Source: Eledone cirrhosa (Eukaryota). Taken from it: a stretch of 64,000 nt of DNA. The DNA lies in assembly GCA_964016885.1 (NCBI GenBank), contig OZ024749.1:10974001-11038000 (forward strand). Reading direction: 5' to 3'. The notes under the pieces are model-generated. The model ran no database searches. It worked only from the letters and a program-made list of their open reading frames with translations, and was not told the origin of the DNA. Positions 1 to 64,000 of this stretch are shown here, one piece after another. A program made the position numbers and the translations under genes. Each line of letters opens with the position of its first letter. Positions within the stretch are counted from its first letter, which is position 1.

Positions 1-3000
1 TGTGTATTGTTGTCTGTGTATGTATTATTGTCTGTGTGTATGTATTCTTGTCTGACTGTGTGTGTATTATTGTCTGTGTGTGTATTATTGTCTGACTGTG
101 TGTGTATTGTTGTCTGTGTATGTATTATTGTCTGTGTGTATGTATTCTTGTCTGACTGTGTGTGTATTATTGTCTGTGTGTGTATTATTGTCTGACTGTG
201 TGTGTATTATTGTCTGTGTGTGTGTATTATTGTCTGACTGTGTGTGTATTATTGTCTGACTGTGTATGTATTATTGTCTGTGTGTGTGTATTATTGTCTG
301 ACTGTGTGTGTATTGTTGTCTGTGTATGTTTTATTGTCTGTGTGTATGTATTCTTGTCTGACTGTGTGTGTATTATTGTCTGTGTATGTATTATTGTCTG
401 TGTATGTATTATTGTCTGTGTGTATGTATTCTTGTCTGACTGTGTATGTATTATTGTCTGTGTGTGTATTATTGTCTGTGTGTGTGTATTATTGTCTCTG
501 TGTGTGTATTATTGTCTGTGTGTGTGTATTATTGTCTGACTGTGTATGTATTATTGTCTGTGTGTGTATTATTGTCTGACTGTGTATGTATTATTGTCTG
601 TGTGTGTGTATTATTGTCTGTGTGTGTGTATTATTGTCTGACTGTGTGTGTATTATTGTCTGTGTGTGTGTATTATTGTCTGTGTGTGTGTATTATTGTC
701 TCTGTGTGTGTATTATTGTCTGTGTGTGTGTATTATTGTCTGACTGTGTATGTATTATTGTCTGTATGTGTGTATTATTGTCTGTGTGTGTGTATTATTG
801 TCTGTGTATGTATTATTGTCTGTGTGTATGTATTATTGTCTGACTGTGTGTGTATTATTGTGTGACTGTGTGTGTATTATTGTCTGTGTGTGTGTATTAT
901 TGTCTGACTGTGTATGTATTATTGTCTGTATGTGTGTATTATTGTCTGTGTGTGTGTATTATTGTCTGTGTATGTATTATTGTCTGTGTGTATGTATTAT
1001 TGTCTGACTGTGTGTGTATTATTGTCTGTATGTGTGTATTATTGTCTGACTGTGTGTGTATTATTGTCTGTGTATGTATTATTGTCTGTGTGTATGTATT
1101 ATTGTCTGACTGTGTGTGTATTATTGTCTGTGTGTGTATTATTGTCTGACTGTGTGTGTATTATTGTCTGTGTATGTATTATTGTCTGTGTGTATGTATT
1201 ATTGTCTGACTGTGTGTGTATTATTGTCTGTGTGTGTATTATTGTCTGACTGTGTGTGTATTATTGTCTGACTGTGTGTGTATTATTGTCTGACTGTGTG
1301 TGTATTATTGTCTGACTGTGTGTGTATTATTGTCTGTGTGTGTATTATTGTCTGACTGTGTGTGTATTATTGTCTGACTGTGTGTGTATTATTGTCTGTG
1401 TGTATGTATTATTGTCTGACTGTGTGTGTATTATTGTCTGTGTGTGTATTATTGTCTGACTGTGTGTGTATTATTGTCTGTGTGTGTATTATTGTGTGTG
1501 TGTGTGTATTATTGTCTCTGTGTGTGTATTATTGTCTGTGTTGTATGTATTATTGTCTGACTGTGTGTGTATTATTGTCTGTATGTGTGTATTATTGTCT
1601 GTGTGTGTGTATTGTTGTCTGTGTGTATGTATTATTGTCTGTGTGTGTGTATTATTGTCTGTGTGTGTGTATTATTGTCTGACTGTCTGTGTATGTATTA
1701 TTGTCTGTGTGTATGTATTATTGTCTGACTGTGTGTGTATTATTGTCTGTGTGTGTATTATTGTCTGACTGTGTGTGTATTATTGTCTGACTGTGTGTGT
1801 ATTATTGTCTGTGTATGTATTATTGTCTGACTGTGTGTGTATTATTGTCTGTGTGTGTATTATTGTCTGACTGTGTGTATTAGTGTCTGTGTGTGTGTAT
1901 TATTGTCTGTGTGTGTATTATTGTGTGTGTGTGTGTATTATTGTCTCTGTGTGTGTATTATTGTCTGTGTGTGTATTATTGTGTGTGTGTGTGTATTATT
2001 GTCTGTATGTGTGTATTATTGTCTGTGTGTGTGTATTGTTGTCTGTGTATGTATTATTGTCTGTGTGTATGTATTATTGTCTGTGTGTGTGTATTATTGT
2101 CTGTGTGTGTGTATTATTGTCTGTGTGTGTGTATTATTGTCTGACTGTCTGTGTATGTATTATTGTCTGTGTGTATGTATTATTGTCTGTGTGTATGTAT
2201 TATTGTCTGTGTGTATGTATTATTGTCTGTGTGTATGTATTATTGTCTGACTGTGTATGTATTATTGTCTGACTGTGTGTGTATTATTGTCTGTGTGTGT
2301 GTATTATTGTCTGACTGTGTGTGTATTATTGTCTGTGTGTATGTATTATTGTCTCTATATGTATTATTGTCTGTATGTGTGTATTATTGTCTGTGTATGT
2401 ATTATTGTCTGTGTGTGTGTATTATTGTCTGTGTATGTATTATTGTCTGTGTGTGTGTATTATTGTCTGTGTATGTATTATTGTCTCTGTGTGTGTATTA
2501 TTGTCTGTGTGTGTGCATTATTGTCTGACTGTCTGTGTATGTATTATTGTCTGTGTGTGTGCATTATTGTCTGACTGTCTGTGTATGTATTATTGTCTGT
2601 GTGTATGTATTATTGTCTGTGTGTGTGCATTATTGTCTGACTGTCTGTGTATGTATTATTGTCTGTGTGTGTGCATTATTGTCTGACTGTCTGTGTATGT
2701 ATTATTGTCTGTGTGTGTATTATTGTCTGACTGTCTGTGTATGTATTATTGTCTGTGTGTGTGTATTATTGTCTGTGTGTGTGCATTATTGTCTGACTGT
2801 CTGTGTATGTATTATTGTCTGTGTGTGTGCATTATTGTCTGACTGTCTGTGTATGTATTATTGTCTGTGTGTGTATTATTGTCTGACTGTCTGTGTGTGT
2901 ATTATTGTCTGTGTGTGTGTATTATTGTCTGTGTGTGTGCATTATTGTCTGACTGTCTGTGTATGTATTATTGTCTGTGTGTATGTATTATTGTCTGTGT

Positions 3001-4495
3001 GTGTGCATTATTGTCTGACTGTGTGTGTATGTATTATTGTCTGTGTGTGTGTATTATTGTCTGTGTGTGTGCATTATTGTCTGACTGTCTGTGTATGTAT
3101 TATTGTCTGTGTGTGTGTATTATTGTCTGTGTGTGTGCATTATTGTCTGACTGTGTATGTATTATTGTCTGTGTGTGTGTATTATTGTCTGTGTGTGTGC
3201 ATTATTGTCTGACTGTCTGTGTATGTATTATTGTCTGTGTGTGTGTATTATTGTCTGTGTGTGTGCATTATTGTCTGACTGTCTGTGTATGTATTATTGT
3301 CTGTGTGTGTGCATTATTGTCTGACTGTCTGTGTATGTATTATTGTCTGTGTGTGTATTATTGTCTGACTGTCTGTGTATGTATTATTGTCTGTGTGTAT
3401 GTATTATTGTCTGTGTGTGTGTATTATTGTCTGTGTGTGTGCATTATTGTCTGACTGTCTGTGTATGTATTATTGTCTGTGTGTGTATTATTGTCTGACT
3501 GTCTGTGTATGTATTATTGTCTGTGTGTGTATTATTGTCTGACTGTGTGTGTATGTATTATTGTCTGTGTGTGTATTATTGTCTGACTGTGTGTGTATGT
3601 ATTATTGTCTGTGTGTGTGCATTATTGTCTGTGTGTGTGCATTATTGTCTGACTGTCTGTGTATGTATTATTGTCTGTGTGTGTGTATTATTGTCTGTGT
3701 GTGTGCATTATTGTCTGACTGTCTGTGTATGTATTATTGTCTGTGTGTATGTATTATTGTCTGTGTGTGTGTATTATTGTCTGTGTGTGTGTATTATTGT
3801 CTGTGTGTGTGCATTATTGTCTGACTGTCTGTGTATGTATTATTGTCTGTGTGTGTGCATTATTGTCTGACTGTCTGTGTATGTATTATTGTCTGTGTGT
3901 GTATTATTGTCTGACTGTGTGTGTATGTATTATTGTCTGTGTGTGTGTATTATTGTCTGTGTGTGTGCATTATTGTCTGACTGTCTGTGTATGTATTATT
4001 GTCTGTGTGTGTGTATTATTGTCTGTGTGTGTGTATTATTGTCTCTGTGTGTGTATTATTGTGTGTGTGTGTGCATTATTGTCTGACTGTCTGTGTATGT
4101 ATTATTGTCTGTGTGTGTGTATTATTGTCTGTGTGTATGTATTATTGTCTGTGTGTATGTATTATTGTCTGTGTGTATGTATTATTGTCTGTGTATGTAT
4201 TATTGTCTGTATATGTGTATTATTGTCTGTATATGTGTATTATTGTCTGTATATGTGTATTATTGTCTGTATATGTGTGTGTATGTATTATTGTCTGTAT
4301 ATATGTATTATTGTCTGTATATGTGTGTGTATGTATTATTGTCTGTATATGTGTATTATTGTCTGTATATGTGTGTGTATGTATTATTGTCTGTATATGT
4401 GTATTATTGTCTGTATATGTGTATTATTGTCTGTATATGTGTGTGTATGTATTATTGTCTGTATATGTGTATTATTGTCTGTATATGTGTGTGTG
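1..4495. repeat. Minisatellite, ~20-24 bp variable unit TATTATTGTCTG(ACTG)TGTGTGTG; runs off the window start
   Basis: Continuous reiteration of TATTATTGTCTG plus a TG tract. Variants change along the array (GCATT from ~2515, CTGTATATG from ~4200). Confidence 0.97.
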
Positions 4496-4965
4496 TTTGT
4501 CTGTTTTGTTTCAAATGTTTCCAGTCTCCTATTATTTCAGTGTATCAAGCGATGACAATATAAAAATATTTTATATCATTGAACTAAATATGAGAGCTTT
4601 ACTTTAGACTAATTACATTGTCTTAATTTAATTACCTAATCAACACTTTTATTAGGATTAAAGTTCATCTCTGTTACTATGGTTTCTGCAATACTATTGT
4701 TGTTGTTGTTGGTCAACTCTTCTAGTGTAGACTTATTTCCTAATTATGGAAGTTGATTGATGTAGTTCCGTGTTGTGGGGGCTGCCATCACCATTTCCTT
4801 TCTATTTTAAGATTTAACACTTCAAACATATGTTCCCGCTTAATTGAAAGGAAATTTGGCTCAAGAGACTCTTTGACTGGTTTTGGTCATTAGACTACAG
4901 CTGTTAATATAGGAATTCTTTCTGTTAGAAGCCTTCATAGCTTCAGGTTTTGCATGTGTAAGGGA

Positions 4966-5185
4966 TTTTTCTTCTTCTTCTTCTTCGCCTTCTTCTTTGC
5001 CTTCTTTTTCTTCTGTGCCTTCTTTTTCTTCTTTGCCTTCTTCTTCTTCTTTGTCTTCTTCTTCTTCTTCTTCTTCTTCTTCTTCTTTGCCTTCTTTTTC
5101 TTCTTTTTCTTCTTCTTTGCCTCCTTTTTTGTCTCCTTCTTTTTCGTCTTCTTCGTCTTCTTTGCCTTCTTCTCCTCCTCCTCCA
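4966..5185. repeat. Degenerate (TTC)n/(GAA)n low-complexity tract
   Basis: TTC repeats interrupted by TTTGCC/TTTGTC; reads as poly-Lys on the minus strand. Confidence 0.9.
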
Positions 5186-5360
5186 CTATCGTCATTTAAT
5201 CATTTTAATCTCATTTATTAACACCTTCTGTTAAGTTTTTACAGACCCTTTGTCCACAATACAGTTATTTCATTTATGAAACAGTGTATATATATTTAAT
5301 GTATCTCAGTATCATATTTATGATACAGTATATTTATATATAGTGTATCACAGATTTATG

Positions 5361-5362
<2 letters not shown>

Positions 5363-5411
<49 letters not shown>
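5363..5411. repeat. (TA)n microsatellite
   Basis: Pure TA run. Confidence 0.95.
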
Positions 5412-5414
<3 letters not shown>

Positions 5415-5545
5415 AGTATATATATATATATATAGTGTATCACAAATTTATGATAGTGTATATATATATATATATAATGTGTCACAGGTTTATGATACAA
5501 TATATATATATATCATGTATCTTAGATGTTAAATTATATAATACA

Positions 5546-6702
5546 CTAGTGGAATTACCCACCGTTGCCCAGGTTATTGTTGTTCTTATTCAGATTAGTA
5601 AACAATAAATATGAAGATATGTTTTTTTTTTGTCATAATTAATTCAAAATATCTATATTTTATAAAAAATATATCAAAATTTTAATGATAATAGAATTTA
5701 GTAATGAAAATCTGTCAATCTTGAAACACCTTAGGGTAAACAATATTCATTGTGTAATTTTTTGTTGGTGTCTAAATGAATAAATTGTTGCTACATATTC
5801 ACACACATACACTCTCACATACATATACTAAGACAGACACACAGACATATATTCACACAGACGCATGCATAGCTTTACACCTCATTTTTTTGTCAGTCGC
5901 TACATATGTGTATGTATGTGTAGATGTGTGTATTTAATAACATACCCAATGAACGCACAGACACTCACAGACACATACACATTCATATACAAAATGTGAT
6001 GTTGTTGTGTTGTTTTCTATTGTTTTAATCCAAATGAAAATAAAAAGTTTCACATACATTTTCACATACACCCTCATACATATACTAAAACAGACATACA
6101 TTCATGCACACCTGTCTGTCATCACATATGTGTCTGTATGTGTAGATGTGTGTGTGTGTTTAATTGTCTGTGTGTGAAGATAATGTGTATTCAACTTACT
6201 AAGGCTATATGCACATGTATATGAGTGTGTGTGTGTTTAATTCTCTGAGGCCTAATGTTAAAATAAAAATTATCACACGTACACTCACATACACTCACAC
6301 ACACATACACACACACGTACACTCACATACACTCTCACATACATATACTAAGACAGATACACACAGACATACATTCGCGCGCACCTATTACTTGTGTAGA
6401 TGTGTGTGTATGTTTAATTGTCTCTGTGTGAAGATAATGTGTATGCAACTTACTAACACACACACAGACACATACACTCATATACAAAATGTGACGTCAT
6501 CATGGTGGTGGTTTACTATAATTGACTATAGAAAGGTTATTTTAGTTAAAATGTTATATTGTTTTAATTGAAATGAAAATAAAAATTACATGTTGACAAT
6601 CCCGGGGTCTAATACTATTACCTTGTAAAATTTGATTTGATTTGGTCCAGAATGCATAGGAACAGACAGACAGAGAGAGACAAAGAATTTTATATATGTA
6701 GA
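5546..6702 (-). mobile_element. Non-autonomous Helitron
   Basis: Minus strand begins TC(TACATATATAAAA) and ends CTAG, inserted between A and T with no TSD. Subterminal hairpin ACCTGGGCAACGGTGGGT lies ~10 nt before CTAG. A relic reading NNLFI*TPTKNYTMNIVYPKVFQD* (minus, ~5715-5792) resembles the RepHel/Pif1 C-terminus. Confidence 0.8.
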
Positions 6703-9700
6703 TCACAGATGTTACATTACATAATATACCATAGACATTACATTATATATCACGGATGCTACATTATATAATGTATCTCACATGCTACATTATATAATAT
6801 ATCTCACAAGCTACATTATATAATATATCACACATGCTACATTATATAATATATCACAGATGTTACATTATATAATATATCACAGATGTTACATTATATA
6901 ATATATCACAGATGTTACATTATATAATGTATCTCACATGCTACATTATATAATATATCTCACATGCTACATTATATAATATATCACAGATGTTACATTA
7001 TATAATATATCTCACATGCTACATTATATAATGTATCTCACATGCTACATTATATACTATATCTCACAAGCTACATTATATAATATATCACAGATGTTAC
7101 ATTATATAATATATCTCACATGCTACATTATATAATATATCTCACATGCTACATTATATAATATATCTCACATGCTACATTATATAATATATCACAGATG
7201 TTACATTATATACTATATCTCACATGCTACATTATATAATATATCACAGATGTTACATTATATAATATATCACACATACTACATTATATAATATATCACA
7301 GATGTTACATTATATAATATATCACAGATGTTACATTATATAATATATCACAGATGTTACATTATATAATATATCACAGATGTTACATTATATAATGTAT
7401 CTCACATGCTACATTATATAATATATCTCACATGCTACATTATATAATATATCTCACATGCTACATTATATAATATATCACAGATGTTACATTATATAAT
7501 ATATCACAGATGTTACATTATATAATATATCACACATACTACATTATATAATATATCACAGATGTTACATTATACAATATATCTCAGATGTTACATTATA
7601 TAATATATCACATATGTTACATTATATAATATATCACAGATGTTACATTATATAATATATCACAGATGTTACATTATATAATGTATCTCACATGCTACAT
7701 TATATAATATATCATAGATGTTACATTATATAATATATCACAGATGTTACATTATATAATATATCACACATACTACATTATACAATATATCACAGATGTT
7801 ACATTATATAATGTATCTCACATGCTACATTATATAATATAACACAGATGTTACATTATATAATATATCACACATACTACATTATATAATATATCACAGA
7901 TGTTACATTATATAATATATCACATATGTTACATTATATAATATATCACAGATGTTACATTATACAATATATCTCAGATGTTACATTATATAATATATCA
8001 CATATGTTACATTATATAATATATCACAGATGTTACATTATATAATATATCACACATGCTACATTATATAATATATCACAGATGTTACATTATATAATAT
8101 ATCACAGATGTTACATTATATAATATATCACAGATGTTACATTATATAATATATCACAGATGTTACATTATATAATGTATCTCACATGCTACATTATATA
8201 ATATATCTCACATGCTACATTATATAATATATCACAGATGTTACATTATATAATATATCTCACATGCTACATTATATAATGTATCTCACATGCTACATTA
8301 TATACTATATCTCACAAGCTACATTATATAATATATCACAGATGTTACATTATATAATATATCTCACATGCTACATTATATAATATATCTCACATGCTAC
8401 ATTATATAATATATCTCACATGCTACATTATATAATATATCACAGATGTTACATTATATACTATGTCTCACATGCTACATTATATAATATATCACAGATG
8501 TTACATTATATAATATATCACAGATGTTACATTATATAATATATCACACATACTACATTATATAATATATCACAGATGTTACATTATATAATATATCACA
8601 GATGTTACATTATATAATATATCACAGATGTTACATTATATAATATATCACAGATGTTACATTATATAATGTATCTCACATGCTACATTATATAATATAT
8701 CTCACATGCTACATTATATAATATATCTCACATGCTACATTATATAATATATCACAGATGTTACATTATATAATATATCACAGATGTTACATTATATAAT
8801 ATATCACACATACTACATTATATAATATATCACAGATGTTACATTATATAATATATCACAGATGTTACATTATATAATATATCACAGATGTTACATTATA
8901 TAATGTATCTCACATGCTACATTATATAATATATCTCACATGCTACATTATATAATATATCTCACATGTTACATTATATAATATATCACAGATGTTACAT
9001 TATATAATATATCACAGATGTTACATTATATAATGTATCTCACATGCTACATTATATAATATATCATAGATGTTACATTATATAATATATCACAGATGTT
9101 ACATTATATAATATATCACACATACTACATTATACAATATATCACAGATGTTACATTATATAATGTATCTCACATGCTACATTATATAATATAACACAGA
9201 TGTTACATTATATAATATATCACACATACTACATTATATAATATATCACAGATGTTACATTATATAATATATCACATATGTTACATTATATAATATATCA
9301 CAGATGTTACATTATATAATATATCTCACATGCTACATTATATAATATATCACACATACTACATTATACAATATATCACAGATGTTACATTATATAATAT
9401 ATCTCACATGCTACATTATATAATATATCCCAGATGTTACATTATATAATATATCACAGATGTTACATTATATAATATATCTCACATGCTACATTATATA
9501 ATATATCACAGATGTTACATTATATAATATATCACAGATGTTACATTATATAATATATCACAGATGTTACATTATATAATATATCTCACATGCTACATTA
9601 TATAATATATGTCACATGCTACATTATATAATATATCACAGATGTTACATTATATAATATATCACAGATGTTACATTATATATCACAGATGTTACATTAT

Positions 9701-11830
9701 ATACTATATCACAGATGTTACATTATATAATATATCTCACATGCTACATTATATAATATATCCCAGATGTTACATTATATAATATATCTCACATGCTACA
9801 TTATATAATGCATCTCACATGCTACATTATATAATGTATCTCACATGCTACATTTTATAATATATTTCACATGCTACATTTTATAATATATCATAGATGT
9901 TACATTATATAATATATCACAGATGTTACATTATATAATATATCACACATACTACATTATACAATATATCACAGATGTTACATTATATAATGTATCTCAC
10001 ATGCTACATTATATAATATAACACAGATGTTACATTATATAATATATCACACATACTACATTATATAATATATCACAGATGTTACATTATATAATATATC
10101 ACATATGTTACATTATATAATATATCACAGATGTTACATTATATAATATATCTCACATGCTACATTATATAATATATCACACATACTACATTATACAATA
10201 TATCACAGATGTTACATTATATAATATATCTCACATGCTACATTATATAATATATCCCAGATGTTACATTATATAATATATCACAGATGTTACATTATAT
10301 AATATATCTCACATGCTACATTATATAATATATCACAGATGTTACATTATATAATATATCACAGATGTTACATTATATAATATATCACAGATGTTACATT
10401 ATATAATATATCTCACATGCTACATTATATAATATATGTCACATGCTACATTATATAATATATCACAGATGTTACATTATATAATATATCACAGATGTTA
10501 CATTATATATCACAGATGTTACATTATATACTATATCACAGATGTTACATTATATAATATATCTCACATGCTACATTATATAATATATCCCAGATGTTAC
10601 ATTATATAATATATCTCACATGCTACATTATATAATGCATCTCACATGCTACATTATATAATGTATCTCACATGCTACATTTTATAATATATTTCACATG
10701 CTACATTTTATAATATATTTCACATGCTACATTTTATAATATATTTCACATGCTACATTATATAATATATCTCACATGCTACATTATATAATATATCTCA
10801 CATGCTACATTATATAATATATCTCACATGTTACATTATATAATATATCTCATATGTTACATTATATACTATATCTCACATGCTACATTATATACTATAT
10901 CTCACATGTTACATTATATAATATATTTCACATGCTACATTATATAATATATTTCACATGCTACATTATATAATATATTTCACATGCTACATTTTATAAT
11001 ATATTTCACATGCTACATTATATAATATATCTCACATGCTACATTTTATAATATATTTCACATGCTACATTTTATAATATATTTCACATGCTACATTTTA
11101 TAATATATTTCACATGCTACATTATATAATATATCTCACATGCTACATTATATAATATATCTCACATGTTACATTATATACTATATCTCACATGTTACAT
11201 TATATACTATATCTCACATGCTACATTATATAATATATCTCATATGTTACATTATATAATATATCTCACATGCTACATTATATAATATATTTCACATGCT
11301 ACATTATATAATATATCTCACATGCTACATTATATAATATATCACATATGTTACATTATATGATATATCTCACATGTTACATTATATACTATATCTCACA
11401 TGCTACATTATATAATATATCTCACATGCTACATTATATAATGTGTCTCACATGCTACAGTATATAATATATCTCACATGCTACATTATATAATATATCT
11501 CATGCTACATTATATAATATATCTCACATGCTACATTATATAGTATATCTCACATGTTACATTATATACTATATCTCACATGTTACATTATATACTATAT
11601 CTCACATGCTACATTATATAATATATCACATATGTTACATTATATCATATACCTCAGATTTAAGGTACAAAGTATATATATTTTATACATCACAGATGTT
11701 TACATTATACAATGTATCACAAATGTTACGTTATATAATATTAGATAACACAGACGTTACATTATATGATATATCTCACATTCTACATTATATAATATAT
11801 CACAGATGTTACATTATATAATATATCTCA
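6703..11830. repeat. 26-bp satellite TATATAATATATC(A/T)CA(G/C)ATG(T/C)TACAT, ~195 copies
   Basis: Direct 26-bp periodicity with two main variants (CACAGATGTT and CTCACATGCT). Confidence 0.97.
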
Positions 11831-12359
11831 GATTTATGATACAATGTATATATATTTAATATATCACAGATGTATATATATATTTGTATATATAAATGTA
11901 TATATATTTAATATATCACAGATGTATATATATATTTGTATATATAAATGTATATATATTTAATATATCACAGATGTTTACATTATACAATGTATCACCG
12001 ATTTTTCGGTATGTTTCACATAATAATTTATCTCTTACACTTGCCTTCTCATATTCAACAATGGAACTAATCTTGTATTTACAAAAAATAAATCATCATT
12101 ATTTTTTATGTTTACATGTACCCTTGAAGGTACGTGGTTTATTTGGCAGGATTGAGGTCTCAGCATTCTGAGTTCAAATCTCACCAAGGCCACCTCAGTT
12201 TTTCATTTCTTTAGGGTTGATAAAGAAAATAGCAGCACAGTTACTATGGTGCCCCAACAATTGCATCAGGAATTACGGGTCCATTCATCTACACATACCA
12301 CATTATTTGCCTGTATACAGCTAACAATAGTGACTGGGCCACTGTTACTGAAAGATCTA

Positions 12360-12815
12360 CCATATATATTCATATATAAGCTGAGAACTATATGACAAAA
12401 AAATCAATGGTAAAATGGAGAGTCTGCTTATATTTGAGGTTGATATTTTGCTGATTTTAATAAATTTAAAATTCTACATAAATGAGGAGCTAAAATATTT
12501 TTGTTTTGGAGGTGAATATTACAGTGGTTTCACTTTCATGAAATTCGTTTTTTTATGTGTTTTGAATGAATATGGCCTTGAAAACAGCATGAAACTGGTA
12601 AAAAAAAGTCACTACATAATGAAAAAAAAAAGCAATACTTAAAACATTTTAAATATCAAAATATTAAAACTTCATAAGTATAATCTCCACTCATGAGAAT
12701 TCCTAAACTGCACCATCTAAACATGATGACCTGCCTCAGATAATCCATGGAGTTTTGAGTTTTGCCCATTTCTCAGACATAAAATAGGAGTCAGCTTATA
12801 TTTGAGTATATATGG
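12360..12815. mobile_element. Tc1/mariner-superfamily (pogo/Tc2-like) MITE
   Basis: 25-bp TIRs CCATATATA(T/C)TCA(T/A)ATATAAGCTGA matching 23/25, with TA on both flanks. Confidence 0.8.
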
Positions 12816-12882
12816 TATTGTAGCATGAGTAAACAGATCTCCATTGTGAGAAAATATTGTAGTTATATTTTAATTGACCTTA

Positions 12883-13395
12883 AAGTTGGCATGGGTGACA
12901 TGTGGCATACTGTTGACATGGGTGACATGTGGCATACATTAATGTTGGCATGGGCGACATGTGACATACATTAATGTTGGTATGGGTGACATGTGACATA
13001 CATTAATGTTGGTATGGGTGACATGTGACATACATTAATGTTGGTATGGGTGACATGTGGCATAATGTTGACATGGGTGACATGTGGCATACATTAATGC
13101 TGGTATGGGTGACATGTGGCACACATTAATGTTGGTATGGGTGGCATGTGGCATAATGTTGACATGGGTGACATGTGGCATAATGTTGGCACGGGTGACA
13201 TGTGGCACATGTTAATGTTGGCACGGATGACATGTGGCATACATTAATGTTGGTATGGGTGACATGTGGCATAATGTTGACATCGGTGGCGTGCGTGACA
13301 TGTGGCATACATCAATGTTGGCATGGGTGACATGTGGCATTCTGTTGACATGAGTGACATGCGGCATAATGTTAGCATGGGTGACATGTGGTATA
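12883..13395. repeat. 27/32-bp minisatellite ATGTTGGTATGGGTGACATGTGGCATA(CATTA)
   Basis: About 17 imperfect units. Confidence 0.92.
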
Positions 13396-13472
13396 CAGAC
13401 AGTCTTTTTGACTTTTAAATAATCCTGTTATGTGGGGATTCTATAGACATAGCTACCAAATATTGAGGATAT

Positions 13473-13578
13473 AATTGTTTCTACTTTTGGCACAAGGACA
13501 GCAATTACCCAGTGTATTACTGGTACTTTATTTTATCGATCCCGTAAGGATGAAAGGCAAAGTTAACCTCGGCGGAAT
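13473..13578 (-). mobile_element. SINE family 1, 3' part
   Basis: Reverse complement of GCCTTTCATCCTTACGGG.TCGATAAAATAAAGTACCAG...TTGTGCCAAAAGTAGAAACAATT, shared with many copies in the window. Confidence 0.85.
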
Positions 13579-13631
13579 AGAGTCCCTTCAGTGGATATGA
13601 TTTATCTCCCTTGTTATCTTAGATTACCTGA

Positions 13632-13735
13632 GGTAGTGAATATAGAGGATATGTAAAGGTTGGAGAGAAATGAAGTGAACGTACTCCATTGTGTGATGTT
13701 AATGTACATGAACAGAGAAGTATGAATGAGCTGAG
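13632..13735 (+). mobile_element. Small RTE LINE fragment
   Basis: VVNIEDM*RLERNE...VNVHEQRSMNEL matches the post-RT region seen at 47840-47950. Confidence 0.6.
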
Positions 13736-13923
13736 TTTAGGGAGCTACTACTTCTGTTGACAACAAAAATAGCCTTAAAATGTTTGTTGTTGTGTGTGTA
13801 CTAACTTACTCAATTCTATAAGAGTTCAAGAGAAATTAAAACCAATGTACGACATTCCTCTAATTAGTAAAATGCTTCTTTCTTTGCAAAGAAGTCTCAA
13901 GTCATTTTTTACTAATCAATGCA

Positions 13924-15117
13924 TTAACCCTTTCATTACCACATTTCTAAGACACTACCTATGTCATTAACCCTTCCATTACCATATTTCTAATGATAGA
14001 CACTGTCTATATCATTAACCCTTAACCCTTCCATTACCATATTTCTAATGAAAGACAATCTATGTCATTAGCCCTTTCACTACCATATTTCTAATGAAAG
14101 ATAATGCCTATGTCATTAACCCTTTTATTACCATATTTCTAATTTTGAAAATAATCAACAATTTAGAGAGATTATTAACTTAGTGTTTGGAACATAAGTT
14201 AATGAAGATTCTTACATAAAATTATGATGGAAGGTTTTTAAATAAATACAAACATTTAAACTTTTTCAAAGACACTGTATGATTTTCAAATAATTTTGAA
14301 AATAATCAGGAATTTGGAGGGATATATATATCATTTCCACTTATCCATGCTGACTTGGGTTGAACAGAGCATTTTTAGGCAATATTTTACAGTCAGATGC
14401 CCTTCATGATACCAACCCTTTTAGTCACTGCTTACGACAAGCAGGGATATGGTATCACTATTCTTAACCGGATATACAAGGCATGTAATATAAATAGTAA
14501 TATAACTAACTTATTATTAAGCCAGTGTTTGGAACATAGCTTAACAAATAAATTATAAAACGTTTTTAGATAAATATAACCATTTTAACATTTTCATAAC
14601 CATATTTTGAATGAAAGACTCTTCCTAGGATTTTCAAATAATTTTGGAAATATTCAGAAATTTCAAAGGGTTTAGTAATATAACTAACTTACTCACTATT
14701 AAGTCAATGTTTGGACCATAGCTTAACAAAGGTTCTTATATAAAATTACGATGTAAGGTTTTTAGATAAATATAAGCACATTAATCTTTTCATTACCATA
14801 ACAAATCTTGAAAATAATCAAGAATTTAAAAGGATTTATTAATATCAGACAATCCTATACGAGCGAGACGACCAATCTTGCCTCAAGTGGGATAATTTCC
14901 GTCTAAACCCATGCTAGTGTGGAAGATAGACGTTAAACGATGATGATGATGATGAACTCATTATTAATCTGGTATTTGGAACACAACTTAACAAGTTCTT
15001 ATGTGAAATAATGATAGTAGTTTTTTTTAAAGATAAATATAAACATTTAAAAATAAACAGCTTATTACCAGCAGTTTCAGCAGCAGTTTCACTAAGTTTC
15101 ATATCAAAAGGGTTAAA
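13924..15117. mobile_element. TTAA-flanked (piggyBac-like) non-autonomous element with internal tandem duplications and SINE-tail fragments
   Basis: TTAACCCTTTCATTACC is repeated at the left end and ...ATCAAAAGGGTTAA lies at the right end. An internal block (GTTTGGAACATA...) recurs about four times. Related reverse pieces lie at ~24741-24900 and ~40500-40710. Confidence 0.6.
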
Positions 15118-15800
15118 TAAGAAGTCATACCATAATAGGGAAGACATTTGGAACCTTGTTTTTTAACAATTAGGTATTTGTTTGGTATATTCCATTGTCT
15201 CACATTCTTGTGTCACAAGCTAAACCAAACTAAGTGTTTATTTAGTGAATTTCAACAACTAAAGGTCTCTAAAAGTTGTGTCCAACATTTTCTTAATTTT
15301 ATTGTTTTTATAAAGTTATTTTACTCATTTTATTTTATGAATTCTTTTTTGTTTGTTTTTATCTATTAAATCATCTATTCAGTGTGAAAGAAGAAACAAA
15401 ATAAAAATAGCTCCCCACCCCACCTAAAATAAAAAAAAATAAAAATGAAAATTGAAATGGCGACAGTATTACGGCTGGGCTGTATTGCCAATATGTTTAT
15501 AAATCACAAGCTCAATATTTGTAAAGCAGCACAACAATATCCAATCTTCTGGAACTAATTAGAATCTTTTTCTTATGGTTTTCCTTTTCATGTATTTTTT
15601 CAAGTTTTTATTTATTGTGTGGCTGTGTCTGAACATTTTAACAGTTTTAGAGAAGTTTGGTTTAAAAGAAAATATATTTAGGTGGTGGGCAATGGAATTA
15701 AAATGTTCAACACATTTACTTCTATTAATTTCAATATAAAAAAACCTTGCTACACATCACTTTATTAGGTTAAGGGAAATATATATTATTTCCAAAATAT

Positions 15801-16850
15801 GTGTTCCAATCATACAAAGGTAAAGGGGATGCTCTGGAGAGGAGCAATTATAGGGGCATAAAGCTGATGGATCAGGTTATGAAAGTGACAGAGAGAATAT
15901 TAACGCAACTAATTAGAGAAAGGATCAAACTAGATGAGATGCAGTTTGGTTTTGTGCCTGGGAAAAGTACAACAGATGCCCTCTTCTTAGTGAGACAACA
16001 ACAAGAGAGGTTCTTAGAGAAGAATAAGCCACTATACTTAGCTTTTGTTGACCTAGAGGAGGCCTTTGATAGGGTACCCCGATCTGTCATCTGGTGGTCA
16101 CTAAGGAAACTAGGTGTAGAGGAATGGCTTGTGGGGACAGTGCAAACTATGTACAGAGGTGCTGTCAGTAAAGTGAAAGTAGGAATGGAGTTTAGTGAGG
16201 AATTCCAGATACAAGTAGGAGTAAATCAGGGTTCGGTCCTCAGCCTGGTCTTGTTCATTATAGTCCTCCAAGCCATAACAGAGGAGTTTAAGACTGGCTG
16301 TCCATTCTCAATGCTGACGATCTGGTTCTTTTTAGTAGAATCAGTAGAGGAGCTAGAGAAGAAATTCTGACTATGGAAACAGCAGTGCAATCAAGAAGAC
16401 TGAGAGTGAACCTAGCTAAGACAAAAGTGTTAAGTAGAAAAGAGGACAAAACTCTGATTCCATCAGGGAATTGACAATGTTCGATATGTAGAAAAGGAGC
16501 TGGCATAAATTCTATAGAATTTACACAATACAGATCTTGGGTACAAAAGAGATGTAGTGGGATAGCAGGCAAACTAACAGGTAGGGAAAACTATGTATGC
16601 AGTAGATGTACAGGGAAATTTGACAGGAGAAGTTGCATTGATAGACACATTTTTCAAATGCAGGTAGGTTCTATAGTAGCGGTTGATAGCCTCCTAGGTG
16701 ATCAGATTAGCGTGGGAGGGGGTCTTCCGAGGCCATAGTATCTAGAATAAGGATGGGTTGGAAGAAGTTTAGGGAGCTGCTTCCTCTGTTGACAAAGAAG
16801 GGTTTCTCCCTGCATATGAAAGGCTGGTTATATGATGCCTGTGTGAGATA
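15801..16850 (+). pseudogene. RTE-clade LINE reverse transcriptase and downstream region, degenerate
   Basis: KGKGDALERSNYRGIKL, QFGFVPGKSTTDA, AFVDLEEAFDRVPR, GVNQGSVLS, a frameshifted ADDL, then a Cys-rich WVQKRCSGI..YVCSRC segment and WKKFRELLPLL. Stops and frameshifts are present. Confidence 0.93.
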
Positions 16851-17200
16851 ACAACATAACTTTACAGAGTAAGGGTAGTGTGGGAGGGAGTTGTATGGGG
16901 TGTGAGGAGTGCATATTGGATTAGGAGGTCCTGACTGAGTGTAAGTTTAAGTCCGTGCACAAGGGAAGGCGAATCTTCTGTATTACTGCATAGCACCAAA
17001 GATCTCGATCCTGTGTCATTGTCTTAGAGAGGTGTTAGTGTGCAAGGTCAGCTTTTATCACCTCATCCCAAGTTTTTGTGGGTCTTCCTACTCCATAACT
17101 TCCATCAACTATCATGTAACATTGCTGTTCGTATACATGCATCATAAATCTGCCCTTCATTTTAAGGAAAAAAACTTTTGTAGCTAATAGCGGTATTAGC
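16850..17200 (-). mobile_element. Inverted RTE 3' ORF/3' UTR fragment with an internal deletion
   Basis: Minus strand reads YDACIRTAMLH joined to VDGSYGVGRPTKTWDEVIKADL...TMTQDRDLW, followed by a C-rich UTR. Confidence 0.75.
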
Positions 17201-17284
17201 TACAAAGTAATACACGGTAATACAGAAGACCTGACTTCCCATGTGTATGGACTCAAACATACATCTAGTAGGCACCTTTAATGA

Positions 17285-17628
17285 CCCTACACACACCCAT
17301 ACCACCCTAACACTGTAAAGTTATGTTGGTATCACAACGTCACAACAAAAAGCCACCAGGCCACACTCTAAAGGGGTCATGCTGGTGTCATGACTAAAAG
17401 CACCCAGCTCACACTGTAAAGTAGTTGTGTAGGTGTCGCGACTAAAAGCACCCAGAACACACTGTAAATGTGGTTGACATTTGGAAGGGCATCTAGCTGT
17501 AGAAACCTAGCCAAAATCAGTTCTGTATGAGCAAGACGAGGTCACTAGATTTCAACTTGCCTCAAATAGGACAACCCGTCTAACCCATGCTAGTGTCGAT
17601 AATGGATGTTAAACAGTGATGATGATGA
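17285..17628 (+). mobile_element. RTE 3' UTR / SINE2-type 3' module ending in (GAT)n
   Basis: Duplicated AAAAGCACCCAG..CACACTGTAAA, then GGAAGGGCATC.AGCTGTAGAAA, then AACCCATGCTAG..GGATGTTAAAC.GTGATGATGATG. Confidence 0.8.
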
Positions 17629-17799
17629 TATGTATACATAGTTGTGTTATTTATTGATATTCATACTCTGAACAAGAAAGTTAAGGGAACACTTTCATGT
17701 TCTGTATATGAACATATATAAATAATATATCAGCTCTTAGATGAGATTGAGCACTATTTTCCTTCTTTTTCAAATACATCAATATTTTTTGTTGTGTGT

Positions 17800-17820
17800 A
17801 CACACACACACACACACACA

Positions 17821-17855
<35 letters not shown>
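17800..17855. repeat. (CA)n(CT)n compound microsatellite
   Basis: Visible directly. Confidence 0.95.
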
Positions 17856-17859
<4 letters not shown>

Positions 17860-18124
17860 CTAACATGGAAATAGACTTTAAATGATGATGATGTATATGT
17901 GTGTATGTAAATATAGCGAGAGAGACTATAAAATGCTCTTTGATAAGGGAATATTTATTCTGCGACAGTGAAACAATACATCACAGGGAAGAGTTGTATG
18001 GAAATTCATGTCTTTGTAGACATAAAAGAAAACCTATAAATTTGCGGATATTTTAAAGTTGAGATCATCATTCCAACAGTTGACTTCTGATGGAAGTAGG
18101 TGGTCATTTATGGAGAGTATGACA

Positions 18125-18691
18125 AACATCAACAATAACATCATCAGCATCATCATCAGCATCGGCAACATCAATGATGACATCAACATCAATAATGACA
18201 ATTATAACATCAACACTAACAACAATAACAATAACAACATCAATAACAATAACATCAACAACAACAACAACAATAACAATAACATCAACAATAACAACAA
18301 CAAGAATAACACTATCAATAACAATAGTAATAATATCAATAACATCAACACCAATAATAACAACAATAACATCAATAACAACAATAACAACATCAACAAC
18401 AATAATAACAACAACAATAACAACAATAGCATCAACAACAACAATAACAACATCAACAACAACAATAATAACAACAATAACAACAATAACATCAACAAAT
18501 ACAAAAATATCATCAACAATAACAATATCATCAATAAGATCAACACTAACAATAACAACAGCAACAATAACATCAACATCAACACTAACAATAACAACAG
18601 CAACAATAACAACAACATCAACACTAACAATAACAACAGCAACAACAACAACATCAACACCAACAATATCAACATTAACAACAACAACAAC
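18125..18691. repeat. Degenerate (AAC/AAT/ATC)n trinucleotide tract
   Basis: About 570 bp of AAC/AAT triplets; produces the poly-N, poly-T and poly-L ORFs. Confidence 0.93.
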
Positions 18692-18876
18692 TGGTGGTTT
18701 TGTATCAAAAGGTATTAATTAACTAATTAAAATGCTTTAAATATTTGGTTGTAAAGGGGTTAATCTGTAGTAGAACAATCTATGTAGGTGGTTTCATTAA
18801 GGAACAACTAATTAGTGCGCACCCTTGGTGAAGTCTAACTCCCACATTGAATGGTTTCAATTTGGCACCATATATG

Positions 18877-19203
18877 ATCATCATCATTTTACGTCCGCTC
18901 TTCCCTGCTTGCAAGGGTGGGACGGGAACTGATTCTGGCTTGATTTCTACAGCTGGATGCCCTTCCTAACACCAACCTCATTTACAGTGAGTGCTGGGTG
19001 CTTTTTTTCCGTGGCACCTCCACGACCACTTTGCAGTGGAATGATAGGGACCCCAGTCCCTATCATCTCATTTCTACAGCTGAGTAAACTGGAGCAATGT
19101 GAAATAAAGTGTCTTGCTCAAGGAAACAACACATCACCCGGCCTGAGAATTGAACTCACAACCTTCCGATTGCAAGGCCAATGCTCTCTAACCACTAAGC
19201 CAT
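18877..19203 (-). mobile_element. SINE family 2 (tRNA head, CORE-like domain, RTE-type tail), near full length
   Basis: Reverse-complement match to 62843-63213. Confidence 0.88.
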
Positions 19204-19372
19204 ATCATCATCGTTTAATGTCTATCTTCCACACCAGCATGGGTTAGACAGGAATCAGTTCCCGTCCCACCCTTGCAAGCAGGGAAAATTGGACGTAAAA
19301 TGATGAGGATAATAAATAAATATCGAAAGAAGGAAATTGACAATTTTTCAACTTATTATATATATATATATA

Positions 19373-19547
19373 TAATTGTTTCTATTTTAGGCACAAGGCC
19401 GGCAATTACCCAGTACATTACTGGTACTTTATTTTATCGACCCCGTAAGGATGAGAGGCAAAGTTAACCTCGGCGGGATTTGAACTCAAATCATAAAGGG
19501 ACGTAACTCTATGCTTCAAAGCATGGTGTCCGACTCTCTACCGATAC
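19373..19547 (-). mobile_element. SINE family 1, near full length
   Basis: B box (GTTCAAATCC), central domain and 3' end all present in reverse. Confidence 0.88.
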
Positions 19548-19558
19548 ACACACACATT

Positions 19559-19629
19559 GGGGTCGATAAAATAAAGTACCAGTAATGCACTGGGTAATTG
19601 CTGGCCTTGTGCCTAACGTAGAAACAATT
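19559..19629 (+). mobile_element. SINE family 1, 3' fragment, inverted relative to its neighbour
   Basis: GGGGTCGATAAAATAAAGTACCAG...AGAAACAATT. Confidence 0.85.
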
Positions 19630-19888
19630 ATATATATAATGTGTGTGCGTATGTCATGTGGTTAGATTCAACCCAAATCCTAACCATTGTCAAATTTCCT
19701 TGCAAAAGAGTATCTACTTACAATGTTCTAAAGCCCCCCCCCCCCCCCCATACACACACACACCAAAGCCAGGTGACGGGTCTCACACATATGATGGGAA
19801 TCTGTACAGTTTCCATCTCCCAAATTTCATTCCCCAGGTAACGGCTATTCTGAGGCAATAATTGGAGGTACCTATTGTGGGGAAAAAC

Positions 19889-21485
19889 ACTATATGGTCC
19901 TTCACATACAATATTATATGGTCCTTCACATACAATATTATATGGTCCTTCACATACAATATTATATGGTTCTTCACATACAATATTATATGGTCCTTCA
20001 CATACAATATTATATGGTCCTTCACATACAATATTATATGGTTCTTCACATACAATATTATATGGTCCTTCACATACAATATTATATGGTCCTTCACATA
20101 CAATATTATATGGTCCTTCACATACAATATTATATGGTTCTTCACATACAATATTATATGGTCCTTCACATACAATATTATATGGTCCTTCACATACAAT
20201 ATTATATGGTTCTTCACATACAATATTATATGGTCCTTCACATACAATATTATATGGTTCTTCACATACAATATTATATGGTCCTTCACATACAATATTA
20301 TATGGTTCTTCACATACAATACTATATGGTTCTTCACATACATTACTATATGGTTCTTCACATACAATACTATATGGTTCTTCACATACAATATTATATG
20401 GTTCTTCACATACAATATTATATGGTTCTTCACATACAATATTATATGGTTCTTCACATACAATACTATATGGTTCTTCACATACAATATTATATGGTCC
20501 TTCACATACAATATTATATGGTCCTTCACATACAATACTATATGGTTCTTCACATACAATATTATATGGTTCTTCACATACAATATTATATGGTCCTTCA
20601 CGTACAATATTATATGGTCCTTCACATACAATATTATATGGTTCTTCACATACAATATTATATGGTTCTTCACATACAATACTATATGGTTCTTCACATA
20701 CAATATTATATGGTTCTTCACATACAATATTATATGGTTCTTCACATACAATATTATATGGTCCTTCACATACAATACTATATGGTTCTTCACATACAAT
20801 ATTATATGGTTCTTCACATACAATATTATATGGTTCTTCACATACAATATTATATGGTCCTTCACATACAATACTATATGGTTCTTCACATACAATATTA
20901 TATGGTTCTTCACATACAATACTATATGGTTCTTCACATACAATATTATATGGTTCTTCACATACAATATTATATGGTTCTTCACATACAATATTATATG
21001 GTCCTTCACATACAATACTATATGGTTCTTCACATACAATATTATATGGTTCTTCACATACAATATTATATGGTTCTTCACATACAATATTATATGGTCC
21101 TTCACATACAATACTATATGGTTCTTCACATACAATATTATATGGTTCTTCACATACAATACTATATGGTTCTTCACATACAATATTATATGGTCCTTCA
21201 CATACAATATTATATGGTCCTTCACATACAATATTATATGGTCCTTCACATACAATATTATATGGTCCTTCACATACAATATTATATGGTCCTTCACGTA
21301 CAATATTATATGGTCCTTCACGTACAATATTATATGGTCCTTCACGTACAATATTATATGGTCCTTCACATACAATATTATATGGTTCTTCACATACAAT
21401 ACTATATGGTTCTTCACATACAATATTATATGGTTCTTCACATACAATATTATATGGTCCTTCACATACAATACTATATGGTTCA
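19889..21485. repeat. 24-bp satellite TATATGGT(C/T)CTTCACATACAATA(T/C), ~66 copies
   Basis: Exact 24-bp period with no indels seen. Confidence 0.98.
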
Positions 21486-21494
21486 TATATTTAA

Positions 21495-21714
21495 CCCTTT
21501 TGCATTTAAACTGGCCGTATCCAGCCAGAATTCTCTCACCTCTTTCTGTTCAAACCAGTCATAACTGGCTGCTCATAGTGATGTTAAGATATTGTTCTCA
21601 AAATAAATATCATCAAAATCTCATAGATTCGATATTATGTAGATAATTATGTAAGATAAAGCCTTTACCACAAAAATACAAAAGTATATATAGAGTAATG
21701 TTAATGCTAAAGGG
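21495..21714 (+). mobile_element. ~220-bp piggyBac-like MITE (family A)
   Basis: TTAA|CCCTTTTGCATT...AATGCTAAAGGG|TTAA; homologous to the copies at 53011, 61277 and 61932. Confidence 0.85.
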
Positions 21715-21728
21715 TTAAATATATAACT

Positions 21729-21808
21729 AATTGTCTACTTTTTGGCACAAGGCCAGCAATTATCCCACTGTTACTTTATTTTATCGACCCTGTAAGGATG
21801 AAAGGGAA
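21729..21808 (-). mobile_element. SINE family 1, 3' fragment
   Basis: GGCACAAGGCCAGCAATT...TTTTATCGACCCTGTAAGGATGAAAGG. Confidence 0.75.
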
Positions 21809-22439
21809 GAAATTTCAGATGTCTTCTTCTTCAAGATTTTGTTTTTAAAAGAAATAAATCATTTAAAAGAGAATTATATACATTTTCCAGAAAGTTTTTT
21901 TAGTTAAAAGAAAATTTTTCTCTGCATTTGTTTGATTTTTTTTGTTTGTTTGTTTTAACCATTAATCTGTTTATTTTTTTCACCTGACACATAAACATCT
22001 TCATATTTAACTAAAATTTCAGTGAAACTCCTCAATTGAAAAGCTATACAATTGCAGTATGTTGATGGCACAGCCATCTGCTGCACAACATACTAAAGTT
22101 CCAATGTCTGTAGTTTGAATTTCAAACAGTTTAGATGCTGCCTCTCACTTACACTTTGATGGAACATTGATTTCTTCTTTCCTTAAAACTCTCAACATCT
22201 CATGTCTTTATTATTTATTTATTATTTTGATTTATTTTAAAATTTCAAAAAACATTGAAAGTAGAGGGCGGGGTGAAGGGGGGAGGGGTTATTGGGGGTG
22301 ATGGGGTGAGGTAAAGGGAATAAGCTGGTTCCTTTGCTGACAAAAAAAAAAATTTTTTTTTCATACCAAAATATTAACGGAAGGAAATCTGACTAAACTA
22401 AAAAATCTTTTATTAATTTCTATGTTTATTGTTGTAGTA

Positions 22440-22813
22440 GGGTGGTAGATTGACACAATCGATAGAGCATCGGACAGCATGCTTTGTGGCATAGAGTTCA
22501 CGTTCTAAGTTCAAATCCCTCTGAGGTAAACTTTGCCATTCATCCTGACGAGGTCGGAAAAATAAAGTACCAGTCACGTACTGGGGTCGATTTAATCAAC
22601 TTTCCCCTCCTCCCAAAATTGCTGGTCTTGTGCCTATATAAGAAACCATTATTATTATTATTATTATGCTTTCGAGCATAGAGTTACGTCCCTTTACGAT
22701 CTGAGTTCAAATCCCGCCGAGGTTGACTTTTCCTTTCATCCTTACGGGGTCGATAAAATAAAGTACCAGTAATGCACTGGGTAATTGCTGGCCTTGTGCC
22801 TAAAGTAGAAACA

Positions 22814-22852
<39 letters not shown>
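22440..22852 (+). mobile_element. Two tandem SINE family 1 copies, each ending in (ATT)n
   Basis: An older variant at ~22440-22666 and a 5'-truncated copy at ~22667-22852; both have the GTTCAAATCC B box and the central domain. Confidence 0.85.
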
Positions 22853-22853
<1 letters not shown>

Positions 22854-23389
22854 CTTCTGCAACAAAAAGTTAGTGTAGGAGATAAAAGGTCTTTCATTTT
22901 TTTTCTTTGTTTCATTAAATTTTTGTTTTATTTTTCGAATTTCTCTTGGAACGAGTTTAGATATTTTTTATTTCATTTTCCATTAAAATCAATTAAATCG
23001 AAGGCACATAATTCCATAAAATCTTCACATTGATCATCATCAATGAACACCATTGAAATGGAATGAAATGATATTTATTGCTCACACGTAGGTTTAGCTG
23101 GTCTCCTAAAAGGTTACATCTTGTAGGAGGTTTCTTAGGTGTTTTAATGATAGGGTCTCCAGTCGTATCATGTTCTTGTTACAGCTAACACATATGCTGG
23201 TTTAGTTGGCCTCCTACGAGGTTTAGTTGGCCTGCGAGATTAGGTTTAGTTGGCCTATTGAGATGAGGTTTTATCTTGTAGAAGGTTTCTCAGGTGTTTT
23301 AATGACAAGGGCCCCAGTTCTATTGTGAAGATCAACATGAAATGAAGCAACAATAACAGCAATACTCAATGCTTCTCAAATGATATATA

Positions 23390-24500
23390 ACATCATCATC
23401 ACTGTTTAACGTCCATTTTTCCATGCTAGCATGGGTTAGACGAGTTGTCCTGTTGTGAGAAATTCCAGGTCAGGTAACCATGTCTTAGTCATACAGAACT
23501 GATTTTGGTTTGGTTTCTACAGCTGGATGCCCTTCCTAATGCCAACCATATTTACAGTGTGGGCTGGGTGCTTTTTGTTGTGACACCTACAAGTCCACTT
23601 TACAGTGTGAGCTAGGGACTTTGGTGGGAGAGGTGTGTGGGAATTGTGGAGGTGGGTATTTGGGCGTGTGTGAGGGGTGGAGTGTTAGGACATGGGAGGT
23701 AAGTGGAAGTGAGTGAGGTAGAGGTGGTACCCGCTAATGTATGCTTCAGCCTGTCTTCATGGGAAGAATAGTCTTCTGTATTACTGCATAACACAAGAGA
23801 TCCCGGTCCTGTTCTGTGTCTTTGAGAGGTGTAATTGTGCAAGGTGAGCTTTTATCACCTCATCCTAATTCTTCCTGAGTCTCCCCACTCCAAGCCTTCC
23901 ATCAACTTTGAGAGCTCTGCACTTTTTTTATACCACTGTCATCCTTCATACATATCACATGTCTATACCAACACAATCTCCTCTGCTGCACACTGCATCC
24001 GATTCCTCTTATGCCTAGTTTTTCTCTCAATTCATTTATGCTTTATCATTCACGTATATTACTATTACACATCCATCGGAGCATGCAAGCTTCATTTCTT
24101 TCCAATCTATGCAAGTCTTCTGCACAAAGTGTGCAGGTCTCACTACCATCCAACATTGCTGTTCGTATGCATGCATCATACAGTCTGCCTTTCATTTTGA
24201 GGGAAAAGCCTTGTGTAGCCAGCAGCAGTAGTAGCTCCCTGAACTTCTTTCATCCCATTCTCACTCTGGCAACTGTACTTTCAGAACACCTACCTCCACT
24301 GCTAATTTGGTCACCCAGGTAGCAGAAACTGTCTACTGCTTCTACTGAACCTTCCCAGAATTTAATAGCATTTGTTTCCTGTGGTCTTTTGCTGCTTACT
24401 GCTCCTGTGCAACAGCCACATGTAAAACCTACATTCTTAGCTAAACTTCTGAGATCCCTCTACATCTCTTGTAGTTTGCATTTGGGACAGATGTATAATT
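23390..24500 (-). mobile_element. RTE LINE 3' portion: ORF end, C-rich UTR, shared 3' module, (GAT)n tail
   Basis: Minus strand reads LAKNVGFTCGCCTG, SVEAVDSFCYLGDQISSGGRCSE, KFRELLLLL, KGRLYDACIRTAMLDGSET and DEVIKAHL. The tail CATCATCATCAC lies at ~23391. Confidence 0.88.
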
Positions 24501-24905
24501 TCATTTCAGTTTTCTCTCCTACTAACAAAAAACTAACTCCTTTTGTCATAATGTCTGCCTGATTGACCAATATGTAATAAGACGGCACTGAAAAATTATT
24601 ACAGATTTCTTTTACTGATCGAAATATTATGTGTATAAAACCATACAAACAAAGCCAACTTCCGCACAAAGAGGTTAATGGTCCTATCAATAATTCTTTT
24701 CACCAATAACACTGATAAATCTCACATTACTTAACAAAACTTAACTCTTTTGATACAAAACTGCCTGAAACCATCTCTGATTCTATGATAGAAAGCTGTT
24801 TCATTTAAAGTGTTTATATTTATCTAAAAAAAAACATCCTTTATGATTGTACATTTAATAAGTTATGTTCCAAACACAAATTTCTCTAAAATTCTTTTAT
24901 AAGTC

Positions 24906-26220
24906 TTGAAAGATCATAAGCCAAATTTCGTTAACAACCCCTCCATTCGGCTCATTAACTTCACTAAGACTGATTTAGATAAGATTATACCAAAAATTAG
25001 AGATATGCCACCTTTAACCTTGTGGAATAATTTTTTTATGGTGATTGATTCGTTCAATGGCATATGTAACAAGGAACATTGCCGTTTTATCCAATTCTAC
25101 ATCAAGAGCTACTATTCTTCCATCACCTTATCCTTCTTAGAGCTATTAATTTCGCCAAAATATTCATGGAAATTAAGGATTTCGAAGATGATGTCATCTT
25201 AAATGCTCGAATGTCTGTGATAAATTTCAACAACTCTATTTGGCTTAACAATCAAATAGTACCCCCTTTGATGTGAGCATGGGTGCCAGTGATTTGGCAG
25301 AGGTCGCAGGTCTTATTGGTCTATTTTTATTCTTTTCTATCAAGGAGGAATTTCCTAATGTAGGCAGAGGTCTGTACTGTGATGATGGTCTTTTGATTAT
25401 GACTAATTGCGGACCCCGCGCTAGCGATAGTTTTAGAAAGGAGCTTATCGCTTTCTTTAAAGGCTTCAACCTTTCCATTCAGGTTGAGACCAACTTATGT
25501 CATGAATTTCCTAGATGTAACACTCAATATGTTGAATAGCCTGTACTACTCGTATAGAAAGCCTAATGATATGTTAAATTACATTATTAACTATTCTAAC
25601 CACCCAGCCAGCTTAACTAAACGTTAAAAACGTTTTATTGAGGCTTTCTCATTTACCAGCTAATGAGCATATCTTCACCGATCATTCCACATATTGAAGC
25701 TTTACCTCGGAGTGGATTTCTAATTTAGTGAAAATAACTATCCGTAGTAATATAAACAATCCAGAAGTTAGTTCTATCTGTAATTGTAGGAAGAGGGATC
25801 ACTGCCCTCTAGCTGGGAAATGCCTATCTAGCAATATAGTTTACAAATGTAAGGTTGACATACCCACAACTAGTAAGGCTTACATAGGGTTAACTGCCAA
25901 TAGATGTAAGCAGCGTCTCTACATGCACTCTCATTCATTTCAAAACCCTTTAAAAAGGAATATTACTTCACTTTCAGCCTATATCTGGAGTTTAAAAGAC
26001 AACATCCAATATAGGTTACATTAGGAGATCTTAGCTAAAGCTAGATCCTATAACGGAAATAAAAGATAGTGTGATCTTTGCGCCGCTGAAGCATTAGAAA
26101 TACTTTACGCCAACAAACGAATCTTGAACAAAAAAAAAGTGAAGTAATTTCGGCTTGTGAGCATAAACAGTATAAAACTTTCTTGTATTACAGCCCAACA
26201 GTATATCCTACCGGATAGTA
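24906..26220 (+). pseudogene. Penelope-like element (RT + GIY-YIG endonuclease), degenerate
   Basis: LKDHKPNF..NPSIRLIN, IQFYIKSYYSSI, FDVSMGASDLAEV, GLYCDDGL, FLDVTL, YRKPND..SNHP, then CNCRKRDHCPLAGKCL..IVYKC..AYIGLT..KQRLYMH. Many frameshifts and stops. Confidence 0.9.
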
Positions 26221-27312
26221 CAGACACTATATTGATAATATATGTCATGGTGTGATAGCTAAGAACAATATAACTTTATACTCAATTGATATTTATATAT
26301 GTATATGTATGTATAAATGTATATGTGTATATATATATTTATAAGTGTATAGAAATATGTGTATATATATATATATATATTTGAAAAAAAGGAAAAGAAT
26401 GACTTCACTTGTAGTGTTAAATAATTTGATTTAATTTTATAATATTATGAGTTGGTAGATCTAGTAAGTTCTTTGTTAACTTCAGTGGCAAGAATTTTAA
26501 AGATTCCTGGTTAACTTTGTTGGAGAACTTTCTCGCATTCGTCGGTGGCAATTGTCAAACTAAGAGAGATTTGGATGTGTGTGGGGTGTGGTGTTAATGA
26601 GTGTTGATGAAGATTTGGAGGAATTAAAGCATAAACGCACACACATACACACGCACATACATATATACACTCAGAAAATGGTGAGGTTGACATCAAGATA
26701 AGGGTATTTGAGAAGGTGGTTGTAAACATCCCCTCCTGCTGGTCTTATTTCATTAGCTGACCTTTGATGAGTATTTAATGGAAGGGTGTTTTTCAAATTA
26801 GTTTCTTATAGCTGAATCAACTCTCTTAAATTTATAAAGAATATCTTCTACAAATTTCTATATCAAAGATGAATTTAGGTGGTGGTGGGTTTTAATGAGG
26901 TGTAAGATACATGTCTTGATAAGAATGGGATGACAGTAAAAAGAGAAAGGAAGGATAGTTTTGGAACATTTGTCAAAAATGTGTTGTTGATATTGGTTTG
27001 GTAGAGGAAGTGTCGGGGTGGGGACATGCTAGTTCACATATTCATTTTTCTATCTGTAAATATATTTACAGTGTGGACTGGGAGCTTTTTACTGTGTTAC
27101 CTACACAACCACATTACAGTGTGGACTGTTTTTTCTCTCTTTTTCTTTCTCTCTCTCCCTTTTTTTCTCTTTTCTTTCTCTCTTCCTTTCTTTTTTTCCC
27201 CTTCCCCTTTTTTTTTCCTTTCTCTATTTCTTTTTCTTTTTTTTTTTTGTCGTGACACCTACATGACCTCATTAGTTTGGACTGGATGTTGTGGTACCAA
27301 CATTACTTTATA

Positions 27313-27960
27313 GAGACAATAACAAAATCAATTATTGATCTCTGTCCCTGATTCCTCTTATACCATATATATTTATGGAATATGGTGTTCATAATAGAGA
27401 GTCCATTGCTAGAAGAGAGGTCTAGTAAAGCCTCTCTATTTGTATTTAAATCGTGGTCACCATTCCTTCCAATCGCTCCATGTCAGGTAGTCAGTGCCAA
27501 CATGTGTATTTAAGTGTCTCATTAGGATATATGACTCGATCTTAACTACATCTAATGCTGCAGTGACTTCATCAAGGAAGGATCTGAGGCAAATCCTCTC
27601 TCTCCTAAAGGGATTCAATCCATAACACATTCTGACAGCCCGGAGTTGTGCGTATTCCCACTCCCACCTGTGCAGTCATTCTGGCACCACACCTGAATAG
27701 TGGAGATTCCATCCTCCATCCTCCAAATCTACAGCATCAGAGCCATGGAACTTTGTTGATGAAACCCTGACTATATCTAGCCAGTAGTATCTAGCCCCCT
27801 CCACTAATTTTTTCTCCTTACTTATAAGGATTGGGAAGTTCCATGTTCTAATTGTTAAGATGTGCTGCCATCCGAACTCTCTTTGGAGTCTTGGGATATA
27901 TAATCTTTTTGCGTCCATCCCACACCTTCCAGAACAGGTTGCAGGCCCATCATCAGTTTT
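27313..27960 (-). pseudogene. AP-endonuclease domain of a second RTE-like LINE, degenerate
   Basis: TWN..., LDIVRVSSTKFHGS..LEDGGWNLHYSGV, NTHVGTD, SNGLSIMNTIFH and GQRSIIDFVIVS motifs. Confidence 0.8.
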
Positions 27961-28139
27961 TGCGCCGTGAAATGGAGACTGCTATATTTTTTTCAAACAG
28001 GCCCCTCTAACTAAGCCGTGAATGTGTCAACAACAACAGCAAAAACCCAGCTCAATAACAACAGCAAAAATGAAAAAGAAATTAAAGGAATTAAGGAGTG
28101 TTCTCTGTAAAATCGATTTATTGATCTCTGATACAAAAG

Positions 28140-28345
28140 TTTATAGTTATGCATTAGTTTAGTCTGTAGGTTTATAGTTGTGCATTCGTTTAGTCTGTAG
28201 GTTTACAGTTGTGCATTAGTTTAGTCTCTAGATTTACAGTTGTGCATTAGTTTAGTCTGTAGGTTTATAGTTGTGCATTAGTTTAGTCTGTAGGTTTATA
28301 TTTGTGCATTAGTTTAGTCTGTATGTTTATAGTTGTGTATTAGTG
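28140..28345. repeat. 31-bp tandem repeat GTTTATAGTTGTGCATTAGTTTAGTCTGTAG, ~6.5 copies
   Basis: Visible directly. Confidence 0.92.
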
Positions 28346-28459
28346 TTAGGAGTGGAGTGGCAATAGTGTTGGGGGGTTATGTTTTTTTTCTGCAAATTAT
28401 ATTATCTTTCTTTGAACCATTTCAAAATGGCGCCATCTAGTCTACGATTGACCGTTTTG

Positions 28460-31400
28460 TAGTCTGGTCCCTTGTTCCATGTATTACATACTTCTATAGT
28501 CCTGTCCCTTGTTCCATGTATTACATACTTCTATAGTCCTGTCCCTGGTTCCATGTATTACATACTTCTATAGTCCTGTCCCTTGTTCCATGTATTACAT
28601 ACTTCTATAGTCTTGTCCCTTGTTCCATGTATTACATACTTCTATAGTCTTGTCCCTTGTTCCATGTATTACATACTTCTATAGTCTTGTCCCTTGTTCC
28701 ATGTATTACATACTTCTATAGTCCTGTCCCTTGTTCCATGTATTACATACTTCTATAGTCTTGTCCCTTGTTCCATGTATTACATACTTCTATAGTCCTG
28801 TCCCTTGTTCCATATATTACATACTTCTATAGTCTTGTCCCTTGTTCCATGTATTACATACTTCTATAGTCCTGTCCCTTGTTCCATGTATTACATACTT
28901 CTATAGTCTTGTCCCTTGTTCCATGTATTACATACTTCTATAGTCCTGTCCCTTGTTCCATGTATTACATACTTCTATAGTCCTGTCCCTTGTTCCATGT
29001 ATTACATACTTCTATAGTCTTGTCCCTTGTTCCATATATTACATACTTCTATAGTCTTGTCCCTTGTTCCATGTATTACATACTTCTATAGTCTTGTCCC
29101 TTGTTCCATATATTACATACTTCTATAGTCTTGTCCCTTGTTCCATGTATTACATACTTCTATAGTCTTGTCCCTTGTCCATGTATTACATACTTCTATA
29201 GTCCTGTCCCTTGTTCCATGTATTACATACTTCTATAGTCCTGTCCCTTGTTCCATGTATTACATACTTCTATAGTCCTGTCCCTTGTTCCATGTATTAC
29301 ATACTTTTATAGTCTTGTCCCTTGTTCCATGTATTACATACTTCTATAGTCCTGTCCCTTGTTCCATGTATTACATACTTCTATAGTCTTGTCTCTTGTT
29401 CCATGTATTACATACTTCTATAGTCTTGTCCCTTGTTCCATGTATTACATACTTCTATAGTCTTGTCCCTTGTTCCATGTATTACATACTTCTATAGTCC
29501 TGTCCCTTGTTCCATGTATTACATACTTCTATAGTCTTGTCCCTTGTTCCATGTATTACATACTTCTATAGTCCTGTCCCTTGTTCCATGTATTACATAC
29601 TTCTATAGTCTTGTCCCTTGTTCCATGTATTACATACTTCTATAGTCTTGTCCCTTGTTCCATGTATTACATACTTCTATAGTCTTGTCCCTTGTTCCAT
29701 GTATTACATACTTCTATAGTCTTGTCCCTTGTTCCATGAATTACATACTTCTATAGTCTTGTCACTTGTTCCATGTATTACATACTTCTATAGTCTTGTC
29801 CCTTGTTCCATGTATTACATACTTCTATAGTCTTGTCCCTTGTTCCATGTATTACATACTTCTATAGTCTTGTCCCTTGTTCCATGTATTACATACTTCT
29901 ATAGTCCTGTCCCTTGTTCCATGTATTACATACTTCTATAGTCCTGTCCCTTGTTCCATGTATTACATACTTCTATAGTCTTGTCCCTTGTTCCATGTAT
30001 TACATACTTCTATAGTCCTGTCCCTTGTTCCATGTATTACATAGTTCTATAGTCTTGTCCCTTGTTCCATGTATTACATACTTCTATAGTCTTTTCCGTT
30101 GTTCCATGTATTACATACTTCTATAGTCTTGTCCCTTGTTCCATGTATTACATACTTCTATAGTCCTGTCCCTTGTTCCATGTATTACATACTTCTATAG
30201 TCTTGTCCCTTGTTCCATGTATTACATACTTCTATAGTCTTTTCCCTTGTTCCATGTATTACATACTTCTATAGTCCTGTCCCTTGTTCCATGTATTACA
30301 TACTTCTATAGTCCTGACCCTTGTTCCATGTATTACATACTTCTATAGTCCTGTCCCGTCTTCCATGTATTACATACTTCTATAGTCTTGTCCCTTGTTC
30401 CATGTATTACATACTTCTATAGTCTTGTCCCTTGTTCCATGTATTACATACTTCTATAGTCCTGTCCCTTGTTCCATGTTACATACTTCTATAGTCTTGT
30501 CCCTTGTTCCATGTATTACATACTTCTATAGTCTTGTCCCTTGTTCCATGTATTACATACTTCTATAGTCTTGTCCCTTGTTCCATGTATTACATACTTC
30601 TATAGTCTTGTCCCTTGTTCCATGTATTACATACTTCTATAGTCCTGTCCCTTGTTCCATGTATTACATACTTCTATAGTCTTGTCCCTTGTTCCATGTA
30701 TTACATACTTCTATAGTCTTGTCCCTTGTTCCATGTATTACATACTTCTATAGTCTTGTCCCTTGTTCCATGTATTACATACTTCTATAGTCCTGTCCCT
30801 TGTTCCATGTATTACATACTTCTATAGTCTTGTCCCTTGTTCCATGTATTACATACTTCTATAGTCCTGTCCCTTGTTCCATGTATTACATACTTCTATA
30901 GTCTTGTCCCTTGTTCCATGTATTACATACTTCTATAGTCTTGTCCCTTGTTCCATGTATTACATACTTCTATAGTCTTGTCCCTTGTTCCATGTATTAC
31001 ATACTTCTATAGTCTTGTCCCTTGTTCCATGTATTACATACTTCTATAGTCCTGTCCCTTGTTCCATGTATTACATACTTCTATAGTCTTGTCCCTTGTT
31101 CCATGTATTACATACTTCTATAGTCCTGTCCCTTGTTCCATGTATTACATACTTCTATAGTCTTGTCCCTTGTTCCATGTATTACATACTTCTATAGTCT
31201 TGTCCCTTGTTCCATGTATTACATACTTCTATAGTCTTGTCCCTTGTTCCATGTATTACATACTTCTATAGTCCTGTCCCTTGTTCCATGTATTACATAC
31301 TTCTATAGTCCTGTCCCGTGTTCCATGTATTACATACTTCTATAGTCTTGTCCCTTGTTCCATGTATTACATACTTCTATAGTCTTGTCCCTTGTTCTAT

Positions 31401-34400
31401 GTATTACATACTTCTATAGTCCTGTCCCTTGTTCCTTGTTACATACTTCTATAGTCTTGTCCCTTGTTCCATGTATTACATACTTCTATAGTCTTGTCCC
31501 TTGTTCCATGTATTACATACTTCTATAGTCTTGTCCCTTGTTCCATGTATTACATACTTCTATAGTCTTGTCCCTTGTTCCATGTATTACATACTTCTAT
31601 AGTCCTGTCCCTTGTTCCATGTATTACATACTTCTATAGTCTTGTCCCTTGTTCCATGTATTACATACTTCTATAGTCTTGTCCCTTGTTCCATGTATTA
31701 CATACTTCTATAGTCCTGTCCCTTGTTCCATGTATTACATACTTCTATAGTCTTGTCCCTTGTTCCATGTATTACATACTTCTATAGTCCTGTCCCTTGT
31801 TCCATATATTACATACTTCTATAGTCTTGTCCCTTGTTCCATGTATTACATACTTCTATAGTCCTGTCCCTTGTTCCATGTATTACATACTTCTATAGTC
31901 TTGTCCCTTGTTCCATGTATTACATACTTCTATAGTCCTGTTCCTTGTTCCATGTATTACATACTTCTATAGTCCTGTCCCTTGTTCCATGTATTACATA
32001 CTTCTATAGTCTTGTCCCTTGTTCCATATATTACATACTTCTATAGTCTTGTCCCTTGTTCCATGTATTACATACTTCTATAGTCCTGTCCCTTGTTCCA
32101 TGTATTACATACTTCTATAGTCTTGTCCCTTGTTCCATGTATTACATACTTCTATAGTCCTGTCCCTTGTTCCATGTATTACATACTTCTATAGTCTTGT
32201 CCCTTGTTCCATGTATTACATACTTCTATAGTCTTGTCCCTTGTTCCATGTATTACATACTTCTATAGTCTTGTCCCTTGTTCCATGTATTACATACTTC
32301 TATAGTCTTGTCCCTTGTTCCATGAATTACATACTTCTATAGTCTTGTCACTTGTTCCATGTATTACATACTTCTATAGTCTTGTCCCTTGTTCCATGTA
32401 TTACATACTTCTATAGTCTTGTCCCTTGTTCCATGTATTACATACTTCTATAGTCTTGTCCCTTGTTCCATGTATTACATACTTCTATAGTCCTGTCCCT
32501 TGTTCCATGTATTACATAGTTCTATAGTCTTGTCCCTTGTTCCATGTATTACATACTTCTATAGTCTTTTCCGTTGTTCCATGTATTACATACTTCTATA
32601 GTCTTGTCCCTTGTTCCATGTATTACATACTTCTATAGTCCTGTCCCTTGTTCCATGTATTACATACTTCTATAGTCTTGTCCCTTGTTCCATGTATTAC
32701 ATACTTCTATAGTCTTTTCCCTTGTTCCATGTATTACATACTTCTATAGTCCTGTCCCTTGTTCCATGTATTACATACTTCTATAGTCCTGACCCTTGTT
32801 CCATGTATTACATACTTCTATAGTCCTGTCCCGTCTTCCATGTATTACATACTTCTATAGTCTTGTCCCTTGTTCCATGTATTACATACTTCTATAGTCT
32901 TGTCCCTTGTTCCATGTATTACATACTTCTATAGTCCTGTCCCTTGTTCCATGTTACATACTTCTATAGTCTTGTCCCTTGTTCCATGTATTACATACTT
33001 CTATAGTCTTGTCCCTTGTTCCATGTATTACATACTTCTATAGTCTTGTCCCTTGTTCCATGTATTACATACTTCTATAGTCTTGTCCCTTGTTCCATGT
33101 ATTACATACTTCTATAGTCCTGTCCCTTGTTCCATGTATTACATACTTCTATAGTCTTGTCCCTTGTTCCATGTATTACATACTTCTATAGTCTTGTCCC
33201 TTGTTCCATGTATTACATACTTCTATAGTCTTGTCCCTTGTTCCATGTATTACATACTTCTATAGTCCTGTCCCTTGTTCCATGTATTACATACTTCTAT
33301 AGTCTTGTCCCTTGTTCCATGTATTACATACTTCTATAGTCCTGTCCCTTGTTCCATGTATTACATACTTCTATAGTCTTGTCCCTTGTTCCATGTATTA
33401 CATACTTCTATAGTCTTGTCCCTTGTTCCATGTATTACATACTTCTATAGTCTTGTCCCTTGTTCCATGTATTACATACTTCTATAGTCTTGTCCCTTGT
33501 TCCATGTATTACATACTTCTATAGTCCTGTCCCTTGTTCCATGTATTACATACTTCTATAGTCTTGTCCCTTGTTCCATGTATTACATACTTCTATAGTC
33601 CTGTCCCTTGTTCCATGTATTACATACTTCTATAGTCTTGTCCCTTGTTCCATGTATTACATACTTCTATAGTCTTGTCCCTTGTTCCATGTATTACATA
33701 CTTCTATAGTCTTGTCCCTTGTTCCATGTATTACATACTTCTATAGTCCTGTCCCTTGTTCCATGTATTACATACTTCTATAGTCCTGTCCCATGTTCCA
33801 TGTATTACATACTTCTATAGTCTTGTCCCTTGTTCCATGTATTACATACTTCTATAGTCTTGTCCCTTGTTCTATGTATTACATACTTCTATAGTCCTGT
33901 CCCTTGTTCCATGTTACATACTTCTATAGTCTTGTCCCTTGTTCCATGTATTACATACTTCTATAGTCTTGTCCCTTGTTCCATGTATTACATACTTCTA
34001 TAGTCTTGTCCCTTGTTCCATGTATTACATACTTCTATAGTCTTGTCCCTTGTTCCATGTATTACATACTTCTATAGTCCTGTCCCTTGTTCCATGTATT
34101 ACATACTTCTATAGTCTTGTCCCTTGTTCCATGTATTACATACTTCTATAGTCTTGTCCCTTGTTCCATGTATTACATACTTCTATAGTCCTGTCCCTTG
34201 TTCCATGTATTACATACTTCTATAGTCTTGTCCCTTGTTCCATGTATTACTTACTTCTATAGTCCTGTCCCTTGTTCCATGTATTACATACTTCTATAGT
34301 CTTGTCCCTTGTTCCATGTATTACATACTTCTATAGTCTTGTCCCTTGTTCCATGTATTACATACTTCTATAGTCTTGTCCCTTGTTCCATGTATTACAT

Positions 34401-37400
34401 ACTTCTATAGTCTTGTCCCTTGTTCCATGTATTACATACTTCTATAGTCCTGTCCCTTGTTCCATGTATTACATACTTCTATAGTCTTGTCCCTTGTTCC
34501 ATGTATTACATACTTCTATAGTCCTGTCCCTTGTTCCATGTATTACATACTTCTATAGTCTTGTCCCTTGTTCCATGTATTACATACTTCTATAGTCTTG
34601 TCCCTTGTTCCATGTATTACATACTTCTATAGTCTTGTCCCTTGTTCCATGTATTACATACTTCTATAGTCCTGTCCCTTGTTCCATGTATTACATACTT
34701 CTTTAGTCCTGTCCCTTGTTCCATATATTACATACTTCTATAGTCCTGTCCCTTGTTCCATGTATTACATACTTCTATAGTCTTTCCCTTGTTCCATGTA
34801 TTACATACTTCTATAGTCTTGTCCCTTGTTCCATGTATTACATACTTCTATAGTCTTGTCCCTTGTTCCATGTATTACAGACTTCTATAGTCGTGTCCCT
34901 TGTTCCATGTATTACATACTTCTATAGTCCTGTCCCTTGTTCCATGTATTACATACTTCTATAGCCTTGTCCCTTGTTCCATGTATTACATACTTCTATA
35001 GTCCTGTCCCTTGTTCCATGTATTACATACTTCTATAGTCCTGTCCCTTGTTCCATGTATTACATACTTCTATCGTCTTGTCCCTTGTTCCATATATTAC
35101 ATACTTCTATAGTCCTGTCCCTTGTTCCATGTATTACATACTTCTATAGTCTTGTCCCTTGTTCCATGTATTACATACTTCTATAGTCCTGTCCCTTGTT
35201 CCATGTATAACATACTTCTATAGTCTTGTCCCTTGTTCCATGTATTACATACTTCTATAGTCCTGTCCCTTGTTCCATGTATTACATACTTCTATAGTCC
35301 TGTCCCTTGTTCCATGTATTACATACTTCTATAGTCCTGTCCCTTGTTCCATGTATTACATACTTCTATAGTCTTGTCCCTTGTTCCATATATTACATAC
35401 TTCTATAGTCCTGTCCCTTGTTCCATGTATTACATACTTCTATAGTCCTGTCCCTTGTTCCATGTATTACATACTTCTATAGTCCTGTCCCTTGTTCCAT
35501 GTATTACATACTTCTATAGTCTTGTCCCTTGTTCCATGTATTACATACTTCTATAGTCTTGTCCCTTGTTCCATATATTACATACTTCTATAGTCCTGTC
35601 CCTTGTTCCATGTATTACATACTTCTATAGTCCTGTCCCTTGTTCCATGTATTACATACTTCTATAGTCTTGTCCCTTGTTCCATGTATTACATACTTCT
35701 ATAGTCTTGTCACTTGTTCCATGTATTACATACTTCTATAGTCCTGTCCCTTGTTCCATGTATTACATACTTCTATAGTCCTGTCCCTTGTTCCATGTAT
35801 TACATACTTCTATAGTCCTGTCCCTTGTTCCATGTATTACATACTTCTATAGTCTTGTCCCTTGTTCCATGTATTTCATACTTCTATAGTCTTGTCCCTT
35901 GTTCCATGTATTACATACTTCTATAGTCTTGTCCCTTGTTCCATGTATTACATACTTCTTTAGTCCTGTCCCTTGTTCCATGTATTACATACTTCTATAG
36001 TCTTGTCCCTTGTTCCATGTTACATACTTCTATAGTCTTGTCCCTTGTTCCATGTATTACACACTTCTATAGTCTTGTCCCTTGTTCCATGTATTACATA
36101 CTTCTATAGTCTTGTCCCTTGTTCCATGTATTACATACTTCTATAGTCCTGTCCCTTGTTCCATGTATTACATACTTCTATAGTCCTGTCCCTTGTTCCA
36201 TGTATTACATACTTCTATAGTCCTGTCCCTTTTTCCATGTATTACATACTTCTATAGTCCTGTCCCTTGTTCCATGTATTACATACTTCTATAGTCTTGT
36301 CCCTTGTTCCATGTATTACATACTTCTATAGTCTTGTCCCTTGTTCCATGTATTACATACTTCTATAGTCTTGTCCCTTGTTCCATGTATTACATACTTC
36401 TATAGTCCTGTCCCTTGTTCCATGTATTACATACTTCTATAGTCTTGTCCCTTGTTCCATGTATTACATACTTCTATAGTCCTGTCCCTTGTTCCATGTA
36501 TTACATACTTCTATAGTCTTGTCCCTTGTTCCATGTATTACATACTTCTATAGTCTTGTCCCTTGTTCCATGTATTACATACTTCTATAGTCTTGTCCCT
36601 TGTTCCATGTATTACATACTTCTATAGTCTTGTCCCTTGTTCCATGTATTACATACTTCTATAGTCCTGTCCCTTGTTCCATGTATTACATACTTCTATA
36701 GTCTTGTCCCTTGTTCCATGTATTACATACTTCTATAGTCCTGTCCCTTGTTCCATGTATTACATACTTCTATAGTCTTGTCCCTTGTTCCATGTATTAC
36801 ATACTTCTATAGTCTTGTCCCTTGTTCCATGTATTACATACTTCTATAGTCTTGTCCCTTGTTCCATGTATTACATACTTCTATAGTCCTGTCCCTTGTT
36901 CCATGTATTACATACTTCTTTAGTCCTGTCCCTTGTTCCATATATTACATACTTCTATAGTCCTGTCCCTTGTTCCATGTATTACATACTTCTATAGTCT
37001 TTCCCTTGTTCCATGTATTACATACTTCTATAGTCTTGTCCCTTGTTCCATGTATTACATACTTCTATAGTCTTGTCCCTTGTTCCATGTATTACAGACT
37101 TCTATAGTCGTGTCCCTTGTTCCATGTATTACATACTTCTATAGTCCTGTCCCTTGTTCCATGTATTACATACTTCTATAGCCTTGTCCCTTGTTCCATG
37201 TATTACATACTTCTATAGTCCTGTCCCTTGTTCCATGTATTACATACTTCTATAGTCCTGTCCCTTGTTCCATGTATTACATACTTCTATCGTCTTGTCC
37301 CTTGTTCCATATATTACATACTTCTATAGTCCTGTCCCTTGTTCCATGTATTACATACTTCTATAGTCTTGTCCCTTGTTCCATGTATTACATACTTCTA

Positions 37401-39101
37401 TAGTCCTGTCCCTTGTTCCATGTATAACATACTTCTATAGTCTTGTCCCTTGTTCCATGTATTACATACTTCTATAGTCCTGTCCCTTGTTCCATGTATT
37501 ACATACTTCTATAGTCCTGTCCCTTGTTCCATGTATTACATACTTCTATAGTCCTGTCCCTTGTTCCATGTATTACATACTTCTATAGTCTTGTCCCTTG
37601 TTCCATATATTACATACTTCTATAGTCCTGTCCCTTGTTCCATGTATTACATACTTCTATAGTCCTGTCCCTTGTTCCATGTATTACATACTTCTATAGT
37701 CCTGTCCCTTGTTCCATGTATTACATACTTCTATAGTCTTGTCCCTTGTTCCATGTATTACATACTTCTATAGTCTTGTCCCTTGTTCCATATATTACAT
37801 ACTTCTATAGTCCTGTCCCTTGTTCCATGTATTACATACTTCTATAGTCCTGTCCCTTGTTCCATGTATTACATACTTCTATAGTCTTGTCCCTTGTTCC
37901 ATGTATTACATACTTCTATAGTCTTGTCACTTGTTCCATGTATTACATACTTCTATAGTCCTGTCCCTTGTTCCATGTATTACATACTTCTATAGTCCTG
38001 TCCCTTGTTCCATGTATTACATACTTCTATAGTCCTGTCCCTTGTTCCATGTATTACATACTTCTATAGTCTTGTCCCTTGTTCCATGTATTTCATACTT
38101 CTATAGTCTTGTCCCTTGTTCCATGTATTACATACTTCTATAGTCTTGTCCCTTGTTCCATGTATTACATACTTCTTTAGTCCTGTCCCTTGTTCCATGT
38201 ATTACATACTTCTATAGTCTTGTCCCTTGTTCCATGTTACATACTTCTATAGTCTTGTCCCTTGTTCCATGTATTACACACTTCTATAGTCTTGTCCCTT
38301 GTTCCATGTATTACATACTTCTATAGTCTTGTCCCTTGTTCCATGTATTACATACTTCTATAGTCCTGTCCCTTGTTCCATGTATTACATACTTCTATAG
38401 TCCTGTCCCTTGTTCCATGTATTACATACTTCTATAGTCCTGTCCCTTTTTCCATGTATTACATACTTCTATAGTCCTGTCCCTTGTTCCATGTATTACA
38501 TACTTCTATAGTCTTGTCCCTTGTTCCATGTATTACATACTTCTATAGTCTTGTCCCTTGTTCCATGTATTACATACTTCTATAGTCTTGTCCCTTGTTC
38601 CATGTATTACATACTTCTATAGTCCTGTCCCTTGTTCCATGTATTACATACTTCTATAGTCTTGTCCCTTGTTCCATGTATTACATACTTCTATAGTCTT
38701 GTCCCTTGTTCCATGTATTACATACTTCTATAGTCCTGTCCCTTGTTCCATATATTACATACTTCTATAGTCCTGTCCCTTGTTCCATGTATTACATACT
38801 TCTATAGTCCTGTCCCTTGTTCCATGTATTACATACTTCTATAGTCCTGTCCCTTTTTCCATGTATTACATACTTCTATAGTCTTGTCCCTTGTTCCATG
38901 TATTACATACTTCTATAATCTTGTCCCTTGTTCCATGTATTACATACTTCTATAGTCTCTTCCCTTGTTCCATGTATTACATACTTCTATAGTCCTGTCC
39001 CTTGTTCCATGTATTACATACTTCTATAGTCCTGTCCCTTGTTCCATGTATTACATACTTCTATAGTCTTGTCCCTTGTTCCATGTATTACATACTTCTA
39101 T
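28460..39101. repeat. 37-bp satellite GTCCCTTGTTCCATGTATTACATACTTCTATAGTC(C/T)T, ~287 copies (10.6 kb)
   Basis: Highly homogeneous 37-bp period; one common C/T variant plus rare marker variants. Confidence 0.98.
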
Positions 39102-39376
39102 CATAAATTTAGAGAATTCTAATGAAAAAATAAATATATTTTGAACTGCCTTCAAAATAAGCTACTGGTTAAGACCTTGGAGCGTTAACTTTGACACATG
39201 CAGACACATCTACATGCACATATACAGACACATGTATACACAGACACTCACACATGTACATATATACACACTCACACATATTCACCCCCTCCCCATATAT
39301 CATCATCATCATCATCATCATCATTCCCTGCTGGCAGGGAATTGGATGGGTTATCTCAGACCCAGTATTCGAGCGG

Positions 39377-39442
39377 GACTACTGACCTCCCAGATGGACT
39401 ACTGACCTACCAGATGGACTACTGACCTCCCAGATGGACTGG
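39377..39442. repeat. 20-bp triplication GACTACTGACCTCCCAGATG
   Basis: About 3.3 copies. Confidence 0.85.
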
Positions 39443-40317
39443 AAGGCTTACATGTCACTTACATATGGTCCTGTACTCTCCGAAGTGTAATTTATCAGGA
39501 TACCAGTACTAGGGAGGCTGTTGTGTCTTTGACACTGCTGAAGGGTCCTACTGAGCCTTTGATTAGCAGGTTTTGTACTGTTGAACCACTTTACAGAGTG
39601 CACTAGGTACATTTATCAAGTACTCAGTTCACACACACACACACACACACATATATGTATATTTTGCAACTCTATTTTTAATTAAATATACAGTATTTCA
39701 ATAATTTGATGACGTATTCGGAGTGATTATTTTGTAGGGGATACATGCACAAAACCTTAGTGACGTCACTTCTGCTTAAGAATGACGTCACTGGGGATAA
39801 AGAGGTGGCAAAACTTTGTTAGTTGCTGTTTAATATTCACGCCGTCCAAACACAGTTTTTGTGACTCCAGCAACAGCAACTCCAGGCATTATTCTTATAT
39901 AAGAAGCAAGGACTTTACTTCTTCAATGTTAGTAACTGAAAGCTAATATTCGCAACACTCATGGACTTGAACATTATTTCCTACTGTCCTGCTCAAATAC
40001 ACCTTTGTCACATATTCTGCATTAGTCATGCTTGTCACTTGACTTGATAAATTCCTGTTTGTTTTCAATCAAAATGCCTTCTGATTTATTATACACCTTT
40101 TTATTTCACTGCTGACCGTCTTGTTATAATTGGTTCGAATCCACGCCACAACACAACCCACTACCTACAACTATTCTCTGTAATTGGTGACTTTTCTTTA
40201 CAATTTCACTGATATGGTAGTATTTGTAAAGTAATTTAACAAAATAATTTAGGAATGTTTTAGTTTAAATAGGAACCCTTTAACCACTTGAAACCAACCC
40301 TAGTTCTATCATAAAAT

Positions 40318-40498
40318 AATTGTTTCTACTTTTGACACAAGGCCAGCAATTATCTCAGTACATTACTGGTACTTTATTTTATCGGATGGAAGGCAAAGTG
40401 AACCTCAGTGGGATTTGAACTCAGACCATAAAGGGACATAACTCTATGCTGCAAAGTATGGCATCCGACCTTCAACCAATACTGCCAATCCCCCGCCC
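40318..40498 (-). mobile_element. SINE family 1, full length with an internal deletion
   Basis: Reverse complement of the GGCGG...TTGGCAGTAT head, B box and 3' end. Flanked by a repeated GTTCTAT.ATAAAATAAT (possible TSD). Confidence 0.85.
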
Positions 40499-41368
40499 TT
40501 GTTCTATGATAAAATAATGTTTGTTTCGAAGTGTTTATATTTATTTAAACACCTTCCATCATAATTTTATGTAAGGATCTTTGTTAAGTTATGTTCCAAA
40601 CACTAAGCTAAATAATGAGAAAGTTAGTTATATTACTACATCTTACTTTCTTGATTATTTACAGAATTATATGAAACTCATAGGCAGTGTCTTTTATAAA
40701 GAAGTATGGTATAGTTTTGTTTCACAGAACCAGAGACTGCTTTGTGTGGGTTGGTATCAAAATGATTAAACATATATTGTAAGGCAACTGCAGATGAAGT
40801 ACCTAGCTAAAGGTAAACCACTTTAGTTGGCTTTTGTGGACCTTGGGAAAGCTTTTGACAGAATCTCCTGTTCCATTATCTGGTGGGCTCCTAGAAAATT
40901 AGGAATAGACTTGTGGCTTTTGAGGGCAGTACATGTCATGTATAAAGGAACAGCCAACAACGTCAGAATTAACAATGACTATAGTGAAGAATTTAGCGTA
41001 CAAGTAGGTGTTCATCAGGGCTCAGTTCTTAGCCCTCTCCTGTTTATTATCACCCTGCAGGCTATAACGGAGGAATTTAAGACTGGTTTCCCATGAGAAC
41101 TCCTGTATGCAGATGACCTAACCCTTATAGCTGAATCTATGGCTGAATTAGAAAAACAATTTCAAACTTGGAAGCATGGCCTAGAATCAAAAGGTCTTAA
41201 AGTTAACTTGGCAAAGTTCTAGTAAGTAGAAAGGAAAACGGGGCCAGATCTCCTCAACAAAATGGCTGTCCTCAGTGTCCAGATAAAGAATAGGTAGAAA
41301 TTTCATCCAATGTCACAAATGCAAACTATAGGTACACAAGAGATGTAGTGAGATCACAGACAGGTTAT

Positions 41369-44300
41369 CTAGTGTTTATATATGGCTGGTGCACAGGTGT
41401 AGTGTTTATATATGGCTGGTGCACAGGTGTAGTGTTTATATCTGGCTGGTGTACAGGTGTAGTGTTTATATATGGCTGGTGCACAGGTGTAGTGTTTATA
41501 TGTGGCTGGTACACAGGTGTAGTGTTTATATGTGGCTGGTACACAGGTGTAGTGTTTATATATGGCTGGTACACAGGTGTAGTGTTTATATGTGGCTGGT
41601 GTACAGGTGTAGTGTTTATATGTAGCTGGTGCACAGGTGTAGTGTTTATATATGGCTGGTGCACAGGTGTAGTGTATATATGTGGCTGGTGCACAGGTGT
41701 AGTGTTTATATATGGCTGGTGCACAGGTGTAGTGTATATATGTGGCTGGTACACAGGTGTAGTGTTTATATATGGCTGGTGCACAGGTGTAGTGTTTATA
41801 TGTGGCTGGTGCACAGGTGTAGTGTATATATGTAGCTGGTGCACAGGTCTAGTGTTTATATGTGGCTGGTGCACAGGTGTAGTGTATATATATGGCTGGT
41901 ACACAGGTCTAGTATTTATATGTGGCTGGTACACAGGTCTAGTGTTTATATGTGGCTGGTGCACAGGTGTAGTGTATATATGTAGCTGGTGCACAGGTGT
42001 AGTGTTTATATATGGCTGGTGCACAGGTGTAGTGTTTATATGTGGCTGGTGCACAGGTGTAGTGTTTATATGTGGCTGGTGTACAGGTGTAGTGTTTATA
42101 TATGGCTGGTGCACAGGTGTAGTGTTTATATATGGCTGGTGCACAGGTGTAGTGTTTATATGTGGCTGGTGCACAGGTGTAGTGTATATATGTAGCTGGT
42201 GCACAGGTGTAGTGTTTATATATGGCTGGTACACAGGTGTAGTGTTTATATATGGCTGGTACACAGGTCTAGTGTTTATATATGGCTGGTACACAGGTGT
42301 AGTGTTTATATATGGCTGGTGCACAGGTGTAGTGTTTATATATGGCTGGTACACAGGTCTAGTGTTTATATATGGCTGGTACACAGGTCTAGTGTTTATA
42401 TATGGCTGGTACACAGGTGTAGTGTTTATATGTGGCTGGTGCACAGGTGTAGTGTTTATATATGGCTGGTACACAGGTGTAGTGTTTATATATGGCTGGT
42501 ACACAGGTCTAGTGTTTATATATGGCTGGTACACAGGTGTAGTGTTTATATATGGCTGGTGCACAGGTGTAGTGTTTATATGTGGCTGGTGCACAGGTGT
42601 AGTGTTTATATATGGCTGGTGCACAGGTGTAGTGTTTATATATGGCTGGTGCACAGGTGTAGTGTTTATATGTGGCTGGTGCACAGGTGTAGTGTTTATA
42701 TATGGCTGGTACACAGGTGTAGTGTTTATATATGGCTGGTACACAGGTGTAGTGTTTATATGTGGCTGGTGCACAGGTGTAGTGTTTATATATGGCTGGT
42801 ACACAGGTGTAGTGTTTATATATGGCTGGTACACAGGTCTAGTGTTTATATATGGCTGGTGCACAGGTGTAGTGTTTATATGTGGCTGGTGCACAGGTGT
42901 AGTGTTTATATATGGCTGGTGCACAGGTGTAGTGTTTATATGTGGCTGGTGCACAGGTGTAGTGTTTATATGTGGCTGGTACACAGGTGTAGTGTTTATA
43001 TGTGGCTGGTGCACAGGTGTAGTGTTTATATATGGCTGGTGCACAGGTGTAGTGTTTATATGTGGCTGGTGCACAGGTGTAGTGTTTATATATGGCTGGT
43101 GCACAGGTGTAGTGTTTATATATGGCTGGTGCACAGGTGTAGTGTTTATATATGGCTGGTGCACAGGTGTAGTGTTTATATGTGGCTGGTGTACAGGTGT
43201 AGTGTTTATATATGGCTGGTGCACAGGTGTAGTGTTTATATATGGCTGGTGTACAGGTGTAGTGTTTATATGTGGCTGGTGTACAGGTGTAGTGTTTATA
43301 TATGGCTGGTGCACAGGTGTAGTGTTTATATATGGCTGGTGCACAGGTGTAGTGTTTATATATGGCTGGTGCACAGGTGTAGTGTTTATATATGGCTGGT
43401 GCACAGGTGTAGTGTATATATATGGCTGGTGTACAGGTGTAGTGTTTATATGTGGCTGGTGTACAGGTGTAGTGTTTATATATGGCTGGTGCACAGGTGT
43501 AGTGTTTATATATGGCTGGTGTACAGGTGTAGTGTTTATATGTGGCTGGTGTACAGGTGTAGTGTTTATATATGGCTGGTGCACAGGTGTAGTGTTTATA
43601 TATGGCTGGTGTACAGGTGTAGTGTTTATATATGGCTGGTGTACAGGTGTAGTGTTTATATATGGCTGGTGCACAGGTGTAGTGTTTATATATGGCTCGT
43701 GCACAGGTGTAGTGTTTATATATGGCTGGTGCACAGGTGTAGTGTTTATATATGGCTGGTGCACAGGTGTAGTGTTTATATGTGGCTGGTGTACAGGTGT
43801 AGTGTTTATATATGGCTGGTGCACAGGTGTAGTGTTTATATATGGCTGGTGTACAGGTGTAGTGTTTATATGTGGCTGGTGTACAGGTGTAGTGTTTATA
43901 TATGGCTGGTGCACAGGTGTAGTGTTTATATATGGCTGGTGCACAGGTGTAGTGTTTATATATGGCTGGTGCACAGGTGTAGTGTTTATATATGGCTGGT
44001 GCACAGGTGTAGTGTATATATATGGCTGGTGTACAGGTGTAGTGTTTATATGTGGCTGGTGTACAGGTGTAGTGTTTATATATGGCTGGTGCACAGGTGT
44101 AGTGTTTATATATGGCTGGTGTACAGGTGTAGTGTTTATATGTGGCTGGTGTACAGGTGTAGTGTTTATATATGGCTGGTGCACAGGTGTAGTGTTTATA
44201 TATGGCTGGTGCACAGGTGTAGTGTTTATATGTGGCTGGTGTACAGGTGTAGTGTTTATATATGGCTGGTGTACAGGTGTAGTGTTTATATATGGCTGGT

Positions 44301-44623
44301 GTACAGGTGTAGTGTTTATATGTGGCTGGTGTACAGGTGTAGTGTTTATATATGGCTGGTGTACAGGTGTAGTGTTTATATGTGGCTGGTGTACAGGTGT
44401 AGTGTTTATATATGGCTGGTGTACAGGTGTAGTGTATATATATGGCTGGTACACAGGTGTAGTGTTTATATGTGGCTGGTGTACAGGTGTAGTGTTTATA
44501 TGTGGCTGGTGTACAGGTGTAGTGTATATATATGGCTGGTACACAGGTGTAGTGTTTATATGTAGCTGGTACACAGGTGTAGTGTATATATGTGGCTGGT
44601 GCACAGGTGTAGTGTTTATATGT
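41369..44623. repeat. 30-bp satellite AGTGTTTATAT(A/G)TGGCTGGT(G/A)(C/T)ACAGGTGT, ~108 copies, LINE-derived
   Basis: Exact 30-bp period with no indels; 21/23 match to the RTE copy at 24404-24426. Confidence 0.97.
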
Positions 44624-44786
44624 GTTTAAATGATGTTTAAATGACCAGGGGTCTCTGTAGAAGTAGTTGACAGTTTCTGTTACCTGGGTGACCAAATTAG
44701 CAGTGGAAGAGGGTGTTCTGAAACTACAGTAGCTAGGGTGGAGAAAGTTCAGGGAGTTACTACCGCTGCTAACTACAAATGGCTTT

Positions 44787-47700
44787 AGGGAGACCTGGGT
44801 ATGATGTGTGTATATGAACAGCAAAGTTGTATGGTAGGGAGACCTGGGTATGATGTGTGTATATGAACAACAAAGTTGTAAGGTAGGGAGACCTGGGTAT
44901 GATGTGTGTATATGAACAACAAAGTTGTAAGGTAGGGAGACCTGGGTATGATGTGTGTATATGAACAGTAAAGTTGTATGGTAGGGAGACCTGGGTATGA
45001 TGTGTGTATATGAACAGTAAAGTTGTATGGTAGAGAGACCTGGGTATGATGTGTGTATATGAACAGCAAAGTTGTATAGTAGGGAGACCTGGGTATGATG
45101 TGTGTATATGAACAGCAAAGTTGTATAGTAGGGAGACCTGGGTATGATGTGTGTATATGAACAGTAAAGTTGTATGGTAGGGAGACCTGGGTATGATGTG
45201 TGTATATGAACAGCAAAGTTGTATGGTAGGGAGACCTGGGTATGATGTGTGTATATGAACAACAAAGTTGTAAGGTAGGGAGACCTGGGTATGATGTGTG
45301 TATATGAACAGTAAAGTTGTATGGTAGGGAGACCTGGGTATGATGTGTGTATATGAACAGCAAAGTTGTATGGTAGGGAGACCTGGGTATGATGTGTGTA
45401 TATGAACAACAAAGTTGTAAGGTAGGGAGACCTGGGTATGATGTGTGTATATGAACAGTAAAGTTGTATAGTAGGGAGACCTGGGTATGATGTGTGTATA
45501 TGAACAGTAAAGTTGTATGGTAGAGAGACCTGGGTATGATGTGTGTATATGAACAGTAAAGTTGTATGGTAGGGAGACCTGGGTATGATGTGTGTATATG
45601 AACAGCAAAGTTGTATGGTAGGGAGACCTGGGTATGATGTGTGTATATGAACAGCAAAGTTGTATGGTAGGGAGACCTGGGTATGATGTGTGTATATGAA
45701 CAGTAAAGTTGTATGGTAGGGAGACCTGGGTATGATGTGTGTATATGAACAGCAAAGTTGTATGGTAGGGAGACCTGGGTATGATGTGTGTATATGAACA
45801 GTAAAGTTGTATAGTAGGGAGACCTGGGTATGATGTGTGTATATGAACAACAAAGTTGTAAGGTAGGGAGACCTGGGTATGATGTGTGTATATGAACAGT
45901 AAAGTTGTAAGGTAGGGAGACCTGGGTATGATGTGTGTATATGAACAACAAAGTTGTAAGGTAGGGAGACCTGGGTATGATGTGTGTATATGAACAACAA
46001 AGTTGTAAGGTAGGGAGACCTGGGTATGATGTGTGTATATGAACAACAAAGTTGTAAGGTAGGGAGACCTGGGTATGATGTGTGTATATGAACAACAAAG
46101 TTGTATGGTAGGGAGACCTGGGTATGATGTGTGTATATGAACAGTAAAGTTGTATGGTAGGGAGACCTGGGTATGATGTGTGTATATGAACAACAAAGTT
46201 GTAAGGTAGGGAGACCTGGGTATGATGTGTGTATATGAACAGTAAAGTTGTATGGTAGGGAGACCTGGGTATGATGTGTGTATATGAACAGTAAAGTTGT
46301 AAGGTAGGGAGACCTGGGTATGATGTGTGTATATGAACAACAAAGTTGTAAGGTAGGGAGACCTGAGTATGATGTGTGTATATGAACAGTAAAGTTGTAT
46401 GGTAGGGAGACCTGGGTATGATGTGTGTATATGAACAGTAAAGTTGTATGGTAGGGAGACCTGGGTATGATGTGTGTATATGAACAGTAAAGTTGTATGG
46501 TAGGGAGACCTGGGTATGATGTGTGTACATGAACAACAAAGTTGTAAGGTAGGGAGACCTGGGTATGATGTGTGTATATGAACAACAAAGTTGTAAGGTA
46601 GGGAGACCTGGGTATGATGTGTGTATATGAACAGCAAAGTTGTATGGTAGGGAGACCTGGGTATGATGTGTGTATATGAACAGTAAAGTTGTATGGTAGG
46701 GAGACCTGGGTATGATGTGTGTATATGAACAGCAAAGTTGTATGGTAGGGAGACCTGGGTATGATGTGTGTATATGAACAGTAAAGTTGTATAGTAGGGA
46801 GACCTGGGTATGATGTGTGTATATGAACAACAAAGTTGTAAGGTAGGGAGACCTGGGTATGATGTGTGTATATGAACAGTAAAGTTGTAAGGTAGGGAGA
46901 CCTGGGTATGATGTGTGTATATGAACAACAAAGTTGTAAGGTAGGGAGACCTGGGTATGATGTGTGTATATGAACAGTAAAGTTGTATGGTAGGGAGACC
47001 TGGGTATGATGTGTGTATATGAACAGTAAAGTTGTAAGGTAGGGAGACCTGGGTATGATGTGTGTATATGAACAACAAAGTTGTAAGGTAGGGAGACCTG
47101 AGTATGATGTGTGTATATGAACAGTAAAGTTGTATGGTAGGGAGACCTGGGTATGATGTGTGTATATGAACAGTAAAGTTGTATGGTAGGGAGACCTGGG
47201 TATGATGTGTGTATATGAACAGTAAAGTTGTATGGTAGGGAGACCTGGGTATGATGTGTGTACATGAACAACAAAGTTGTAAGGTAGGGAGACCTGGGTA
47301 TGATGTGTGTATATGAACAACAAAGTTGTAAGGTAGGGAGACCTGGGTATGATGTGTGTATATGAACAACAAAGTTGTAAGGTAGGGAGACCTGGGTATG
47401 ATGTGTGTATATGAACAGTAAAGTTGTATGGTAGGGAGACCTGGGTATGATGTGTGTATATGAACAGTAAAGTTGTAAGGTAGGGAGACCTGGGTATGAT
47501 GTGTGTATATGAACAGTAAAGTTGTATGGTAGGGAGACCTGGGTATGATGTGTGTATATGAACAGTAAAGTTGTAAGGTAGGGAGACCTGGGTATGATGT
47601 GTGTATATGAACAGTAAAATTGTATGGTAGGGAGACCTGGGTATGATGTGTGTATATGAACAGTAAAGTTGTATGGTAGGGAGACCTGGGTATGATGTGT

Positions 47701-47837
47701 GTATATGAACAGTAAAGTTGTAAGGTAGGGAGACCTGGGTATGATGTGTGTATATGAACAGCAAAGTTGTATGGTAGGGAGACCTGGGTATGATGTGTGT
47801 ATATGAACAGCAAAGTTGTAAGGTAGGGAGACCTGGG
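44787..47837. repeat. 49-bp satellite AGGGAGACCTGGGTATGATGTGTGTATATGAACAG(C/T)AAAGTTGTA(T/A)GGT, ~62 copies, LINE-derived
   Basis: Exact 49-bp period; 41/48 match to the RTE copy at 24134-24181. Confidence 0.97.
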
Positions 47838-48161
47838 CGCTGTGTGCAGGAAACCTGCGAAGTTTGGAAAGAAATTAAGCTTCCATGCTTTGATGAATGT
47901 GCGATAGCAATATACATGAACAGCAAAGCATAAACGAACTGTGAGAGAAATTAGGCATAAGAGGGATCAGATGCAGTGTGCAGGAGAAGAGATTATGTTG
48001 GTATGGATATGTGATGTGTATGAAAGCTGACAGCTGTATAAAAAGGTGCAGAGGGCTCAAAGTTGATGGAAGCTATGGAATGGGTTGGGATGAGGTAATA
48101 AAAGCTGACCTTGCACAATTGCACCTCTCAAAGGCCATGACACAGGACAGAGATTAGGGCA

Positions 48162-48462
48162 TCAACATATGTTAACTTCGGTCTTCCTCTTCCAGTGTTT
48201 CCATGCAGGGGCTTCCACAGGAGCACTGAGTGCAGTGTCAACTCTGGATGTCGGTGAGCATGTCCAGCTAACCTCAGTTTCCTGTGTCACTTTTGAGCTG
48301 ACTTTTGGGAGGCTCCCATACAGCTCTGAGTTCTTCATCCTAAGTGTATACTGATTAATGTTCAGAGCCATCCTCAGCATTCTCATGTAGCACCCATCCA
48401 CCATCTGAGTGAGTTTCTTGGTCAGTGTCCAAGTTTCAGACCCGTACAGCAGCACAGACTCA
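48162..48462 (-). pseudogene. C-terminal fragment of a different RTE-like LINE
   Basis: SVLLYGSETWTLTKKLTQMVDGCYMRMLRMALNI..NSELYGSLPKVS. Confidence 0.85.
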
Positions 48463-48465
48463 TAT

Positions 48466-48712
48466 CACTGCTCTACACCAACACCAAAGCCCAAGTCATT
48501 ACACCTGATGGGATGACAGAATTATTTGAGATACTGGCCGGAGTGCTCCAGGGAGATACATTGGCTCCCAACCTTTTTATCATCGCAGTGGACTATTGTA
48601 TGTGCCTTGCGCTGGAGAAACACCAGGACTCTGGCTTTACTGTAACACCGGTATAGAGCAGGAGAGTTAAGGCAAAAAGGATATCGGATGCTGAATTTGC
48701 CAACGACATAGT
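48466..48712 (+). pseudogene. RT fragment, probably of the same LINE, in inverted orientation
   Basis: ALYTNTKAQVITPDGMTELFEILAGVLQGDTLAP..FIIAVDY...ISDAEFANDI. Confidence 0.85.
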
Positions 48713-48713
48713 G

Positions 48714-48751
<38 letters not shown>

Positions 48752-49320
48752 GATATATGTGAGTGTATATATATATGTGTGTGTGTGTGGATATATATGT
48801 GTGTGTGTGTGTGTGTATATATATGTGAGTGTATATATATATGTGTATGTGTGTGTGGATATATGTGAGTGTATATATATGTGTGTGTGGATATATGTGA
48901 GTGTATATATATGTGTGTGTGTGTGTGGATATATGTGAGTGTATATATATATATGTATGTGTGTGTGTGTGGATATATGTGAGTGTATATATATATGTGT
49001 GTGTATATATATGTGTGTGTGTGTATATATATGTGTGTGTGTATATATATATGTGTGTGTGGATATATGTGAGTGTATATATATGTGTGTGTGTGGATAT
49101 ATGTGAGTGTATATATATGTGTGTGTGGATATATGTGAGTGTGTGTGTGTGTGTATATATGTGAGTGTATATTTATGTGAGTGTATATATATGTGTGCAT
49201 GTGTGTGTATATATATGAGTGTATATATATATGTGTGTGTGTGTTTAAATGTGAGTATATATATATATATGTGTGTGTATATATATATGTGTGTGTGTAT
49301 ATATATACACACACACACAC
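48711..49320. repeat. Compound (TG)n/(TA)n minisatellite
   Basis: GTGTGGATATATGTGAGTGTATATAT-type units. Confidence 0.93.
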
Positions 49321-49490
49321 TTGAGAATATTTCACATTTCACAACATATATCATAGAATCTGTTATGGAAATTGTTGCTAGAAATCCTTTGATGACATCA
49401 AAGAGCAGAATATATATATAAACTAGCCTGCATATGTGTATGTTGTGTGAAGTATTAAACAGATATGTGTAGAAGTAGAGGCCTAAACAA

Positions 49491-49902
49491 ATCTGTTTAG
49501 GCCTATACACATACACATATGTATATATCTACATATCTGTTTAGGCACATACACATATGTATATATCTACATATCTGTTTAGGCCTATACACATACACAT
49601 ATGTATATATCTACATATCTGTTTAGGCACATACACATATGTATATATCTACATATCTGTTTAGGCCTATACACATACACATATGTATATATCTACATAT
49701 CTGTTTAGGCACATACACATAGGTATATATCTACATATCTGTTTAGGCATATACACATACACATATGTATATATCTACATATCTGTTTAGGCATATACAC
49801 ATACACATATGTATATATCTACATATCTGTTTAGGCATATACACATACATATATGTATATATCTACATATCTGTTAAGGCATATACACATACACATATGT
49901 AT
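49491..49902. repeat. ~40-44-bp tandem repeat ATCTGTTTAGGCATATACACATACACATATGTATATATCTACAT, ~10 copies
   Basis: Visible directly. Confidence 0.93.
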
Positions 49903-50178
49903 CTCTCCCCATAATTTTTTAGCCCACCATATCTGTTTAGGACTTTACACATATGTAAGCTAGTTTATATATAATATATATATATACATATATATTTATA
50001 TGCACACATACACATACACACATATATATATCATCATCACCGTTTAATGTCCATTTTTCTATGCTAGAATGGGTTAGAAGAGTTGTCTTGTGAGATAAGC
50101 TAGATCAGATGACTATGTCTTTTTCATACAGAACAGATTTTGGTTTGGTTTCTACGGCTCGGTGCTCTTCCTAACATG

Positions 50179-50540
50179 AACCACTTTACAGTGTGTACTG
50201 GTTGCTTTTTGTTGTGGCACCTACACAACCACTTTACAGTGTAGACTGGTTGCTTTTTGTTGTGGCACCTACACAACCACTTTACAGTGTGACCTGGTTG
50301 CTTTTTGTTGTGGCACCTACACAACCACTTTACAGTGTGTACTGGTTGCTTTTTATTGTGGCACCTACACAACCACTTTACAGTGTGACCTGGTTGCTTT
50401 TTGTTGTGGCACCTACACAACCACTTTACAGTGTGTACTGGTTGCTTTTTGTTGTGGCACCTACACAACCACTTTACAGTGTGTACTGGTTGCTTTTTGT
50501 TGTGGCACCTACACAACCACTTTACAGTGTAGACTGGGTG
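50179..50540. repeat. 48-bp tandem repeat (~7.5 copies) amplified from the SINE2/LINE 3' module
   Basis: Unit AACCACTTTACAGTGTGTACTGGTTGCTTTTTGTTGTGGCACCTACAC matches 23545-23592. Confidence 0.93.
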
Positions 50541-50962
50541 CTGGACTAGGGAAGATGCATGGGGATTTGAGAGGTAAATTTTGTGTGCGGGACTTATCAG
50601 GTGGGGGCTGGGGGTGTAGGTGAAGGGTGGGGGTGGTGTTAGGATGTGGGTAAAAGGTGGAGTGTTAGGATGGGGGAGGCGTATTGAAGGAGGAGGGGCA
50701 GGTAGGGGAAAATGGTGCATACTAGATGTATACTTCAACCTGTGAACATGAGAAAGTGGGTTTTCTGTATTACTACATAATGCCAGAGATCTTGATCCTG
50801 TGTCATTGCCTTCGAGGGGTACACTTGTGCAAGGTCTGTCTTTAACACCTCATCCCATTTCTTCCAGGGTCTTCCTACTCCATAGCTACCATCAACTTTG
50901 AGTGTCCTGAACCTTTTTATACAGCTGTCATCCTTCATAAACATCACATAACATCCATGTTA

Positions 50963-51066
50963 AACTACATTCTTAGCTAACTTACCTGTGATCCCACTAC
51001 ATTCTTAGCTAACTTACCTGTGATCCCACTACATTCTTAGCTAACTTACCTGTGATCCCATTACAT
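50963..51066. repeat. 32-bp triplication inside the RTE ORF
   Basis: ACTACATTCTTAGCTAACTTACCTGTGATCCC three times (minus strand GITGKLAKNV). Confidence 0.9.
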
Positions 51067-51876
51067 TTCTTACATACCCATAGTTTGCATTCGGGTTAGA
51101 GGATGGAATTTCTACCCACCCCTTTCCTACAAACTGAGCAAGGTCATTTCCCTAAGTGGGTCTTTGTCATGTTTTCCTTTCTGCTTACTTTAGTCTTTGT
51201 CAAGTTGATTTTAAGACCTTTTAATTCCAGGTCAGGAATTTTTTCTCTAGTTCTGTCATAGATTCAGCTGTGAGTTATATCATCAGCATACGGGAGCTCC
51301 CAAGGGCATGTAGCAAAGCGACACCTGTGGTGTGATAGCTCTGACGTCATAAATGGACGTCATAAAAATAACACAGACACTCCGGCAAAAAAAATGCAGA
51401 GCGACAACACATATTTTTCTTGAAGCTGATTGTACAAACACACACCAGCCATTCGTATTCTTCTGAATATTTTTGCAAGTCATAAATACACAAATACACA
51501 TTGTCTAAAGGCATCTCATTTTAAACTCATCTTTTGTAGCCTATAGGGCAATAATAAATAGATGAGTTCTGTTATGGGTTCATGTGATCTGGGTGGGTTC
51601 TTTCTGGGATACATAGCGTTGATGTTATGGGGTCGTTTTTTGTAGTGTTGGAGGTGATACCTCTTTTAGTTGTTAATGTGGGATGGTTTTGTTGGGATTT
51701 CATGTGGTCTGTACGGATTTCTTCTGAAGTGTATGGTGTTTGTGTTGCGGGTTAGTTCTATGTTGTTTTGGGGTTGCTTTATGTATGTATGTATATACAC
51801 AACCCTTATCAAGTCCTCTTTGGATTTTGGTCTTCATATCTATTATTACACTATTATTATTATTATTATTACTAAG

Positions 51877-52079
51877 GGCGATGGATTGGCAGTATCGGTA
51901 GAGAGTCGAACGCCATGCTTTGACACATAGAGTTACAGCCCTTGCCATTCTGATTTCAAATCCCGCTGAGGTTAACTTTGCCTTTCATCCTTAAGGGGAT
52001 CGATAAAATAAAGTACCAGTAATGCACTGGGTAATTGCTGGCCTTGTGCCTAAAGTAGAAACAATTATTATTATTATTA
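51877..52079 (+). mobile_element. SINE family 1, full length, sitting in (ATT)n
   Basis: GGCGATGGATTGGCAGTATCGGTAGAG head, B-box-like TTCAAATCC, central domain and (ATT)n tail. Confidence 0.88.
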
Positions 52080-52111
52080 CTACATATATGTGTGTGCGTG
52101 TGTGTGTGTCT

Positions 52112-52308
52112 AGGTGTCACAACAAAAAGCACCCAGTCCACACTGTAAATGTGGTTGGCATTAGGAAGGGCATCCAACCATAGAAACCAAACCAGAAACA
52201 GTTTGTATGAGTAAGACACGGTCACTTGACCCAACTTGCCTCAAATGGGACAACCCGTCTAACCCATGCTAGCATAGAAAATAGACGTTAAACTATGATG
52301 ATGATGAT
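52112..52308 (+). mobile_element. SINE2/RTE 3' module with (GAT)n tail
   Basis: AAAAGCACCCAGTCCACACTGTAAA..TTAGGAAGGGCATCC..AACCCATGCTAGCAT. Confidence 0.8.
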
Positions 52309-52702
52309 ATGTGTGTGTAGAAATGTTATTGGTATTTGTGAAGAGTAGTAAGAGGTTTTCTAAAATTCTGTCTGGAATCGTTACAGACTGGATTAACTCA
52401 TTATTTTTGTTTGGTAGACTTCTTTGTAACGGAAATGAGCAGTTCTTTTAGTCTCCTTCCTTTCCGTGGTTTATTGGAGGGTTGTGGGGTGTAGGAGGAG
52501 GTTGTGTGTGTGTTGTGAGTGTGTGAAGGTTTGAGTGTCTGTGTGTGTGTATAGGAGGAGGTGTGTGTATGTGTGTGTATGTATAATGTGTGTGTGATTT
52601 GTTGCTTTATCTTTGGATTATCTCCTCCTTTCTACTAAATTCACAGATAAGTCAGAGCAAGAATAGATTTTTACTGCAGAGAAAAAATAAAACAAATTAT
52701 TA

Positions 52703-52961
<259 letters not shown>

Positions 52962-53010
52962 CCCTCCACATTAATAGCTTTGATAACTTGCTTCATTAGT
53001 CCTACTTTAA

Positions 53011-53218
53011 CCCTTTAGCATTCACATTACTCTATATATACTATTATATTTTCATGGTAAAGGCTTTACCTCACATATTATCTCACATAATATCGAATCT
53101 ATGAGATTTTGAAAGTATTTATTTTGAGAACAATACCTTAACATCAGTTTGAGTGACCAGTTACAGCCAGTTTCAAAGAAAAAGGTAGAGAATTCTGGCC
53201 AGTTTGAACATTAAAGGG
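53011..53218 (-). mobile_element. piggyBac-like MITE (family A)
   Basis: TTAA|CCCTTTAGCATT...TTAAAGGG|TTAA; removing it restores the transposase frame. Confidence 0.88.
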
Positions 53219-53542
53219 TTAATATGAAGGGTTGGGAAGATGATTTTCTCTCACCCAACAAGTGGTTAGTGTTTGATATTCTTCTCCCCAACAAAATTTT
53301 TCTAACTGACCAGTGCTTCCGTTCCCAATGTTTGTCTTTCGCTCGGCTATCCCATAAACACAGGAAACACAGATATTTTGTATATTTTGTTGGCCAAGTA
53401 AAAAGTTGACCATTTTCAAATCCACACATATGTCCCATTTGTGTTCATCATACTTGAGTAAATCTAATGGAGGTTTTATGTTCATACTTCTCTTTTAAGT
53501 GCACAGAGTGACCAATAGGAATTGCACTAACAAGTTTCCATT

Positions 53543-53669
53543 TACGATCTGAGTTCAAATCCCGCCGAGGTTAACTTTGCCTTTCATCCTTATGGTGTCG
53601 ATGATAAAATAAAGTACCAGTAATGTACTGGGATAATTGCTGGCCTTGTGCCAAAAAGTAGAAACAATT
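53543..53669 (+). mobile_element. SINE family 1, 5'-truncated
   Basis: GAGTTCAAATCCCGCCGAGGTTAACTTTGCCTTTCATCC...AGAAACAATT. Confidence 0.88.
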
Positions 53670-54361
53670 ATAAAGTAATACATATTTTAGACTCTTCTTT
53701 GGACTATCTATAAAAAGTCTCCATTCATGAGGATCATACTATAGAGCACCCATCACTTTTAACAGTACCGCCATGTCACAACAGTAAACAAAATCTTTTT
53801 CAATTTTAAAGAATGCCAAGAGATCTTTTTCCCTGTTCCAATAAAAAGTTACATTTGTTTCTCTCTGCAGCATATTCTTCTCTTTAAGTCTAGAAGCTAA
53901 CAGTTCTGATAACTCTTTTGACAGGCCTAAGCTTCTAACTAAAGCATTCAGGCCTGCCTGGTTGAACTTTTCACATTCCTTGGTTGCTGTATCTACAAAG
54001 ACTGTATCACTGTTGTGTTGATGATGTTCATCTGATACACATATATCAGTGAAGGTAATTCCGTGTAAATAGGGACTGGTACTTCATCTGAGTGAAGCTC
54101 AGGATGAATTGATGAATTGAGATTTGGGTAACTTATTTTCTGTCAAGTTTTCTTGCTATAATCAGAAGTCTTTGTGAGACAATAGTAACAATCTTCTACA
54201 TGATTCTTTGGCTCCCACCATATCATAGGAAAGCCAAATGCTAGTTGTTTTCTTGTGCCCTTTGTCCATTGGCGTAGATTTTCGACACATTGTGTGGGGC
54301 CCACGATTTATCCTGATCACCAAATTTAAGCTTAAAGTAAGCCAAGTATGGTCTTCTTGTA

Positions 54362-54990
54362 AATGTGACCTAGGCATTACTGTCAGCAGCGATTTGTGTT
54401 GGATGAAGCACGTCTCTAAAATTGTCAAGAAGGCTGAGAGTGTCTTAGCATCACTCAGCAAGACCTTTGTCAGCCACTCTCCAGCTATCTATTTAAAGCT
54501 GTTCAGAACATTGACTTCCTGGAAACTGTTCAGAGACATGCAACCAAGTGAATACCCTCCATCAGGCATCTATCATACTCTGAACGCCTTGCTTCCCTGG
54601 GCATGGATACATTGAAGCTCTGACATCTGGCTGATTTCCATGTGTCTAACACACGTGGGCATGCCTACAAAGTCAGAAAATAGCACAGCTCCTATGACTT
54701 TCGGAAACATTTTTTCACGCTCAGAGTTGCTGAAGCATGGAACAAACTACCTGCATCAGTTGTTAGCTGTCGAGACACTGCATCCTTTAAAACCGCCATG
54801 CTTCCTGAGATTCGCCAACACTGCACCTGATGTCCCCCCTCCATACACACGCACACGTGTATTTTATGACTCATACACTGTTCATTTTCTTGACATTTGA
54901 ACATGATTCTATGTACTATACGTGCACCTTTGATGAGTTGTAGTGCTCCTGAGCATTGTACACAATAATTTCATTATTATTATTATTATT
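54362..54990 (+). mobile_element. CR1-group LINE 3' fragment with (ATT)n tail
   Basis: DLGITVSSDLCW..HVSKIVKKA, LETVQRHATK.IP..LSYSERLASLG and FRKHFFTLRVAEAWNKLPASVV. Confidence 0.88.
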
Positions 54991-55482
54991 GTTCTTTGAG
55001 TCTCAGTCATTGATGTTAGTTAACTGGATAGTTTGTTGAAATGAATATCAAGCCTCTACCTGCAGCCTCAGATATTCAGGACGTATCGGAGGGTTCTTGC
55101 TGTTCCCAGCAAGCATGCCTTTTGAAGCGTTCCAAAAAGCGTGGTGGGGCCAATTTTCTTTAACCATCCCTAGAAACTTTTTGAGATAGTACCTAGTGCG
55201 CCTATGACAATCGGGACCACTTTGACTTCATGGCAGTTCCAAATCCTTTTTACCTCCCACTTTAAGTCCTGGTATCGGTTAATTTTCTCCCTCTCCTTCT
55301 CTTGCACTCTCGTGTCGAATGGGCAGGCCACATCTACAATCAGGCACGATCTTTTTTCCTTGTCCAAAACTACCAGGTCAGGTCTATTGTGTTCCAGTTT
55401 CTTGTCCGTCTGTATCCTAAAATCCCACAGCACCTTCACCTGATCGTTTTCTATCACCGACTCTGGCTTATGCTCATACCAC
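54991..55482 (-). mobile_element. 5'-truncated R4/Dong-type non-LTR element (REL endonuclease domain and 3' UTR)
   Basis: WYEHKPESVIEN..VLWDFRIQTD..HNRPDLVV..IVDVACPFD..EREKINRYQDL..VVPIVIGALG..LQKACLLGTARTLR, with one in-frame stop. (TAA)n lies on both sides. Confidence 0.88.
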
Positions 55483-55628
55483 ATTATTATTATTATTATT
55501 ATTATTATTTGTGCCAAAAGTAGAAACAATTATTATATAGCAAAAAGAGTTAGGGGAATGCAAACATTTTCTTCATAATGAAGCCATGCTACTGAACACC
55601 TGTGTTATTCCTTAAAATCAATCTGAAA

Positions 55629-55698
55629 AGAGGGAAAATAATTATTAGATATAATTATTAGATATATTATAAATATATCTAATAATTATTTTCCCTCT
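55629..55698. repeat. AT-rich palindrome with 24-bp arms
   Basis: AGAGGGAAAATAATTATTAGATAT ... ATATCTAATAATTATTTTCCCTCT. Confidence 0.9.
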
Positions 55699-55716
55699 AT
55701 CTAGGTGTATCTAGAT

Positions 55717-56264
55717 CAGTGATTCCCCACAGGGAGGCAATTTGAAAGTGATATAATACAACCAAACTTCCAGTTATACTTTGTCTACACATGTTATTGT
55801 GTATCTGGCAGCACCTACAAGCAGTTTTACACTTTGGAGTTGATTTTGATCATCGCTGCAACACTTTGTAGTAAACATCAAGCTCAAGGATTTCACTTGC
55901 ACGATTGGTGGATTGGCAGTACCGGTAGAGGGTCGGACGCCATGCATTTCAGCGTAGAGTTACGCCCCGAGTTCAAATCCCGCCGGGGTCGATAAAATAA
56001 AGTACCAGTAATGCACTGGAATAATTGCTGGCCTTGTGCGAAAAGAAGAAACAATTATTTTGTACTTGGTGAGTTAAGTTGAGCTTAAATTGGAAGAAAA
56101 AATTGTTGGCCTAATTTTTAGGTGTTTAATTAAAGGATTTTTACTTTATATTACAGTAATTACACTTTTACAAAACACATTTTTTTTTTAATATCAAAGG
56201 GTGACATAAACATTTTTTAGATGTTGAGGTGGAGAAGGGAGCAAAAAAAGGTTGGGAACCACTG
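55717..56264 (+). mobile_element. hAT (Charlie-type) deletion derivative containing a SINE1 at ~55905-56056
   Basis: TIRs CAGTGATTCCCCA / TTGGGAACCACTG and a perfect 8-bp TSD ATCTAGAT. An internal relic KHQAQGFH resembles Charlie transposase C-termini. Confidence 0.85.
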
Positions 56265-56349
56265 ATCTAGATAGATAAAAGTCTAAATACATAAATAAAA
56301 TATCAACATGAATTTTAGCTATAGGTGGGGCCAATATGGACCAGCCCAT

Positions 56350-56461
56350 AGATTTTTAAAAATTGACGTGATAGGAAAAAAGTAATGTCATTTTTAAACT
56401 CAGCGGCCTCAAAAAACTTAGGTCGGCAGAAAAAAAGCAACAGTTTTGCAGTTTATCTGTG
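56350..56461 (-). mobile_element. Possible Chapaev3-like terminal sequence
   Basis: Minus strand reads CACAG...GCTGAGTTTAAAAATGACATTACTTTTTTCCTATCACGTCA, resembling recalled Chapaev3 ends. Orientation fits the transposase relic. Confidence 0.45.
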
Positions 56462-56530
56462 AGTTTTTCACACATGCGCACACACAGCATATTATTACAA
56501 CTGATCAAAAGAGGGTCACAAGAAAATTTA

Positions 56531-56866
56531 TCATCATCATTATCATCATCATCATTTTACGTCCACTTTTCCCTGCTTGCAAGGGTGGGGCGGGAACTGA
56601 TTCTGGCTTGATTTCTACAGCTGGATGCTCTTCCTAACACCAATCTCATTTACAGTGAGTGCTGGGTGTGTTTTGCCGTGGCACTTCCACTTTGCAGTGG
56701 AATGATAGGGACCCCAGTCCTATCATCTCATTTTTACAGCTGAGTAAACTGGAGCAATGTGAAATAAAGTGTCTTGCTCAAGAAAATAACACATCATCTG
56801 GTCTGAGAATTGAACTCACAACCTTTTGATTGCAAGGCCAATGCTCTAACCACTAAGCCATGTGTC
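56531..56866 (-). mobile_element. SINE family 2, full length
   Basis: Reverse-complement match to 62843-63213. Confidence 0.88.
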
Positions 56867-57620
56867 TCTATATGATTAAAAATAAAAGTGAGGTCATGAA
56901 GATGAAGGAAGAATGTGTTAGAAACATGTAAGATATCAATAAAATTTGATTAATGGAGGGTTGTAAGGAAAAGTCTGGTGAAAATGAAGCCGTGGGGGAA
57001 GTGTAAGATATAACGCATGTAGTATTATATTATGAGGGGTCAATAAATAGTTGTCTGGTAAAAATGTCACAAGGGAAGAGAGTATATGTGATATCCTGAT
57101 CAATAAAAGATCATGGGAAAATTTGTCTGGTAAAAATTAATGTGGTCACTGTGTAAGATAGATATGTGATTTCCTACATCAATATCAGATCTGATCAATA
57201 TATTTAATAGTTTGACCTACATCAATGGTGTCCATTAAATGCTGATTTATTTGGATTGGCTTCAACAAAACCACGACATTCATGTATTTTTCAAAGAAAA
57301 TAACCAACTGAAATCAAGTGAAATAACCACTGAAGATTGTAACCAGGTCATATATTCCTTCAATTATATGTTGCCCCCCGCCTCCCATACTATATAATTA
57401 AGACAGCAAGTGGTGTGTAAGGGGTCATTAGGGACATTAGACATATAAATTATAGGTAATTTAAGTTCTGTATCCAAGAAGACAGCATACACTTCTTTTT
57501 ATAAAAAATAACAACTGATCATACACTACTATTAGTATTCAAGGGAAATATTCTATAGCTGAAATGTGTACATCCCAACGGAAATGACTATAATAATAGC
57601 CTATCATTATAATGAGATGT

Positions 57621-57810
57621 GGCGGTGGATTGGCAGTATCAGTAGAGGGTCGGACGCCATGCTTTGACACATAGAGTTACGGTCCTTTATGATCTGAGTT
57701 CAAATCCCGCCGAGGTTAACTTTGCCTTTCATCCTTACGGGGATGATAAAATAAAGTACCAGTAATACACTGGGGTAATTGTTGGCCTTGTGCCAAAAGT
57801 AGAAACAATT
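57621..57810 (+). mobile_element. SINE family 1, full length (tRNA-like head plus Deu/Nin-like domain)
   Basis: A-box-like TGGCAGTATCAG, B box GTTCAAATCC, and GCCTTTCATCCTTACGGGG..GATAAAATAAAGTACCAG. Confidence 0.88.
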
Positions 57811-58014
57811 ATAATACATGTGATAGATGTGAGTGTTCAATATTTAGCAGGGCTACTTTAATTCTCTCAACTGTTATTTATAATAATTGACTATTATTAT
57901 GGTCATTTGTGTTGGAACACACACATTTCAAATTTTTTCCATGCTTCTTAAGTCAGCCACATTGTGTATACTTCTAGTTACAGGTTTAAAATCTTCGAAA
58001 ATGACGGAATTGGT

Positions 58015-60553
58015 GGTTCTTTAGTGTAGTGGTTAACACACTTGCCTGGCATCTGAGAGATCTGGGCCTCACTCATATCCTCACCCATACCTCTGTCTAC
58101 TGTTCTTTAGTGTTAACACACTTGCCTGGCAACTGAGAGATCTGGGCCTCACTCATATCCTCACTCATACCTCTGTCTACTGTTCTTTAGTGTTAATACA
58201 CTTGCCTGGCATCTGAGAGATCTGGGCCTCACTCATATCCTCACTCATACCTCTGTCTACTGTTCTTTAGTGTTAACACACTTGCCTGGTATCTGAGAGA
58301 TCTGGGCCTCACTCATATCCTCACCCATACCTCTGTCTACTGTTCTTTAGTGGTTAACACACTTGCCTGGCAACTGAGAGATCTGGGCCTCACTCATATC
58401 CTCACCCATACCCCTGTCTACTGTTCTTTAGTGGTTAACACACTTGCCTGGCAACTGAGAGATCTGGGTCTCACTCATATCCTCACCCATACCTCTGTCT
58501 ACTGTTCTTTAGTGTTAACACACTTTCCTGGCAACTGAGAGATCTGGGTCTCACTCATATCCTCACCCACACCTCTGTCTACTGTTCTTTAGTGTTAACA
58601 CACTTTCCTGGCAACTGAGAGATCTGGGCCTCACTCATATCCTCACCCACACCTCTGTCTACTGTTCTTTAGTGTTAACACACTTTCCTGGCAACTGAGA
58701 GATCTGGGCCTCACTCATATCCTCACCCATACCTCTGTCTACTGTTCTTTAGTGGTTAACACACTTGCCTGGCAACTGAGAGATCTGGGCCTCACTCATA
58801 TCCTCACCCATACCTTTGTCTACTGTTCTTTAGTGTTAACACACTTGCCTGGCAACTGAGAGATCTGGGCCTCACTCATATCCTCACCCATACCTCTGTC
58901 TACTGTTCTTTAGTGTTAACACACTTGCCTGGCAACTGAGAGATCTGGGCCTCATTCATATCCTCACTCACACCTCTGTCTACTGTTCTTTAGTGGTTAA
59001 CACACTTGCCTGGCATCTGAGAGATCTGGGCCTCACTCATATCCTCACTCATACCTCTGTCTACTGTTCTTTAGTGTTAACACACTTTCCTGGCAACTGA
59101 GAGATCTGGGCCTCACTCATATCCTCACCCATACCTCTGTCTACTGTTCTTTAGTGGTTAACACACTTGCCTGGCAACTGAGAGATCTGGGCCTCACTCA
59201 TATCCTCACTCACACCTCTGTCTACTGTTCTTTAGTGGTTAACACACTTGCCTGGCATCTGAGAGATCTGGGCCTCACTCATATCCTCACTCATACCTCT
59301 GTCTACTGTTCTTTAGTGTTAACACACTTGCCTGGCATCTGAGAGATCTGGGCCTCACTCATATCCTCACCCATACCTCTGTCTACTGTTCTTTAGTGGT
59401 TAACACACTTTCCTGGCAACTGAGAGATCTGGGCCTCACTCATATCCTCACCCATACCCCTGTCTACTGTTCTTTAGTGGTTAACACACTTGCCTGGCAA
59501 CTGAGAGATCTGGGCCTCACTCATATCCTCACCCACACCTCTGTCTACTGTTCTTTAGTGTTAACACACTTGCCTGGCAACTGAGAGATCTGGGCCTCAC
59601 TCATATCCTCACCCATACCTCTGTCTACTGTTCTTTAGTGGTTAACACACTTGCCTGGCAACTGAGAGATCTGGGTCTCACTCATATCCTCACCCATACC
59701 TTTGTCTACTGTTCTTTAGTGTTAACACACTTGCCTGGCAACTGAGAGATCTGGGCCTCACTCATATCCTCACCCATACCTCTGTCTACTGTTCTTTAGT
59801 GGTTAACACACTTGCCTGGCAACTGAGAGATCTGGGTCTCACTCATATCCTCACCCATACCTTTGTCTACTGTTCTTTAGTGTTAATACACTTGCCTGGC
59901 AACTGAGAGATCTGGGCCTCACTCATATCCTCACCCATACCTCTGTCTACTGTTCTTTAGTGTTAACACACTTTCCTGGCAACTGAGAGATCTGGGCCTC
60001 ACTCATATCCTCACTCATATCCTCACTCACACCTCTGTCTACTGTTCTTTAGTGGTTAACACACTTGCCTGGCATCTGAGAGATCTGGGCCTCACTCATA
60101 TCCTCACTCATACCTCTGTCTACTGTTCTTTAGTGTTAACACACTTGCCTGGCAACTGAGAGATCTGGGCCTCACTCATATCCTCACCCATACCTCTGTC
60201 TACTGTTCCTTAGTGTTAACACACTTGCCTGGCAACTGAGAGATCTGGGCCTCACTCATATCCTCACCCACACCTCTGTCTACTGTTCTTTAGTGGTTAA
60301 CACACTTGCCTGGCAACTGAGAGATCTGGGCCTCACTCATATCCTCACCCACACCTCTGTCTACTGTTCTTTAGTGGTTAACACACTTGCCTGGCAACTG
60401 AGAGATCTGGGCCTCACTCATATCCTCACCCATACCTCTGTCTACTGTTCTTTAGTGGTTAACACACTTGCCTGGCATCTGAGAGATCTGGGCCTCACTC
60501 ACACCTCTGTCTACTGTTCTTTAGTGGTTAACACACTTGCCTGGCAACTGAGA
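58015..60553 (+). repeat. 80/81-bp satellite with a tRNA-like 5' half, ~31 copies
   Basis: Unit GTTCTTTAGTG(G)TTAACACACTTGCCTGGCA(A/T)CTGAGAGATCTGGGCCTCACTCATATCCTCACCCATACCTCTGTCTACT. Confidence 0.96.
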
Positions 60554-60818
60554 CTGGCCATGCTGGGGCACCAGACTTTTTTTACTGGTTTCAGTCATTA
60601 GACTGTGGCCATGATGGGGCACCAGACTTTTTTTACTGGTTTCAGTCATTAGACTGCAGCCAGTATAAGAGCGATCGACTTTTGTCAAATCGGACCGAAG
60701 AAACAATGTTTCCATTGGTCTTTCTAATTGCTAATACTGTCTATCAGTTGCAACTCCAGGTAGAAGGAGCAACTTGAAATAGTGTCTTGCTCAAGGACAT
60801 AACGCATTGCCTGGTCAG
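60553..60818 (-). mobile_element. Rearranged SINE remnant with a ~52-bp duplication
   Basis: GGCCATG.TGGGGCACCAGACTTTTTTTACTGGTTTCAGTCATTAGACTG occurs twice; CORE-like GTGTCTTGCTCAAGGAC follows. Confidence 0.55.
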
Positions 60819-61073
60819 TATTATTAGTTTAAATTTATTAGAAAAAGGAGAAAGAAGTGTCTTGTATTAGACATTAGTCCATCATCAGGAAAGAGAAAAG
60901 GTTGAAATAGGAAAAAGTAAAAGGGGCTTCAGTTTCCATGTATCAGATTTCTCTCACAAGGCTTTAGAGGTTATCAAGATGCCATACAGTGGCACTGAAC
61001 CTAAAACCCTTTGTCTGTAAAATGAAAATTTCTTTGTTTAGTTAGAGAAATTCCTTTAAATTATATGCTTTAG

Positions 61074-61156
61074 GTATTACAGCAAGTATAGGACCAGCGG
61101 ACAGAATGGAGAACAACTCACAGGACCCAGTCTTGCCAAATTTTGCCCTGAGAGCA
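61074..61156 (+). other. Candidate isolated coding exon (83 bp)
   Basis: Acceptor TATGCTTTAG, donor GTGAGT, higher GC than the flanks, and two open frames (YYSKYRTSGQNGEQLTGPSLAKFCPES or ITASIGPADRMENNSQDPVLPNFALRA). No homology recognised. Confidence 0.35.
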
Positions 61157-61276
61157 GTGAGTAGAAAGGTGGTACAGTAACCATAAATGTCAGAAGTGTC
61201 CAATGTTACAAGTTTGAGAAGAAAGCAGTTGATACTTCAACAAAAGAAGAGAGTGAAGTTATATTTAATAGATTAA

Positions 61277-61487
61277 CCCTTTAGCATTTAAACCAGCCGC
61301 ATCCAGCCAGAATTCTCTCATCTCTTTCTGTTCAAACCGACCATAACCAGCCGCTCAAACTGATGTTAAGGTATTGTTCTCAAAATTAATAAAATCAAAA
61401 TCTCATAGATTCGATATTATGTGAGATATAATGTAAGATAAAACCTTTACTATTAAAATACAATAAAGTAGTGTAAATGCTAAAGGG
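61277..61487 (+). mobile_element. piggyBac-like MITE (family A)
   Basis: TTAA|CCCTTTAGCATTTA...TAAATGCTAAAGGG|TTAA with a perfect 14-bp TIR. Confidence 0.9.
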
Positions 61488-61931
61488 TTAAATAACAAAA
61501 GTAGTTTCTTGGTTCTGAGATTTGGAAGAAAAAATGATCTCTGTGAAATGTTTAAAATACTTCATGTTTAGTTGATTTCAATGAAATAAGTTTGAATGAT
61601 ATTTGTATTTTATGTTCTGTTAGGTATCTATAAATCAAACAATAAACCATATAGAGAAATATATATAATATTATATTATAAAACTCTTCATTTAGTCAAT
61701 GATACTAAAAACATTTAAATATAGCAAATAAATATATTATCCAATGAAGATAAGCTTGGCTTGAAAATAACATTCTATTTTGGTGGAATTAAAAAAAAAA
61801 AACTCATGCTCAATGAAAAACAAATGAAAAAACAAAGCTATAACTATTTGAAATTAAAAAAAAAATGCTTTGTGAAATTTGTTTTTTTGAATTTCACTCT
61901 GTAGGCTGTATTAATTATCAAACTGGTTTAA

Positions 61932-62149
61932 CCCTTTAGCATTTAAACCGGCCATATCCGGCCTGAATTCTCTAACCTCTTTCTGTTCAAACCAGCTGTA
62001 ACTGGCTGCTCATACTGATGTTAAGGTATTGTTCTTAAAATAAATAATAAAATCTCAAAGCTTCAATATTATGTGAGGTAATTATGTGAGGTAAAGACTT
62101 TATCGTGAAAATACAATAGTAAATATAGAGTAATGTAAATTCTAAAGGG
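61932..62149 (+). mobile_element. piggyBac-like MITE (family A)
   Basis: TTAA|CCCTTTAGCATTTA...TAAATTCTAAAGGG|TTAA. Confidence 0.9.
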
Positions 62150-62177
62150 TTAAAATTTCTTTCTGTAGGCTATAAGG

Positions 62178-62365
62178 ATTTCTGATTTAGGCACAAGGCC
62201 AGCAATTTTGGGGGGGAGAGAAAAGTTGATTAAATCGACTGCAGTGCATGACTGGTACTTTATTTTATCAACCCCGTAAGGATGAAAGGCAAAGCTAACC
62301 TCTGCAGGATTTGAATTATAGGGCTGTAACTCTATGCTCCAAAGGGTGTTGTCTGACGCTCTCAC
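62178..62365 (-). mobile_element. SINE family 1, longer 3' variant
   Basis: AGGCACAAGGCCAGCAATTTTGGG..CTGGTACTTTATTTTATCAACCCCGTAAGGATGAAAGGCAAAG. Confidence 0.8.
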
Positions 62366-62594
62366 AAACTGGTTTAAAATTATTTTCCTTTTATCTTTTC
62401 TGTAAAAATAGCTTTTAAAAAAATATCGGGCTTCAAAATTGCCATTTGAAATTCCTTCAATGGCCATAACTGTGTTTTACTATTGTATGTCGACATGTTC
62501 ACTGACAAAGCAGCTGGGAGATACAACAAAGAAATTCAGACAAAATCTAACTAGATATCTATATCAAAGACTCCTAGGTTGCATAACATACATA

Positions 62595-62632
<38 letters not shown>

Positions 62633-62662
62633 CTAAGACTTGTAGCTTGCATAATACACATA

Positions 62663-62740
<78 letters not shown>
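62663..62740. repeat. (TA)n(GA)n compound microsatellite
   Basis: Visible directly. Confidence 0.95.
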
Positions 62741-62744
<4 letters not shown>

Positions 62745-62785
62745 GAATTAGAATTTAGCTTCGAACATAGCTGTATACAGATATG

Positions 62786-63401
62786 TATTTGAATTTCTTG
62801 TTTATTAAAAAAATATGGTATGTTTATAAATAAACATTTAGAGGCACATGGCCTAGTGGTTAGAGCATTGGCTTTGCAATCGAAAGGTTGTGAGTTCAAT
62901 TCTCAGACCGGGTGATGTGTTGTTTCCTTGAGCAAGACACTTTATTTCACATTGCTCCAGTTTACTCAGCTGTAGAAATGAGATGATAGGACTGGGGTCC
63001 CTATCATTCTACTGCAAAGTGGTCGTGGAGGTGCCATGGCAAAAAAGCACCCAGCACTCACTGTAAATGAAGTTGGTGTTAGGAAGGGCATCCAGCTGTA
63101 GAAATCAAGCTAGAATCAGTTCCCGTATGAGCAAGACAAGGTCAGCCGACCGGACACTGGTCCCACCCTTGCAAGCAGGGAAAAGCGGACGTAAAATGAT
63201 GATGATGGTGATGAAAGCCATAGCTATGAAAAACACTGGCAGAAGCAAGGAGTACAATTGTCGATACACCAACGATTGTCCCCCTTGCTTCTGCCAGACA
63301 CTGCTGTGTGGTGTTAGCTGCCAATGATTTTCATAGCTTTGGCTTTCTAAATGTTTATTTATAAACATATCGTATTTCTTTAGAAATACAAAATTCAAAT
63401 A
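62786..63401. mobile_element. Foldback/palindromic MITE-like element split by a SINE2
   Basis: Left arm 62786-62842 plus 63214-63242 is the imperfect reverse complement of 63319-63401. Confidence 0.7.
62843..63213 (+). mobile_element. SINE family 2, full length
   Basis: tRNA-like head GGCACATGGCCTAGTGGTTAGAGCATTGGCTTTGCAATCGAAAGGTTGTGAGTTCAATTCTC (GCA loop), CORE-like TCCTTGAGCAAGACACTTT, an AGGAAGGGCATCCAGCTGTAGAAA block and a (GAT)n tail. Confidence 0.9.
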
Positions 63402-64000
63402 AATATATATATATATATATCAAAAACCTCTAGCTTGCATAACACACATAATACCAGCATTTCAAAAACTATTGAAAGGAATTCTATGTTTCATTGTAAT
63501 TTCTAAGCTCTAACATTACTAAAACAGTCCATACTTGTCTCTTTTCCTTTGAATTTATTCTATCTTCATTACAAGAAAATGTACAATGAAAAATGTGTGT
63601 GTGTGTGTTCTGGTTGTATTTTTTCATAAATTTTCACCAATAGAGAGTTGGTTTCTAACAGAAACAAAACTCTTTCATTACAATTTAGACATTAACTAGG
63701 TAAATATGTCTGTCTGTGTGTGTATGTTTGGGTATAGATGTTATTGCATGTGTGGATCTGCGTGTTTTGTGTTGGTGTTGTTTCTGTATCTGTACATGTG
63801 TATATGCAGTTATTTCATGCAGAATTTCTGGAATGTTTTATATATTTTTACTGTCCATTAATGGATTGTACTTGTATTTTCCTAACTAGTCGTGTTCTTT
63901 TTGGTTCTGTGAAGCCCAGCTTCTCAAGATTTCTGGAATATTACTGGAACATTCCACCAGTACTCTTTCATATTATGTATGTATATGTCTTCCACATTGC

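Follow-up and report, generated by a model that had tools for sequence, protein, structure and literature searches.

Two minisatellites of 3 kb each are built from pieces of the dead LINE copy in which they still lie, each having probably arisen by a short duplication followed by duplication of multi-unit blocks, and no function is needed to account for them. The window, by which we mean the whole stretch of 64,000 nucleotides that was analysed (G000:C9:10,974,001-11,038,000), belongs to a 3.0-Gb assembly of 1,796 contigs. A sequence-only reading of the window had described a ~1.1-kb LINE remnant swollen to ~7.4 kb by two nearby arrays, and this description holds: TRF reports a 30-bp unit repeated 108.4 times (41370-44621; 95% matches, 0% indels) and a 49-bp unit repeated 62.3 times (44786-47837; 96% matches, 0% indels), both as assembled and separated by 164 bp, and the total span of 7,381 bp contains 1,077 LINE bases outside both arrays.

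Two minisatellites in one dead LINE copy

Both arrays break up one ~1.1-kb LINE copy, and stops and frameshifts in all three LINE segments (left flank, spacer and right flank) show that its ORF is dead. The flanks diverge by 10-14% from the majority sequence of the LINE family. A search for a host gene among 119 stop-free frames of at least 55 amino acids gave one reverse transcriptase match and one sub-threshold DUF match; short exons would escape a search of this kind. The features of the locus and of related sequences in the window are as follows.

40777..41369, + strand: 5' part of a dead, 5'-truncated LINE copy, covering the reverse transcriptase region and the beginning of a PHD finger; Pfam RVT_1 matches with E 1e-8 and 2e-5, 75-86% identity to sisters, 11.9% from the family majority
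41370..44621, + strand: 30-bp minisatellite of 108 units and 19 unit types (TRF, variant map); its source is the segment coding for the end of the PHD finger, as seen in intact sisters
44613..44644, + strand: right junction of the 30-bp array, with a partial unit, missing LINE bases and an 11-bp duplication (alignment)
44622..44785, + strand: LINE spacer of 164 bp separating the arrays; 3,655 candidate matches, of which 40 were scored, with 80-85% identity
44786..47837, + strand: 49-bp minisatellite of 62 units and 13 unit types, left edge deleted and right edge clean (TRF, variant map, alignment)
47838..48157, + strand: 3' part of the LINE ORF remnant, stopping at the start of another LINE fragment (alignment to sisters)
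23800..24489, - strand: sister LINE copy with each unit once (alignment)
50179..51308, - strand: a further copy of the same LINE, carrying small arrays of 32 bp x3.4 (50964-51072) and 48 bp x7.6 (50179-50542; a 3' tail repeat) (TRF, alignment)
58027..60553, + strand: 80-bp x31 array grown out of a short dispersed element; in a further copy of this element (L156) a segment that overlaps the 80-bp one produced an array of 53 bp x49.5 (alignment)

With head-to-tail units inside the 10-100 bp range, and with a collinear likeness to a TE segment that exceeds 70% (22/28 and 40/48 positions), both arrays belong with the TE-derived minisatellites. They do not belong with the classical satellite DNA families, which are abundant and multi-locus or form very long heterochromatic arrays, each array here being 3 kb long and confined to one locus.

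Collinear position of the units in the LINE

For comparison with unamplified relatives, the spacer was used as a genome query, and 29 sister copies were fetched following the scoring of 40 candidates. The left flank, the spacer and the right flank align in order to these 29 spacer-bearing sisters with ~75-85% identity, most of them keeping one or both flanks, and both arrays are absent from all 29. The earlier claim that unamplified versions of both units occur in the sister copy at 24.1-24.4 kb was borne out, as the 30-bp unit is found at 24404-24431 (minus strand, 22/28 identical) and the 49-bp unit at 24134-24181 (minus strand, 40/48 identical). So was the claim that each array sits at the position its unit comes from: when 3.1-kb sister loci were searched on both strands, the best match of the 30-bp unit was the collinear site in 18/29 loci (median score 26 versus 20 for shuffled sequence) and that of the 49-bp unit in 24/29 (52 versus 22). 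Within the 1.85 Mb fetched, 23 non-tandem copies span the site of the 30-bp array and 38 that of the 49-bp array. Taken from these alignments, an origin in place is supported, in which both arrays arose from segments of the LINE itself.

Relatives of the copy define the type of element. L101 carries Exo_endo_phos together with RVT_1, the latter also present in the window copy, which makes the family an APE-type non-LTR retrotransposon; in the less decayed L139 and L140 the reverse transcriptase is followed by a PHD finger behind its core, and the 30-bp unit derives from the end of the PHD-coding segment. The family may belong to the RTE clade. Among the 120 homologs listed for it there was no named RTE reference, the named ones coming from Hydractinia, Branchiostoma and one metagenome bin. 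RTE-clade LINEs such as the octopus RTE-2_OV share with the intact relatives an endonuclease and a reverse transcriptase in one long frame, but RTE-2_OV is described with a C2H2 finger (PMC9115989), whereas the present family has its PHD finger right behind the reverse transcriptase core.

Loss of LINE bases at the array edges

The ORF had been read as resuming collinearly after each array. The order is indeed collinear, but the resumption is not exact and the ORF is no longer functional: the parent interval measures 59 bp at the 30-bp array, where one unit and the partial unit together make 42, and 74 bp instead of 63 at the 49-bp array, so that 17 and 11 bp have been lost. In the alignments, deletions lie at three of the four array edges, namely both edges of the 30-bp array, where the right one is accompanied by an 11-bp duplication, and, in the 49-bp array, the left edge only, the right one being clean. 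The LINE copy holds six deletions of at least 6 bp, three of which are these, while the other three match the 2.83 per kb seen across 16 sisters. Against that rate, deletions at three of four edges have P ~6e-4, a post hoc value for one locus with a 20-bp window.

Microhomology-mediated tandem duplication predicts a parent interval equal to the unit plus one arm, and the intervals found here are 17 and 11 bp longer. Exact direct-repeat arms at the unit borders were not above chance: the arm is 1 base at lag 49 in the family majority and 1-4 bases in 12 single sisters, and the 30-bp motif was not found in the majority. The deletions have taken away part of the sequence on which this comparison rests, including part of the upstream arms.

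Coupled or separate birth

The two arrays could have been seeded together, either in one break-repair event with template switching or through instability of the first array. Several observations point this way. Both inner edges, facing the 164-bp spacer, are deleted, one with the 11-bp duplication, and all five aligned duplications in the LINE ORF (30, 49, 32, 47 and 16 bp) adjoin a deletion. Among ~68 untargeted copies and the 29 sisters, kilobase arrays in the ORF occur in the present copy only, and there are two of them there. Another element with a pair of arrays is found 62 kb downstream, where a 26-bp x74 array and a 48-bp x~30 array are 171 bp apart with both units collinear in one sister. 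We nevertheless regard a coupled origin as unlikely. Pairs of unlike arrays close to each other show only a weak excess in the 524-kb region around the window (own pair excluded: 2 versus 0.8 expected within 200 bp, P 0.05; 4 versus 1.6 within 400 bp, P 0.02), the corresponding figures in other blocks being 2 versus 1.9 and 4 versus 2.8, and both units fall in one element in just one of ten other close pairs. At 1-2% per copy, a family of at least 3,655 copies would be expected to contain about one double copy by chance, and the unit diversity of the two arrays is unequal (5.5% versus 3.7%).

Variants within the arrays

It is clear from the variant maps that both arrays consist of interspersed unit types. 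The 30-bp array shows its 19 types graded from left to right, and neither array contains indels. In the 30-bp array a block of 16 units recurs 20 units (600 bp) further on, where 300 shuffles gave a maximum of 7; the longest recurring block in the 49-bp array is 9 units, within the shuffle range (maximum 11). The mean pairwise divergence between units is 5.5% in the 30-bp array and 3.7% in the 49-bp array, and singleton changes number 3 in 3,240 bases and 1 in 3,038 bases, respectively, corresponding to 0.03-0.09% per base. Because the flanks have diverged by far more than these singletons, the LINE appears to be old and the array turnover recent, far younger than the insertion.

Inflation of really short arrays by the assembler is very improbable. 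The read support consists of short-read contigs of a single sample, perhaps the assembled individual, and the array lengths are given as assembled; yet one or two original units cannot explain 19 and 13 unit types, graded variants and the lack of indels, and it is this variant structure that speaks against such inflation. Contigs from runs X2-X4 give an exact, unique match to 40614-40991 at a depth of 6-12.5, whereas in the same runs the contig depths summed across the first unit (41373-41399) reach 268-956, with 0 in X1, values that are not a measure of copy number. Two short-read contigs reach 28-30 bases from the LINE into the first unit, the threshold for bridging being 31 bases, and run X1 (share 0.16) gave no contig piece specific to the locus. 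The depth over the first 30-bp unit fits a high copy number, and the recurring 600-bp block could be a partial over-expansion by the assembler.

Confinement to a single locus

Neither unit was found arrayed elsewhere in a non-exhaustive genome search that skips very common words: for the 30-bp unit all 26 candidates were scored, and for the 49-bp unit 40 of 733 candidates, which contained single units. The interspersed variants and the block structure, the block being significant only in the 30-bp array, are likewise those of a single-locus repeat. Parallel arrays of the 30-bp unit had been suggested by matches on C1 and C4 (72-80%), and were rejected, the units there being unrelated ones of 16-40 bp with no LINE flanks in all five regions fetched; a dispersal of the same arrays independently of the LINE, which the sequence-only reading had named as a refutation, was not found in these searches. 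That the arrays are dispersed satellites which inserted into the LINE or travelled with it is the least probable reading of all, because the units occupy their own collinear position, all 29 sisters lack both arrays and no further array of either unit was found, even though some segments (48-, 61- and 112-bp units) do seed arrays at several loci and the search covered only part of the candidates for the 49-bp unit.

Arrays across the genome

The density of such arrays was determined in 40 evenly spaced 20-kb blocks, ten each on C1, C4 and C9 and ten on other chromosomes, counting complex arrays of at least 500 bp. We found 28 of them in 16 of the 40 blocks, with a mean cover of 13% (23 loci when the six pieces of a single 227-bp satellite are counted once), and they occur on most of the chromosomes sampled; all TRF repeats together make up about one third of the sampled DNA (mean of the 40 blocks). 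The 524 kb around the window contain 38 arrays (41 with another filter order) and 26% cover, which is one array per 14 kb compared with one per 35 kb in the blocks. The process had been taken to be local, a view that fails against these numbers, the region being only ~2.5-fold richer. On C9, 60 kb of blocks at 2-14 Mb yielded 7 arrays, compared with 2 in the 140 kb of the remaining seven blocks, and there were no complex arrays in five interior C1 blocks (55-235 Mb) or in 50 kb of interior C2. The region is an enriched domain of a genome-wide habit, and the same process is likely to operate throughout the genome, with more arrays in the distal part of the chromosome that holds the window.

It had further been supposed that the process acts on arbitrary segments of 20-80 bp and may account for all seven large arrays in the window. 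Many different segments have indeed been amplified in the region, but some are used repeatedly: 48- and 112-bp segments seed arrays at several loci, a 61-bp segment has given arrays on C9 and C18, and the 80-bp array of the window begins inside a dispersed element, a copy of which at C9:1.32 Mb has another right flank and carries the 53-bp array noted above. A tRNA origin of this element was rejected, as ARAGORN found no genes in five loci. The attribution of all seven arrays to one process went beyond the evidence, since a single-unit parent was found for three of them (30, 49 and 80 bp). Candidates for the 37-bp array are unscored; the 24-bp array gave only 21 partial flank matches, none entering the unit except the locus itself; and for the 20- and 26-bp arrays no parent that spans them turned up within 1.16 Mb. 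Of 46 arrays with at least ten units and both flanks, targeted loci included, 16 are matched across a junction by at least two dispersed homologs within the 1.85 Mb fetched.

Proposed origin and intermediate stages

In the scheme we favour, an old 5'-truncated LINE would have inserted and decayed, and long after insertion two short tandem duplications would have arisen in it, seeded by replication slippage at short repeats or by end-joining with templated synthesis. Each seed would then have expanded through repeated duplication of multi-unit blocks, by unequal sister exchange, gene conversion or long slippage, and the edges may have lost their LINE bases at seeding or through later erosion. 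The seeding step, the order of seeding and expansion, the mechanism of block duplication and the neutrality of the process are inferred.

Small arrays in the same LINE family would represent earlier stages. The 32-bp x3.4 array at 50964-51072 is built from the segment adjoining the 30-bp unit and has a 6-bp arm, with a ~450-bp deletion beside it; a 16-bp x2 repeat in L015 replaces deleted bases at the site of the 30-bp array; and a 47-bp x4.1 array overlaps the site of the 49-bp array, with a 7-bp deletion on the left and a clean right edge. In another element, a 112-bp segment occurs at 2, 3, 9 and 18 copies. Clean duplications with short arms account for 8 of 19 dimers and trimers with a known parent (five of the eight being one 112-bp event), and the same holds for an array of 33 bp x38 and for one of ~61 bp; the remaining 11 of 19 are not clean, most having been scored without inspection by eye. 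Deletions at the junctions are common among the duplications of the present LINE but are no general rule.

Discussion

The observation made from the sequence was real and was read too strongly as rare and local. In particular, the statement that the parental context of TE-derived satellites is usually lost does not agree with the literature. Ahmed and Liang (2012, PMC3389668) report 7,276 TE-derived tandem repeats in humans, identified by similarity or by positional overlap with TEs, and 5,747 single-locus clusters, and squamates are reported to have SINE-derived satellites (PMC10702118). Minisatellites that derive from a TE, occupy one locus and keep their parent in place are already known, and the present locus is a clear example.

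The human repeats share with ours a unit that is a TE segment, an array overlapping its parent, a single locus and local duplication, and some TE segments are hotspots, as here (PMC3389668). They differ in size and abundance: Alu-derived arrays average 2.3-2.4 units and TE-derived arrays mostly have 2-3, compared with 62-108 units and two arrays in one element here, and the human arrays total 1.05 Mb (0.32%), while complex arrays of at least 500 bp cover ~13% of our evenly spaced samples (PMC3389668). Squamate sSats, the SINE-derived satellites of Vassetzky et al. (2023, PMC10702118), are likewise tandem arrays, in which part of a retroposon is repeated from a few to hundreds of times; they arise separately and tend to lie towards chromosome ends, as here, but their units are 70-290 nt long and form multi-locus families, in contrast to our 30- and 49-bp units from a LINE ORF, private to one locus. 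PROsat, Pvc 20 and chicken HinfI resemble LINE coding sequence (ORF2) in their unit but are listed as satellite DNA families (PMC9659126), unlike two private arrays inside the parent copy. Microhomology-mediated tandem duplication, proposed as a general seed by Wei et al. (2026, PMC13167724, citing the Haber and Louis model), is the best fit to the clean seeds of other elements and to the 32-bp x3.4 array with its 6-bp arm; it gives exact unit-plus-arm junctions, whereas the 30- and 49-bp arrays have junction deletions and arms not above chance.

What may be new is the scale, with about one third of the sampled DNA being tandem repeat; tandem repeats are given as ~6% of the human genome, by other definitions than those used here (PMC13167724). 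We found no paper on cephalopod minisatellites or satellitomes in the literature searched, most subscription papers lying outside it, and the O. vulgaris repeat annotation (PMC13282606), in the part concerned, puts tandem repeats under 'other repeats' with no analysis of such arrays. A rough extrapolation would give tens of thousands of array loci and more than a tenth of the genome. Only tentatively would we suggest that this genome turns ordinary segments of 15-120 bp into private kilobase arrays at a very large scale, often seeded at deletion junctions, which would be a signature of break repair, and sometimes as linked pairs.

The locus alone changes nothing. Its value is that of a ruler, as thousands of unamplified sisters let the gains and losses at the junctions be counted at the birth of an array, and such counts bear on the open question of how arrays start, the start being explained for only 6% of the human TE-derived repeats (PMC3389668). 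If the sampled density holds, private minisatellites would be a major part of the 3.0-Gb genome, with consequences for genome size, assembly and the design of markers. If the large-scale reading is true, the genome would be a natural system for following how satellites are born, grow and erode at their edges, as compared with thousands of parent TE copies, and would reveal a route of genome expansion that is apparently undescribed for this animal group.

Paired arrays in and near single elements

The pairing of two arrays within one dead LINE copy (window 40777-48157, plus strand; 30-bp and 49-bp arrays) has a counterpart on the same chromosome (C9 of the E. cirrhosa assembly, G000), and a further pair of neighbouring arrays lies in the window itself.

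G000:C9:11,082,632-11,086,110 (locus L207), second two-array element, 26 bp x 74 and 48 bp x ~30, gap 171 bp
Window 28139-28349, 31-bp x 6.8 array, 110 bp before the 37-bp array
Window 28460-39101, 37-bp x 288 array

L207 is a copy of a short dispersed element, and one of its sister copies contains the 26-bp and the 48-bp unit, both at collinear sites. A unit related to the 48-bp unit of L207 is repeated 4.6 times at window 13922-14143. For the spacer between the 31-bp and 37-bp arrays, the 1.85 Mb of genomic sequence retrieved held no homolog. A 22-bp and 30-bp array pair is present twice on chromosome C1, inverted and 0.8 Mb apart (L062-L064 at 36.05 Mb, L067-L068 at 35.22 Mb), with flanks common to both copies; this is a duplicated segment carrying its arrays.

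The dispersed element that is the source of the window's 80-bp array has also given rise to a 53-bp x 49.5 array (L156/L175, G000:C9:1,321,145-1,323,769), the unit borders of which differ from those of the 80-bp array.

The LINE family and the fragment next to the two-array copy

A fragment of one different LINE, with its two parts in opposite orientations, cuts off the two-array copy at its 3' end.

Window 48158-48480, minus strand, 3' RT tail, adjoining the RT core
Window 48470-48712, plus strand, RT core, adjoining the 3' RT tail

The fragment (48158-48712) looks like a 5'-inverted insertion, such as twin priming would produce.

A more distant copy of the family of the two-array LINE lies at window 15774-17184 (plus strand; ~64-70% identity, RVT_1 E 1e-17), its end overlapped by a minus-strand fragment. 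In this family a PHD finger follows immediately behind the RT core (L139:4322-6019, L140:6757-7854, L101:3710-5809), RVT_1 and PHD being common to many among the 120 homologs listed, and several copies keep stop-free frames of 470-790 aa.

Arrays of other kinds

Two arrays may be coding, as judged by eye from their sequence.

L227:107-1057 (C13:5.01 Mb), 84-bp x 11 array
L071:3447-4590 (C9:11.04 Mb), 73-bp x 16 array

The motif of the 84-bp array suggests, by eye, tandemly repeated zinc-finger coding sequence and not a neutral minisatellite. The 73-bp unit may be exonic, and the pyrimidine-rich tract ahead of its array resembles, by eye, a splice acceptor.

Very long arrays were found among L055-L059, L231-L235, L125-L126 and L190-L194.

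C4, 28-bp array, at least 50 kb
C20, 54-bp array, at least 50 kb
C4, 55-bp array, at least 20 kb
Roughly 150 kb before the window, 60-bp x 710 array, 42.6 kb

Two satellites were found at L087-L088 (C1:280 Mb) and L121-L122 (C4:130 Mb): one is GC-rich, has a 227-bp unit and is interrupted in places, and the other, with a 7-bp unit, occupies 20 kb. Both satellites are interior to the largest chromosomes (C1 and C4) and are candidates for centromere-type satellites.
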